A stretch of 47,067 nt of DNA, taken from UHGV virus genome UHGV-0105892; one strand, given 5' to 3'. Below are positions 1-47,067 of the stretch, piece by piece (positions within the stretch are counted from its first letter, which is position 1; each line of letters opens with the position of its first letter). The translations under genes were made by a program, and so were the position numbers. The stretch comes from a virus. Under the pieces are notes generated by a model. It made no database searches. It had not been told where the DNA came from and saw nothing but the letters and a program-made list of their open reading frames with translations.

Positions 1-2696
1 CTGATTCGATGGGTGTTTCTATCGGTCAGTTGAGGGCTATGGCCGCTCAGGGGCAGCTAACAACAGACGTTGTAGTTAAGGGGCTTCTGTCACAAGGGGA
101 TGCCATCGGCAAAGAATTTGCCAACACCACCGTCTCAATCGCCAAGGGATTGCAGGTAGCCGGCAACAACATAACTAAATTCTTCGGAGAAAGCTCAACG
201 GTTAAATCATTCTCCGTTGCATTCAGAGACTCTGTTATTTCCGTCAGTGAAAACCTTGATCAACTAGGAAAGATTCTTGCCGTGGTGGCTGCGGTCGTTG
301 GTAGCCGATATGTTGGCGCAATGACAATGGCAGCAGCAGCTACAGCCAAGCAGGTATTAGCTAACCGTCAGTTAGTAATTGCTGAACGAGACTCAACAGC
401 AACAGCAGCATTGCAGGCGCAGGGGCAACTTCGTGCAGCAGAAGCTGCGAAGATTCGCGCCCTTGAAGAAGTCCGACTGGCACAAATGATGAAGTCCACA
501 GCTATTAGCGCAACGCAGGCAGCAGCAGCAGAGGCAGCGTTATCTGCCGCGAGAACGAATGCGGCAACAGCAGCAGGACGTTATAACGCAGCGCTTGAGG
601 CAAACGCAGCGGCGCAAAACACAGCGGCGGCGGCGGCATCTAGAGCGTCTATAGCCACTGGCATTATGCGCGGCGCACTTGGGCTTGTCGGCGGCCCGGT
701 TGGCGCTGCAATGCTTGCTGGCGCAGCAATTTACTACTTCTGGCAGCAGGCTGAAAAAGCAAAAACGGAAGCAAGAGAGCTTGCTGATGGTGTTGAAAAC
801 CTAACCTCAAACATGAAATCCATGAGTCGGGTTCAACTATCAGCAGAAATAGCAAAGTTGCGCGGCACTATCCCACAACTAACTGAAGATGTTGCAGACG
901 CTCAGGATGCATTTAACAAGGCGACAGGTAGAGTTAAAAGCTATCAGCGTGAAATAGATAACTGGGGTGAGTCAACAAAACGAGGTCGGCAAGCGGCGCA
1001 AGCTATGCAAGGTGCGCTTGATGATCAGGCTGTTTCGGTTGCAAATCTTGAGAGCGCACAAAACAGGCTATCTCGCGTACAAAGTACAATCGGCATCGCT
1101 CAGGCACAGGTTAACGGACAATTTAAGCAGGGTATCGACCTGCTAAAAAGGCATGGAGAAGAAACTGGCGTTGTTGCTGGCATGATGAATCAGTTAGGCA
1201 ATTCCTTAAATTTTGCCGCCAAGGCTCAACAAAATTTCAACTCCTCTTCCCTTGTTATTCAGCGTCCTGCAAAAGTTCAGGAATATCTGGATAAACTTAG
1301 CGAGCAGGTAGAGCTGGAAGGTGAACTTGACGAGCGTAAAAGAGCACAGCTACGCGCAGAGAAAGAAATACGTGCGTTGGGTGGAAGTGATGCAGACGTG
1401 AGAATGGCAAGGGAGCGCGCTGGCGCTGAGTACGATTTGATTAAAGCGCGGCAGGACAGGAGAAATGAGGAATCAGCGTCACAGTCAGCAGCGAAAAAGG
1501 CAGCGAGTCAGCAAGAATCAATTGCGCAAAAGCTGGAAAACTTGAGAGAGAAAGCGGAACTTGCTACTGCTTCAACTGCGGAATTATCTAGAGAACAAAC
1601 AATTCTGTCGGCGCAACAATCACTAGGCAAGGCAGCTACAGAAGATCAAATCAGGCTGGCTGGAGAATATGCAGCCAGCGCATATGATGCAGCAAAAGCA
1701 CTTAAAGACCAACAAAAGGCAGAGAAAGAAAAGCAAGAAACTGAGCAAGCATATCAAAATCTTCGCGGTCAGGCTTCACCAACATTTCAGGTAGAAGATC
1801 AGTTTCAGAAGCAAATGCAGTCTCTGGATGCTTATGCCACACTTTACCCACAGAAGATAGCAGAGATTGAGCAGACTCGCGCAGCAATTGAGGCACAATA
1901 TCGCCAGCAGCGAATGGACGCCATGTGGGATGAGTGGCAGCAACAAAGCCTCGGGGCGCAACTTTTTGGCACGGCTCTTGATTCAGCGATGAGTACGGCA
2001 TCAAATAGCATCACTGGATTACTGACAGGTACAATGAGCGTTCAGGATGCCATGCGCAGTCTCGGCTCTACGGTTCTTAACTCTCTGGTAAATAGTTTCG
2101 TCGAAATGGGCGTGCAGTGGGTTAAATCTGCTGTTATGGGTCAGACTGCGCAGGTTGCAGCTACAGCTACCACCACGGCGGCGCAAACAGCAGGACTGGC
2201 AACCACAACGGCAGCATCGACGGCGGCGGCAGCCACCACCACAGCGGCATGGACTCCAGCGGCAATCGTGGCATCAATCGGCTCGTTTGGTGGTGCGGCT
2301 GCAATTGGTGTAGGTGCCGTTCTCGGAGCGCTGGCAATGGGTATCGCTGGCAAGCGAAAAAATGGTGGCCCCGTTAACGCCGGAAGTATGTACGAAGTGG
2401 GCGAGGGAAACGCACCAGAAATATTCCAGGCGAGCACAGGTAGGCAATACATGATACCTGGCAATTCAGGTAAGGTTATCAGCAATAAGGATATTTCCGG
2501 TGGAATCGGCGGTGGCGTTGTGGTCTATAATAATGTTTACAATAATTCAAGCAATGCTAGCGCCACAAGCAGAGCCACTGATAACGGTGATGGCTCTGTT
2601 ACAATTGAGACGATTGTGGCAGATATCGAGGCTGGCGGGCCGATATCAAACGCGATTACCAGCCATACTACTGCAACCAGAAGGGCGACAGAGTAA
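1..2696 (+). CDS. tail tape measure protein, 3' portion; continues in frame from 46470..47067 across the window ends
   Basis: Long Ala/Gln-rich coiled-coil protein with a Gly-rich hydrophobic C-terminal segment. Reading 47067 then 1-2 gives codon gct, so the two pieces join in frame (..VAL-A-DSMGVS..). It sits just downstream of the tail chaperone gene. Confidence 0.8.
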   Translation, partial: DSMGVSIGQLRAMAAQGQLTTDVVVKGLLSQGDAIGKEFANTTVSIAKGLQVAGNNITKFFGESSTVKSFSVAFRDSVISVSENLDQLGKILAVVAAVVGSRYVGAMTMAAAATAKQVLANRQLVIAERDSTATAALQAQGQLRAAEAAKIRALEEVRLAQMMKSTAISATQAAAAEAALSAARTNAATAAGRYNAALEANAAAQNTAAAAASRASIATGIMRGALGLVGGPVGAAMLAGAAIYYFWQQAEKAKTEARELADGVENLTSNMKSMSRVQLSAEIAKLRGTIPQLTEDVADAQDAFNKATGRVKSYQREIDNWGESTKRGRQAAQAMQGALDDQAVSVANLESAQNRLSRVQSTIGIAQAQVNGQFKQGIDLLKRHGEETGVVAGMMNQLGNSLNFAAKAQQNFNSSSLVIQRPAKVQEYLDKLSEQVELEGELDERKRAQLRAEKEIRALGGSDADVRMARERAGAEYDLIKARQDRRNEESASQSAAKKAASQQESIAQKLENLREKAELATASTAELSREQTILSAQQSLGKAATEDQIRLAGEYAASAYDAAKALKDQQKAEKEKQETEQAYQNLRGQASPTFQVEDQFQKQMQSLDAYATLYPQKIAEIEQTRAAIEAQYRQQRMDAMWDEWQQQSLGAQLFGTALDSAMSTASNSITGLLTGTMSVQDAMRSLGSTVLNSLVNSFVEMGVQWVKSAVMGQTAQVAATATTTAAQTAGLATTTAASTAAAATTTAAWTPAAIVASIGSFGGAAAIGVGAVLGALAMGIAGKRKNGGPVNAGSMYEVGEGNAPEIFQASTGRQYMIPGNSGKVISNKDISGGIGGGVVVYNNVYNNSSNASATSRATDNGDGSVTIETIVADIEAGGPISNAITSHTTATRRATE

Positions 2697-2722
2697 AAAG
2701 AGGCCCCTATGGGGCCTTGTTC
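2696..2722. terminator. bidirectional rho-independent terminator between the convergent TMP and homing-endonuclease genes
   Basis: Hairpin aggcccc-tat-ggggcct flanked by an A-run and a T-rich tract (approximate coordinates). Confidence 0.55.
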
Positions 2723-3585
2723 ATTATCTCATCCATTAATTCAGGTGAATACTTAAGCCACTCAGTTGCGCCATCAAACCCTGTCAGTCCTGCACTTTCG
2801 TATTTCTTATGATAGTGCTTTTCAATAGCAAGAGCATCTCCACCTGTTGTTTTTATTTTTGATATGACGTGAAAATCAAATGGTGTATTTTTCCTTAACT
2901 GACAAACTCGACGCCTAAGATTGTTAGTGACCCCAACTTTAATTTCGTTTCCTGAGAACAAGAAGTAAACATAGGCCTCTTCCTTCAGTTTGAACCCTCC
3001 TTTGGAGCAATGAGGACAACCTTGTCCTTGAATGTGCTTGTCTGGCGTCTTTGCAAACCATCCATGTTCTGGACATTTTATCCTCATTTTTGTTGTCACA
3101 TTAATGTATGACAAGCGATCATAATGGTATTTATTCCCATGAATTATAATGGCATCTTTCTTGAACTTATTGAAACCATTAGTTACAGATGCTTTAGTTT
3201 TCTCCCTTGCGCAAACTGGACAACCACACCCATTAAGGTGACTGTTGGCTTCCTGAGAAAACTCAAAATTATGTACCTTGCATATTATTTTTACCTTCTT
3301 GTGACCACCTCTATATTCAACTTTAGAATAATCATAAGAGTCACCATGCTTTGCAATCGCATCAGCCACAAATTCACGCGTTGTTTTCCTCTTATTTCCA
3401 GAGCAAGAAGGGCATCCAGCTCCATTCAAATGAGAGTTTGGAGTCTGCTCGAATAACCCATGCTTACGGCATGTTATCTTTACCTTTATCGAACTTTTTA
3501 TATAAGAAACAGCATCATAAAGATATTTATCACCATGAATCGCTCTGGCTTTTATAATAAATTCTTCAGCGGTTGACTTGCTCAT
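2707..3585 (-). CDS. free-standing homing endonuclease: three tandem Zn-ribbon repeats plus a C-terminal GIY-YIG/T5orf172-like domain
   Basis: About 45-aa repeats of the form KYxYD..(K/R)..I.C.KHG.F.Q.P..HL.G.GCP.C occur three times. The C-terminus reads AYVYFL..KVGVT..RR. It is inserted between the TMP and minor tail genes on the opposite strand. Confidence 0.6.
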   Translation of the reverse strand: MSKSTAEEFIIKARAIHGDKYLYDAVSYIKSSIKVKITCRKHGLFEQTPNSHLNGAGCPSCSGNKRKTTREFVADAIAKHGDSYDYSKVEYRGGHKKVKIICKVHNFEFSQEANSHLNGCGCPVCAREKTKASVTNGFNKFKKDAIIIHGNKYHYDRLSYINVTTKMRIKCPEHGWFAKTPDKHIQGQGCPHCSKGGFKLKEEAYVYFLFSGNEIKVGVTNNLRRRVCQLRKNTPFDFHVISKIKTTGGDALAIEKHYHKKYESAGLTGFDGATEWLKYSPELMDEIMNKAP

Positions 3586-3722
3586 GATTGAACCCTCGGT
3601 TAAAGGTGGTTTGAAGTGATGCAGCAGGCGATAACCAATCGCTTTTCGTCTGGCCGGACTAGCTGCAACTATGATTGTACCATCAACGTGCTAAAATACA
3701 ACAATACAAAATGGAGACTGCC

Positions 3723-4193
3723 ATGCCTATACCTTACCCGAGCTGGTTGCCTTTAGCGCAAAGGGCCAGCAAAAACCTAACGTTTCAGACTCCTTTCAGG
3801 AAGGATACGCCAGCTGTTGGCGCACCAATATTCCAGAAGTTAACAACTGATGTCTGTGCGTCATGGAACCTTACGTGGGTCTTTACGCTCAAGCAGGAGC
3901 GAGCTTTTATTCAGTGGTTAAGAAGCAGCAAATACCTCAATCACTGTAATGAATGGTTCACGATGGATATCGATCTTGGTGGCAGCGGATTACAGAATCA
4001 GACTTTGCACTTTACTGATTACCCCGTGCAGACAAGCATTAATGGCGGCATCGTCACATGGACTGGAAATGTCATCTGTAAAACCCTCAATAACTCCATG
4101 GATGAGTTTGATGATGTGCTTGTTGAGCTTGATGAGAGATGGTTTTCATGGCTCGATGAAGTGGTTAACAGGGATTTACCGGAGTATCCATAA
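3723..4193 (+). CDS. minor tail protein (lambda gpM-like position)
   Basis: First gene of the distal-tail cluster after the TMP. An internal ATG at 3723 has a GGAG SD; the ORF in the track starts at 3675. Confidence 0.45.
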
Positions 4194-4663
4194 TGCCAAC
4201 ATTGCGTGAATACCAGTCAAAAAGGCCAAACTGGAAGCTGTATGACACCATAACCTTTTATCATTCTTCATTTGGTTATGTCCGGCTAGTTGGCAATGAG
4301 TTTTCTGATATTGTACTTGGCGGTCAGACTTACCAGCCAGTGCGTATGGATGTAACCAGAAGCCAGCAATCGAACACGCCGGTAATCAATGCCACGCTGA
4401 AGTTTGCGAGACTGGCAAATGACTTTAAGCAATATTTAAAGTTATGGTCAGGTTCTGGACGCATTGAGCCTATCACTGCGTTATACCAGCGTTTTGACGA
4501 GACTGACAAAAACACACCATTAAAACCATATACGCTTTATGTTAACGATGTGACGCTTGATCATTCTGATGTAACTGTCTCCATATCTATAAAAAACCCA
4601 ATCAATGGCAACGTGGCAAAACTTTATGACATCACAGAATTTCCCGGACTGCGTACCGTTTGA
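4193..4663 (+). CDS. minor tail protein (gpL-like position)
   Basis: Start overlaps the stop of the previous gene (ATGA). Synteny within the tail tip cluster. Confidence 0.45.
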
Positions 4664-4676
4664 CGATTTTGAAAGA

Positions 4677-5084
4677 ATGATGGCTGGCAAGCCATACGTT
4701 GACAGATGCTGTCACGTTGATGCAGTTGACTGCTGGGGTCTGGTGGTGCTTTTCTATCGTCTTTGCATGAATGTTAATGTCCATCATGATGATTCATATT
4801 CAAATGGCGGAGATTTTGCCACTTGCTTCAATGGGGAAGTTTCATTCTGGAAAGACACCGACCATCCCAAAACTGGCGATGTGGTGGTTGCCTATCGCGG
4901 GAGTCACCCGGTACATGTCGCGCTATGGTGGGGTCGTGATAAAATACTGCATGCGCGAGAGAAAACGGCAGTCAAGACAGACCGCCTTAAAACACTCGAA
5001 AAATTATCAACAAAATTAAGGTTCCTGACTTATGCCGGTTATTCACATTCAGAAGATGCCAGGAGTTCCAAAAGAGACGGGTAA
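4677..5084 (+). CDS. tail assembly protein K-like, NlpC/P60 family
   Basis: Cys-His-His triad context [17 protein letters not shown]. The ORF in the track runs from 4605; the ATG at 4677 follows the stop of the previous gene. Confidence 0.6.
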
Positions 5085-7512
5085 TGTTCCTGCTGGCACA
5101 AATCTGTGGAGATGGCTGGAGAATTCCGGTCTTCCATCTGACATCAGGATTGCACTGAATGGCCGCATTTTTGGCCCTGATGATGAATTGTCGATATCGT
5201 TAAAGCAAAACGATATTGTTAACATTTACTGCCAGCCTCGCGGCGCCATTGGCGACCTTATCAGCACGATACTCAAGCCTGTAACTAAGGTTCTTTCTTT
5301 TCTGCTGCCAAAAGCATCAACGCCATCAACCAGCACTGGTGCTACGGTTGAATCACCCAATAACAGCCTGAAATCTCAAACCAATATTGCGCGAAATGGA
5401 GAGGCAAGACCTGACAACTTCGGTCAGATAAGGGCATTCCCTGACCTGATTCAGGAATCGCTTTTTGAATACATTGACGATCTGAAGTACGTCACTGAGT
5501 TCATGAACTTTGGCCTTGGGAAATACACCATTTCTTCGGTTCGCTACGCGGAAACTAATCTTGGCTCCCTGCCGGGGGCAAGTCACGTCATCTACAATCC
5601 AGGCGATGTTATCGGACAAATCATTGAGCCTTACCAGTTCGACGGACTTGATGGTCAGGAGGTTCCAGGGCTTAATGAATCGGAAGACACCCCGATAGAG
5701 ACAGCAACCACGACATCTGTTACCAGCGGAAATTACGCTGGCGGCCAGCTGTTGATGGTCATACCAAAAAACACCGATTTCGATTACTTTATGGGGCTGT
5801 CTCTTCCTCATTCAGTAACATTAACAATAAATATAACTTACAGCACAACGTCAGGTACTGTAACCAAAAACATTGAGCTTAGCGGCAACATCATTTCCGC
5901 CGAGGAAACTGAGACAGGAACTGCGCCTGATATTCAGTATTTTTATAATTTCACCTTCAATAACCTGACTGGCGCAAATCTTGGCAACCTGACCGGCGCA
6001 ACCATCAATAACACTTATTTCCAGATTGTGGATAATGAGGCGCTTGTTGTTGGCCCATATGTTGGAGCCGTGGAATCGACGCAGGTATGGGTTCACGTTC
6101 AATCGGAGCTTGGGCCTACCAGTGGCACGGCAGATTATCTGATCAAGGTATGGGCGGTTGATGATAATGGGGATGCCATTCCAGGAACCGAGGAGCAGAT
6201 CGCAGACAGTATTGACAACCCATTTAATCAGACAACAAAAACCTATTATCGCACGTATAAGTTAACCCCTGCTTATGGGCTGGCTAAGTATGCCATCAGC
6301 ATTGAAAGGACAAACAATTCAAACTCTGGCAACCGCGTAACGTTGCAGGCGGCGCACGCTATCAACATCCGCGAGAATGTGGTTTATCCTGATGACACCC
6401 TTGTTAAAGTGACAGTGAAGGCCACGCTTCAGCCCACATCAGTTACTGAGCGCAAATATAATGCGCTAATCACCCGCTGGACTATTGGATATAACAGAAC
6501 AACCGGGACAGTCGACTATACGTTAACTCCATCAAGAAGTTTTGCAGATTCAGTGCTGCATAACTGGCTTATTACTGCTGGTCAGCCTGAAAGCACTATT
6601 GACGTTGGAAGGCTCTATGAAATAGCTGACGCACTGCCTGATGAGCGTCTTGGTTATTTTGATTACACATTTGACGATGAGGATAAATCGATCGGTGAAC
6701 GAATTCAGACCATCTGTGATGCAGCTCGCGTGACGGTGTTTTGGGATGATGGCGTTTTATCTTTTTCAAGAGATGAGCAAAAATCAACACCTGAAACCGT
6801 GTTCAATACCAGAAATACACAGGCCGATGGCTATAAAATGTCTTATGACATGACTCTGCCGGGGTCATATGATGGAGTAAGTGTTCAGTACCGCGACCCA
6901 AACACCAACAAACAGGCTTACGTTTATTATAAAGTTGGCACTTCTGGTATAGAGCCTGGAGAGCCGACTAAGCCGAAAAAATTCGACATGCTATATGTTC
7001 GGAATCTGTACCAGGCAACAGACCGGGCTATGCTTGAGTGCAATCGTCTGATGTACTCACGCCGAGGCATGGAGATAAAGGCGCTTGCAGATGGCGAGTG
7101 GGTGAACGTTGGCGATATGATTTCTGTTGTCGACATTTATGATTCAGTTCAGCAGACTGGCGTTATCCGTTCAAGGTCTGGAAATGTATTTACCACCAGT
7201 GAACAGCTCACAGCGGGAAGCAGCCTGTTTGTGGTTATCACCGGCGCCAATGGGAATGTATCAGAGCGTTTGGTTTGTACAGTTACCGGTTTGAACACGT
7301 TCGAGTGCGCATTGCCATCTGATTTCGAGTTAAACATTTTTGACGGTGTTAATGTTCAGTCAGAATCAAGATATGCCATCTCAACAGAGGTTGAGCTTGA
7401 CTCAACGTTATGGACAGTCAGCCAGAAAACTCCAGGCACAGATGGCACGGTGTCTCTTACAGTAACTGAGTATAATGACGCCATGTACGCCTACACCAAC
7501 CCTGTTGCGTGA
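5032..7512 (+). CDS. tail tip / host-specificity protein (gpJ-like) with an N-terminal gpI-like segment
   Basis: 826 aa, Thr/Ser/Asn-rich beta-type sequence, positioned after the K-like gene. N-terminal 100 aa look like tail assembly protein I. Overlaps the K-like gene by about 50 nt. Confidence 0.55.
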
Positions 7513-7532
7513 TACAATAGGGCAATTAATGA

Positions 7533-9815
7533 TTGCGGAGATTGCAGCCAATGGCTACCACCCCAACTAACAATCCAATCCCTTCTGAAGACCCGCGAGA
7601 CCTGAAGTTTAACGCCGGGAAGATTGATGAAGAGGTTAACGGAAGTGCTGATTACTACACTGACCGATTCAGCGCGCAGAGGCTGACGAATACAGGCAGG
7701 AATAATCATTTTGAAACTCAGATGACCAACCAACAGAATTCTTTTAATCAATTCATTTTGAGTTCTGGTTATCAATTTATGGGGGATTATACCTCCGGGA
7801 TTATAACGCTATCGTCCATTAATCAAGTCTTACGCTACAATGGTGAATTGTGGCGGCTGAATGCATCAACCACGCCGCCTTTCACCACGACGGGCACCAA
7901 CTCCACAACATGGGCCGCGGACTCACTGCATTTCGTAAGCGTAGGGGATGCAGCACTACGGCAGGAAATGGCCGCGGTTACGGGGCCAGGGCTTATCGGT
8001 TACAGCATTTTACAGGCATTTAACCGCGGCACCGTAGGTTATAAGCTGAATTTCCAGATGACTCCTTACGATTTCGGAGCTATTGCCGACGGCACGGTGC
8101 ATCCATTGTCTGAACGATATGCCTCTCTTGCACTTGCTCAGGTAGATTACCCGTTTGTAACATCATTAACGCAATCCATAGATTACGCGGCTTTTCAGAG
8201 ATGTGTTAATGAGATGGTCACCCGCGGCGCTGCCGGGATGTCAATGGGTGGTAGGGGACAGTACGCACTCAACGCAACAGTGACCGTGAATAAGACGGCC
8301 AGCGTGAACGAGGCTAATAAATATATCGATTTTAGTGGCGCCGAGATTATGTCTTATGGCGGATCTCTGATTTTAAATGACACGGCCTTTTCCGGATGGA
8401 ACCTGGTTAATGGGGTGACTTTATCGGGGTCGACGCTTGTTTTTGCTGGTACTACTGCCGCGCAAGCATCCGCCAGCATAACATTAACCGGGCTGACTGT
8501 AGGGAAAAAATACGCGGTTAGCGTTGTTTCTGAAACGTATACCTCGACCGGTACTCTTCGCGTGCGGATTGACGGTGTGGCGATATCGAATTCCAATGAA
8601 TCCGGTCCCGCTGCAAGGTATGCAGCATTTACAGCCACGGCTACCAGCCACGTTTTGGAATTAAGGGATGATACGTATTCGGTGACGCCGACCGCTTGCG
8701 TTGTTAAAGAGGTTGATATTCGAGAGGCGTTTTACCCTATATTGTTTAAGCAGGCGGGGACCGCGATAACCCACGGCAGCTTAATCGTTAACAACCTTCG
8801 TATAGTAAACAAAAATTCGAACGCTTTTGGCGGTCTGCGCTGCGAAGACCTTAACCACGCGCTGTTAGCTGGCGTGACCGGAATTGATGGTTTTTACGGC
8901 CCAGCGGTACATATGCTTAATATGGCTAGATGGTCAGAGAATAACCGTATATTTATGCTTAAGTCCGCTAATAACCGCGAAGCTATTCGATTCAATCGAG
9001 AATACATAAGTGGTGCTAATACCGGGCAAAACTCATTTGCAAGGACCCAGATAGGTCCTATGATTATTTCAGGAAACCGGTATGCTTTTGTTTGCGGGCC
9101 CGCTTGCTCGGTGTATGACTCCGAGATTGGTACTGTAAACGGCAACCTTACCTCCAATTTCCGCGCGATATTTTGCCTACATGGCGACCAGACAGATACT
9201 AAAGCTCCCGCGGTCCGCGTTGAAAATAACAGCGCCCCGGAGTCTGCTGGCGTTTTTGAGTATGGATTAAACGATCTTAGACGGATATCTCTTGGCAACG
9301 TCGGCACTTATACCGGTTTAAATCTTACCGCGAGCGGGTCTTTTGCTGCCGGTGAGGTGACTCTTGAGAATGATATTTCATCGCACGATTTCAGGCCATC
9401 AGTACCTCGTTTTAACACACTATCTTTCGGGGAAAAATCTGGCCCATTAGGCACCGGTCTTACTTATTCACAAGGTACATATATGTGGTCTGAGATCCTG
9501 CTTGATTGCACTCCTGGTGTAGCGTATCAAATAGGTATTAGCCGTGGCTTGTCCCCTTTCCATGGCGTTATTGAGATCGACGCGGGTTTAAGACTCGCGG
9601 ATGGGGCGAGTTATCAAGGGACTAAATTCTCAACTAAGGTGTTAAAGGGCGCGGTCGCTTCCGCTGACGCGTTGAAAGTTGTGGCGTATAGCGCATCACA
9701 TGACATATCTGGCGAAACTTTGGCAATGACTTGGCCAGCTAACTCAGCTCCGGCTTTGGCACTCACGGCAGAAGTAAACCGGTCTATTCAGATTTTTGCA
9801 AGGTGGACGTCATGA
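7533..9815 (+). CDS. tail fibre / receptor-binding protein
   Basis: 760 aa, Gly/Thr/Ser/Asn-rich with repetitive beta-helix-like C-terminal region. It is the last large gene of the tail module. Confidence 0.5.
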   Translation: MRRLQPMATTPTNNPIPSEDPRDLKFNAGKIDEEVNGSADYYTDRFSAQRLTNTGRNNHFETQMTNQQNSFNQFILSSGYQFMGDYTSGIITLSSINQVLRYNGELWRLNASTTPPFTTTGTNSTTWAADSLHFVSVGDAALRQEMAAVTGPGLIGYSILQAFNRGTVGYKLNFQMTPYDFGAIADGTVHPLSERYASLALAQVDYPFVTSLTQSIDYAAFQRCVNEMVTRGAAGMSMGGRGQYALNATVTVNKTASVNEANKYIDFSGAEIMSYGGSLILNDTAFSGWNLVNGVTLSGSTLVFAGTTAAQASASITLTGLTVGKKYAVSVVSETYTSTGTLRVRIDGVAISNSNESGPAARYAAFTATATSHVLELRDDTYSVTPTACVVKEVDIREAFYPILFKQAGTAITHGSLIVNNLRIVNKNSNAFGGLRCEDLNHALLAGVTGIDGFYGPAVHMLNMARWSENNRIFMLKSANNREAIRFNREYISGANTGQNSFARTQIGPMIISGNRYAFVCGPACSVYDSEIGTVNGNLTSNFRAIFCLHGDQTDTKAPAVRVENNSAPESAGVFEYGLNDLRRISLGNVGTYTGLNLTASGSFAAGEVTLENDISSHDFRPSVPRFNTLSFGEKSGPLGTGLTYSQGTYMWSEILLDCTPGVAYQIGISRGLSPFHGVIEIDAGLRLADGASYQGTKFSTKVLKGAVASADALKVVAYSASHDISGETLAMTWPANSAPALALTAEVNRSIQIFARWTS

Positions 9816-10057
9816 ATATTAATTTTGTTTTACCAATAGCGGGTTACTCCGGATTCAGCGTTGATGATATTGTCACCGCTTTTTTGTCTGGAAATAGTAA
9901 GGATGATGTTTTTTCTGCTTTCCAGAGCATAAAAGGCGAGAATAAAGGACGAAATGATTTTTTCTACGACTACATACGGGGCTTATGCGTCCGATATCCT
10001 GAATTACTGGAGTCGATAAACGCCCTGCGAAAAGATAATGGCGTTTCTGAAATATAA
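9803..10057 (+). CDS. hypothetical protein downstream of the tail fibre
   Basis: 84-aa ORF overlapping the fibre gene stop; followed by a strong terminator. Confidence 0.35.
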   Translation: MDVMNINFVLPIAGYSGFSVDDIVTAFLSGNSKDDVFSAFQSIKGENKGRNDFFYDYIRGLCVRYPELLESINALRKDNGVSEI

Positions 10058-10059
10058 TT

Positions 10060-10084
10060 AAAAAGGGCCGCAAGGCCCTTTCTT
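10060..10084. terminator. bidirectional rho-independent terminator
   Basis: agggcc-gcaa-ggccct hairpin between an A-run and a T-run, at the junction of the tail module (+) and the replication arm (-). Confidence 0.7.
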
Positions 10085-10086
10085 CA

Positions 10087-10590
10087 TCAAAACGGAATAT
10101 CATCATCAAAATCCATCGGCGGCTCGTTTGCCTGTGGTTTTGACGTGTTTGATGGCTGCTGAGGTTTACCCCATCCTGATTGCTGATTGCTTCCTGATTG
10201 TTGTCGCTGCTGTGATTGTTGGTTTCCATTATCACTTGATTTACCACCAATCATTTGCATAACGCCGTTCATCGGCTGCAAGACGATTTCAGTAGTGTAT
10301 TTTTCAACACCGCTTTGATCTGTCCATTTTCGAGTGCGTAATTTACCCTCTATGTATACCTGAGAGCCTTTGCGCAGGTATTCGCCAGCTACCTCAGCCA
10401 GCTTTCCGAAGACAACCACGCGATGCCATTCTGTCTGCTCTTTCTTTTCCCCTGTTGCTTTATCGTTCCACTGCTCTGATGTTGCAACGGAAAGATTGGC
10501 AATTGCAGAACCTGATGCTGAATATCTAATTTCCGGGTCATTACCAACTCGACCAAGGATTATGCACTTATTAATACCAATCGAAGACAT
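10087..10590 (-). CDS. ssb: single-stranded DNA-binding protein
   Basis: N-terminus [23 protein letters not shown].., an OB-fold SSB signature. Gly/Gln-rich tail ending in the acidic DDDIPF. Confidence 0.9.
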
Positions 10591-11090
10591 TACTTGAATC
10601 TCCCGTTTTTATCTCTTAATCTGCCATTATGATTCTCTGTGGCGTGTAATGATGCGTGCTCTGACTTCGTCATAAGCATTAGGTTACTTGGATGGTTGTT
10701 TGTTTTATCATGGTCTATATGATGAACGCATTCATTGTGAAACAACCTCCTCCCAATAATGCCTTCCATAACTACAACATGCTCTCCTCTTCCTTTGTTT
10801 TCACCCATAGTTATCTCGACATAACCGTTCGGTTTTACAGAGCGCCCCTTGCCAACTCCTTTCTTTGATTTTGATATATTTTGCTTCCATTCTTCGGTAA
10901 ACTCTCGTTTTTTACCCCTAAGCCCTGAGCCAAGTCTTCCATCTGCGGCAGCAATTCTTATTGCATCTCCTCTGCTTCTCAATATTCCGGCTTTCTTAAA
11001 TCTAAACCTCAATGTTGACATGGCTATTCCTGTTTCATTGGAGATTTGAGGGATGCTCATGCCAGACAAATACATATCAAACTCATTCAT
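10590..11090 (-). CDS. HNH homing endonuclease with N-terminal HTH
   Basis: HHIDHD.TNN...NL.L.T..EH motif. AGGAGGTG SD precedes the ATG at 11090; the ORF in the track extends to 11108. Confidence 0.7.
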
Positions 11091-11170
11091 ATGCACCTCC
11101 TTGTGCAATATAGTAATTTACAACCATTAAGTCAACTTTTAATTACTTTATTTACGCCGCGAGCCATTTA

Positions 11171-11836
11171 TTAAAATCCTTCAATTGGAGTTGGTTTATG
11201 TTCGGTTTTGGTTTCTTCCTGCAGTTCTGGCTGCTGAGGTTGAGGTTTGGCCAGTTTTGCCGGGTTAAAATCACTGCCGCCAGCAATGAATTTCGCTTTC
11301 ATTTCCTGGTATGCACCAACGATTACGCGAGTGGCAGCGTCATCACCACGGAATGATTTGTATTCTTCACCATAAATGGCAGTAAGCTCATCCATGTTTG
11401 CTGCTGAGCGAATGAGTGCGGCTGCATCTTTAGGAGACTTCCGTGCAGCATTGCCATCGTCATCAGCCTGCGCAATACCGAACATGGACGCAATAGAGTA
11501 GCGGCGCGCATACGTCATTGCGGAGCCATAACCCTGAGCATCTTTCTTGGCAACTGGCATTGGCATGACTGAAGACATGTATTCACCAGACTCATGCATG
11601 ATTGTTGTTTCCAGCTTCAAAACATCAACCGTATCGCTCTCAATGGCGTTCTGGATGATGATAAGACCGTTAGCCTCAAGCGCTGGCCTGATGGCATTCA
11701 GGAATGACTCAAGGTTAGCGTAGTTGCTTTTAAGGTGCGGGTTTTGCGCATTCTTTTTAGCGCTGCTACTCATTACCTTGCGCGCCTCTACCAGAGCCTT
11801 AATCAGGTTTGCTTTCTGTTCTGAAAATTTCATCAC
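11171..11836 (-). CDS. ERF-family single-strand annealing protein
   Basis: N-terminal region ..KSNYANLESFLNAIRPALEANGL.. is typical of Erf recombinases. Lies between SSB and the exonuclease. Confidence 0.55.
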   Translation of the reverse strand: MMKFSEQKANLIKALVEARKVMSSSAKKNAQNPHLKSNYANLESFLNAIRPALEANGLIIIQNAIESDTVDVLKLETTIMHESGEYMSSVMPMPVAKKDAQGYGSAMTYARRYSIASMFGIAQADDDGNAARKSPKDAAALIRSAANMDELTAIYGEEYKSFRGDDAATRVIVGAYQEMKAKFIAGGSDFNPAKLAKPQPQQPELQEETKTEHKPTPIEGF

Positions 11837-11856
11837 TTCACCTCATTTACTATAAA

Positions 11857-12813
11857 TTACAGGTTAAATTGCTTTTTGAACCATTCTGGCGTGTCCATTT
11901 CGATGACCGGATTACCCATTGAGTAACCGGGCCATGAACTGGCTTTTTTGCATGCCTTATAGATTTCCATCGCGCTGCGCAGCTGAATACGACCAATGCG
12001 TAACTGCTCATCCGTAAGACGAATCAACGCAGGGATGAATGGAGATTTTTTCTCCTGCACGAGAAGGTTTACCGAGCGAGGTGCATGCCCATAAGCCTCT
12101 ACAAACATGTCGTGCTGCATTGCCATCTTCATAAAGTATCCGAGCCGCGCAGCATGGCGAAAAAACTCATCAGGCTTTGCGCTCACTGCTGTTTTGTAGT
12201 CAATAATGTCGCCGCCGCGAGTAAGGCAGTCAAAGCGTACTTTTGATGGCTCGCCAAGCAACTCACCGAGAATTGACACTTCAGCATAAGCACCAGTAAG
12301 AAGGCTGCTGTAATAGCTGTTTGCATGGATTACGGCGCGCATCTGCATGATAGCGTCATAATCATTACCTTCCAGAATTGATTTACCAGTAGCGGCCTTC
12401 TCTGCTTCTTCACGGATAACATCGTAAATTTGTACTGGCTCGCCAGTGGCCTGAATGATTTTTATCACATCAGCTTTCGACTTCCCTGAAAGACCTTTGA
12501 TGCCGCGCTCTTTCGCCCATGAGTTCATGTCGGAAGCAGTCACCAGCACAGTGCGATTGCCATCTTTGTCTTTCGGAAAATCTTCGACAACTGGCATGCG
12601 TGCATATTCTGCTTCGAAGCGCTCAGGCTCAAGCAATGCAGTATGGCTACCGGTTCCGAAGACAAGAGCCTTTGATTGCTCATCTTCTTCGTCTTTATAG
12701 CGCCAGGCTGCTGGACATCTGTCAAGTATATTCCATAAACCAGAGCCATTAATATGCTCGGTGTCGGAATGGTAATCCTGATTACTTAATTCATTGTTAA
12801 AATAAACTCTCAT
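11857..12813 (-). CDS. recombination exonuclease (PD-(D/E)XK, RecB/Cas4-like)
   Basis: 318 aa with a D..E.K-type core; partners the Erf gene as in phage two-component recombination modules. Confidence 0.5.
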   Translation of the reverse strand: MRVYFNNELSNQDYHSDTEHINGSGLWNILDRCPAAWRYKDEEDEQSKALVFGTGSHTALLEPERFEAEYARMPVVEDFPKDKDGNRTVLVTASDMNSWAKERGIKGLSGKSKADVIKIIQATGEPVQIYDVIREEAEKAATGKSILEGNDYDAIMQMRAVIHANSYYSSLLTGAYAEVSILGELLGEPSKVRFDCLTRGGDIIDYKTAVSAKPDEFFRHAARLGYFMKMAMQHDMFVEAYGHAPRSVNLLVQEKKSPFIPALIRLTDEQLRIGRIQLRSAMEIYKACKKASSWPGYSMGNPVIEMDTPEWFKKQFNL

Positions 12814-12816
12814 TAT

Positions 12817-13320
12817 TCACCACCTGTAAAATTCCTTAAAATTAACTCGCCTGAATGTGTCTGCGGCATTTCTAGCATCATCAATTGAGGAATACCTTCC
12901 AAGATTTTTCATCTTTCCATTTATTCTTCCGTACGCCATCCACTTCTTATTTCTCTTATCCCAATAAACACCCTTTACGCCAGATGTGTTATTTTTAAAC
13001 ATCCCTTTGTTAAATGAACTCTCAGACTTGCTGGCAATTCTTAAGTTTTTTATTGAGTTATTGCTTGTGTCTCCATCAATATGATCGATGACCATTCCAT
13101 CAGGTATTTCACCGTGAACATACGTCCAGATGAATCTATGCAATAACCACCGTCTCCTTCCGAAGGATACAACTTTGTATTTCGCTCCTCCTCTGGAAGT
13201 AATTTCATGTTTATGTATTGCAGACTTACCTGCTTTCGCTAACCCTCTACTCTTTCGCCAAAAAACAGTGCCATCATCCGCATTAACAACAAGCCATTCA
13301 TCTACATATTCTTTATTCAT
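12817..13320 (-). CDS. HNH-AP2 homing endonuclease
   Basis: IDHIDGDTSNN...NLR HNH motif followed by a GVKGVYWDKRNKKW..A AP2 DNA-binding motif. Confidence 0.7.
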   Translation of the reverse strand: MNKEYVDEWLVVNADDGTVFWRKSRGLAKAGKSAIHKHEITSRGGAKYKVVSFGRRRWLLHRFIWTYVHGEIPDGMVIDHIDGDTSNNSIKNLRIASKSESSFNKGMFKNNTSGVKGVYWDKRNKKWMAYGRINGKMKNLGRYSSIDDARNAADTFRRVNFKEFYRW

Positions 13321-13362
13321 GCGACACCTCTTTGGTGTGATTGGATTGTAAGGTGGTATGAT

Positions 13363-13788
13363 TTACTTGTCAACTCCAAAATAAAAAAGTGTGGCTTTTT
13401 TTAGTTCATCAAGACCGTAAGCGATGGCTGCATAATGACCAAGCCTGCACATCTCTGTTAGAACTGCTGATTGATCCTTGCTCACTCTGCTCTTACTTTT
13501 GTCACGGCGCTTTGCCTCAATCATTCCGCAACTGTAATTTGCTCCAGGTGTCATTATCACGTTATCACCTATCCCAGACTTAACCCCCATCTTCTGGCGC
13601 TTCAGTACGAACTGGATGCGGCTGGACGTACCAGTTTCGTTGGGTACATGAAACCAGAGCACGTCAGGGAATCTGCTTTGCATCCATGTGCCGTAACCCA
13701 TCTGGTCAGTGCTTTCCAGCGGACACTCCCCACGATAACCGCTATCAAATACCCATATACCGCTATCAAGCTGCTTCACCTTGCTCAC
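13363..13788 (-). CDS. VRR-NUC-type PD-(D/E)XK nuclease
   Basis: ..D.VIM..G....MIEAK.. core. 141 aa. Overlaps the helicase start. Confidence 0.5.
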   Translation of the reverse strand: MSKVKQLDSGIWVFDSGYRGECPLESTDQMGYGTWMQSRFPDVLWFHVPNETGTSSRIQFVLKRQKMGVKSGIGDNVIMTPGANYSCGMIEAKRRDKSKSRVSKDQSAVLTEMCRLGHYAAIAYGLDELKKATLFYFGVDK

Positions 13789-15688
13789 CTGTAAAATCTT
13801 TTCTGTGGATTATGTCGCGACCTTTATCATTAATACGATGCGTGATGCGTTTTGGCGATTTAATCAATCCCGCATACATCATGAATTGTTTAGCGTTCTG
13901 GCATTTCAGGATTTTCCCAGCTATTGATTTATCATCAAGGTGAGGAAAGATGGCCTTTGCCTTAAACATGTTTTTCATGTGAGTTGCGCCGCCGTATGGA
14001 TAGAAAACTTCATTGGCCCAGCCTTCTTTGCCATCACAACGATTAATCCAGTAGCGATACAAAATACCTTCTCCATCCTTCGTTAGCTGCACCTTGAAAT
14101 CCATAACATCAGCCCACTCATTATCGGTATAAGCACGCTCATTCAGCGCTGCATTCGGGTCGCGCAAAACATGATCGCAATGTCGGCAATAACGAGCTGT
14201 CGGGTCGTTCTTTGTTCCACAGCCATCATCAAAAATACGGATGCCGTGCTTGTCGAAACCGCAGCGAATGAAGCTGAAAAATTCTTCGCAACGACCATCT
14301 GGCGATAGTGCATCTTTTCCAATGCAGCGGCGAGCATATGGGCTGTTCATTGTCCCGCACTTAGGACACGGAACCTGTTCGCCACTTCGTTTTGAACGTT
14401 GCGCTTCTGCCTCTTCCAGAATCGGGTCTTCATACAACTGACCAAGCTCAAACATCGTTCCTGAGAAATCAAGAACCAGATGGTCTTCTTTATGATACCC
14501 GGCATCAATTTGCTCTTTCTTCAGCAGGCGCATTCCGCGACCAAGCAACTGCACAAGAAGAGTGAGTGACATTATTTTTCGCAATATGCAGCTCGTATCC
14601 CATAACGGTATATTTACGCCAGTGGTAAGGGCGGCTATCTGGAATGTGAATTTTTTGCGCCCGGTGTATGCATCTTTTAGAGCCTTCCTTCTGGCTTTTG
14701 ACCCCATATCTTCTGTAACTATTGAATAACTTCCTTCAGGCAAATACTTTGCCGCCTCCTGACAATGCTTCTTACCGGCACATGTAATTAGCACTCCGTT
14801 CCTGTTTTTAGTCAATTCCATAACCTTGAGCATGATTTTCTGCGTCAACGTACCTTGCTCAAGAATTTCTTTCTGCATCTGCTTGAGCTGCTCGGCGGTA
14901 AAGTCCTGAGTACCATCAACATCTGAGCCATGAAAATCTGAAAGGTCATAATGCAGACTATCAACATCATGAAGACCAAAAATTGTTGGCACAAGAAAAC
15001 CGTTTTCAACCATGTACTTGGTATCTATGTTGATAATCTCTTTCTTCCAGAAAGCGCCTTTTATTGATGTAGTTCCGCGAAACGGTGAGCCTGTATAACC
15101 TATTATTCTCAACTCATGGCCGTGCTTATCTTTGCACCTTTTCATTAGCTCATTAATTATCATTGCATACTGCGTATCACCATCATTAACAACATCAACG
15201 TCATTAACCATATGATTTTCATCGATAAGCAGGAATCTTGGGCAAAAGTCAGAAAGCGCACCTTTTGCAATAACATTACCTGACTCATCCTTTTTATCAA
15301 ACAAAGCATTTACAACAGTGCCCTCGGAGCCGCAGATTATTGGGTACGTAGAACTTTTCCTGCCCAACGAAGCACTGAATAGTGAGTTTCTAACACCAAG
15401 CGCCCATAGCTCTTCCGCATCTTGCTCCACTATTTCGCCCTGTCTTGATAAAATCATCCCTGAATATCCCATTTCCTGAAAACGCTTTGCTATCATGGCA
15501 ATCATCAGTGACTTTCCGCTACCGACGCTTGCTGTTACATAGCTTGGACCAACATAATGGCGGATCACATCACCAGTTAACTTATATATCAACCACTGAT
15601 ATGGTCTTGGCTCGATATCACCAGTATCCAAGCAGGATTTCAGCAAGTTAATGTCAATCTCTGAAATCATTTTGTCTATCTTATGCAT
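13766..15688 (-). CDS. SF2 DNA helicase with C-terminal zinc ribbon
   Basis: Walker A VGSGKS, motif II LLIDENH, later helicase motifs, and C-terminal CPKCG..C..CRHCDH. Confidence 0.75.
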   Translation of the reverse strand: MHKIDKMISEIDINLLKSCLDTGDIEPRPYQWLIYKLTGDVIRHYVGPSYVTASVGSGKSLMIAMIAKRFQEMGYSGMILSRQGEIVEQDAEELWALGVRNSLFSASLGRKSSTYPIICGSEGTVVNALFDKKDESGNVIAKGALSDFCPRFLLIDENHMVNDVDVVNDGDTQYAMIINELMKRCKDKHGHELRIIGYTGSPFRGTTSIKGAFWKKEIINIDTKYMVENGFLVPTIFGLHDVDSLHYDLSDFHGSDVDGTQDFTAEQLKQMQKEILEQGTLTQKIMLKVMELTKNRNGVLITCAGKKHCQEAAKYLPEGSYSIVTEDMGSKARRKALKDAYTGRKKFTFQIAALTTGVNIPLWDTSCILRKIMSLTLLVQLLGRGMRLLKKEQIDAGYHKEDHLVLDFSGTMFELGQLYEDPILEEAEAQRSKRSGEQVPCPKCGTMNSPYARRCIGKDALSPDGRCEEFFSFIRCGFDKHGIRIFDDGCGTKNDPTARYCRHCDHVLRDPNAALNERAYTDNEWADVMDFKVQLTKDGEGILYRYWINRCDGKEGWANEVFYPYGGATHMKNMFKAKAIFPHLDDKSIAGKILKCQNAKQFMMYAGLIKSPKRITHRINDKGRDIIHRKDFTGEQGEAA

Positions 15689-15691
15689 AAC

Positions 15692-16339
15692 TCACCCTAA
15701 ATTAATAAACTCTTTATGGTTAGCAACCATGAATTCACGAATCGCCTTTTCTGCTGATTCTATGGTGTCAAACAAACCAAGATGAACCCTCTTCTTGTTT
15801 ATTGATGTCTGCGCTCTCCATTTGTTGCACCTTTTATCGAAATGCACACCTTTTACACCAGATTTATTTGTTGATTTCTTTTTCATGTTGAACATGTTTT
15901 GTTGGTGACTAGAAATCCTAAGGTTGCAAATTCTATTGTCTGATTTGTCACCATTTATATGGTCTATTTCATACCCATCTATATCTTCTCCATAAACATA
16001 AATCCATGCCAGCCTGTGAGCTTTCCTTAGTTTTCCCAGTAGTGTGATGGTAATGTACCCTGCCTTATTCTTATGCCCAACAATCTTGCCTTTACGCCAG
16101 AGTGTTCCATGTGTTTTTGCAGCTGTAAAAACGCCAGTCTCAGGGTTATATTCAAGATATTCCATTATCTGTTTTTGAGTTATGAATTGGGTTTTTCTTC
16201 TGTCTGTGCTTGCGCAATCTGCACCTCCCAGAGCAGCATTTTGCTTTTGCAGTTCCGATAAACTCATTTCCGCAAACCTCGCACTTCTTAACGGTGATAG
16301 CCATTTCTTATCCTCTATTGTAACGATTAATTGTTTCAT
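15692..16339 (-). CDS. HNH-AP2 homing endonuclease
   Basis: IDHINGDKSDNRICNLR HNH motif plus a GVKGVHFDKRCNKWRA AP2 motif. Inserted between the helicase and the primase. Confidence 0.7.
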   Translation of the reverse strand: MKQLIVTIEDKKWLSPLRSARFAEMSLSELQKQNAALGGADCASTDRRKTQFITQKQIMEYLEYNPETGVFTAAKTHGTLWRKGKIVGHKNKAGYITITLLGKLRKAHRLAWIYVYGEDIDGYEIDHINGDKSDNRICNLRISSHQQNMFNMKKKSTNKSGVKGVHFDKRCNKWRAQTSINKKRVHLGLFDTIESAEKAIREFMVANHKEFINLG

Positions 16340-16411
16340 TGCAAGTAACGATTGATTGTTTCATGTGAGTAAATTACAATGATTCTACATCATCGTCAAC
16401 AGGAAGATTTT

Positions 16412-17365
16412 ATGAGATACGACTGGAAAGACATTGAGCCAAAAATGCTCGGAAATTGGCAAGCTGCCATCATGTCTATCGTCAATGTGGATAGCAGAGT
16501 TTTCAATGGCAAGCACCAGCCATGCCCGTCATGCCTTGGCAAAGACAGGTATCGCTTTGATGACAACTTCGAAACAAAAGGCGATGGAGGAGCAATCTGC
16601 AATCAGTGCGGTTCCGGCAGCGGTATGAACTGGCTGATGAAACTTTCAGGCATGAACTTCCCTGAAGCGCTGGAGGCACTGGGAGGATTCCTGAATATGC
16701 ACCCACGCGAAAAGCTGGAGGCAATCAGGAAGGAGTTACCGAAGATAAATTACAACGATGACTTCATCACCGAGCAGGAAGTCGCAGCAATCATGTCTAA
16801 AACGACGCGCGTCGCGATGAATGAGTGGACTTTGATAAATGGTATTGGTTGCGACGTTAACGTCGTCAGAGGCAAATCTGGAGAGCTTATAGCGGTTGAG
16901 ATGGTGCGCGCTGACACAATGAAGCCGTGCAACGTGGCATTCATTGGCATGGATGGTGATTCATTCAGAACGTTTTTCCGCGCTGGATACAACAAGGACT
17001 CAGCCATAAACGGCAAACTTACACGTGGCGCGATAAGCCCAATCGGAGAAGATAACGGAAAGTTCATTTATCTGGTGTCTGATTATGCCGATGCGTGGAA
17101 ATGCCATTACTTCACTGGCGCTCATGTCTGGTGCTGCTGGTCGCCGGAAAACATGTGGGAAGTGATGCGCTCTGTTAGTGATGAGACGAAAGCACGGCTA
17201 CGCTGCATAGTTAATTATAAATTTGACGAACTGTGCTCTGCGGAAAACGCAGGGCTACCGGTGATGCTGCCTGATGATGCGGACACGATAAGAATGGCAA
17301 AGAGAATCAGGAGAAAGATTTATGACGCTGGCGAGTTGATAGAGAAAATGTCAGTTAGCAGATAA
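16412..17365 (+). CDS. DNA primase (zinc-ribbon type)
   Basis: CPSC..C..CGSG zinc-binding N-terminus. AGGAAG SD before the ATG at 16412; the ORF in the track starts at 16379. Confidence 0.55.
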   Translation: MRYDWKDIEPKMLGNWQAAIMSIVNVDSRVFNGKHQPCPSCLGKDRYRFDDNFETKGDGGAICNQCGSGSGMNWLMKLSGMNFPEALEALGGFLNMHPREKLEAIRKELPKINYNDDFITEQEVAAIMSKTTRVAMNEWTLINGIGCDVNVVRGKSGELIAVEMVRADTMKPCNVAFIGMDGDSFRTFFRAGYNKDSAINGKLTRGAISPIGEDNGKFIYLVSDYADAWKCHYFTGAHVWCCWSPENMWEVMRSVSDETKARLRCIVNYKFDELCSAENAGLPVMLPDDADTIRMAKRIRRKIYDAGELIEKMSVSR

Positions 17366-17395
17366 AAGAAAACCTCCGATTGGAGGTTTTTTATT
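17366..17395. terminator. bidirectional rho-independent terminator
   Basis: aacctcc-gattg-ggaggtt hairpin plus a T-run. Convergent junction of the primase (+) and the 17.4-19.9 kb minus-strand operon. Confidence 0.7.
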
Positions 17396-17400
17396 GTTTG

Positions 17401-17817
17401 TCAGGAATCGGTGAAAAGTGGCGGTATCGCCCCGAATGATATCTTCAATTTGTAATGTTTGACCGCGTCGTGCCACGCCTTCACGCAACGTCTTATCGCC
17501 TCGTTTCTTTCCCTTCCTTTCCCTGCGGAATGAATTTGGTGTGGCCCATCATCGCAATAGACTACGTGAGCGAAAGTGGCCTGCCATAAGTCTTCCCCTC
17601 TCTGAAAGCAAGTAACGAAAAAAGCACTATCTGGTGAAATTTCAACACGGGATATGTTTTGCAAGTTACACCCGCGAAACAGCGAGAAATCAAACAAACA
17701 GTAATCAGCCGACAAACCGAAACCAAAATGAGTTGTCGGACCGTCCAATTTTGGCAAACCTCTGAATGCATAATGAACAATTACTGAGTCCCACGGATAT
17801 TTATTGATTTTCATCAC
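17401..17817 (-). CDS. hypothetical protein, paralog A of a tandem pair
   Basis: 138 aa. Shares an ordered motif set with the next gene: F.FG..AD..F.D..F, EIS.D..F, G.DLW, DG.H.QIH..G.G.E. Confidence 0.5.
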   Translation of the reverse strand: MMKINKYPWDSVIVHYAFRGLPKLDGPTTHFGFGLSADYCLFDFSLFRGCNLQNISRVEISPDSAFFVTCFQRGEDLWQATFAHVVYCDDGPHQIHSAGKGRERNEAIRRCVKAWHDAVKHYKLKISFGAIPPLFTDS

Positions 17818-18179
17818 AATACACCCTCACTGCGTTTATGATCAATTTCATCCCGTATACGAAGCCACAATTGCCTTGTGTTTTTTACCGCCTTGTATTT
17901 TGTCTCCCCGATTCCAGACGTGTGAATCTGATACTTTTTACCAGTATGATGTCCATCTATGCCAATCAAGACGCCTCTCCAACCATTACCATGCACGTCT
18001 TTGAAGCAAAAAATGCCGCTAATAACTTCAATGCCTTCTTGAGAGTCTCCATATGGGAAAAACAGATCATGAAACCAATCACAATCAGCAGCGCCCAATG
18101 TGAAATCAACTTTACCAGGACGAGTTTCTGTTGCATAACAGTTAACAACATTTTCATTAATCACTATATTCATCGCCAA
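17814..18179 (-). CDS. hypothetical protein, paralog B of a tandem pair
   Basis: 121 aa. ATGA overlap with paralog A, and overlaps the upstream 495-aa gene by 10 nt. Confidence 0.5.
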   Translation of the reverse strand: MAMNIVINENVVNCYATETRPGKVDFTLGAADCDWFHDLFFPYGDSQEGIEVISGIFCFKDVHGNGWRGVLIGIDGHHTGKKYQIHTSGIGETKYKAVKNTRQLWLRIRDEIDHKRSEGVL

Positions 18180-19657
18180 CCCCTCATTGCAGACATATTC
18201 ATGCCAATCCCATCAACAATTTGCGTGAATTTAACGCTCATTTTCGTGCCTTCAAATTTACTTGCGTCGTTAATCCAGTAACTGCAACCTATAGCATCAA
18301 TAGCACGAGATGCCATGAGAGATTGTATTACTGGAGCAACAAGAATTTTTGCGCCATAAGAAAAATCCTCACCATTAGATCTTGCTATCGCTTCAGCAAG
18401 AGCCTTGAGGGATTTTGTTTTAACAACTCTCTGAACGAGAATAGACTGAGGCATCCTGTCATCCATCGTTCTTCCTGAAAGGATATTCTCAATTCTATTT
18501 TTAATCTCATTCCATCTTGCCATTGTTCCTAGCTCTTCCTGACTCTCGTTTACTTTTAGCATGCTCATGACGTCTGTCAGGCTTTCGCAAACAAAACAGA
18601 ATGACCACATCAGCATTTCTTCTGTAATTACACCTTTATTTCCAGCAGAAAGTGCAGTCGCAACTTTTTCAACCTGCTCGAATGAACGGGCAATTACCGC
18701 ACCAAGAGAAACATCATTTACAAGTTCCTCAAATCTGTCATCAAGTGATTCAGCCAGCGCCTGCACAACATCATTTTCGTATCTTGCAAGCTGTGGTGAT
18801 GATTTTTCCACTGCCTTCATTTTATCTATTAGAGACTGTGGTGTTTTGTGGCCATATTTGCGTAATTTCCTTGCGCGACCGTCTTTCCCTTTAATGAATA
18901 TTGCGCGACCAATCAAGCCTGTTCCGATATTTTCTGAACAAATAATACTGGACAGCTTCTCTGGTGTTGAAAAGCACATCATTGAGAATATCGGGTCTTC
19001 GATACCCTGCTGGATTGGCCACAATATTTCACGCTCAAGCTGCTGCTCGCGTCTGCGGTATTCTGACTCTACAATCCCTTTATCCTTAACTTCAGCCTTC
19101 AGCTTCTTGAGTTCCTTCTCAAGCTGCTCTTTGGCGTTAACAGCATCAAGGTCGGAAAACTTCTTCAGCCTGTCGGAATAAACAGACAGAATCTCAGAAC
19201 CAAGTTCAGCCATGTAAGCTGCGCCATTCTTCTGAGTCATTACACCAAACAATCCATGACATTCATCAATAATAAATGTCGCTACGCCATCATGATTTAT
19301 CAGTGACCGACCGATATCTTTTGATGATGCAATGCGACCAAACACATGCATACCCTTTTCGATATCTCTCGCCATGATTTTGAAATGGCTTTGTGATCTA
19401 TCCTTTCCTCCCGCTGAATCTGCGATACAGATAGTGAGGAGATTTCCCTTCATACCGCTTGGTGTTTTAATCTTGCCCTTGCTGGCAATAATCAGTTCAT
19501 GAAGAGCTGCAACAGCTCTAAGTCTTGGTTGTTCACGAACCTCACCAGCGGCAATGTCATCAGCAATTTCACCAGCAAGTCCAGGTGGTTTTGTGATGTC
19601 GTACCATCTGTCTTTGTTTATGTCAGAAGTCAGGTCATAAATGGTTTTTATCGACAT
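18170..19657 (-). CDS. large uncharacterized protein (495 aa)
   Basis: No recognizable family. Contains the stretch FIIDECHG, a GTGLIG (GxGxxG-like) segment and a coiled-coil-rich middle. The antisense ORFs across it are Ser-rich artifacts. Confidence 0.6.
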   Translation of the reverse strand: MSIKTIYDLTSDINKDRWYDITKPPGLAGEIADDIAAGEVREQPRLRAVAALHELIIASKGKIKTPSGMKGNLLTICIADSAGGKDRSQSHFKIMARDIEKGMHVFGRIASSKDIGRSLINHDGVATFIIDECHGLFGVMTQKNGAAYMAELGSEILSVYSDRLKKFSDLDAVNAKEQLEKELKKLKAEVKDKGIVESEYRRREQQLEREILWPIQQGIEDPIFSMMCFSTPEKLSSIICSENIGTGLIGRAIFIKGKDGRARKLRKYGHKTPQSLIDKMKAVEKSSPQLARYENDVVQALAESLDDRFEELVNDVSLGAVIARSFEQVEKVATALSAGNKGVITEEMLMWSFCFVCESLTDVMSMLKVNESQEELGTMARWNEIKNRIENILSGRTMDDRMPQSILVQRVVKTKSLKALAEAIARSNGEDFSYGAKILVAPVIQSLMASRAIDAIGCSYWINDASKFEGTKMSVKFTQIVDGIGMNMSAMRGWR

Positions 19658-19878
19658 TAAAAAATCCTCTTAACAAAGACTTTCCCATCACTGGCTTTAC
19701 ATGTGAATGATTTGCCTGTTGAATGCCCGTAAGCATGAGCCCGTCTCTGAATCCTTGTATTGCTGTATTCACATTCTGATATGCAAACAATGTCCCCAAT
19801 CTCCATCCTATTAAATGGCCATTTCGTTCTCTTCTTTGCATTATCCAGATCAAATTGAGTTGCCATTGTTACTTTCAT
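19657..19878 (-). CDS. hypothetical small protein (73 aa)
   Basis: First gene of the minus operon, overlapping the start of the 495-aa gene. Cys-containing. Confidence 0.45.
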   Translation of the reverse strand: MKVTMATQFDLDNAKKRTKWPFNRMEIGDIVCISECEYSNTRIQRRAHAYGHSTGKSFTCKASDGKVFVKRIF

Positions 19879-19976
19879 TCAAGCCTCCTGTTGTTATCTC
19901 ATTGCATATTGCTCTTATCTTATGTGCATGTCAATACGCCAGCAGGTAGTAACTGGCCCGACCAGTGCGTCGGGAT

Positions 19977-20180
19977 AAAAAAGTATAAAAAAGTATAAAA
20001 TTTGGATAAGAGTTTTCGCTACTAAGTATATGTATTTATTAATATTATTATTGATATATAGTGTTATTTATCCGATTTACACCGTTTTTCTCCCCCTCTT
20101 TTTTCACTCAAAAATCTATCTCTAAATTTTTATTTCTCTCTATTGTATTTCTGGATAAGTATAAATCGGATAAAACGACT
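19977..20180. promoter_or_regulatory. AT-rich repeat-containing control region (candidate origin or early regulatory region)
   Basis: Direct repeat aaaagtataa x2. 12-bp inverted repeat ttatccgattta (20068-20079) and taaatcggataa (20162-20173). Two ggataag copies give four TTATCC DnaA-box-like cores. Long T/A tracts. Confidence 0.4.
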
Positions 20181-20327
20181 TAACACCATGAATTATAATG
20201 TTATTTTCGGTATAAATGAAGAAATTGTCAGGGGTAAATGGATAGGTGCACCAGTTAAAAATCAATAACTTACAAAATTAATAACTGTGAGTGACAACTA
20301 ACATGGATGTTTATTTTAGCTATGCTA

Positions 20328-20356
20328 TTGACGTAGAATCATCATTGATGTAGATT
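20328..20356 (+). promoter_or_regulatory. sigma70-like early promoter built from two motif copies
   Basis: TTGACG, 17 bp, then TAGATT (ttgacgtagaatcatcattgatgtagatt), about 30 nt upstream of the first early gene. Confidence 0.5.
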
Positions 20357-20386
20357 GAACTCATCGGAACAAACGAGGGTGAAGAG

Positions 20387-20533
20387 ATGAAAATCAAAGA
20401 CCGTGAAGAATTTGAAGATGCACAGGCTATGGCGCGCATTGCAGTTGAGCGCACAAACAACAGCATTCCAGCAGAAGCATTCTGGAGCGCAGCAATGCAG
20501 GCTTTAATCTCATCGTATGGGTTGAGCAAATGA
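20387..20533 (+). CDS. early small protein (48 aa)
   Basis: GAGGGTGAAGAG SD. First of a chain of coupled tiny genes. Not in the track (below its size cutoff). Confidence 0.5.
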   Translation: MKIKDREEFEDAQAMARIAVERTNNSIPAEAFWSAAMQALISSYGLSK

Positions 20534-20625
20534 CAGGCGCAGCATTCGAACTTATCGCCAGTCTGGTTATCGTGGCATTCATCATTATCTCAGTGGCAGT
20601 TTCCAAATCAGGGCATAAGGAGTAG
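20530..20625 (+). CDS. early small membrane peptide (31 aa)
   Basis: ATGA overlap with the previous gene; one hydrophobic helix (LIASLVIVAFIIISVAV). Confidence 0.4.
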   Translation: MTGAAFELIASLVIVAFIIISVAVSKSGHKE

Positions 20626-20629
20626 AAAA

Positions 20630-20710
20630 ATGAGCAACTGGCATAACGAGCACATCATGCAGTGGTATCGCCGTCACATTAAGGCAATCACTAACTCTTA
20701 TGAGGTTTAA
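20630..20710 (+). CDS. early small protein (26 aa)
   Basis: The ATG lies 4 nt after the previous stop; the next gene starts 3 nt after its own stop. Confidence 0.3.
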   Translation: MSNWHNEHIMQWYRRHIKAITNSYEV

Positions 20711-20713
20711 CAC

Positions 20714-20899
20714 ATGGCAAAGACTATCTATCGTCGCGAGAAACTGGAGTCGGAACTAGGACATGTTGGAGCGCAAAACTTTATGATGTCGCAGGCGATG
20801 CATGCATACAGCAACGGTAAGCGCGTCTGTCGCGTTTTTAGTGGCGAAGGCAAGCACAGAACACTTGAGCGGGTTGTCGTGTCATCTGGTGGAAACTAA
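20714..20899 (+). CDS. early hypothetical protein (61 aa)
   Basis: ORF in the track; part of the tightly packed early array. Confidence 0.5.
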   Translation: MAKTIYRREKLESELGHVGAQNFMMSQAMHAYSNGKRVCRVFSGEGKHRTLERVVVSSGGN

Positions 20900-20914
20900 A
20901 CCGGTTTAGCAACG

Positions 20915-21193
20915 ATGAATAAATTACTGGCAGTGGTTTTACTGGTTATCGCTAACGCAGCAAGCGCTGAGACTATATGGGTCACGAAGTATGCGCTAAC
21001 CCGTGGCATTCAGAAGTACGAAAGCGCACAGCTATTCGCAGATGGGCAGGTGGCTGTAGTTGGCGATGTTTACTTTAAACGTGGTGAGTACTGGCTTGAT
21101 GAGCAACAGGCAAAAGAGCATGCAGAGACTTTGCGGCAACGCCGTGTATCTGCACTGATGCGTGAGCTTGAGCGCTTGCAGGCAGTTAAGTGA
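20915..21193 (+). CDS. early secreted protein (signal peptide)
   Basis: MNKLLAVVLLVIANAASA-ETIW is a classical Sec signal peptide. Confidence 0.55.
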   Translation: MNKLLAVVLLVIANAASAETIWVTKYALTRGIQKYESAQLFADGQVAVVGDVYFKRGEYWLDEQQAKEHAETLRQRRVSALMRELERLQAVK

Positions 21194-21199
21194 GGATTT

Positions 21200-21601
21200 A
21201 TGGATATCGAAATCAACGAAGTTCAGGAAATTATTAAAAATCTTGAGAGCGGTGGTGAGCTCTCAATCAAAGAGGAAAAATACCTCAAGATTGCAAAGCT
21301 GCGCGTTAAGCTGGCTGCGGAGAATGTGGCGCTGAAGACGTTCTGCAAAAACGCCGCATTTGATGCCGACTATGAAGCCGAACTTGGTATGGAAAGGGGT
21401 GGGCTTACTGACGCTCTCAACAATATCGAAACCCCCTCCACCGATCGCATCGTAGCCGGGATTAAGGCTGATGGGGTGGAGGAGTTCGTATCCAACACCG
21501 TGCATAAGATTTTTGATGAAAGCGAAGCAGTGTCAGATTTGGCTTACCTTTCCCTGGCTAATTCACACGTGAAGAAGCTGCGCGAGGTGGCCGACAAATG
21601 A
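21200..21601 (+). CDS. early hypothetical protein (133 aa)
   Basis: ORF in the track with a GAGGA SD. Acidic, coiled-coil N-terminus. Confidence 0.55.
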   Translation: MDIEINEVQEIIKNLESGGELSIKEEKYLKIAKLRVKLAAENVALKTFCKNAAFDADYEAELGMERGGLTDALNNIETPSTDRIVAGIKADGVEEFVSNTVHKIFDESEAVSDLAYLSLANSHVKKLREVADK

Positions 21602-21669
21602 GCAACCGAATCCCTAACTTCGGCTGGAACGCCGGCCGCGCCGCCATGATCAACGGAGGTAAGCCATGA
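21598..21669 (+). CDS. early small protein (23 aa)
   Basis: ATGA overlaps at both ends. Confidence 0.3.
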   Translation: MSNRIPNFGWNAGRAAMINGGKP

Positions 21670-21758
21670 AACCCTACATCATCCTCAGGCTTATTGCTGT
21701 ATCCTGCGTTGCATTCTGGATTGCCGTTGCGTTAGCTGTCTGGTTTATCGTGAGGTGA
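21666..21758 (+). CDS. early small membrane peptide (30 aa)
   Basis: Hydrophobic LIAVSCVAFWIAVALAVWFIV; ATGA coupled to the previous gene. Confidence 0.4.
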   Translation: MKPYIILRLIAVSCVAFWIAVALAVWFIVR

Positions 21759-21761
21759 TTT

Positions 21762-21920
21762 ATGCTGTGGAGCGACATTCATGCTGCATGCGAAGAGGCT
21801 GATTTTCTTTATGAGGAGACCGGAAAGCATCATGCCGTCATTCAGGTTGGCAGCATGATGCTGGTGGTTGAGCATAACAGCATGCTTCGGCATATGTACT
21901 CAACTACGAGGTATCAGTAA
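21762..21920 (+). CDS. early small protein (52 aa)
   Basis: Its stop overlaps the start of the next gene (TAATG). Confidence 0.4.
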   Translation: MLWSDIHAACEEADFLYEETGKHHAVIQVGSMMLVVEHNSMLRHMYSTTRYQ

Positions 21921-22159
21921 TGCCGCAGAAATCAAAGCAGGAGGTGTGGCAGAAGGCTCAGATCGAAGGTGTTGACCACTTCATAGCAGCCATCGCCAAA
22001 GCCTTTCCTGATGCGATTGAGGTGGTTCATGTTCAAAGCAATAATTGTAATGTTTGGTGTTATGCGAAAACTGATGTACAATCATCTCATCAATCATCAC
22101 CTCACCACCCTTTAAGCCAGCATTGCGCTGGCTTCTTTTTTATCTACGCCATGTGGTAA
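21920..22159 (+). CDS. early hypothetical protein (79 aa; 3' end may be shorter)
   Basis: ORF in the track with a GGAGG SD. A terminator hairpin lies inside its last 40 nt. Confidence 0.45.
   Translation: MPQKSKQEVWQKAQIEGVDHFIAAIAKAFPDAIEVVHVQSNNCNVWCYAKTDVQSSHQSSPHHPLSQHCAGFFFIYAMW
22113..22142 (+). terminator. rho-independent terminator ending the early gene array
   Basis: agccagc-attgc-gctggct hairpin followed by tcttttttat. Confidence 0.55.
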
Positions 22160-22198
22160 GATATGTCCTATGTGAGTTACTCAAAGGACACATATAAA

Positions 22199-22639
22199 AT
22201 GGCAAATCCGAACCCTAAGCACAAATTTTCATCCAGTAATCAGCCGCCACCAAGAGGAAAAAGCTACAGAACAGTGCTTCTTGAAGCATTACGCGCTGCA
22301 AATGCGCCGATGAGTGAGATTGAATTTGTCACGTACTACATCAACAAGGCGATGACATGCGAAGACGCTCAGGCTACCGGCATGCTACGTGAAATATTCC
22401 TGCGACTGAACCCAATTCCAAAACCTGTAGCGCCTCCTGTTGAGTTTGACTTTCCTGCTGACGGCACGCCTGTACAGAAGATGGATGCGATTATCAAGGG
22501 CGTCTCTACTGGCGTTGTTCCAGCCGACATTGGCAAGATGATGGCAGACATTCTGAAGGCTGGGCTTGATATCGAAGAAGTAACAGAGCTTGCGGCGCGC
22601 CTTGAGCGACTTGAGAAATTACTGGAGCAGCAACAGTAA
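22199..22639 (+). CDS. putative terminase small subunit
   Basis: 146 to 158 aa protein immediately upstream of TerL, with a coiled-coil C-terminus. AAGGA SD before the ATG at 22199; the ORF in the track starts at 22163. Confidence 0.4.
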   Translation: MANPNPKHKFSSSNQPPPRGKSYRTVLLEALRAANAPMSEIEFVTYYINKAMTCEDAQATGMLREIFLRLNPIPKPVAPPVEFDFPADGTPVQKMDAIIKGVSTGVVPADIGKMMADILKAGLDIEEVTELAARLERLEKLLEQQQ

Positions 22640-22723
22640 CTGATTTATAATAATTAATGCGGCTAGGGGGCACCCGAAAAGCGGCTCATCACCGCCTGCC
22701 GCATTCACTTCAATGATGCCCTG

Positions 22724-25258
22724 ATGAGGAATCTATATATGGCACGCAAAAGACTCTCAGCACCAGCAATTGAAAAACTCGAAGAGATTATTGGCGATGG
22801 CGTGATTGATGCGCCTGAATCTGCGGTGTTCGGTGTTGTTAATACAGATAAGCAGATTGTTCGCAAACTTAAAATGACGCAAAGCGGAGTTGATGACGTT
22901 AGCGACTCTGATATTGGCGTTGATCACCTGATACCAGAAAAGCTGGAAAAGTTACTTTACCATAAGCGAAATAAAATTGTGTTTGGCGGGCGCGGATGCT
23001 TAGCCATCGGCACGATGGTGAGGATGTTTGATGGTAGCCTAAAACGCGTAGAGGATATCGTTGTTGGCGATAAGGTTATGGGTCCAGACAGTAAACCACG
23101 AAATGTTTTAAGCATATGCCGTGGGTTTGATGACATGTACACGGTTCATCAAAAATATGCTGATGACTACACCGTCAACTCAAGTCACATACTGTCATTA
23201 CGAAAGGTCCCATCTGCTATCAGTGATGAGACGAAAACACCTGATGGTAAAAGAATTTATCGTTATTACCCCAATGACCCGGAAATACTGAATATCGGTG
23301 TTTCAGAATATTTGTCGCGCGCAACTTCCAAAAAGTTCCGCCATGTCTTTAAAGGGTGGCGAACAGGATGGGATTTTAATGACCAAAGCGTCCCAGTTGA
23401 CCCGTACTTTCTTGGTTTATGGTTAGGTGATGGTTCATCTCGTGGTGTTGAAGTGTGCACGCCTGATCCAGAGATAGTTGACTACATTCACAACGTGGCA
23501 AGCAAATACGGGATGCAGGTAAAGGTTCGTGATGATGATAGATGTCCGGTATATGCGATAACCAATGGTAGAGCTGCTGGTATGGGGAAAAACACCAACC
23601 CGTTACTAACTAAAATGCAGCAGCTTGGGGTGATTAATAATAAACACATACCTGACTGCTATATCAAAAACAGCAGGCAGGTAAGACTTCAGATTCTGGC
23701 TGGGCTATTGGATACTGATTCGCATTATGACCAGAAAAAGAAAAGCTATTCTTTCACGTCAATAAATAAAGAAATGGCCTTCTCTTTGATGGATGTGGCA
23801 AGATCGCTTGGCTTCAAGTCAAGCATAATCAAAAAGACTGATGTCACCTTTGAATATAAAGGTGAGAAAAGAATATACGAAAAGGATGTGTGGGAGGTGT
23901 TCGTTAGTGGTGACCTTCATACAATCCCATGCCGAGTAAAAAGGAAGATAGCAGAGAGAACCAAGTCAACTCGCGGGAGGATGACTGAGGTGTCATTGTC
24001 TTATGCCGGGCATGGTGAATACGCTGGGTTCACTCTTGATGGCGATCATCTTTTCTTGCTTGCTGATGGCACGGTTACACACAACAGCGGAAAAACAAGA
24101 ACAGTAACTACAATACTTACGGAGCGTGCACGATTTAAGCCTGACAGGATAGCTTGCTTCCGTGAGATTCAGCAGTCCATTGAAGATAGCTCATATCAGG
24201 AACTGAAGGACGAAATTGATCGCAAGGGAGAAACGAAAGAGTTTCGCGTCATCAACAACGAAATAACGCACAAGGTAACGAAAGCAAAGTTCCGCTTTAA
24301 AGGGCTGTATCGCAACCAGACGACCGTTAAAGGCTTCGCTGGCATTACAGTAGCTTGGGTCGAGGAGGCGGAAAACGTCAGCCAGACAAGCTGGGAAATC
24401 CTCACCCCAACAGTCCGCGCTGAAGGGTCAGAGATATGGGTGACTTTCAACCCAAATAAAGAGCATGACCCGACGTGGAAAATATGGGTTGAGCCTTTTT
24501 ATAATAAATTGCGCGAAAATGGCGGCATCTATGAGGATGATGAAAACCTGATTATCGAGTGTAATTACTCAGACAATCCGTGGTTCTGGGATACTCCGCT
24601 CCCAAGCCAAATGCAGCGCATGAAAGAAACCGACTTCGACCGCTATCAATGGGTGTGGGGTGGGCGCTTTAATAAGCGTAATGATGAGCAGGTATTTGGC
24701 GGTAAGTGGCGCGTTGCTGATTTCGAGGTTAAGCCGGAATGGCATGGGCCTTACTTTGGCATCGACTTTGGATTCTCGCAGGACGCAACGGCGATGGTTG
24801 AGGTTTACATTGAGAAACTTCCTGATGACCGCCGCAACCTTTACGTCGCGCGCGAATACGGCCGTGTAGGCCTTGAGATTACCGACACACCTACAGCGAT
24901 GGAGCAATCATTCCCACTCTCCAGGAAGGCAAGATGGTATGGGGACTGCTCTCGGCCAGAAACAATCAGTCACATCAAACGCGCAGGATTTGATATCCAT
25001 CCATGCAATAAGTGGCCCGGGAGCGTGGAGGAGGGTGTAACCTGGCTCAGGGGTTGTGACGGCATCATCATTCATGACCGCTGCACACAGACTCAGGAAG
25101 AGTTCACTATGTACAGTTACAAGGTGGACAAGCTGACGGGTAACGTGCTCACAAATATTGTGGATGCGTGGAACCACTTCATTGACGCAATCAGATATGC
25201 ATGCAACGATCACATCGTACAGCGCGGCTCTGGATGGATTAGAAGGAGCAGGAGATAA
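22724..25258 (+). CDS. terminase large subunit interrupted by an intein
   Basis: The Walker A motif is split as VFGGRG / intein / SGKTRT. Walker B VAWVEEA follows, and the C-terminal nuclease half is intact. Exteins total 481 aa. Confidence 0.8.
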   Translation: MRNLYMARKRLSAPAIEKLEEIIGDGVIDAPESAVFGVVNTDKQIVRKLKMTQSGVDDVSDSDIGVDHLIPEKLEKLLYHKRNKIVFGGRGCLAIGTMVRMFDGSLKRVEDIVVGDKVMGPDSKPRNVLSICRGFDDMYTVHQKYADDYTVNSSHILSLRKVPSAISDETKTPDGKRIYRYYPNDPEILNIGVSEYLSRATSKKFRHVFKGWRTGWDFNDQSVPVDPYFLGLWLGDGSSRGVEVCTPDPEIVDYIHNVASKYGMQVKVRDDDRCPVYAITNGRAAGMGKNTNPLLTKMQQLGVINNKHIPDCYIKNSRQVRLQILAGLLDTDSHYDQKKKSYSFTSINKEMAFSLMDVARSLGFKSSIIKKTDVTFEYKGEKRIYEKDVWEVFVSGDLHTIPCRVKRKIAERTKSTRGRMTEVSLSYAGHGEYAGFTLDGDHLFLLADGTVTHNSGKTRTVTTILTERARFKPDRIACFREIQQSIEDSSYQELKDEIDRKGETKEFRVINNEITHKVTKAKFRFKGLYRNQTTVKGFAGITVAWVEEAENVSQTSWEILTPTVRAEGSEIWVTFNPNKEHDPTWKIWVEPFYNKLRENGGIYEDDENLIIECNYSDNPWFWDTPLPSQMQRMKETDFDRYQWVWGGRFNKRNDEQVFGGKWRVADFEVKPEWHGPYFGIDFGFSQDATAMVEVYIEKLPDDRRNLYVAREYGRVGLEITDTPTAMEQSFPLSRKARWYGDCSRPETISHIKRAGFDIHPCNKWPGSVEEGVTWLRGCDGIIIHDRCTQTQEEFTMYSYKVDKLTGNVLTNIVDAWNHFIDAIRYACNDHIVQRGSGWIRRSRR
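22997..24085 (+). other. intein (363 aa) with LAGLIDADG homing-endonuclease domain inside TerL
   Basis: Starts at Cys (CLAIGT) and ends ..VTHN followed by Ser. Two LAGLIDADG-like blocks: YFLGLWLGDGSS and LAGLLDTDSHY. Confidence 0.75.
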
Positions 25259-25259
25259 G

Positions 25260-25286
25260 AAGGCTCCCTCATGAGAGGGAGCTTTA
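25260..25286. terminator. bidirectional rho-independent terminator after TerL
   Basis: gctccctc-atga-gagggagc hairpin followed by ttt. Convergent with the minus-strand genes 25287-25857. Confidence 0.65.
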
Positions 25287-25517
25287 TCAGTGTGGTACTG
25301 AGTGTTCAGGTAATTGAGGTATTGGCATTTGACCTACTGGTGTTTTTTCACACCTAATACACTGGTAGCACCAGTAGGGTTGCCCATCACGAAAACGATA
25401 CCAGTCTTTTGTTTCTCCGCATCTTGTGCATGTGTAAAATCTATTTTTGTTGTCAGAAAAAACCATTTTACGTCCCATATCCTTTCCCCTTATAGCCGCA
25501 TTACCTCGCCACCTCAA
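25287..25517 (-). CDS. small zinc-finger protein (76 aa)
   Basis: C..C ... C..C..C pattern: YTCTRCGETKDW..YWCYQCIRCEK. Confidence 0.45.
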   Translation of the reverse strand: MRWRGNAAIRGKDMGRKMVFSDNKNRFYTCTRCGETKDWYRFRDGQPYWCYQCIRCEKTPVGQMPIPQLPEHSVPH

Positions 25518-25566
25518 TGATTACAATCTACATCAACCACGAATCCACGTCAACATTTATAATAAA

Positions 25567-25857
25567 TTATTTGTAAAGCCAGCAATGAATCCCTGCGTTG
25601 CGCATGGCGGCATAAATCACGTCATCAGACACGACCGCCATCACCACCCTGTCAGCGTCAATCTGCTGGTGCGATGCCATGATGTCATCATAGAAGACGT
25701 CGTTAGCATGCAGCCACTCATACGCATTCTTTGCTCTCATTATTAGGACGTCGTGACCGGCAGAGTACAGCGACTTAGCCAGCGCAACGTTTCCAGCAAT
25801 AGCATTTCCTTCCGCGTCGCGCAGCACACCATCAAGCTCGAAAATGACACATTTCAT
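25567..25857 (-). CDS. hypothetical protein with degenerate HAD-like N-terminus
   Basis: Starts MKCVIFELDGVL, resembling HAD motif I (DxDG) with the first Asp replaced. Confidence 0.4.
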   Translation of the reverse strand: MKCVIFELDGVLRDAEGNAIAGNVALAKSLYSAGHDVLIMRAKNAYEWLHANDVFYDDIMASHQQIDADRVVMAVVSDDVIYAAMRNAGIHCWLYK

Positions 25858-25884
25858 AAGATTTCTCCGAGAGGTTTCATTTTA

Positions 25885-25913
25885 ATCTACGCCATGCTAG
25901 AATCTACGTCAAG
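25885..25913 (-). promoter_or_regulatory. sigma70-like promoter (minus direction) made of two motif copies
   Basis: Read on the minus strand: TTGACG, 17 bp, then TAGATT (the reverse complements of aatctacgtcaa and aatctacgccat). Confidence 0.45.
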
Positions 25914-25946
25914 GCGCATTGACATAACTACATCACCGGGGGCATC

Positions 25947-26171
25947 ATGAAGGCATACTCATCTTTTTCGTGGGAGCAGAAGGAAAAAATATACTCACTC
26001 GCAAGAGCTGGCGTGTCTGATGAAGCACTGTGCGAAAGGTACGATGTTGATGAGGCTGTTCTTCTGCGCATGTATGATGAAGTGCTGTGTGAGTTGCAGC
26101 GGCGTCGTGGTTACAGCGGGCTGAAGACGATTAATGATTTCTTTCGGAATGTTGAGTTAAATAACGATTAA
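25947..26171 (+). CDS. hypothetical protein (74 aa)
   Basis: ORF in the track with a GGGGG SD, located between TerL and the portal gene. Confidence 0.45.
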   Translation: MKAYSSFSWEQKEKIYSLARAGVSDEALCERYDVDEAVLLRMYDEVLCELQRRRGYSGLKTINDFFRNVELNND

Positions 26172-26188
26172 GCACCATCAGAGATGAG

Positions 26189-26350
26189 ATGGTTGGTGGT
26201 AAATATAAAAACCAAAGAGGCGAAATCGCAATCGTAGTTAACGTTGTTGGCGCTGGTGGTGGCTATCAGGTTCACTTTAATTACGGCATGCCATACAATG
26301 TTGTTTGCGGGCTTGGAAAGTTCAGAAAGCGATACCCGCATAAGGTTTAG
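26189..26350 (+). CDS. hypothetical small protein (53 aa)
   Basis: Gly-rich ORF not in the track (below its size cutoff); weak SD. Confidence 0.3.
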   Translation: MVGGKYKNQRGEIAIVVNVVGAGGGYQVHFNYGMPYNVVCGLGKFRKRYPHKV

Positions 26351-26371
26351 CTACATACCATCCATGCTATA

Positions 26372-26399
26372 ATCCCATCACTACCGATGGGATTTTTTT
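26372..26399 (+). terminator. rho-independent terminator just upstream of the portal gene
   Basis: atcccatc-actacc-gatgggat hairpin followed by ttttttta. A tgctataat sequence lies immediately 5' of it. Confidence 0.55.
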
Positions 26400-26410
26400 A
26401 TGGTGACGAA

Positions 26411-27805
26411 ATGTCAAAGTTAGAGGCGGTAAACGCCTATATTCAGCAGCGAGTGGCGAACAATAACAGGCTCATCGAGCGGCAGCGCCGGGAGTTTGGC
26501 GGGAAGAACCTTGACCAAAAGCACGACAGGCTTTGGTCTGAGTGTGGCTATAGCCAGGAGATTACAGCAGCAGATTTCCGCTTCGCCTATGAGCGATATC
26601 CGTTGGCGGCAGCGGCGGTTAACCTTGTGCTCAATAAGTCTTGGCAAGGTATGCCAACTGTCCTTGAGCGCGATGCTGATGATGAGGCAACATCTCCATG
26701 GGAAGTGTCGGTAAACAAAATCCTCAAGAAGTCAGCCCCGTTCATTAAGGATGCCGACAAGCGCAACCTGATCAACCGTTACTCAGGCCTGCTACTTCAG
26801 ATAAATGATGGCGGCCAATGGCATGACCCTGTTAATGTCACCAAAACAGGCAGAATTAAAGATGCGGCAATCGTTAGGCTAATCCCATGCTGGGAGGAGC
26901 AGTTGCGCGTTTCTCAGTGGCAAAATGACGAGTCAAAGGAGGACTACGGACAGCCTTTGATGTTCGAGTACCAGGAAAGCGCCGTTGATGATTTTGATAA
27001 CGATGGCAAGCCAAAGAGATCGGTTCAAATCCATCCAGACCGCATTATTACTCTCGCAGAGGGTAGTTTCGATGGAAGCATATTCTCTGGCATTCCTCTA
27101 CTTCGAGCTGGATTTAACGCCTTAATAGACTGCGCCAAGATTACAGGCAGCTCGGCAGAAGGGCTCCTCAAGAACTCATCGCGGCAATTGTCGATATCCT
27201 TCAACAAGGACAATGTATCTGTACAATCCCTTGCGCAGCAAATGTCTGTCACAGTGGAAGAACTGCCTGATATCCTTAATGAAGATATAGAGAGAATAAA
27301 CAGCGGGATTGACGCGGCAATGTTTGGGTTTGGCAATGATGTTGATGTGCTGTCAGTCAACATGAACGACCCTGAGCCGTTCATGTACGTGGCAGCCAGT
27401 CAGTTTGCTTCATCCGTAAACATTCCCCTTAACTCATTGCTTGGTAGTCGCAGCGGCGTCCTGGCATCTGCAAACGATGAGCAGTCACTTGCTATGATGG
27501 CAATGCAGCGCCGTGATGGATGGCTTGACTACCTGATTTCCGTGTTCGTCGACCGCTTGATTAAATTTGGCATCATCGACAAAGCGCCTGAAAATGGGTA
27601 TTACTGCAAGTGGAGTGATTTGCTGGAGCCTACGCAGAACGATAAGGCGGAATTGATTGTCAAGCTGGCGCAGGCGTGCCAGAGTGCGGCAAATGCAGGA
27701 CTAGACCCAATCCTGACGGCAGATGAAATTCGCTCATTCCTTGGTCTTGAACCAATAAAATTGCCAGGCGGCATGAGTGAGGATGACCCATCACAAGAGG
27801 AGTGA
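26411..27805 (+). CDS. portal protein
   Basis: About 465 aa, at the position after TerL and before the Mu-F-like head protein. The ATG at 26411 (MSKLEA..) lies downstream of the hairpin; the ORF in the track starts at 26387, inside the hairpin. Confidence 0.55.
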
Positions 27806-27899
27806 CGATATAATAGATGTGCAGCTAGGGGGCGCCCGAAAAGATGAACGTAGACATCCTGCTGCATCCTCAATCTACGAACCTACTACGAGGTTAATC

Positions 27900-28805
27900 A
27901 TGGCAAAAAGACTCACCACGGAAGACTTCATTTCTCGCGCCAGGCAAAAACATGGCGATAAATACATTTATGATAAGTCTGTGTTTTCTGGAACGAAAAA
28001 ACAAGTAACGATAACCTGCAAAAAACATGGCGATTTTACTCAAAAAGCGGAATGCCATCTCGCTGGTTACGGCTGCGAGCTTTGCGCCAGAGATGTTCGG
28101 GCAAGAAAGTTAATGACATCAAATGATGAATTTATCTCTAAAGCTAAAATGGTTCATGGTGATAAATACTCATATGACAAGTGCATATACTCAGGAAATC
28201 ACAGGAAGGTGTTGGTAACATGTCAAAAGCATGGTGACTTTTCACAACAACCGGCAAACCATCTATCAGGAAATGGCTGTCCATCATGCAAGCTTGAGCT
28301 CCTGTCTGAAAAGTTCAGCGATAATAAAGCCTCATTCATAACAAAAGCAAGAGCAATTCACGGAAGAAGATACTCATACGAGAAAGTTAATTACATGAAA
28401 AGTTCAATAAAAGTGTGTATTACGTGTCATATCCATGGCGATTTCTATCAGACACCTAACTCGCACTTGTGGGGGTCCGGTTGTAATAAATGCACAACTT
28501 ATGGGTTTAAACCTGCAAGTGTATATGTGGCTGAAATGGATGGGGCGTGCAAGATAGGTGTAAGCAACAACACTGAAAGAAGAATGAAAAGCATATCAAA
28601 ATCAGCAGGGAAAACTGTCGCTGTGGTTGCTGAGTACTCATTTCCATCATGGGCTGACGCGAGAAAGGCTGAATCAATGATACACAAAGAAATAAAACAT
28701 AAAAATGCAGGGTTAACCGGATTTGATGGGGCGAGAGAATTTTTCAATATATCAACCCATGAGGCGGCCGACTTGGTTTTAAAGCATGGAGGAAGAGTGA
28801 AATGA
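27900..28805 (+). CDS. free-standing homing endonuclease: three Zn-ribbon repeats plus a GIY-YIG/T5orf172-like C-terminus
   Basis: Repeats KYIYDKS..TCKKHGDF.Q....HL.G.GC..C occur three times. C-terminus reads SVYVAEMDGACKIGVSNN..RR. GAGGT SD at 27900; the ORF in the track starts at 27777. Confidence 0.6.
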   Translation: MAKRLTTEDFISRARQKHGDKYIYDKSVFSGTKKQVTITCKKHGDFTQKAECHLAGYGCELCARDVRARKLMTSNDEFISKAKMVHGDKYSYDKCIYSGNHRKVLVTCQKHGDFSQQPANHLSGNGCPSCKLELLSEKFSDNKASFITKARAIHGRRYSYEKVNYMKSSIKVCITCHIHGDFYQTPNSHLWGSGCNKCTTYGFKPASVYVAEMDGACKIGVSNNTERRMKSISKSAGKTVAVVAEYSFPSWADARKAESMIHKEIKHKNAGLTGFDGAREFFNISTHEAADLVLKHGGRVK

Positions 28806-29749
28806 AAATTCTCAGACTTAACGCCCGCCTGCCACAGCCAAGGGTGTCGCAAAGCCTGACTGACCCGTTAGGATCAGCGCCACGGCTTAATAAGATGGAT
28901 AAGGATATCACCACCAGGTACAAGCGCATTCGCACAGCTCTGCTTGACCTGTTCCGCAGCATTCCAGTAAGTGAAAGAAATGCTGAATCAAGTGGTAATT
29001 ATTATTATGATTTCAGCGCCTCGCGTGCTGCGTCTTTTATGGATGAACTGCAACGACTGCTTGATCAGTTTTTGCTTGAGGGTGATACATTCGATCATGG
29101 GCAGATGTGGGCGAATATTTATATTGGCGACGCATGGGCCGCCGGAACTCAAAAAGCAAACTCAGAACTGTCAAGCCTGTCAAGTCTCTACGCTGAGCAG
29201 CGACCCATGGCATCCATCCTGTATAGCGAGCCATATCTTGACCGTCTGCAACTGGCGTACACTCAGGGGTACTCTGACTGGTCTGGGCTAAGTGACTACA
29301 CCAGGCGGCAGGTTGCATCGGTTGTAATGGAGGGCATTGCTCGTGGTGCTAACCCTCGTGATATTGAAAGCGATATCGTCAAACGCGCCGACGTATCGCA
29401 GAGTTACGCTCGCTCTATAGCGCAGACCGAGATAACTAGCGTGCTGCGTGAGTCAAATCGCAAGGAAGTGATTGAAGCGCGCGAGACGCTTGGCATTGAA
29501 ACCATAATGCTCTGGCAGTCAGCGCTAATGAAAACCACCCGCGCCACTCATGCCGCGCGTCATGGGAAATATTACACCCCGGAAGAGATTGATGAGTTCT
29601 ACAGCGAAGGCGCAAACCGCCGTAACTGTCACTGCGCACAGACTCCAGCGCTGGTAATGGATGGCAAGCCTGTGATACTTGAGAAGACGCAGGAAAGGCT
29701 CGATAAGCAGCGTGAAGCATGGCAGGATACACACAAGAAAGCCGCCTGA
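28802..29749 (+). CDS. minor head protein (Mu gpF / SPP1 gp7-like head morphogenesis protein)
   Basis: 315 aa following the portal, with an ..ETIMLWQSALMKTTRATHAARHGKYY.. region. Confidence 0.5.
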   Translation: MKILRLNARLPQPRVSQSLTDPLGSAPRLNKMDKDITTRYKRIRTALLDLFRSIPVSERNAESSGNYYYDFSASRAASFMDELQRLLDQFLLEGDTFDHGQMWANIYIGDAWAAGTQKANSELSSLSSLYAEQRPMASILYSEPYLDRLQLAYTQGYSDWSGLSDYTRRQVASVVMEGIARGANPRDIESDIVKRADVSQSYARSIAQTEITSVLRESNRKEVIEARETLGIETIMLWQSALMKTTRATHAARHGKYYTPEEIDEFYSEGANRRNCHCAQTPALVMDGKPVILEKTQERLDKQREAWQDTHKKAA

Positions 29750-29768
29750 CGGCGGATTAATTTTATCT
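29740..29768. terminator. hairpin terminator at the convergent junction
   Basis: ccgcc-tgac-ggcgg followed by attaattttatc. Confidence 0.45.
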
Positions 29769-29783
29769 AAGAATCATATTGTT

Positions 29784-30680
29784 TTAATTATCCAGCTTCA
29801 CGCCTGGAATTTTGCCGGCCGCGATGGCATCGTAGATTTTCTTTGCGTTATAATAATCATTTGGTGTGTCCGGGATAAATTCAGGCATGTAACGGTCAAT
29901 AGCCTTAACCGCCTCATCGCGCTTCTGCTCTGCTTCTGATCGGATGGGGCGGAATTTTATATCGCCGATAATGCCAGTAAGTTCAACTCCATAGCAGTCG
30001 CGATAAACAACAAAAGAAGCACCAACATAGTCGACTGTGCATTGAGTCCATTCATTGCCTGGAAGACTTTCTTTTGTGTACTCACACTCACACCCAACAG
30101 GCGGCAATCCTTCGCCGCTCCAAACCTGCGCGATATCCTGCCCGATGCACTCATTCAGGTCGGCTTCGTCATCCGCTTTGACCTGCTCTGCTTCCTGCGG
30201 CTGGTGCAGGCGGTAGGCGACGATGTCCATAACTGAATTTTCATGCCGCCAAAATGCCTGGCCAGCATTAGAAAGTGGATTAACCATTACATCGCTTTTT
30301 TTACGGTGTTTCGTCCACGCTTGCTGGTTTTCGCTTACCGCTCCGCAACGATGCTTGACATCAACCATCGTGCCGCACGGCACCGGGCATTCACCGCCAC
30401 CCCACTCAATCCAGCCGTCATTTTTGGCAGCCAGCGCGGCTTCGTACTGTTCGCGGGTGATGATGGCGGTGGTGTAATCACTGGCTAAGGTGTCAACCTC
30501 GAAACCACCGGTGCGTGACGAGTCGAGAAACCAAAAACCATCTTCGTCACATTTAGCAATAGATGGATGGCATAATGCCGGCTCAACTTTCAAGTCGCCA
30601 TCTTGGGTAATGCAATTTGCACGTTTAGGCCAGCCACCACGTTTCGGTAGTTCTTCAACCAAAATATCAATAAGCTTCAT
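29784..30680 (-). CDS. hypothetical Cys-rich protein (298 aa), minus-strand insert in the head module
   Basis: Multiple Cys clusters (GGGECPVPCG, PVGCECEY). No family recognized. Confidence 0.55.
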   Translation of the reverse strand: MKLIDILVEELPKRGGWPKRANCITQDGDLKVEPALCHPSIAKCDEDGFWFLDSSRTGGFEVDTLASDYTTAIITREQYEAALAAKNDGWIEWGGGECPVPCGTMVDVKHRCGAVSENQQAWTKHRKKSDVMVNPLSNAGQAFWRHENSVMDIVAYRLHQPQEAEQVKADDEADLNECIGQDIAQVWSGEGLPPVGCECEYTKESLPGNEWTQCTVDYVGASFVVYRDCYGVELTGIIGDIKFRPIRSEAEQKRDEAVKAIDRYMPEFIPDTPNDYYNAKKIYDAIAAGKIPGVKLDN

Positions 30681-30807
30681 TTCTTATCTCCGTTATAAAT
30701 GCTTTTCAGTTCACCCATCACATTCATCCATGCTGCATGCTCATCCATTCCGCGCATCACCAGCTTAACGTAGCGATTGCGGGCCTTAAACATCAGGCGC
30801 GGGCACA

Positions 30808-31098
30808 TTATTTGTCGCCCATCGTTGACAGGCAGACTTCACGGGCGACAGCGGCCACTTCTTTCGGTGTCTTGTCTGTCATTTTGTATGCCCCATCAAC
30901 GATGGCCTTGCTGAGTTGGTTAAATTCAGCGCTATACTGGCCTCCAGAAGAAACCATCAGCGCGAGCTGCTTTGATACGCCAGCATCACGGGCTTCTGCT
31001 GCCGCTTCACCGAACTCACCAACTGCATTGCAAAACTCGCCAGCCGACGCACCAAATGAAGCCATTGCGAATACTGCTGCTGCGATTAATTTTTTCAT
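30808..31098 (-). CDS. small secreted protein (96 aa)
   Basis: Signal peptide MKKLIAAAVFAMASFGASA, then a Cys-containing mature part. AGGAGAG SD. Confidence 0.55.
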   Translation of the reverse strand: MKKLIAAAVFAMASFGASAGEFCNAVGEFGEAAAEARDAGVSKQLALMVSSGGQYSAEFNQLSKAIVDGAYKMTDKTPKEVAAVAREVCLSTMGDK

Positions 31099-31213
31099 TT
31101 TTTACTCTCCTGTGTTTGTGTATCTACATCATCGCTTACGATTCAATCTACGTCAAGTATTTTTATGATATAATGACACATGGGTTAGGAAGTTATCGGT
31201 TGAGGAAATCATT

Positions 31214-31942
31214 ATGTCAAAAAAAATGTCAAACGAAGACTTTGTGGCATCAGCCAGGGCAGCACACGGGAGTAGATTCAGGTACGAAAAGTGCGTTTAT
31301 GACGGGAAAAAGAAAAAATTAATAATAATTTGTAGGATGCACGGGGCTTTCCTCACTCATCCAGATACCCACTTAAAGGGAAAACATGGAGGATGTGATA
31401 AGTGTGCAAGGATTCAGCATGGCAGGAGATCATCAGAAAGGTGCAGGAGCAAGGTGAGAGACCTTGATATTTCCGATATCGTTAAATATGAACCTGAAAC
31501 GGGTGATTTTACTTGGGTTAAGAACACAACAATTCGAGACTCAATAGGAAGGAAGGTTGGTAGCAAAACTAAGAATGGTTATATTGAATGTCAGATTCAG
31601 GGAGAGAGGTACTTACTACATAGACTGGCTTGGTTTATGCACTATGGATCATGGCCGCCAGGTGAGATAGATCACATTAATTGCATCAAAACAGATAACA
31701 GAATTAAAAATCTTAGGCTTGCCACTTTTTGTGAAAATCAACAAAACAAGGGCCTTTCAGAAAGCAATAAGTCAGGCGTCAAAGGCGTCTGCTGGGACAA
31801 AAGGTTATCAAAATGGAAAGCCAGGGTCTACGCATCAAGGGTGTTGGTGGCAGAGAGGGTATTTGACGACCTGAATGAAGCCGCAGAGTGGATAAAAAAT
31901 GTTAGAATGAGACACCACAAAGAATTTTCCCGGGAGGCTTAG
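31214..31942 (+). CDS. HNH-AP2 homing endonuclease with one N-terminal Zn-ribbon repeat
   Basis: N-terminus R.RYEKCVY.GKKKKLIIICRMHG.F...P..HL.G..GGC.KC is one copy of the repeat. Then IDHIN..K.DNRI.NLR HNH and GVKGVCWDKRLSKW AP2 motifs. Confidence 0.7.
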   Translation: MSKKMSNEDFVASARAAHGSRFRYEKCVYDGKKKKLIIICRMHGAFLTHPDTHLKGKHGGCDKCARIQHGRRSSERCRSKVRDLDISDIVKYEPETGDFTWVKNTTIRDSIGRKVGSKTKNGYIECQIQGERYLLHRLAWFMHYGSWPPGEIDHINCIKTDNRIKNLRLATFCENQQNKGLSESNKSGVKGVCWDKRLSKWKARVYASRVLVAERVFDDLNEAAEWIKNVRMRHHKEFSREA

Positions 31943-31943
31943 G

Positions 31944-32378
31944 GTGAAATTATCTCAAAAGGGCATTGAACTAATTAAACAATTCGAGGGTTACAGCTCG
32001 AAGGCATATCCAGACCCAGCCACTGGCGGAGCGCCGTGGACTATCGGTTACGGTACAACCAAAGGCGTTAAGCCAGGCATGGTTATCACCGCACAGCAAG
32101 CGGAAAAGATGCTGCGTGACGACGTAGCGAAATTTGAAAGCGGCGTCTCGTCACTCATCACCGCCCCAACAACTCAGGGCCAGTTTGATGCAATGGTGTC
32201 ACTGGCCTACAACATTGGCCTTGGTAACTTTGGCAAATCAACGCTTCTGAAAAAGCATAACGCCCGCTGCTACACCTGCGCCGCCGACCAGTTCCGGGTA
32301 TGGAATCGCGCTAATGGCAAGGTCATGAACGGACTTACCAAGCGCCGGGCGGCAGAACGTCAGGTCTACATGTCATGA
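31944..32378 (+). CDS. endolysin (GH24 lysozyme)
   Basis: E..(8)..D..(5)..T catalytic arrangement: ELIKQFEGYSSKAYPDPATGGAPWTIGYGTT. GTG start. Confidence 0.8.
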   Translation: MKLSQKGIELIKQFEGYSSKAYPDPATGGAPWTIGYGTTKGVKPGMVITAQQAEKMLRDDVAKFESGVSSLITAPTTQGQFDAMVSLAYNIGLGNFGKSTLLKKHNARCYTCAADQFRVWNRANGKVMNGLTKRRAAERQVYMS

Positions 32379-32620
32379 AGCGCCTCAGCAACTGGCTTAT
32401 CGGCATTTGGGCATCACTCTGCTCGCTGATTCAGCTCTGGCCTGATGCTATGGTTCATGTGTGGGCTTTCATGCCTGAAGACCTCAAGTTCGCCATTCCG
32501 CCGATTGCGGTCAAGGCGATCAGCTACAGCATCCTTCTTGCCTCGCTGTTTGGAAAAATGCACGGCATGAAGAAAGAGATTAAGGCGCTGAAAAATGATT
32601 CTGCAAATCCTCAAGGCTAA
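32375..32620 (+). CDS. holin-like membrane protein
   Basis: 81 aa with two predicted TM helices and a charged C-terminus; overlaps the endolysin stop. Confidence 0.5.
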   Translation: MKRLSNWLIGIWASLCSLIQLWPDAMVHVWAFMPEDLKFAIPPIAVKAISYSILLASLFGKMHGMKKEIKALKNDSANPQG

Positions 32621-33089
32621 CTGGAAAGTTGTTGCGGCCATTATCGGCGTAGCGCTTCTGGCGCTGATTATCTACGGAAAGTTGGTCAATTACGGGAGGG
32701 CGAAATATAACTCTGGATATCTGGCCGCCGTAGAGGCGCAGAAGGTCAAAGACAAAGAGGCAAGCGAACAACATGAGCAAGACAAAAAGACCATCGAGCA
32801 GGAAGCGCAAAACCGCATTGATGCCGCGCGTGCTGATGCTTCCGCTGCTGCTGTTAAGTCTGGCAGGTTGCAGCAACAGCTCGCCACAATCAGAAAGCAG
32901 CTCGTCGATTATTCCCGCACTGAGTCCATTGGCAATCCAGCCTCCAGTACCGGAGTTTTGCTCTCCCAGCTGCTCAGTGAATCTGTCGAAAGAAATCGAC
33001 AACTGGCAGAATATGCTGACTCAGCAAGAGAGGCAGGATTGACTTGTCAGGCACAATACAATTCTCTGAGGTCAGCTAATGTTAAATAA
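32595..33089 (+). CDS. i-spanin (Rz-like)
   Basis: N-terminal TM (VVAAIIGVALLALIIY) followed by a long coiled-coil periplasmic domain. Confidence 0.65.
   Translation: MILQILKANWKVVAAIIGVALLALIIYGKLVNYGRAKYNSGYLAAVEAQKVKDKEASEQHEQDKKTIEQEAQNRIDAARADASAAAVKSGRLQQQLATIRKQLVDYSRTESIGNPASSTGVLLSQLLSESVERNRQLAEYADSAREAGLTCQAQYNSLRSANVK
32821..33042 (+). CDS. o-spanin (Rz1-like lipoprotein) embedded in the +1 frame of the i-spanin
   Basis: MPRVLMLPLLLLSLAGC lipobox followed by a Pro/Ser-rich tail. Start chosen inside the 32773 ORF in the track. Confidence 0.5.
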   Translation: MPRVLMLPLLLLSLAGCSNSSPQSESSSSIIPALSPLAIQPPVPEFCSPSCSVNLSKEIDNWQNMLTQQERQD

Positions 33090-33225
33090 AGAGAGGCGCG
33101 AGGAGTATGACAGAATGGCGGCCAATGTGGCGCTAGGCAGGGCAGGTTATCAACCAGCACGCAAAAGCCGGTATAGCAAGTCGGCAAAAGATGAATATGG
33201 CCATGCGCCTCAATTCCTGTAGCAA

Positions 33226-33255
33226 TAAAAAAGCCCCATAAAGGGGCTTTGTTTT
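33226..33255. terminator. bidirectional rho-independent terminator after the lysis cassette
   Basis: aaaaaagcccc-ataaa-ggggctttgtttt. Confidence 0.7.
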
Positions 33256-33275
33256 AGAAAATACCAAGGTCAATC

Positions 33276-33491
33276 TCACGCATAAAGAGCCTCCATTTTG
33301 TACCCAAACATGGCCGCGTTCTGATGCTCAACACTACCAGCAAAAGCCAGATAGCGGCGCCCACGATTGCTGGTGATGATGTAGGCTGCTGGTTCGGAAA
33401 GCCTCGGGACATGATAATCTCGCCGGGCAGGTTCGTGTAACTCCACCATGTCGATTTCGATGCGTGGCGCGGGGTCTTGTATTGCCATCAC
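33276..33491 (-). CDS. hypothetical protein (71 aa)
   Basis: ORF in the track (GTG start) overlapping the stop of the upstream gene. Confidence 0.4.
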   Translation of the reverse strand: MMAIQDPAPRIEIDMVELHEPARRDYHVPRLSEPAAYIITSNRGRRYLAFAGSVEHQNAAMFGYKMEALYA

Positions 33492-33961
33492 TTTACCTCC
33501 CCATTCAGTTCATTAACAATTAATGTTGCATAGCCAGCAATGTCTTTCCAGCTATCGTCGTATGTCGGGTCGCCATTCAGGATTCTACCGATTTTATGCT
33601 GAATCATGTCGAGCGCCTCCTTCTGGCTCGCCGTCAGGGTATTCCAGCCGTCAACGTCGCGCATGGTGTCTTTCAGTGACTGCATGATATCTGCGCCATA
33701 TTTGAATTTGCCATAACGGCTGCCGCGCTCGGTGATGAGGGCTTCTGTGGAGCTGGCGTGCCCATTCAAGTCATCATCAGTTACTGGCTCACGATGAGCG
33801 ATAACAATATCGCCAGACTTTTCGATATCCTTATCTCGCCCTGCATAATCCGCGCTGAGGTAGTGGATTTTGCCACTGGTTGCTGATTTTACAGCAAGAA
33901 CGGCATCTTCATGACCATTAAAATAATCAGCACTTCCCTTCAGGTATTTGTATTTCATCAC
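33488..33961 (-). CDS. hypothetical protein, possibly MazG-like nucleotide pyrophosphohydrolase fold
   Basis: ERGSRYGKF...IAGYATL pattern reminiscent of small phage MazG-like domains. Low certainty. Confidence 0.4.
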   Translation of the reverse strand: MMKYKYLKGSADYFNGHEDAVLAVKSATSGKIHYLSADYAGRDKDIEKSGDIVIAHREPVTDDDLNGHASSTEALITERGSRYGKFKYGADIMQSLKDTMRDVDGWNTLTASQKEALDMIQHKIGRILNGDPTYDDSWKDIAGYATLIVNELNGEVK

Positions 33962-34158
33962 TCCACCCTCAGCGTAACCTTGTTTTTCTCATCCACGCTG
34001 AAGTGCTCACGCACAAACTCATACATTTCTTCAGCGCTCCATTCCCGCATTGCTACATAGCAGTGCGCGTAATATCTGACATCTCGCAGGCTTAACGGCT
34101 GGCGCTTAGCGATAATCTCAGTCAGTACTTCCAGTGGTTCTTTGCGTTGTCTCGCCAT
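33958..34158 (-). CDS. hypothetical protein (66 aa)
   Basis: AGGAGA SD. First gene of the minus-strand trio. Confidence 0.45.
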   Translation of the reverse strand: MARQRKEPLEVLTEIIAKRQPLSLRDVRYYAHCYVAMREWSAEEMYEFVREHFSVDEKNKVTLRVE

Positions 34159-34254
34159 TGTCGCTCTCCTGTGAAAACCATCTTGACTAATCTACGTCAA
34201 TTAGTCAATACTAGATGGTGTAGATTATATCACAGTGATGAGGAGTGGTGTGGA

Positions 34255-34470
34255 ATGAAGAAATGGCAGGAGGTGACAGAGGTTCATAAGCGCGATTGCC
34301 GGGAGACTCTGCAAATGCTTAATGTACCGGAGTCAATCATTAAATCTATCGAGCAGCGTATTGATCTGGCTGCTATGGAGGCCGCCCATGAAGCCGAGGA
34401 AGCGCAAATGTTGTCATGGATGGACAGAACTCTACCGGGCGTTTTACATCGTGGTAAGACTACCGATTGA
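34255..34470 (+). CDS. hypothetical protein (about 71 aa)
   Basis: Internal ATG (MKKWQEV..) preceded by GAGGAG. The 34147 ORF in the track begins with a non-ATG codon inside the divergent promoter region. Confidence 0.45.
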   Translation: MKKWQEVTEVHKRDCRETLQMLNVPESIIKSIEQRIDLAAMEAAHEAEEAQMLSWMDRTLPGVLHRGKTTD

Positions 34471-34553
34471 AGATGATGACGGGTATCTGCACAACCATAG
34501 TCAGGTGCTCAAATATTATGGCGTTCACTACAAAGTGCTGATGGAGAGAAAAA

Positions 34554-34745
34554 ATGACTACTGATCAGGTGTACGAAAAAGAATTGCTGAACAAGCTGGA
34601 AGAACTTGACCGCACTCGCGCATGGGTTGAAAGCGAATTGCGCGAAGTTCGCAACCGCATGCAACGGCAGGTTAACCGCGAAATTATCGAATGGCGCGAA
34701 GGGCGCCCGCATTTCAGCAATATTGGTGAATGGGTGGCGAAATGA
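34554..34745 (+). CDS. hypothetical coiled-coil protein (63 aa)
   Basis: ORF in the track with a GGAGAGAAAAA SD. Confidence 0.5.
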   Translation: MTTDQVYEKELLNKLEELDRTRAWVESELREVRNRMQRQVNREIIEWREGRPHFSNIGEWVAK

Positions 34746-34978
34746 AACCAATGATGAATGATGAGAAATTACTAGAGTGTCCGTTTTGCGGTAGTGAAAA
34801 TTCCATGCGGAACAAGGATGGGCAATGGCATTTTGTAGTATGCCAGGATTGCGGCTGCCGTACTGATGACTGGATGGTTGCGGCGACAGCAATCATTAAA
34901 TGGAATACCAGAAATGGCCACCTCTATACCGCTGACGACTACAAGCAAGATGCAATGGAGCGCGCAAATGGACTTTAA
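34742..34978 (+). CDS. Lar-family restriction-alleviation-like zinc-ribbon protein
   Basis: MKPMM..LLECPFCGSE......W.VVCQDCGC; the CPFCG zinc ribbon is characteristic of the Lar family. ATGA overlap with the upstream gene. Confidence 0.5.
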   Translation: MKPMMNDEKLLECPFCGSENSMRNKDGQWHFVVCQDCGCRTDDWMVAATAIIKWNTRNGHLYTADDYKQDAMERANGL

Positions 34979-35438
34979 AACACAAATACTCACGGTGATA
35001 GAGCGCTGCGGCGGCGCAACCAATGCCATGATACGCAAGCAGACTGGCATGACAAACCGAGTCAGCGTTACTGGCTATCTGATTGAGCTGGAGGGTATGG
35101 GATTTATTATTAAAGAGGAAAGCGTCAGCCATGGCAGGCGCTGCTTTAAATATTTCCTCAATCCCGATAATACTGCGCTTGACATGGCAATTCAGACGTA
35201 CCTTGAGGCTAATCCTGGACGCAAGAGTAAGCAGATAGCGGAGGCTGTCGGCGTCAATTACACCATCCTCAAGGCACGCATGCGCTATCTGGCAAGCATT
35301 GGTCAGGTTGACCGTGAAATGCTTCCTGGCGGAGCGTGGAAATATTACTGGCAGGAGATCATCCCGTTTGGCATGAGCCGTGACAGGATGATGTTTGAAA
35401 AGTTGCTTGCCGGGGCGCGCCAGTCATGTGGGCGGTAA
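34968..35438 (+). CDS. winged-helix DNA-binding protein (two wHTH-like segments)
   Basis: ILTVIERCGGATNAMIRKQTG..VTGYLIELEGMGFI and a second segment KQIAEAVGVNYTILKARMRYLASIGQV. The internal ATG overlaps the Lar stop. Confidence 0.45.
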   Translation: MDFKTQILTVIERCGGATNAMIRKQTGMTNRVSVTGYLIELEGMGFIIKEESVSHGRRCFKYFLNPDNTALDMAIQTYLEANPGRKSKQIAEAVGVNYTILKARMRYLASIGQVDREMLPGGAWKYYWQEIIPFGMSRDRMMFEKLLAGARQSCGR

Positions 35439-35716
35439 AGCATAAATCAGGAACCGTGCTGTTTGTCACCAACTGTGAACGCACAGCCAATAATCGTAGA
35501 GAGATGGGATGGATAGTGGAGGAGGTGAATGTGAGCAAACCAAAAAGCGCATTAATTAAAATTACATGGCACGACGACACAGTTAGCCAGTGGCATGCAG
35601 ATTCATTCAGAGAGGGTGAGCACTCCATTGAAATGAATATTGGTGGATGCATCGTTTGCATCCCCTGGAGGTTATACAAAGATGGCGAAGTCAAACATTT
35701 GGATGTGGAGTCGTAA
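35426..35716 (+). CDS. hypothetical protein (96 aa)
   Basis: ORF in the track overlapping the stop of the upstream gene. Confidence 0.45.
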   Translation: MWAVKHKSGTVLFVTNCERTANNRREMGWIVEEVNVSKPKSALIKITWHDDTVSQWHADSFREGEHSIEMNIGGCIVCIPWRLYKDGEVKHLDVES

Positions 35717-36034
35717 ATGAAACTACAACTTAACGAAATCATGGAAGCAACAATTAGCGAGCTTGACTCATGGGATATGATGCTTGCCTTTGAAATCGAA
35801 GCTATCGAGCGCCAGCTCTCCGGGAATCATGATGCAGGCAGGGTATGGAAAGAGAAGGCCATGAAGGCGAAGGGACATATGCAGCGCACCCGCGCGCTGG
35901 TTCGCACTCGCCTTGATAAGCTCTACTACGGCGAAGAAAGAATGTTGCATGGCGCCATTCTGGCTGAAATCCGCAAAACTATGCCCATCGGGAAATTCAT
36001 GGATGCAGTAAACCGCGCAAAAATTAACTGCTGA
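35717..36034 (+). CDS. hypothetical protein (105 aa)
   Basis: ORF in the track starting directly after the previous stop. Confidence 0.5.
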   Translation: MKLQLNEIMEATISELDSWDMMLAFEIEAIERQLSGNHDAGRVWKEKAMKAKGHMQRTRALVRTRLDKLYYGEERMLHGAILAEIRKTMPIGKFMDAVNRAKINC

Positions 36035-36105
36035 ATGCTAAATAAGAATAGTCCTCAATAAATCTTCATCATTGGCTGCTACCTTGCATTCAGGAGGTAG
36101 CAGCC

Positions 36106-36228
36106 ATGCCAATCATACTGATATCATTCTTTGCTACTCTTTTCGCTTTTACCGCATCTCCGCTTTACCTTCTTGCGTCCGTTTCGTGGTGCTTTATTGC
36201 TGCTAGATATAAAAAAGGCGCCACATGA
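36106..36228 (+). CDS. small membrane peptide (40 aa)
   Basis: Strong AGGAGG SD. Hydrophobic IILISFFATLFAFTASPLYLLASVSWCFIAA. Confidence 0.5.
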   Translation: MPIILISFFATLFAFTASPLYLLASVSWCFIAARYKKGAT

Positions 36229-36240
36229 CGCCTTTTATTT
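36211..36240. terminator. bidirectional terminator hairpin
   Basis: aaggcg-ccacatga-cgcctt followed by ttattt, convergent with the homing endonuclease gene. Confidence 0.5.
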
Positions 36241-36242
36241 GT

Positions 36243-37652
36243 TTATCTACTCCACTCTATTCTCATCTGTCCGCTGTCCCATATCCTGCTAACACCCTCA
36301 GATTCGTACCATTCTGTTTGGGTCATACCTTTCGGCGCCTTGTTCCATTTCTGTCTTGACTCTACATTACTGCCATTAACTATGCCAAATCCTGGCTTTA
36401 TGCTAACTGGTTTAAATCCTGCCGCTATGTATGACTTGCCAGTAAACAAATCAAGATCAACATAACTAAAGCACCTGTCAAACCCGATGATTGAAGAGCA
36501 GTTTTTTAGCATCTTGGTAAGCCCGCCTCTAACGTTGCACTTCGACGCAAACCTCACAAGCTCTGTTGCGCCTGATTTTATCGTGAAAGTCATAACTGAA
36601 ACTAAATCATCACCATTGAACAGCCCGAAATGCCTGCTGGCGTTCTTTCCACCCATCACGTGATGTGCATCAAGAAAATCCCTAGAATCACGACTTGATA
36701 CTTCTTTAACGACGCATTCTCTTGCGTTTATGTTTTCATTAGGCCTACAGCCCATGGCATTCATTATTATTAATTTGACCAAATCTTCTTTATCTCTCCA
36801 GATATCGCTTCTTATGCTTATTAATCTCATTCCAGACGCTTCAACCCTCTCCCTCTTCATTCTGTGATAAAGCCTATCTTTCCCGACCTTCTCCGAGTGC
36901 CAGTACACGTCGTTTACCTCTATGGCTAATGATTTGGATTTTGAGACTATATCAAGTTCATATGGCGCTATCGTCGCTCTATCCCTACTGATTGCATATG
37001 GGTCTAGTGACTTAACAAATGCAAGGATATCGGCTTCTGCGTTTGACATTACTCCAGCGCACGATGGGCACCCATTCCCAGCAAGATGATTTGCTGCACC
37101 CTGAGTAAACTCCCCATGCACAGGGCATAAGATATTAATCTTGCCTCGGGAACCAGTAAACCCATTCGGTGAATACTCATATTTATCTCCATGGATGCAT
37201 TTCGCATCATCAACAAAATCACCGAACATTTTGATCTTTGCTTTCCTCGAACTCTCATCCCCGCACCTTGGGCATCCATTACCACGTTTCAGGTGAATGT
37301 AGGCTCCTTGCTCAAACCACCCATGGATCGGGCATCCGATTGTTACCTTTTCCCGAGAAAACGTTTCAAAAAAAACCTTGCTATAGTCATATTTTCCTCT
37401 GTGAACAGCGGAAGCCATTGATTTAAAATCATCGACAGAAATGACGCCCTTTTGGCACTTTGCACATCCCTGACCATGAAGGTGTTTGGATGGCTTTTGC
37501 CAGAATTCCCCATGCTTTTTGCATACTATTTTCATTGGTGAGTGGCAGCCATGGAAGGTATAAAAATCATACTCATACGTATCGCCATGAACGCTACGCA
37601 GCTTTTCTTTGAGTTCATCAATCGTCATCTTCTTCGGCATGATATAATCCAC
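36243..37652 (-). CDS. free-standing homing endonuclease: four Zn-ribbon repeats plus a C-terminal nuclease domain
   Basis: Four HG.F.Q.P..HL.G.GC..C repeats. C-terminal half contains LAIEVNDVYWHS (Vsr/DUF559-like PD-(D/E)XK core). Confidence 0.55.
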   Translation of the reverse strand: MDYIMPKKMTIDELKEKLRSVHGDTYEYDFYTFHGCHSPMKIVCKKHGEFWQKPSKHLHGQGCAKCQKGVISVDDFKSMASAVHRGKYDYSKVFFETFSREKVTIGCPIHGWFEQGAYIHLKRGNGCPRCGDESSRKAKIKMFGDFVDDAKCIHGDKYEYSPNGFTGSRGKINILCPVHGEFTQGAANHLAGNGCPSCAGVMSNAEADILAFVKSLDPYAISRDRATIAPYELDIVSKSKSLAIEVNDVYWHSEKVGKDRLYHRMKRERVEASGMRLISIRSDIWRDKEDLVKLIIMNAMGCRPNENINARECVVKEVSSRDSRDFLDAHHVMGGKNASRHFGLFNGDDLVSVMTFTIKSGATELVRFASKCNVRGGLTKMLKNCSSIIGFDRCFSYVDLDLFTGKSYIAAGFKPVSIKPGFGIVNGSNVESRQKWNKAPKGMTQTEWYESEGVSRIWDSGQMRIEWSR

Positions 37653-37678
37653 ATATCAAAAAAACACTCGGAGTTAAC

Positions 37679-38956
37679 ATGAAAAGGTTACAAGTTAACG
37701 TCTTGACCACCATCAATAGCGCAAGCAACATTAGCGAGCAGGTTATTGATGGAGACATGCATTACATTATAAAGAATGTTGTTCCTCTTGTCGATGATGT
37801 AGTGATGAATGGCGGGATGTATCCATCTGACGAAATCAAGAAGTCATATAATGGTCTGAATGGAAATCCGGCGCCGTACAATCACCCGGTGGTAGACGGT
37901 TCTTATGTGTCCGCTCACAATATTCGCGCCGTGAACCAGTACCATGTCGGCTCATGGATCGAGAACGCGTCACACGATGGCGGAAAGGTGCTTGTTGACC
38001 TAAAGGTAAACAAAGTTATCGCTGGTCGCTCAGAGAAAGGTCGGGAGTTACTTGGTCGCATTGAGGCGCTAATGAATTCTGCCGATAGTGCAGAGCCAAT
38101 TCATGTATCCACTGGCCTATTGCTTAACCGTGAAGCAGCGGAAGGAACAAGCAAAGGCAAGAAATACACGTGGATTGCCAGGAATATGGAATGGGATCAC
38201 CTCGCCATTCTTCCTCCGGGCGTGCCTGGGGCGGGAACGCCAGAAGATGGAGTTGGTATTTTTGCCACCAATGGCGAAGACATTGAGCGTGTTGTAGTTA
38301 ACCTTGAGGAATCGGCAATGCCAGACGAAAGTGCAAACAAAATCAAATGGTGGCGGCGTGCCATCAACTACATCACCAGAAATAGCGACCTGTCATTTGA
38401 TGAGATTGCCGATCAGATACGTGGAAAAATAAAAGAGGAGTTATCCCAGGATAGCTGGCCTTTTGTGTTTGCTGTTTATGATGATAAGTTTGGCGTTGAG
38501 ATTGATGGCGTCAAGTATATGCAGTCCTACGTTATTATAAATGATGTGGTACAATTAGTCGGTGAACGGGTTAAGGCTGTTTATAAGACAGAGCTTGAAC
38601 CGGTAAAAACAACTCAAGGGGAAATCTCAATGACTAACGAGGAATTACAGGCTGTATTGGCCGATGCCCTCAAACCGGTTCAGGAATCGTTGACCGCAGT
38701 CAACCAGAAACTGGCCGATGTGGAGGCGCAAAACAAAACCCTGCGCGACCAGCTGCAAGCCAATGCCGCACAGGAAGAAACCGCAATGCGCGCCGCCATT
38801 ATGGCTGAGCTGAAGTTGCCGGAATCTGCTGTTAATGCGCTGACTGGCGAAGCACTGCGTGAAACCTATGCACTCACCAGTAAAGCGGCTCCGATTTCCG
38901 GCGGGTTCCAGCCGAACCGTGCCGAAGAAGATTTTGATATGGAGGCACCTGAATAA
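37679..38956 (+). CDS. head-processing protein (putative prohead protease / scaffolding protein)
   Basis: 425 aa between the lysis/HEG region and the capsid genes. C-terminal 100 aa are coiled-coil. Confidence 0.35.
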
Positions 38957-39429
38957 TGGCTACTATCCGTTATGGCACCATCATCGGCGGCCCGGCCCGC
39001 AAAAATGACCCGCAGATTCGTGAAGGCATCATGAAGGTCGAGTTGAAGCCGGGAGCACTGGTTGACTTCGACACCACTGACGACAAAATCATCGCGCATG
39101 CGACTGATGGCGGTCAGGGTTTCCCCTACGTTCTGCAACACAACTATGTTGGTGGCGGTGACGTGAGTGAAGCTGTACCGGCGAATGCTACTGGCATGGC
39201 TGTGCAGTGTGAATTTGGCGTCACCTATCACGCACTGGTTGCGAAAGGTTCTCAGCTGAAGAAAGGCACTCCGCTGGCAAGCGATGGCGCAGGGGCGCTG
39301 AAAGTTGCTGTTAATAAGGATAATATCCTGTTCTATGCGTATGAAGCCTACACCGTAGCATCTGATGGCGCTGAACTCGTTGCGGTTCGTCGCGCTGGCA
39401 ATGCTTCCATGTCTGCTGGAGAACTGTAA
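38956..39429 (+). CDS. head protein (decoration-like), immediately upstream of the capsid gene
   Basis: 157 aa, Gly/Ala-rich beta-type sequence with host-like codon usage; ATGA coupled. Confidence 0.35.
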
Positions 39430-40499
39430 TGGAAAAGATTATTTTTACCAAAGACTTGGTGGCCAACTCCGCAGTAGTGGCTGACCAGTGGAAACATCTG
39501 ACCATCGACCGCAAGATGTTCTGCAATGCAGAGGCTGAGCTGGCGAAAACCTACGGTGTGAACGCCACCGCACTGGTAACGAAAGACTACTGGCGCGACG
39601 TGGATAACGTCACCACCCGCGTTTTCCGCAACGAAGCTGGTCAGGATATGATGGCTGACCTGATGGGCATCGCGGCAAACATCAACATTGGTAAGACTGT
39701 AGCAATCAGCCGCATTGCTTCCGATGCTGGCAAGGTTGTCCGCACTCTGTCTGGTCAGGAACCGGAAGATTTGGATAAAACTCGCTACGATTACACTGGC
39801 GATGTGATTCCAATCTTCAAAACTGGCTACAGCCGCGAATGGCGTGAACTGCTGGGTATGCAATCTGAAGGCTTCGACCCGCTGCTGGACGATCAGGCTA
39901 ACGTCACCTTCAACCTGCGTTCCGATATGGCGCAATACCTGCTGACTGGCGACCAGACTCTGAACGTGAACGGTGTTTACACTGGTTATGGCATCACCAA
40001 CCACCCGAACACCATTCAGGTAAACCTGAGTGCTTCCGGCGGCCTGAATATCGACCTGCAAACCGCAACGCCAGACGCAATCGTGACCTTCTTCAATCAG
40101 GATTTCCAGGCTATTCTGGATGCGCAGAACGTATTTGAGCAGGTGACTCTGTGGGTTTCCCCGGCAGTGCGTCGCAGCTTCATGCGTCCGTATTCTGATG
40201 CAGCTGGCTTTAAAGGTGGCACCGTTGAGCAGTACATCACTCAGTTCGGCAATGGTCGCATCGGTAAGATTGGCACCAACTTCCTGCTGACTGGTAACCA
40301 TTTCGTTGGCTACGTTCGCAACGACATGTACATCCGTCCGCGTGTTGCTCAGCCTGTCTCCACCTACGCGGCAGCCCGTACCAACCCGCACGATAACTTT
40401 AACTTCCTCGTGTGGTCAGCTATGGGCCTCCAGATTCGTAAGGATGCCGCCGGGAAAAGCCGTGTCTTTAATGGCTACGGTGATCAGGCAGCTAAATAA
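39429..40499 (+). CDS. major capsid protein
   Basis: 356 aa with strongly host-optimised codons (ctg, cgt, ggt). Followed by a strong terminator. The antisense 347-aa ORF is an artifact. Confidence 0.7.
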   Translation: MEKIIFTKDLVANSAVVADQWKHLTIDRKMFCNAEAELAKTYGVNATALVTKDYWRDVDNVTTRVFRNEAGQDMMADLMGIAANINIGKTVAISRIASDAGKVVRTLSGQEPEDLDKTRYDYTGDVIPIFKTGYSREWRELLGMQSEGFDPLLDDQANVTFNLRSDMAQYLLTGDQTLNVNGVYTGYGITNHPNTIQVNLSASGGLNIDLQTATPDAIVTFFNQDFQAILDAQNVFEQVTLWVSPAVRRSFMRPYSDAAGFKGGTVEQYITQFGNGRIGKIGTNFLLTGNHFVGYVRNDMYIRPRVAQPVSTYAAARTNPHDNFNFLVWSAMGLQIRKDAAGKSRVFNGYGDQAAK

Positions 40500-40526
40500 T
40501 AAAAAAGGGGCTTCGGCCCCTTTATG
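40499..40526 (+). terminator. rho-independent terminator after the capsid gene
   Basis: ggggc-ttcg-gcccc followed by ttta. Confidence 0.7.
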
Positions 40527-40540
40527 AATTGAGGTGAATA

Positions 40541-40738
40541 ATGGCTAAATACGAAGTCATCGCACGAGGCATCTTTGTAAAAGAAAAGGGCAAGATTCGT
40601 GAATTGCAGCTTGGCGAGGTTATCACTGAGCCAGCTGAGCATCTGATGTCAAAGCTGCGCATTATGCCAGAACTGGAAAAGTCTTTCGAAGTCGCAACCC
40701 CACAAGAAAAGACGACAAAGAAAAAGAAAGCAGAGTAA
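40541..40738 (+). CDS. hypothetical small protein (65 aa)
   Basis: ORF in the track with a GAGGTG SD. Lys-rich tail. Confidence 0.5.
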   Translation: MAKYEVIARGIFVKEKGKIRELQLGEVITEPAEHLMSKLRIMPELEKSFEVATPQEKTTKKKKAE

Positions 40739-40740
40739 AC

Positions 40741-40766
40741 TGAACCCGCATTATGCGGGTTTTTTA
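40741..40766 (+). terminator. rho-independent terminator
   Basis: aacccgca-tta-tgcgggtt followed by ttttat. Confidence 0.7.
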
Positions 40767-40795
40767 TTTGGGTTTATATGGCTGCAAAATAAAAG

Positions 40796-40820
40796 AAAAG
40801 CCCCGGAAGGGGCTTTTTTC
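40796..40820. terminator. bidirectional terminator
   Basis: aaagcccc-ggaa-ggggcttt with an A-run upstream and a T-run downstream. Ends the minus operon 41847-40843. Confidence 0.65.
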
Positions 40821-40842
40821 TATAGAGGCATTAGCATAACAG

Positions 40843-41016
40843 TTATTTTTTGTTCTTGATATAATGCTGCTTTGCAATATACAGCATCTCATCAAATGAT
40901 TTTCCGGTAACGCTTCGGCATTGTCGATAGTGTTGTAACGCAGCCTCTATGGCCGCATTGTCGATGCCTGGCAGTTTTTCGCGCAGGTTTTTCTCTATGA
41001 ATTGTTCGGGGTTCAT
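40843..41016 (-). CDS. small protein (57 aa), last gene of the minus mini-operon
   Basis: TAATG overlap with the upstream gene and a GGAGAG SD; the ORF in the track extends to 41043. Confidence 0.45.
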   Translation of the reverse strand: MNPEQFIEKNLREKLPGIDNAAIEAALQHYRQCRSVTGKSFDEMLYIAKQHYIKNKK

Positions 41017-41213
41017 TACCAACTCTCCACCACGTTTGCGCATTCATCATAAAATAAGAAATGCCTTGTTTTTTCTTCGCAACGCTTCATTTCAAATGCG
41101 ATTATGTCCTCCTGATAGTGAATTTTCTCCACCTGGCGAGCCACGCCGTCTCGCATTAGGATGTGATCGCCTTCTTTTATGTTTTTTGCAACAGTGCCAA
41201 TTGTAATCATCAC
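41016..41213 (-). CDS. small protein (65 aa)
   Basis: ATGA overlap with the upstream gene. Confidence 0.5.
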   Translation of the reverse strand: MMITIGTVAKNIKEGDHILMRDGVARQVEKIHYQEDIIAFEMKRCEEKTRHFLFYDECANVVESW

Positions 41214-41428
41214 AACTTCTCCAGAATCGCCAGAACTTCATTCAGGTCCGCAACAGGCAGCCGCAGAAACTCCTCGGTTTCCTCTGCGACGTGTCCCTTT
41301 GCCACAACCATGTGGTCTGCTTCTTTCAGCAACTCAATCAGCCGGTCGACAGGGACCTGATAACCTTTGTTGACCACGATTCCGCCGCGAGTTTCTTTGT
41401 CTGAGTAAATTTTTCCGAGAGATGTCAT
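41210..41428 (-). CDS. small protein (72 aa)
   Basis: GAGGGAAAG SD before the ATG at 41428. The start at 41464 in the track is a TTG. Confidence 0.45.
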   Translation of the reverse strand: MTSLGKIYSDKETRGGIVVNKGYQVPVDRLIELLKEADHMVVAKGHVAEETEEFLRLPVADLNEVLAILEKL

Positions 41429-41435
41429 CTTTCCC

Positions 41436-41552
41436 TCACTTTGATAAACAGATTGCACTGGCAATGGCGAATCCGATAACGATTAACGCCAGCTTGATTT
41501 TGAACTTATCCCACGCCTTCAGGTCTTCTTTTCGTATTTCGTGGCGGATCAT
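41436..41552 (-). CDS. small membrane peptide (38 aa)
   Basis: ATGA overlap with the upstream gene. Hydrophobic KLALIVIGFAIASAICL. Confidence 0.4.
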   Translation of the reverse strand: MIRHEIRKEDLKAWDKFKIKLALIVIGFAIASAICLSK

Positions 41553-41683
41553 TGGGGTTCTCCGAGTGCTTTGGAAATTGCGGCATAGGCCTTGCTCAAG
41601 GCAGTGGCATTCCTTTTTGTTGGCGTAGTGAAGACTACAAGCATCTCCAGAGCCTCCAGCAATTCCGGCGCAGCGGCCATCAT
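41549..41683 (-). CDS. small protein (44 aa)
   Basis: ATGA overlaps at both ends. Confidence 0.35.
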   Translation of the reverse strand: MMAAAPELLEALEMLVVFTTPTKRNATALSKAYAAISKALGEPQ

Positions 41684-41847
41684 TCGTTGGTTGGCAACTT
41701 GAACCTCAACTTCAGGGTCAAACTCAACCCAGCCGAAGGAATAATCACTCCATAAGACTGGTCGTCATCTGTTGATTTTGGCCCTATTGCCCTGCTGTTA
41801 TCTCCAAACCACGGCCCCGGCGTACCTTTGAATTCATTCATCTTCAT
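41680..41847 (-). CDS. small protein (55 aa), first gene of the minus mini-operon
   Basis: Strong GAGGTG SD. Confidence 0.45.
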   Translation of the reverse strand: MKMNEFKGTPGPWFGDNSRAIGPKSTDDDQSYGVIIPSAGLSLTLKLRFKLPTNE

Positions 41848-41872
41848 CACCTCTAACATTTATTGTTGTTTC

Positions 41873-41910
41873 TACGTCATCACTATAGCGACACCCTCAA
41901 TCTACGTCAA
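41873..41910 (-). promoter_or_regulatory. sigma70-like promoter for the minus mini-operon
   Basis: Minus strand reads TTGACG, then tagattgagggtgtcgc (17 bp), then TATAGT. A second motif copy lies just downstream. Confidence 0.5.
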
Positions 41911-42071
41911 CACTTTATGATAAAATTAAACCAACAACACTCAACCCGCGCTGTTCCGTCCTGAAAAACGCAAGGCGGCGAAATTGGATATAGTAATCGG
42001 CGTTATCGTCATGGCGCTTTCGCTGGTTCAGGTGTACAGATGCTGGAAGTTCATCATTCGGAGAATAATTA

Positions 42072-42359
42072 ATGAGAGACGCGCTTCAGCACGCCGCAAA
42101 CCAGATAATTAGTGGCACTGCCGGCCAGGTAATCGACAAAGCCGGTTACACATCCATCGGTACAGGTCTTGGCCTGAAGGCGGCAGAGCAGACGCCGGTC
42201 GCACAATCATACATTGCCTCAATGATCCCCCATTCGATTACCGAGTGGGCGGCGGTAGCCTCTATACTTGGCGCGCTGTCACTGGTGGCAAAAAACCTTT
42301 TTGAGATGTGGTGGAAGATTCGGGAGAGCAAAAAGAATGGCAGCACCGACAGCAAGTGA
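42072..42359 (+). CDS. hypothetical protein with a C-terminal TM segment (95 aa)
   Basis: ORF in the track; first gene after the divergent promoter. Confidence 0.45.
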   Translation: MRDALQHAANQIISGTAGQVIDKAGYTSIGTGLGLKAAEQTPVAQSYIASMIPHSITEWAAVASILGALSLVAKNLFEMWWKIRESKKNGSTDSK

Positions 42360-42729
42360 ACTTGTCGCCGCCATGGCGTCAAGAGGCGTAACTATCACCA
42401 CGGCGGACGCAACTGGCATCCTGTGTCTGGTGGCGAGCATCACAGAGTGTCTTGAGCTTAATTACCCTGAAGACACATGCAGGCAGGATGCAATCCTACT
42501 ATGGGCATCTATCCTGATCGCCTCAAATACAGCCGGAAGATACATCACCAGCCACCGGGCGCCATCTGGTGCATCGCAATCATTTGGCTATGGAAGCAAG
42601 CCGTGGATGGCCCTTTACAATCAGATGAAACTACTCGATACGGCAGACTGCACAGGCGACCTTGTGGAAGAGCCTGATGGGGCAGCAAAGCCGTGGTTTC
42701 GTGTTGTCACCGGGAGTAAGTGCAGATGA
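42337..42729 (+). CDS. putative head-tail joining / head completion protein
   Basis: Internal ATG with a GGGAGAG SD; the ORF in the track starts at 42268. Position between the capsid and neck genes. Confidence 0.3.
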   Translation: MAAPTASELVAAMASRGVTITTADATGILCLVASITECLELNYPEDTCRQDAILLWASILIASNTAGRYITSHRAPSGASQSFGYGSKPWMALYNQMKLLDTADCTGDLVEEPDGAAKPWFRVVTGSKCR

Positions 42730-42847
42730 AAACGTCAACATTAACTGTAAATATCGCAATCCGTAAATGGTGCATGCCGCTGCTGGTTATTCTGGTATTG
42801 CTGCGCCTTCCTGTTCCGCGCTGGATTTATACCCTTAAGGCCGCACC

Positions 42848-43192
42848 ATGTCAGCAATAGCGAGATGGAGCTATACGCAGCCATGCACAATCTGGCGGCT
42901 TACTGGCAAGGATAAGTATGGCAAGCCAACATTCGCCGCGCCAGAGTCCATCATGTGTGATTATGGCTTCGATAAGAATCTGACCACCGGCACAGCTGGC
43001 AATGAGATTGCACAGAAAAACACATTCTGGACGGAATACCAGGATGCGTCTGTTGGCGACTTCATCATGCCTGGCACCATTACCAGTGCTGACCCTTTGG
43101 CTGCCGGAGCTGACCAGATTAGAAACGTCGTGAATTACGGCAATACACTAAATCGCAACGACCTTCCTGATTTTGCGCTGGTAACGGGGTAA
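42848..43192 (+). CDS. putative neck / head-tail adaptor protein
   Basis: 114 aa, assigned by synteny. Confidence 0.3.
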   Translation: MSAIARWSYTQPCTIWRLTGKDKYGKPTFAAPESIMCDYGFDKNLTTGTAGNEIAQKNTFWTEYQDASVGDFIMPGTITSADPLAAGADQIRNVVNYGNTLNRNDLPDFALVTG

Positions 43193-43195
43193 TGT

Positions 43196-43612
43196 ATGGC
43201 CGCCAAAATGCGAGGCATCCAGCAGGCGATTAAGCGCACCCAGCAGATAGTCGGTGAGATTACTGGCGAGAAGGCGGTGCGGGCCATAAAGAGCGCCAAT
43301 TTTATTATCCGCACCGAATCGGCCAGTATGACACCAATAGCCACATCAACGCTGATAAACAGCCAGTATGATACCGTTGAGGTTAATGGCACTCGCATAA
43401 CTGGCAAGATTGGCTATTCCGCCAATTACGCCCTGTATGTCCACAATGCACCAGGTAAATTGCTTGGCACGAATACGCCGCGCACAGGGCGGCTCAAAGG
43501 AAAGGGAAATGTATGGGATAGGAGCGGCGAACCTAAATTCCTTCTCAAGGCTGGCGAAAACACACGCGAACTTGTCGATCAGGTAATTAAAAAAGAGATG
43601 AAGCTAAAATGA
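43196..43612 (+). CDS. HK97 gp10-like neck protein
   Basis: 138 aa with ..IGYSANYALYVHNAP.. similar to the HK97 gp10 family. Confidence 0.4.
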   Translation: MAAKMRGIQQAIKRTQQIVGEITGEKAVRAIKSANFIIRTESASMTPIATSTLINSQYDTVEVNGTRITGKIGYSANYALYVHNAPGKLLGTNTPRTGRLKGKGNVWDRSGEPKFLLKAGENTRELVDQVIKKEMKLK

Positions 43613-43992
43613 GAGATATGCTTGAGCTTGTTGACCAATACCTTAGCGATGCCGGTCTTTATGACGGGTGGACTTCTCAGCTTGAGTTCTGGAACGACAC
43701 CGAAGTTGGCACAGACCGGTTTATGGTGCTGCAATCCAATGGCGGCACGAACGTAAGCAAAAGCCTGGCAAATGATTATTATTTTTCGCTCTATGTTATC
43801 GGACAGCAGGGTCAGTACAACATTGAGGAAACAAAAGCAAAAGCGCTTGATGTCATCTCATACATCAAAGAGCATCCCGTTGATAGCTGTATTGGCATGA
43901 TTCAGTTGCAGGCTCCGCTTGGTCGCCCTACGCTTACGACAGAGCAACGGCCTGTTTATGAGTTATTGCTGAGGGTTGTTTTTGGTGAGTGA
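43609..43992 (+). CDS. tail completion / terminator protein
   Basis: 127 aa, ATGA coupled to the previous gene; the last gene before the major tail protein. Confidence 0.35.
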   Translation: MRDMLELVDQYLSDAGLYDGWTSQLEFWNDTEVGTDRFMVLQSNGGTNVSKSLANDYYFSLYVIGQQGQYNIEETKAKALDVISYIKEHPVDSCIGMIQLQAPLGRPTLTTEQRPVYELLLRVVFGE

Positions 43993-44070
43993 TGGTTCCC
44001 GCGACAGGATTCGAACCTGTAATCATCCGATTATGAGTCGGGTGCTTTAACCAGTTAAGCTAAACGGGAA
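43993..44070 (-). tRNA. tRNA-Met (anticodon CAT; could instead be a lysidine-modified tRNA-Ile)
   Basis: Minus-strand sequence TTCCCGTTTAGCTTAACTGGTTAAAGCACCCGACTCATAATCGGATGATTACAGGTTCGAATCCTGTCGCGGGAACCA. 7-bp acceptor stem, GGTTCGAATCC T-loop, CCA end encoded. Confidence 0.75.
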
Positions 44071-44072
44071 TT

Positions 44073-44149
44073 TGGTGCACCATACTGGATTCGAACCAGT
44101 TACCGATTGCTTAGAAGGCAATTGCTCTATCCTGATGAGCTAATGGCGC
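44073..44149 (-). tRNA. tRNA-Arg (anticodon TCT)
   Basis: Minus-strand sequence GCGCCATTAGCTCATCAGGATAGAGCAATTGCCTTCTAAGCAATCGGTAACTGGTTCGAATCCAGTATGGTGCACCA. Anticodon loop cTTCTAa; CCA end encoded. Confidence 0.75.
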
Positions 44150-44166
44150 GTTGTTTTGTTTGTTCC

Positions 44167-44195
44167 AATCTACACCACCAATCAAAACCTGTCAA
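44167..44195 (-). promoter_or_regulatory. sigma70 promoter for the tRNA pair
   Basis: Minus strand reads TTGACA, 17 bp, then TAGATT (the motif copy). The predicted start is about 10 nt before the tRNA-Arg 5' end. Confidence 0.5.
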
Positions 44196-44240
44196 CATGA
44201 TATAATGCGATTGTTTAGCTAAACAGAGAGGATTCTAAAC

Positions 44241-44993
44241 ATGGCTATTTGCGCAAATGATAACGGCATCATCACAGGTCGCCAGTCGCTCATCGAGCTG
44301 GCTGATGGCTGCTGGGATGCTGTACCAGCAGAGGAAGATTGGAAGTTTTTTGCTCCAATGACCTCAAAAGGCGTCGACTTCAGCCCAAGCACCACTACCT
44401 CAGAGGCTGATGATGGCGATGGCTTTGTTGCGACGCTGGTCACTACCGCAGACCTCACCATTTCCGGTGATTTCGAAGTTCGCAAGGCTGATAAGGCTGA
44501 TGAGTATGGCGTGCATAATCTCATCAAATACTTTGTCACAGAAGTTAAAGCGCGTCGCCAGCCGTCGCTGTGGGTTCGTCAAACGACTGGTAACACCGTC
44601 GTGGTAGCTTACTGCAACATCACCGCGCTGAGCTACGATGGCGGCACCAACGACATCATCACCGGCTCGGTTGAATTCAAGCCATATGATGGCTCTACTG
44701 TTGACGTGTCCAGCATCGAAGATTTGACGCTGACTGCTGATATCAGTGAAACCCAAAGCGTTGCTCCTGGCGCCACTCTGACGCTCGGTCCGGTAGTTGC
44801 GGCTGGCGGTGTCAAGCCTTATACCTACCAATGGTATAAAGGCACTTCGCCGATCAGCAGTGCTACTACCGACACGTTCACCAAGGACGATGCTGCCGCA
44901 GGCGATGCTGGTACGTACTTCTGCCGCGTGATGGACTCGGCAACCAGCCCTGATTACGTTGACTCAACCAAGTGTGTTGTTACCGTTGAGTGA
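44241..44993 (+). CDS. major tail protein with a C-terminal Ig-like domain
   Basis: 250 aa with host-optimised codons. C-terminal 85 aa (YTYQWYKG...AGTYFCRV) form an Ig-like fold signature. Followed by a terminator. Confidence 0.6.
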   Translation: MAICANDNGIITGRQSLIELADGCWDAVPAEEDWKFFAPMTSKGVDFSPSTTTSEADDGDGFVATLVTTADLTISGDFEVRKADKADEYGVHNLIKYFVTEVKARRQPSLWVRQTTGNTVVVAYCNITALSYDGGTNDIITGSVEFKPYDGSTVDVSSIEDLTLTADISETQSVAPGATLTLGPVVAAGGVKPYTYQWYKGTSPISSATTDTFTKDDAAAGDAGTYFCRVMDSATSPDYVDSTKCVVTVE

Positions 44994-44997
44994 TAAA

Positions 44998-45026
44998 GAA
45001 AACCCCCGGAAGGGGGTTTATTTTTC
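44998..45026 (+). terminator. rho-independent terminator after the major tail gene
   Basis: aaccccc-ggaa-gggggtt followed by tattttt. Confidence 0.7.
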
Positions 45027-45076
45027 CAGCAATGGAGATGCGCGGATTATTTAAAATGGTACCGGCATCAGTATCA

Positions 45077-45382
45077 TCAATGGTCATCACCATCCTCGCT
45101 TATTGCGGCATCCAGCTGGCGGCGCAGCATACACAGCGCGCCATGCGGCATAAACTGATTAGCCATGCCATCGAATATCTGGCGGTTTAATTTATTATCA
45201 ATGCGCGGCCTGATTGCTGACCAGCACGCGCGGATTGATTTGTTAACCTGACGACCTTCAATCATAGCCAGTTTTGCAGCCAACTCTACAGTCACAAGGG
45301 CATCTAAATATTGCTCGCATGCGTATCGGCTCTCGTCGCCAACTGACGCGCCATCATCTGAACCTGCAGATTCAACACTCAT
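45077..45382 (-). CDS. acidic hypothetical protein (about 101 aa)
   Basis: TGATG overlap with the upstream small gene; the ORF in the track extends to 45415. Confidence 0.45.
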   Translation of the reverse strand: MSVESAGSDDGASVGDESRYACEQYLDALVTVELAAKLAMIEGRQVNKSIRACWSAIRPRIDNKLNRQIFDGMANQFMPHGALCMLRRQLDAAISEDGDDH

Positions 45383-45534
45383 CACGCCTTCCTCGTCTTG
45401 TTCTTGATGCCCCACAAAATCAGATTGGCGATAAACTCAGCACGTCGCAGGTGAATTGCTATCGCGTAGTTTATGTCGATGCGCTGGCCTGCATATGCAG
45501 ATATGACATCTTCGTCGTCTTTGTTTACTGGCAT
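45382..45534 (-). CDS. small protein (50 aa)
   Basis: Excellent GGAGGA SD. Not in the track (below its size cutoff). Confidence 0.5.
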   Translation of the reverse strand: MPVNKDDEDVISAYAGQRIDINYAIAIHLRRAEFIANLILWGIKNKTRKA

Positions 45535-45536
45535 TT

Positions 45537-45665
45537 TTAATCCTCCACCACTACGCCAATCTTAGCCAGCAACAAAATCGCCTTTACGCGGGCCTCATCA
45601 TAGGTGAACCCGCAATCAACGTACAGGTCGATGTAAAATCTCAAATCAGCATCAGTCTCGTTCAT
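45537..45665 (-). CDS. small protein (42 aa)
   Basis: GAGGG SD. First ORF after the divergent promoter. Confidence 0.35.
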   Translation of the reverse strand: MNETDADLRFYIDLYVDCGFTYDEARVKAILLLAKIGVVVED

Positions 45666-45695
45666 ATGTCAAACCCTCAATCACCTTATGCTTTC

Positions 45696-45725
45696 AATCT
45701 ACGTCAGTCTTGCGTCTCCTGTCAA
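45696..45725 (-). promoter_or_regulatory. sigma70-like promoter for the minus trio
   Basis: Minus strand reads TTGACA, 18 bp, then TAGATT (the motif copy). Confidence 0.4.
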
Positions 45726-45762
45726 TGGTATAATTACGTCATTATGAAAACAGGATTTAGAC

Positions 45763-46470
45763 ATGAAACAACGCACACCGCTAACAGAAATCGGAGAGAT
45801 GCGCATCTCCCTGGCTGGCAAGTCTTTTTTCTTCAAACCATCATTTGCGGCGATGAATGAGCTTGGCTCACCGAAAGAGATTGTCGAGCTGTACGCTACG
45901 CTTAATGGGTATGAATACGCGGCCATACTCGGCGCCATTCAGTCAATGCCGTATGGCGCGCAGATTCAGGTGGCAAAAATCCTGTCACGTCCTGCCTATG
46001 GCAAGAAAGTGCTCAGCGCAGCCTGCCTCATCATGCAGTCCTGTTGTGATGATGATATCTCGGTGCTCATTGGGTCATGGAAGCCGACTCCGCGCGGTGT
46101 GAAGTACGTCACCGGAAGAATGCCAGTAAATGACATTATTATTATTGCTCGAAACCTGATGGAGCATGGCATCATCGGCAAGTCTCCGCTCAAGGTTCCT
46201 CAGCGCTCGGAAAACCAAAAGCGCACAACCAGTGAGTTGAGAATGTCGGATTACATCATCTCTGCTCGCACTCATTTCGGAATCACCCGCGAGGAAGCCG
46301 AAGGCCTGACCATGACCGAGTATCAGCAGATGATAAAATCAAAATACCCGGAACCGGAAGGCATGACGCGCGAGCAGTATGATGCGTCTTATGAGCGGGC
46401 TAAGCTGAATAAACAGAAAATGAAAGAGAAAGCCGCCAGAAAGGCCGCTAAAAGCAAAGGAGCAAAATAA
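45763..46470 (+). CDS. tail assembly chaperone (gpG-like position)
   Basis: 235 aa directly upstream of and overlapping (TAATG) the TMP start. Lys-rich C-terminus. Confidence 0.45.
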   Translation: MKQRTPLTEIGEMRISLAGKSFFFKPSFAAMNELGSPKEIVELYATLNGYEYAAILGAIQSMPYGAQIQVAKILSRPAYGKKVLSAACLIMQSCCDDDISVLIGSWKPTPRGVKYVTGRMPVNDIIIIARNLMEHGIIGKSPLKVPQRSENQKRTTSELRMSDYIISARTHFGITREEAEGLTMTEYQQMIKSKYPEPEGMTREQYDASYERAKLNKQKMKEKAARKAAKSKGAK

Positions 46471-47067
46471 TGGCAGAAACAGTTGGCGGCATTATCTATG
46501 AGGTTGGCATTGACACATCTCAGTTAGCAGCTGGTAGTCGTGAATTGCAGTCAATGCTAAATGGCCTTAGCGGGAACATGGGGCGACTTGAGGCCAGTGT
46601 AAACAGGACAGAGCGCTCTATTGGATCGATGGAACGAACAATGTCCAGCCTTTCTGGCGTTGCCAAGGGATTGTTCGCGGCGCTTTCTGTGCAACAGGTT
46701 GCGAGTTACGCCGATGCCTGGACTGAACTGAATAACAAAGTCGCTAACTCGGTTCGTACTGGAGAGACGCAGGCCGAAGTTATGCAGCGGATCTTTGATG
46801 TTTCGCAAGCAACCCAGTCATCCCTGAACGGCACGGCGACTCTTTACGCCCGGCTTGAGCGCGGAACCAGAACATACAACACCAGCGCAGAAGATTTAAC
46901 TCGCCTGACCACCATTATCAACCAGGGATTTGCGGTATCCGGTGCAACGGCTCAGGAAGCTGAGAACGCAATCATTCAGCTATCACAGGGTATCGCTTCC
47001 GGCGTTCTGCGCGGCGAGGAGTTTAACTCAGTGTCAGAGCAGGGCAGCCGCCTCATGGTCGCTCTGG
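46470..47067 (+). CDS. tail tape measure protein, 5' portion (runs off the window end; continues at position 1)
   Basis: N-terminal TMP-like coiled-coil sequence. No stop before the window end; the frame is continuous with the ORF at 9..2696. Confidence 0.8.
   Translation, partial: MAETVGGIIYEVGIDTSQLAAGSRELQSMLNGLSGNMGRLEASVNRTERSIGSMERTMSSLSGVAKGLFAALSVQQVASYADAWTELNNKVANSVRTGETQAEVMQRIFDVSQATQSSLNGTATLYARLERGTRTYNTSAEDLTRLTTIINQGFAVSGATAQEAENAIIQLSQGIASGVLRGEEFNSVSEQGSRLMVAL

What the first reader, a model, noticed from the sequence alone, without database searches (positions are those of the whole stretch)
22997..24085. Intein with LAGLIDADG endonuclease splits the Walker-A loop of the large terminase
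The TerL P-loop reads VFGGRG, then the intein, then SGKTRT. The insert begins with Cys, ends with His-Asn followed by Ser, and carries two LAGLIDADG blocks. Removing it leaves a 481-aa TerL. The terminase ATPase would be inactive until protein splicing, so splicing efficiency could gate packaging. Interruptions of this exact motif by mobile elements are uncommon among T1-like phages.
Basis: seen in the sequence. Interest (0 to 1): 0.55.

Follow-up and report, generated by a model that had tools for sequence, protein, structure and literature searches.

The report
Mobile intein splitting a phage terminase

Summary
Nt 22997-24085 encode a 363-aa intein inside the only terL gene (a Terminase_3 protein). 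The junctions read FGGRG|CLAIG...TVTHN|SGKTRT, so splicing would rebuild the Walker A motif GGRGSGKT.

The insert matches the Pfam Hint and LAGLIDADG families. It aligns end to end with yeast PI-SceI, and a confident AlphaFold model (pLDDT 93) superposes on PI-SceI (TM about 0.77). All splicing and endonuclease catalytic residues are present and invariant in 14 distinct copies, and dN/dS is about 0.17. Close relatives (KP591P1, VLCpiS13c) lack exactly these 363 residues.

The intein travels in a module of about 1.7-1.9 kb that is 93-98% identical between phage backbones only 71-87% identical elsewhere. That is a signature of homing or recombination.

- The phage belongs to the Roufvirus/Segzyvirus group and is not T1-like.
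- The likely start is ATG 22739, giving a mature TerL of 476 aa and 55 kDa.
- P-loops are the classic intein hotspot, not an uncommon site.
- Nothing supports regulated splicing.

One modest new point: the site (G|SGKT) lies three residues upstream of the K|S site used by the other Terminase_3 inteins found. Verdict: a new member of a known kind, of low to moderate interest.

The parts
22739..25258 (+). terL precursor gene (839 codons plus stop). The first in-frame ATG is at 22724, but 22739 is the likely start.
   Evidence: ORF. Pfam Terminase_3 (E 1e-31, entering the profile at position 12 just after the insert) and Terminase_3C. GAGGA Shine-Dalgarno 8 nt upstream of 22739, and all relatives start MARKR. 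It is the only terL in the window.
22739..22996 (+). N-extein (86 aa), ending in the first half of Walker A (GGRG, nt 22985-22996).
   Evidence: This N-extein variant is 98-99% identical in all intein-containing phages but only 57-58% identical (amino acids) to the closest intein-free relatives.
22997..24085 (+). Intein, 363 aa (41.1 kDa), PI-SceI type: a Hint splicing domain with an embedded LAGLIDADG endonuclease.
   Evidence: Pfam. PDB phmmer match to PI-SceI over residues 1-55 and 133-363. AF2 pLDDT 93.4 and Foldseek TM 0.75-0.78 to 1EF0/1LWT/1VDE. Precisely absent from KP591P1 and VLCpiS13c.
22997..23200 (+). N-terminal splicing blocks. Block A is Cys1 (CLAIGTMVRMFDG, 22997-23035). Block B is YTVNSSHILSL, with Asn61 and His64 (23168-23200).
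   Evidence: for coordinates. His64 is invariant and Asn61 at least 90% conserved in the 59-sequence alignment. Both are invariant in 14 copies.
23372..23965 (+). LAGLIDADG homing-endonuclease domain (approximate limits, intein residues about 126-323). Motif 1 is at 23402-23440 (Asp145), Lys216 lies within 23636-23653, and motif 2 is at 23684-23725 (Asp241, followed by Ser242 where the family has Gly).
   Evidence: In the HMMER alignment, Asp145, Lys216 and Asp241 line up with PI-SceI Asp218, Lys301 and Asp326. Asp145 and Asp241 are invariant across 59 homologues. dN/dS is 0.19 in this domain. The domain gives I-DmoI-like fold matches.
24020..24085 (+). C-terminal splicing blocks F (YAGFTLDGDHLFLLADG) and G (TVTHN), ending in His362-Asn363.
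   Evidence: His362 and Asn363 are at least 90% conserved in the family and invariant in 14 copies.
24086..25258 (+). C-extein (390 aa plus stop). It starts with the +1 Ser nucleophile and the second half of Walker A (SGKT, 24086-24097), followed by the rest of the ATPase and the RNaseH-like nuclease domain.
22628..24500 (+). Approximate extent of the exchanged module: spacer, N-extein, intein and the proximal C-extein.
   Evidence: Identity profiles. Against Segz_1, identity is 93-98% here but 71-87% outside. Against intein-free KP591P1, identity is 93-98% outside, undetectable in the N-extein, and 84, then 92, then 96% moving away from the site. The left edge was mapped.
22656..22719 (+). 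Match to Rfam RF02996 (int-alpA RNA) in the spacer upstream of terL. It lies inside the exchanged module, and its function here is unknown.
   Evidence: 47.7 bits against a gathering score of 35.8, covering the full model.

Best explanation
This is a canonical class 1 mobile intein of the PI-SceI type, inserted in frame in the Walker A loop of a Terminase_3 large terminase.

The 96-kDa precursor is expected to be inactive as an ATPase because a 41-kDa insert splits its P-loop. It should mature by the standard four-step splicing reaction:
1. An N-S acyl shift at Cys1.
2. Transesterification onto the +1 Ser.
3. Cyclisation of Asn363, helped by His362.
4. An O-N shift that forms the Gly-Ser bond.

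The product is a 55-kDa TerL with an intact GGRGSGKT motif, plus a free 41-kDa intein. The free intein is a LAGLIDADG homing endonuclease. During mixed infection it would cut a terL allele that has the uninterrupted cognate site, and recombinational repair would then copy in the intein together with flanking extein sequence.

Shown here: the anatomy, the fold, the conserved catalytic residues, purifying selection, precise absence from relatives, and exchange of the intein-bearing module between divergent phage backbones. Inferred: that splicing occurs (it must, because isolated plaque-forming relatives have the same interrupted single-copy terL), that splicing is constitutive, and that the endonuclease is still active.
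For: Boundaries and motifs.
Pfam Hint, Hom_end, LAGLIDADG_3 and a split Terminase_3.
End-to-end similarity to PI-SceI with aligned catalytic Asp, Lys and Asp.
AF2 pLDDT 93.4 with Foldseek TM 0.75-0.78 to PI-SceI.
Intein-free orthologues KP591P1 and VLCpiS13c, with a clean 363-residue gap.
Only one terL and one Hint domain in the window.
14 distinct intact copies, with dN/dS 0.17 overall and 0.19 in the endonuclease domain, and all key residues invariant.
An island of 93-98% identity around the intein between backbones that are 71-87% identical, and the mirror-image pattern against the intein-free KP591P1.
Complete linkage of the N-extein variant with the intein.
Published precedent that TerL P-loop inteins splice efficiently and can encode active endonucleases: PMC5050341.
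Against: No experiment was possible, so splicing and DNA cleavage are both inferred. No uninterrupted allele with the cognate site was found in the viral, metagenome or genome collections, so there is no visible target population and ongoing homing cannot be shown. Every intein-free relative differs at 16-19 of the 48 nt around the site. Ser242 replaces the near-invariant Gly after the second catalytic Asp, which could weaken the endonuclease. The identity island could also come from ordinary modular recombination at gene borders without any endonuclease cut.
Confidence: 0.88

Rival explanations
1. The intein still splices, but its endonuclease is inactive or no longer has targets. The element is fixed in this terL lineage and spreads only by ordinary homologous recombination of the terS-terL region between co-infecting phages.
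For: No cognate empty site in any collection, while occupied junctions are found 13 and 7 times. Ser242 replaces the conserved Gly of LAGLIDADG motif 2. The left edge of the exchanged module coincides with a gene end, as is usual in phage mosaicism.
Against: dN/dS is 0.19 in the endonuclease domain, no higher than in the C-terminal splicing part (0.24). Asp145, Lys216 and Asp241 are invariant in 14 copies. A functionless domain would be expected to decay or be deleted to leave a mini-intein. On the C-extein side, identity falls off gradually from the insertion site, as co-conversion tracts do.
Confidence: 0.3
2. One reading: splicing is conditional or slow, and it acts as a post-translational switch that times or gates DNA packaging.
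For: The insert sits in the catalytic loop, so activity strictly depends on splicing. Kelley et al. argue for regulatory potential in phage inteins, particularly those with a non-canonical penultimate residue, and through Cys chemistry (PMC5050341).
Against: All catalytic residues are canonical, including the penultimate His. The five TerL inteins tested by Kelley et al. spliced readily. Close relatives do well without the intein, so no regulatory role is required. The location is fully explained by the known preference of this intein clade for P-loops.
Confidence: 0.08
3. The 363-aa segment is an ordinary accessory domain of this TerL and not a splicing element.
For: None beyond the continuous reading frame.
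Against: Orthologues at 84-91% identity lack it precisely. It has every intein block and the PI-SceI fold. It splits the Walker A motif, which no functional ATPase could tolerate.
Confidence: 0.01

Closest known systems
PI-SceI (Saccharomyces cerevisiae VMA1 intein; PDB 1VDE, 1LWS, 1EF0)
   Same: The same bifunctional architecture: a Hint splicing domain with an embedded two-motif LAGLIDADG endonuclease. Both have Cys1, an NxxH block B, a terminal His-Asn and Gly at -1. The catalytic Asp, Lys and Asp align. Sequence E-value is 3e-21 and TM is 0.75-0.78.
   Different: This intein has 363 aa against 454, and identity is about 23%. The +1 residue is Ser, not Cys. PI-SceI lies 19 residues after the Walker A motif of VMA1 (the intein starts at residue 284 and Walker A is at 257-264), whereas this one lies inside the loop. 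The host is a phage terminase, not a V-ATPase.
Mycobacteriophage TerL inteins at sites TerL1-a and TerL1-b (Kelley et al. 2016, PMC5050341)
   Same: These are class 1 inteins inserted in the Walker A P-loop of a large terminase ATPase domain. They were shown to splice, and some were shown to have active LAGLIDADG endonucleases.
   Different: Their hosts are Terminase_1 and Terminase_6 proteins of actinobacteriophages. That survey found none in other terminase families. Site a lies between Lys and Thr, and the present site is three residues upstream (G|SGKT), in a Terminase_3 protein of enterobacterial phages.
Other Terminase_3 inteins from metagenomes (P0005, P0021, P0024, P0052)
   Same: The same intein clade (about 40% identity) in the same host family. 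They share local signatures such as DGTVTHN|S. They fall in the sister group of the window's intein in an NJ tree, although P0021 does so in only 18 of 200 bootstraps.
   Different: All four sit at the classic GSGK|S position, three codons downstream of this one. Bootstrap support for the grouping is only moderate: P0024 is in the sister group in 105 of 200 replicates.
Helicase P-loop inteins of Klebsiella and Salmonella phages (JD001 gp48, FSL SP-031 gp02, St162 'intein-containing helicase')
   Same: The nearest relatives among deposited phage genomes (38-39% identity), with the same architecture and also inside a Walker A loop.
   Different: The host is an SF2 helicase. The site is GxGK|T and the +1 residue is Thr.

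Membership tests
Class 1 intein (Hint-domain protein-splicing element) | Cys, Ser or Thr nucleophile at intein position 1 | tested here: met
   Cys1 (TGC, 22997-22999), invariant in 14 copies.
Class 1 intein (Hint-domain protein-splicing element) | Block B histidine (T/NxxH) | tested here: met
   N61-S-S-H64. His64 is invariant across 59 homologues.
Class 1 intein (Hint-domain protein-splicing element) | Blocks F and G ending in His-Asn, followed by a Ser, Thr or Cys +1 extein residue | tested here: met
   YAGFTLDGDHLFLLADG and TVTHN|S. These align to the C-terminus of PI-SceI.
Class 1 intein (Hint-domain protein-splicing element) | In-frame insertion that is precisely absent from orthologues, and whose removal restores a conserved host motif | tested here: met
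   KP591P1 and VLCpiS13c TerL show a clean 363-residue gap. Removal of the insert rebuilds GGRGSGKT.
Class 1 intein (Hint-domain protein-splicing element) | Hint fold | tested here: met
   AF2 pLDDT 93.4. Foldseek matches PI-SceI at TM 0.75-0.78, and the Prp8 mini-inteins match the Hint part.
Class 1 intein (Hint-domain protein-splicing element) | Demonstrated protein splicing | not testable with these tools
   Inferred only. There is a single terL copy, and isolated plaque-forming phages carry the same allele.
LAGLIDADG homing endonuclease (PI-SceI-like; Pfam Hom_end / LAGLIDADG_3) | Two LAGLIDADG motifs, each with a catalytic acidic residue | tested here: met
   Asp145 and Asp241 align with PI-SceI Asp218 and Asp326 and are invariant in 59 homologues. 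Ser242 replaces the usual Gly.
LAGLIDADG homing endonuclease (PI-SceI-like; Pfam Hom_end / LAGLIDADG_3) | Endonuclease-domain fold | tested here: met
   Pfam Hom_end E 2e-10 and LAGLIDADG_3 E 6e-8. Foldseek matches PI-SceI, PI-PfuI and I-DmoI.
LAGLIDADG homing endonuclease (PI-SceI-like; Pfam Hom_end / LAGLIDADG_3) | Site-specific cleavage of the intein-less allele, and homing | not testable with these tools
   Indirect evidence only: purifying selection and an identity island with decaying flanks.
LAGLIDADG homing endonuclease (PI-SceI-like; Pfam Hom_end / LAGLIDADG_3) | Existence of cognate uninterrupted target alleles in the population | tested here: inconclusive
   No exact 32-mer junction hits in viral, metagenome or genome contigs, against 13 and 7 occupied junctions. 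Known intein-free alleles differ at 16-19 of 48 nt.
Terminase_3 large terminase (PF04466 + PF17288) | N-terminal P-loop ATPase and C-terminal RNaseH-like nuclease domain | tested here: met
   Terminase_3 E 1e-31 and Terminase_3C E 2e-13, both above the curated cut-offs.
T1-like phages (Drexlerviridae) | Genome and TerL relatedness to T1-group phages | tested here: not met
   The nearest genomes are Roufvirus, Segzyvirus, Saltrevirus and Shuimuvirus, with no family assigned. No Drexlerviridae appeared in a spread sample of 1242 TerL-homologue records.
TerL1-a/b P-loop inteins of Kelley et al. 2016 | Terminase_1 host and insertion between (or adjacent to) the Walker A Lys and Thr | tested here: not met
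   The host is Terminase_3. The site is G|SGKT, three residues upstream of K|T. It works like these inteins but is a different allele.

The most novel reading that the evidence does not exclude
The terL P-loop and the terS-terL junction of this phage group may be a battleground between homing elements and their targets. On this reading, the closest intein-free relatives have been selected to escape the intein's endonuclease. Every one encodes the +1 Ser as TCN, not AGC. Several carry deviant Walker A motifs (GGRGSSKT, GGRASTKT). All have an N-extein only 57% identical. More distant relatives carry a free-standing HNH endonuclease at the same junction, behind the same conserved int-alpA-like structured spacer. 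In this view the intein endonuclease would act as a weapon in phage-phage competition by cutting a competitor's essential packaging gene, and would shape the sequence of an ATPase active site.
Probability: 0.15. Interest if true: 0.55.

Novelty: new member of a known kind. Interest (0 to 1): 0.3.

Why it matters
Inteins in terminase P-loops are established biology, so the finding mainly improves annotation. These phages, several of them Klebsiella and Salmonella phages of therapeutic interest, are deposited with a plain 'terminase large subunit' of 839 aa and no mention of the intein. None of the papers in the searched library that discuss them mentions it either.

Three modest additions:
- It extends TerL inteins to the Terminase_3 family in enterobacterial phages, at an insertion point three codons from the one used by related Terminase_3 inteins.
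- It gives a clean natural example of an intein-bearing module moving between genus-level-different phage backbones.
- Together with the HNH-occupied and small-ORF variants, it marks the terS-terL junction as a hotspot for mobile endonucleases.

The compact 363-aa PI-SceI-like enzyme could also be of practical interest as a new LAGLIDADG specificity or splicing tool.

Tried and rejected
- A nucleotide MAFFT alignment of the full genes misplaced the short N-extein of the intein-free alleles. I redid it on extein-only sequences.
- I looked for a second Hint domain or a second terL in the window and found none.
- I looked for an uninterrupted cognate homing site in IMG/VR, JGI metagenomes and GTDB genomes and found none. 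Neither junction occurs in bacterial genomes, so there is no evidence of a prophage reservoir.
- I asked whether the intein shares PI-SceI's insertion context. It does not, because PI-SceI lies 19 residues past the VMA1 P-loop.
- I asked whether the intein groups with inteins that share its G|xGK position. It does not. It groups weakly with the Terminase_3 K|S inteins. An earlier version of that tree calculation timed out.
- Salmonella phage 64795_sal3 looked like a possible case of the intein-type N-extein without the intein. Its record is simply broken inside terL, so it is uninformative.
- I searched the literature for any mention of an intein in pIS4-A, pYD38-A, KpV2811 or Segz_1, or in Klebsiella phage terminases of this group, and found none in the held library.
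- The promoter and terminator scan found no internal promoter or terminator suggesting separate expression of the insert.
- A literature search for the int-alpA RNA motif returned only papers on the int-alpA gene pair.
Full report
**1. What is in the sequence**

A single 844-codon ORF runs from 22724 to 25258 on the + strand. Nt 22997-24085 are 1089 nt (363 codons) in frame. They start with TGC (Cys), end with CAC AAC (His-Asn), and are followed by AGC (Ser). The junctions read RNKIVFGGRG|CLAIGTMVRM...LLADGTVTHN|SGKTRTVTTI.

Removing the insert joins GGRG (22985-22996) to SGKT (24086-24097). The result is a perfect Walker A motif, GxxxxGKT. Pfam finds Terminase_3 (E 1e-31), and the match enters the profile at position 12 immediately after the insert. 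It also finds Terminase_3C, and inside the insert Hom_end_hint (3e-21), Hom_end (2e-10) and LAGLIDADG_3 (6e-8), all above their curated cut-offs.

One correction concerns the start codon. The ATG at 22739 has a GAGGA Shine-Dalgarno sequence 8 nt upstream, and every relative, with or without the intein, starts MARKR at that position. The precursor is therefore more likely 839 aa (96.4 kDa), the intein 41.1 kDa, and the mature TerL 476 aa (55.3 kDa).

**2. It is an intein and not a domain**

TerL of Klebsiella phages KP591P1 (91% identical) and VLCpiS13c (84%) is 476 aa. It aligns with a clean gap covering exactly the 363 residues, reading FGGRG·SSKTRT.

The insert aligns end to end with yeast PI-SceI in the PDB (E 3e-21, over residues 1-55 and 133-363). 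In that alignment Asp145, Lys216 and Asp241 fall on PI-SceI Asp218, Lys301 and Asp326, which I recall as its endonuclease active-site residues. The block F and G region (YAGFTLDGDHLFLLADGTVTHN) falls on YYGITLSDDSDHQFLLANQVVVHN.

An AlphaFold2 model built from 59 aligned homologues is confident (mean pLDDT 93.4, pTM 0.90). Its best PDB matches are the PI-SceI structures (E about 1e-28, TM 0.75-0.78), then the Thermococcus and Pyrococcus VMA inteins, PI-PfuI and I-DmoI.

In the 59-sequence alignment, block B His64 and the two LAGLIDADG Asp residues are invariant. Asn61, Lys216, His362 and Asn363 are at least 90% conserved. The one deviation is Ser242 where the family has Gly after the second catalytic Asp. 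The window holds no other Hint domain and no second terL.

**3. Distribution and selection**

The same interrupted gene, with the intein 95-97% identical in amino acids, occurs in seven deposited phages:
- Aeromonas phage pIS4-A
- Vibrio phage pYD38-A
- Klebsiella virus KpV2811
- Salmonella phages Segz_1, ST44, ST46 and ST65

It also occurs in 13 IMG/VR genomes, two of which appear from their contig lengths to be KpV2811 and Segz_1, and in 7 metagenome contigs.

The 14 distinct nucleotide versions are all intact. Mean dN/dS is 0.17 overall, 0.09 and 0.24 in the two splicing parts, and 0.19 in the endonuclease part. Cys1, Asn61, His64, Asp145, Lys216, Asp241, His362 and Asn363 are invariant. 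Because these relatives are isolated, plaque-forming phages with a single terL, splicing must occur. That is an inference, not a measurement.

**4. Evidence for mobility**

Against Segz_1 (intein-plus, a different genus), the window is 71-87% identical in the flanks. Identity is 93-98% from about 22700 through the intein, then falls to 92, 88, 84 and 72% along the C-extein.

Against KP591P1 (intein-free), the pattern is the mirror image. Identity is 93-97% upstream and 91-98% in the distal C-extein. It falls to 84% next to the site, and the N-extein shows no detectable DNA similarity: about 46-63% nucleotide identity over most of it and 57% amino-acid identity, against 98% for the C-extein.

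The left edge of the divergent block lies at the end of the upstream gene, at about 22628. The intein-type N-extein is found at 98-99% identity in the 11 intein-containing records and at 58% or less in the other full-length matches. The apparent exception, 64795_sal3, is a record broken inside terL.

So a module of about 1.7-1.9 kb (spacer, N-extein, intein and proximal C-extein) has been exchanged between backbones. Homing with co-conversion would produce this pattern. Ordinary recombination cannot be excluded.

No uninterrupted cognate site exists in IMG/VR, the JGI metagenomes or the GTDB genomes. All intein-free alleles differ at 16-19 of the 48 nt around the site. All of them encode the +1 Ser as TCN where the intein-bearing alleles have AGC.

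**5. Relation to known inteins**

Kelley et al. 2016 (PMC5050341) found TerL to be the main intein host in mycobacteriophages, with seven sites, all in the ATPase domain. Sites a and b lie in the Walker A loop, with site a between Lys and Thr. In that survey only Terminase_1 and Terminase_6-like proteins carried inteins. The inteins tested spliced readily, and some had active endonucleases. An intein in a terminase P-loop is therefore a known kind of thing.

Two details differ here. The host is a Terminase_3 protein of phages infecting enterobacteria. The insertion point is G|SGKT, three residues upstream of the classic K|[ST] position.

Homologues of this intein (36-46% identical) occur across P-loop NTPases: DnaB, SF2 helicases, PhoH, thymidine kinase, AAA_24, RecA and ABC proteins. 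Of the 58 examined, 36 sit at GK|[ST] and 13 at G|[ST]GK[ST]. The position itself therefore recurs in this clade.

The four other Terminase_3 inteins found (P0005, P0021, P0024, P0052) all sit at K|S. In a neighbour-joining tree the window's intein groups with these and not with the inteins that share its site. Support is only moderate: P0024 is in the sister group in 105 of 200 bootstraps. This hints at a three-codon shift of site within one host family.

PI-SceI, the closest solved relative, is not in a P-loop. In unspliced VMA1 (PDB 9cop) Walker A is at residues 257-264 and the intein starts at residue 284. The nearest relatives in deposited phage genomes (38-39% identical) are helicase inteins at GxGK|T in JD001, FSL SP-031 and others.

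**6.

The core claim is correct: an intein with a LAGLIDADG endonuclease splits Walker A, and the ATPase is inactive until splicing.

'T1-like' is not supported. The relatives are Roufvirus, Segzyvirus, Saltrevirus and Shuimuvirus, with no family assigned, and no Drexlerviridae appeared among the sampled TerL homologues.

'Uncommon' is misleading, because P-loops are the favoured intein site. The gating idea has no support. All catalytic residues are canonical, including the penultimate His, and close relatives do without the intein.

**7. Side observations**

The roughly 100-nt spacer upstream of terL contains a full-length match, above the gathering threshold, to Rfam RF02996 (int-alpA RNA) at 22656-22719. 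The same spacer is 93-99% identical in IME207, Sf11, SEzh_1, Bas81 and EcoIv28. In IME207, the one examined in detail, it is followed by a free-standing HNH_3+AP2 homing endonuclease gene and then an intein-free terL.

KP591P1-type phages have a 51-codon ORF in place of the spacer. The junction between the upstream gene and terL therefore exists in at least three states, two of which involve homing endonucleases.

**8. Verdict**

This is a real, well-formed and probably active mobile intein. It is a new member of a known kind, and apparently unannotated in the deposited genomes. Interest is low to moderate.

Noticed in passing
window 22656-22719 (+): Full-length match to Rfam RF02996 (int-alpA RNA; 47.7 bits against a gathering score of 35.8) in the spacer directly upstream of terL. 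It is the only non-tRNA Rfam hit in the window. Its role in a phage packaging region is unknown. The simple MFE fold of the spacer is no more stable than shuffled sequences (z = -0.5).
   Followed up: partly
window 22640-22741; L058 (IME207) 445-2476: The terL-upstream spacer, including its RBS and ATG, is 93-99% identical in IME207, Sf11, SEzh_1, Bas81 and EcoIv28. In IME207, the one examined, it drives a free-standing HNH_3+AP2 homing endonuclease gene inserted just before an intein-free terL (58% identical in the N-extein). Two different endonuclease-bearing elements therefore occupy the same neighbourhood in different phages.
   Followed up: partly
L001 (KP591P1) 2592-2747; L004 2586-2741: Intein-free close relatives carry a 51-codon ORF (no Pfam hit) between the upstream gene and terL, in place of the spacer seen in intein-plus phages.
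   Followed up: partly
L001, L004, L008 (GGRGSSKT); L031 (GGRASTKT): The closest intein-free TerL relatives have deviant Walker A motifs, with Ser or Thr where the canonical Gly precedes the Lys. All of them use TCN for the Ser that is AGC in intein-bearing alleles. This may reflect escape from the homing endonuclease, or simply lineage divergence.
   Followed up: partly
window 22724 vs 22739: The first in-frame ATG (22724) is probably not the start codon. ATG 22739 has a GAGGA Shine-Dalgarno 8 nt upstream and matches the MARKR start of all relatives.
   Followed up: yes
window 23720-23722 (intein Ser242): Ser replaces the Gly that is at least 90% conserved after the second LAGLIDADG catalytic Asp. 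The Ser is invariant in all 14 copies of this intein. Its effect on endonuclease activity is unknown.
   Followed up: partly
L005 (NC_020204.1, JD001 gp48) 2393-5089: RefSeq labels this protein 'terminase large subunit', but it is an intein-containing SF2 helicase (ResIII and Helicase_C, with a Hint/LAGLIDADG insert at GxGK|T). The GenBank record calls it 'putative helicase'.
   Followed up: yes
L057 (KX017520.1, Salmonella phage 64795_sal3), record ends: This 'complete genome' record ends inside the terL N-extein (window-equivalent 22836) and restarts at window-equivalent 24781. About 1.9 kb is missing, including the whole intein region, which suggests an assembly break at the intein.
   Followed up: partly
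window 43996-44069 and 44076-44149 (-): Two adjacent tRNA genes (Rfam RF00005, 60 and 65 bits).
   Followed up: no
window 25567-25857 (-): A 96-aa ORF matches only part of PHROG 415 (polynucleotide kinase; profile positions 21-164 of 218). It may be a truncated or minimal version.
   Followed up: no
L002 (pIS4-A), pYD38-A, KpV2811, Segz_1 terL loci: Phages recorded as infecting Aeromonas, Vibrio, Klebsiella and Salmonella share terL at 90-97% nucleotide identity. This is either an unusually wide host spread for the group or doubtful host assignments for the 2011 lake isolates.
   Followed up: no
window 22163-22639 (+): The gene in the usual small-terminase position (158 aa, PHROG 9747, function unknown) has no Pfam match. 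Its 3' end marks the left boundary of the exchanged intein module.
   Followed up: partly

Follow-up and report, generated by a model that had tools for sequence, protein, structure and literature searches.

A 12-bp sequence with the consensus nTGRYGTAGATT, best represented by TTGACGTAGATT, recurs between the genes of the phage genome that we analyzed (the window, 47,067 bp). This 12-mer is real and lineage-specific, and it marks the probable early promoters of one clade of phages. The sites that bear it are very likely sigma70 early promoters, as judged from the placement of their hexamers. The best reading of the 12-mer itself is a phage promoter-operator repeat, a known kind of element. We consider it about an even chance that the early promoter element doubles as the operator of a clade-specific DNA-binding factor.

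The genome and its relatives

The window is the genome of a Klebsiella siphophage, complete and circularly permuted; both of its ends fall within the tape-measure gene, which is split between them. Its nearest relatives are BUCT541, YX3973, KpV2811 and Aeromonas phage pIS4-A. Farther off, with virion genes ~77-79% identical at the DNA level, stand Salmonella phage E1 (Macdonaldcampvirus), the Skatevirus Salmonella phages VSt472 and KFS-SE2, and E. coli phage Sa179lw (Buchananvirus). Mosaicism is pronounced in this clade. In replication genes the window shares 93-99% identity with VSt472 and KFS-SE2, whereas Klebsiella phages have the virion genes closest to its own.

Virion and lysis clusters occupy the plus strand and are broken up by a replication module and short cassettes, all of which lie on the minus strand. 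The minus-strand cassettes carry NinD-like, PNK-like and other small genes of unknown function, as well as two tRNAs, and the Lar gene lies in a plus-strand operon that starts at 34255. In the relatives, the annotation of the equivalent cassettes includes anti-restriction and superinfection-immunity genes. Each small opposite-strand cassette has its own terminator, and the 12-mers lie at the cassette boundaries.

A lineage-specific 12-mer in intergenic DNA

The initial annotation of this genome described a recurrent intergenic 12-mer, and our counts clearly support that description. The core TGRYGTAGATT has 10 exact matches against 0.065 (Markov shuffles) to 0.09 expected. Every one falls within the non-coding DNA, which makes up 6.1% of the window in the gene map of this analysis; the chance probability of this outcome is 0.061^10, or ~7e-13. 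A shuffled-genome control, which had been proposed as a check, gave the same answer for the exact 12-mer: AATCTACGTCAA occurs four times (25901, 31145, 34189 and 41899) against 0.00 in 100 dinucleotide shuffles. Allowing up to two mismatches in AATCTACGTCAA raises the number to 11, where chance would give 3.2. Coding DNA contains few other near-matches (12579, 4804), no more than expected at random.

With degenerate copies included, the total is 16, distributed over nine intergenic regions plus 22141 and spanning 16.3-45.7 kb. In the TTGACGTAGATT orientation, copies lie on the minus strand at 16382, 22141, 25525, 25542, 25884, 25901, 31121, 31145, 34189, 41869, 41899, 44167 and 45696, and on the plus strand at 20328, 20345 and 34215. 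Fourteen of the positions listed in the initial annotation are correct within 1 nt. No copy exists at 27871, where only AATCTACG is found, in coding DNA, and the copies at 25542 (AATCCACGTCAA) and 16382 (ATTCTACATCAT) had been overlooked.

The earlier statement that almost all of them sit in divergent regions agrees with our map, in which eight of the ten divergent intergenic regions carry the motif; the two motif-free regions flank singleton homing-endonuclease genes (2707-3585, of the T5orf172 type, and 36243-37652, DUF723). All copies but one (15/16) are aimed at the adjacent gene, the exception being 22141. The site is non-palindromic, with only the central ACGT self-complementary.

A motif search of related phages, also proposed earlier, recovered the same consensus in all six relatives that we fetched, at 15-22 copies per genome and at corresponding positions. 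The motif occurs in genera of Klebsiella, Salmonella, E. coli and Shigella phages. A search of 2.9 million IMG/VR contigs for the paired form, in which two copies stand 17 bp apart, returned 81 stretches, all of them on contigs of ~44-50 kb or fragments thereof, consistent with this clade only. We found no published description of the 12-mer in the literature; the one phage paper found to contain AATCTACGTCA has it within a cloning primer.

Promoter geometry of the 12-mer sites

The two halves of the 12-mer had been proposed to act as -35 and -10 hexamers. These roles are very probably correct, given how well the placement, the 17-18 bp spacing and the orientation fit, and from these features we infer promoter activity; the hexamers are nevertheless insufficient to account for the whole pattern. 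Host sigma70 polymerase would read the TTGACG of the distal copy as -35 and the TAGATT of the proximal copy as -10, so that two copies 17 bp apart would form a complete promoter, and single copies would combine with an ordinary TTGACA or TATAGT. A consensus scan independently returned seven promoter-like sites that use a 12-mer half, with TTGAC(G/A) followed by TAGATT, TATAGT or GATGAT. Their -35 hexamers, TTGACG or TTGACA, lie at 20328, 25553, 25912, 31156, 41910, 44195 and 45725, and the -10 stands 17-18 bp away in all seven. The scan reproduced the promoters that had been reconstructed earlier at 20328-20356, 25912-25884, 41910-41882 and 44195-44167.

Three of these sites are pairs with a 17-bp period and the arrangement TTGACG-17-TAGATT. 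The plus-strand pair at 20328-20356 (TTGACGTAGAAT and TTGATGTAGATT) lies 30 nt upstream of the ATG at 20387. On the minus strand, the pair at 25525-25553 (TTGACGTGGATT and TTGATGTAGATT), with AT-rich DNA upstream, is the predicted promoter of the NinD-like gene at 25517-25287, and the pair at 25884-25912 (TTGACGTAGATT and ATGGCGTAGATT) stands 26 nt upstream of the gene at 25857-25567. The region at 19879-20327, next to the plus-strand pair, is AT-rich and bears repeats that differ from the 12-mer.

The remaining four, all on the minus strand, combine 12-mer halves with other partners. At 31121-31156, two direct copies (TTGACGTAGATT and ATGATGTAGATA) 24 bp apart lie 22 nt upstream of the gene at 31098-30808, and the scan match there is TTGACG-17-GATGAT (31156-31128). 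The copy at 41899-41910 (TTGACGTAGATT) supplies a -35 for which TATAGT (41882-41887) is the -10, giving TTGACG-17-TATAGT, and a second copy at 41869-41880 (ATGACGTAGAAA) covers about -5 to +7 of this promoter. At 44167-44195 the arrangement is TTGACA-17-TAGATT, with the -10 region formed by the copy GTGGTGTAGATT; tRNA-Arg and tRNA-Met (44149-43993) follow 17 nt downstream. At 45696-45725 it is TTGACA-18-TAGATT with the copy CTGACGTAGATT, 30 nt upstream of a small gene starting at 45665.

The single copies at 34189, 34215 and 16382 lack a good -35 at 17 bp, which counts against the promoter-operator reading. The first two form a back-to-back inverted pair (34189-34226), with the leftward copy at 34189-34200, 30 nt away from the start codon at 34158, and the rightward one at 34215-34226, 28 nt away from that at 34255. 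The left copy is embedded in a palindrome, TTGACTAAT-N8-ATTAGTCAA (34180-34208 region), and the rightward operon encodes a tandem winged-helix protein. The minus-strand copy at 16382-16393 (ATGATGTAGAAT), upstream of the replication/recombination operon starting at 16339, has TTGACG (16394-16399) directly before it and sits between that hexamer and a weak -10; it also occupies about -2 to +10 of an opposite primase promoter, TTGATT-17-TACAAT. This site is conserved in E1 and VSt472. The degenerate minus-strand copy at 22141-22152 (ATGGCGTAGATA) comes right after a terminator (22114-22134), is inverted with respect to the flanking plus-strand genes, and adjoins a plus-strand TGgTAAGAT (22154-22162).

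Pooled over seven genomes, the end of the copy proximal to a gene and a start codon that has a Shine-Dalgarno sequence are mostly 22-34 nt apart, and the flanks of the proximal copies carry a T-T-G-a/t-c/t signal exactly 17 bp upstream of TAGATT. The A+T content at -55 to -46 is 80% versus 53% genome-wide, which is UP-element-like, though part of this excess is due to opposite-strand -10 boxes. By eye, no partner hexamers at 17 bp were seen for the distal TAGATT or the proximal TTGATG, as extra tandem sigma70 promoters would have.

These features agree well with the early promoters of T5 and the A1-A3 promoters of T7, which likewise have a TTGAC(G/A) -35, a 17-18 bp spacer, a TAnnnT -10 and AT-rich DNA upstream, lie just upstream of early genes, and are readable by unmodified host polymerase. 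Unlike in T5 and T7, a single 12-bp unit here fuses both hexamers and can take either role through 17-bp phasing, with the unused half kept.

Conservation of the 12-mer as a unit

The retention of unused halves is seen in the relatives. We searched 1.73 Mb of related DNA requiring only TTGACG-N17-TAGATT, for which ~0.2 matches were expected by chance, and recovered 47 distinct promoters. Within them, spacer positions 7-12 read T-R-G-A-W-W and positions 19-23 read T-G-R-Y-G, with ~1-2 bits each, while the linker positions 13-18 hold ~0-0.6 bits and are nearly random. The linker between copies is 5-6 bp long and its sequence varies freely. Where TTGACA serves as the -35, the following six bases are not TAGATT-like, and where TATAGT serves as the -10, the bases before it are not TGRYG. 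TTGACG is thus always accompanied by TAGATT, and TAGATT by TGRYG, which identifies the 12-mer as a conserved unit. That linkers are randomized between genera while unused halves are kept suggests selection rather than recent copying. The TG of the 12-mer is not an extended -10 element, since this invariant TG lies at -17/-16 and not at -15/-14. Footprinting among close relatives, in which these regions are mostly too similar, shows only that linkers and flanks vary.

Some copies have no apparent role as a hexamer. A copy of the 41869 type, at about -5 to +7 of TTGACG-17-TATAGT, is conserved in all genera. Others lie in the spacer or at +1 of opposite-strand promoters (16382 in the window; 2760 and 2782 in VSt472) or form inverted pairs (34189/34215 in the window; 6843/6871 in VSt472). 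The Salmonella and E. coli phages carry arrays of 4-5 copies spaced 17, 22, 23 and 33 bp apart, some of them inverted, within the spacer and at +1 of an opposite promoter. Overall, the distances between copies are 10, 17, 21-24 and 29-33 bp, in direct and inverted orientation.

This pattern looks like an operator superimposed on promoters. Selection of the whole 12 bp where six would suffice, together with the copies at +1, in spacers, inverted and in arrays, suggests that the 12-mer is probably also an asymmetric operator, in agreement with the earlier alternative that it is the site of a phage regulator. From these observations we infer a factor, which would control all early transcription units together; a candidate identity and a possible direction of regulation are considered below. 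The distances between copies count against an operator, as they do not suggest a single binding geometry.

A close parallel is with the operators of the P1 C1 repressor. These are 17 bp long, asymmetric, scattered across the P1 genome, and overlap promoters. In both systems many non-palindromic copies, single or paired, overlap sigma70 -35 and -10 elements, and the operator itself contains promoter-like hexamers. As expected of dispersed asymmetric operators, copies of the 12-mer overlap the -35, the -10, the spacer or +1, and are conserved beyond what polymerase needs. Unlike in P1, the sequence here is 12 bp long and unrelated, the cognate repressor is hypothetical, and neither an integrase nor a C1 homologue was seen; the phages that bear the 12-mer appear to be virulent. 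A reading as replication iterons does not fit, as the copies are dispersed and are not direct repeats clustered at a single origin beside an initiator gene.

Predicted late promoters interlocked with the 12-mer

The plus-strand late genes have predicted promoters of their own, interleaved with the 12-mers, a layout that went unnoticed in the initial annotation. Of the 19 matches to the extended -10 motif TGnTAnAAT in the window (8.3 expected), 17 are on the plus strand. Roughly ten immediately precede late genes (3689, 7510, 25895, 26365, 31166, 31900, 37640, 41918, 44198 and 45726), none of them with a usable -35.

Several of these elements stand right behind the minus-strand early promoters or within them. 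That of the lysis cluster (TGaTATAAT, 31166-31174) begins 9 nt past a 12-mer, its TATAAT hexamer 12 nt past, and that of the head-tail genes from 42072 onward (TGaTAAAAT, 41918-41926) begins 7 nt past, its TAAAAT hexamer 10 nt past. The order AATCTACGTCAA, 7-9 nt, TGnTAnAAT at these two clusters is conserved across genera. The tail genes have TGTCAA directly followed by TGnTATAAT: the element of the major tail gene at 44241 (TGaTATAAT, 44198-44206) lies immediately behind a minus-strand -35, and TGgTATAAT at 45726-45734 adjoins the promoter at 45696-45725. At 25895-25903, a plus-strand TGcTAGAAT lies inside the pair of copies at 25884 and 25901. The AAT end of the 12-mer is itself used by an opposite-strand -10 twice, as TGcTAGAATCTAC at 25895 and as TGaTATAATCTAC at 34232. 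Across seven genomes, an opposite-strand extended -10 lies within 48 nt behind 31 of 99 motif clusters, against ~6% expected.

This back-to-back or overlapping placement indicates that early, -35-dependent promoters and late, extended -10 promoters are physically interlocked, and binding of polymerase or of a factor to either should have an effect on the other. Occupancy of the 12-mer should therefore also affect late-gene expression. Where the 12-mer overlaps the -10 or +1 of an opposite late-type promoter (25895, 34232), however, a single repressor would silence early and late promoters alike, so that a simple early-to-late switch is harder to envisage.

Precedent exists for both aspects of this arrangement. 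In the p4 switch of phi29 (A2b/A2c-A3), divergent early and late promoters are likewise close enough for occupancy of one to affect the other; that switch has a known regulator and occupies one region, whereas here six or more regions are involved and the regulator is hypothetical. The coexistence of two promoter classes likewise recalls T4, whose middle promoters combine a MotA box at -30 with a sigma70 -10, and the -35-independent extended -10 promoters of the Thermus phage P23-45 type. The early class here is -35-dependent and the late class has a TGn-extended -10 without a -35. Unlike in those phages, a good -35 is part of the 12-mer and is not replaced by it, and homologues of MotA, AsiA and gp39 were not detected. 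The sites accordingly differ from MotA-dependent middle promoters, both in their consensus -35 and in that no MotA or AsiA domains were found in the ORFs scanned.

Candidate readers of the 12-mer

Among ~47 ORFs that we scanned, only one product is a predicted DNA-binding regulator, and no sigma-like, MotA-like or AsiA-like domains were detected. The regulator is the plus-strand winged-helix protein at 34968-35438, which matches PHROG 1687 ('MarR family') with E = 7e-50 and Pfam HTH_24 weakly. An AlphaFold model built from a 19-sequence alignment (pLDDT 79) has two winged-helix domains in tandem; the single-sequence model (pLDDT 50) was unusable. The best Foldseek matches in the PDB are TFIIIC tauB, RPC62, SelB, ScpB and MarR-type regulators, a similarity at the domain level only, since TM-scores are merely 0.36-0.40. 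Against PDB sequences, its profile gave marginal matches only (E >= 0.06). The gene is clade-restricted (151 phage records) and present in every genome checked, and its operon begins at the inverted 12-mer pair.

On this model, an asymmetric 12-bp site could be recognized by one chain through its two winged helices. The protein had been put forward earlier as a possible reader of the 12-mer, and we retain it as a weak candidate, doubtful because it is only 35-38% identical between the Klebsiella and the Salmonella/E. coli clades while the motif that they share is essentially identical. Invariant residues (Y98, K102, R104, R116 and W124) are confined to a portion of the second recognition helix and its wing. 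A fast-diverging regulator beside an invariant motif better fits constraint by a conserved host polymerase or host protein. It is conceivable, though rather unlikely, that the sequence is read twice: host sigma70 would read the halves, and the monomeric tandem winged-helix protein would read all 12 bp, shutting off all early units and resetting access to the late promoters that the early ones overlap or adjoin. Six or more divergent regions would then carry copies of one genome-wide switch, conserved in at least four phage genera.

Other candidates were considered and rejected. BUCT541 and VLCpiS13f bear the motif yet lack the 48-aa product of 20387-20533, the gene that directly follows the strongest paired promoter. 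Comparison by eye with consensus sequences for the host factors IHF, DnaA, MetJ, NarL, PhoB, EvgA and matS yielded no site that fits. A ParB/KorB-like protein was likewise set aside as the binder, its gene being truncated to a remnant in a genome whose motif is intact.

Alternative explanations

It is possible, though we think it on the unlikely side, that the 12-mer is a pure sigma70 module, a -35 fused to a -10 and reused by 17-bp phasing, with no dedicated factor. The conservation beyond the hexamers would then come from further polymerase contacts, from overlap with opposite-strand promoters or from the copying of promoter cassettes. Every hexamer placement fits sigma70, the AAT end of the 12-mer does serve the opposite-strand -10 elements at 25895 and 34232, and the motif is invariant across host genera whose polymerase is nearly identical, while the phage proteins diverge; this invariance keeps alive an explanation by polymerase alone or by a host factor. 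What such a module leaves unexplained is the remainder of the unit. Its TG at -17/-16 is not a known extended -10, we know of no polymerase contact that reads TAGATT at -29 to -24, copies without a hexamer role occur at +1, in spacers, inverted and upstream in arrays, and the linkers are randomized between genera while the unused halves are not. The sites at 34189, 34215 and 16382, which have no usable -35 at 17 bp, and the near-constant 22-34 nt from the proximal copy to the start codon whatever lies upstream, could instead be explained if the proximal 12-mer were the core element of promoters read by a phage-redirected polymerase or dependent on an activator, setting the start with or without a -35, a logic comparable to that of T4 MotA boxes or of the -10-only late promoters of T4. 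We regard this as improbable: with a consensus -35 at 17-18 bp, most sites look fully usable by an unmodified host polymerase, the domains that such redirection might use were not detected in the ORF scan described above, and early genes need to be expressed before any phage factor exists.

Two further explanations were considered. The promoter blocks may be short homology linkers for the exchange of early cassettes, comparable to the PeSL cassettes of T4-type phages and conserved through recombination rather than by a binding factor, an idea compatible with a promoter-operator repeat. The Salmonella-phage-like replication genes beside Klebsiella-phage-like virion genes, and the position of the motif at the boundaries of small opposite-strand cassettes that each have a terminator, speak for it. 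As an explanation of the motif we hold it to be quite improbable, because 12 bp is very short for homologous exchange and because strict orientation, 17-bp phasing and a fixed distance to the start codon are left unexplained. Least credible, in our view, is that the 12-mers are binding sites of the ParB/KorB-like protein of the relatives acting as a global silencer. KorB-type proteins do control many dispersed promoters, and the relatives encode this protein just downstream of the promoter orthologous to 41910. The window, however, has four perfect copies of the 12-mer and only a C-terminal remnant of the gene (41225-41353), and the 12-mer is non-palindromic, unlike parS and OB sites, which are palindromes of 13-16 bp and would be accompanied by an intact gene.

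Implications for the clade

The Klebsiella phages around BUCT541 and pIS4-A, together with Skatevirus, Macdonaldcampvirus and Buchananvirus, have been widely isolated for phage therapy and food biocontrol, and we found no description of the transcription program of this clade in the literature. Each early transcription unit is labeled by the 12-mer, and this applies to the anti-restriction, Lar, superinfection-immunity and tRNA cassettes as well. Jointly with the extended -10 sites, it provides a testable transcription map that can aid annotation and engineering of the clade. The promoters themselves are compact, portable parts, and the 12-mer is a defined DNA bait with which to find the putative regulator. 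If the promoter-operator reading holds, then the fused -35/-10 unit, its 17-bp phasing and its conservation as a whole would be a case of two readers sharing one sequence, which is not a new principle. Conserved regulatory blocks flanking small early-gene cassettes in a mosaic genome are also known from the PeSL cassettes of T4-type phages, from which the 12-mer differs in having no stem-loop component and in that a recombination role for it is hypothetical.

Putative late promoters, operators and terminators

An extended -10 box, TGnTAnAAT, stands without a -35 element upstream of each late virion or lysis gene cluster, with plus-strand copies at 3689, 7510, 25895, 26365, 31166, 31900, 37640, 41918, 44198 and 45726. 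The window contains 19 matches to this motif where 8.3 are expected, and 17 of the 19 lie on the plus strand. The pattern suggests a class of late promoters that is independent of the -35 element.

The head of the operon encoding the winged-helix protein is the location of a palindrome, TTGACTAAT-N8-ATTAGTCAA (34180-34208), which encloses the left copy of the recurrent 12-mer, and whose TTGAC...GTCAA arms are conserved in the more distant relatives E1, VSt472 and Sa179lw. This palindrome could represent two -35 boxes placed face to face, or a separate operator that binds a dimer.

Hairpins at 29742-29755, 36213-36236 and 45000-45019, each scored as a terminator on both strands, lie where late clusters and early cassettes converge, and look like bidirectional terminators insulating the cassettes. 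In the stretch 22114-22162, a degenerate 12-mer in inverted orientation (22141-22152) comes immediately after a terminator hairpin, as does TGgTAAGAT on the plus strand; the corresponding site in Klebsiella phage BUCT541 also holds a 12-mer copy, in the opposite orientation.

An AT-rich, non-coding stretch of 450 bp (19879-20327) separates the primase-like operon from the first paired early promoter. It has repeats of its own: AAGTATAAA occurs three times, boxes of the GGATAA type are present, and TTTATCCGATTTACAC / GTATAAATCGGATAAA form a 16-nt inverted repeat whose arms are 76 nt apart. The stretch is a possible replication origin or packaging region, and the 12-mer bears no relation to it.

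Mosaicism and mobile elements

The genome is strongly mosaic, as seen when 10087-19878 is compared with relatives. The helicase, the primase, a 495-aa primase-like protein and their neighbours share 93-99% protein identity with the Salmonella phages VSt472 and KFS-SE2, whereas in BUCT541 the same genes are only 60-71% identical or absent; for virion genes, by contrast, BUCT541 is the closest relative. Relative to BUCT541, the minus-strand cassette at 40843-41552 has lost most of a ParB/KorB-like gene, of which a C-terminal remnant (41225-41353) is the sole trace, together with a cytosine methylase and endonuclease VII.

The load of free-standing homing-endonuclease-type genes is unusually heavy, with T5orf172/GIY-YIG-like, HNH_3-AP2, HNH and DUF723 types found at 2707-3585, 10590-11108, 12817-13320, 15692-16339 and 36243-37652 on the minus strand and at 27777-28805 and 31214-31942 on the plus strand. 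The only divergent junctions that lack the 12-mer are at two minus-strand singletons of this kind. The large terminase ORF (22724-25258, plus strand), at 844 aa against the usual ~475, carries an intein, whose Hint domain spans residues 92-177 and whose LAGLIDADG homing endonuclease covers residues ~309-375; the Terminase_3 domains come next, from residue 454 onward.
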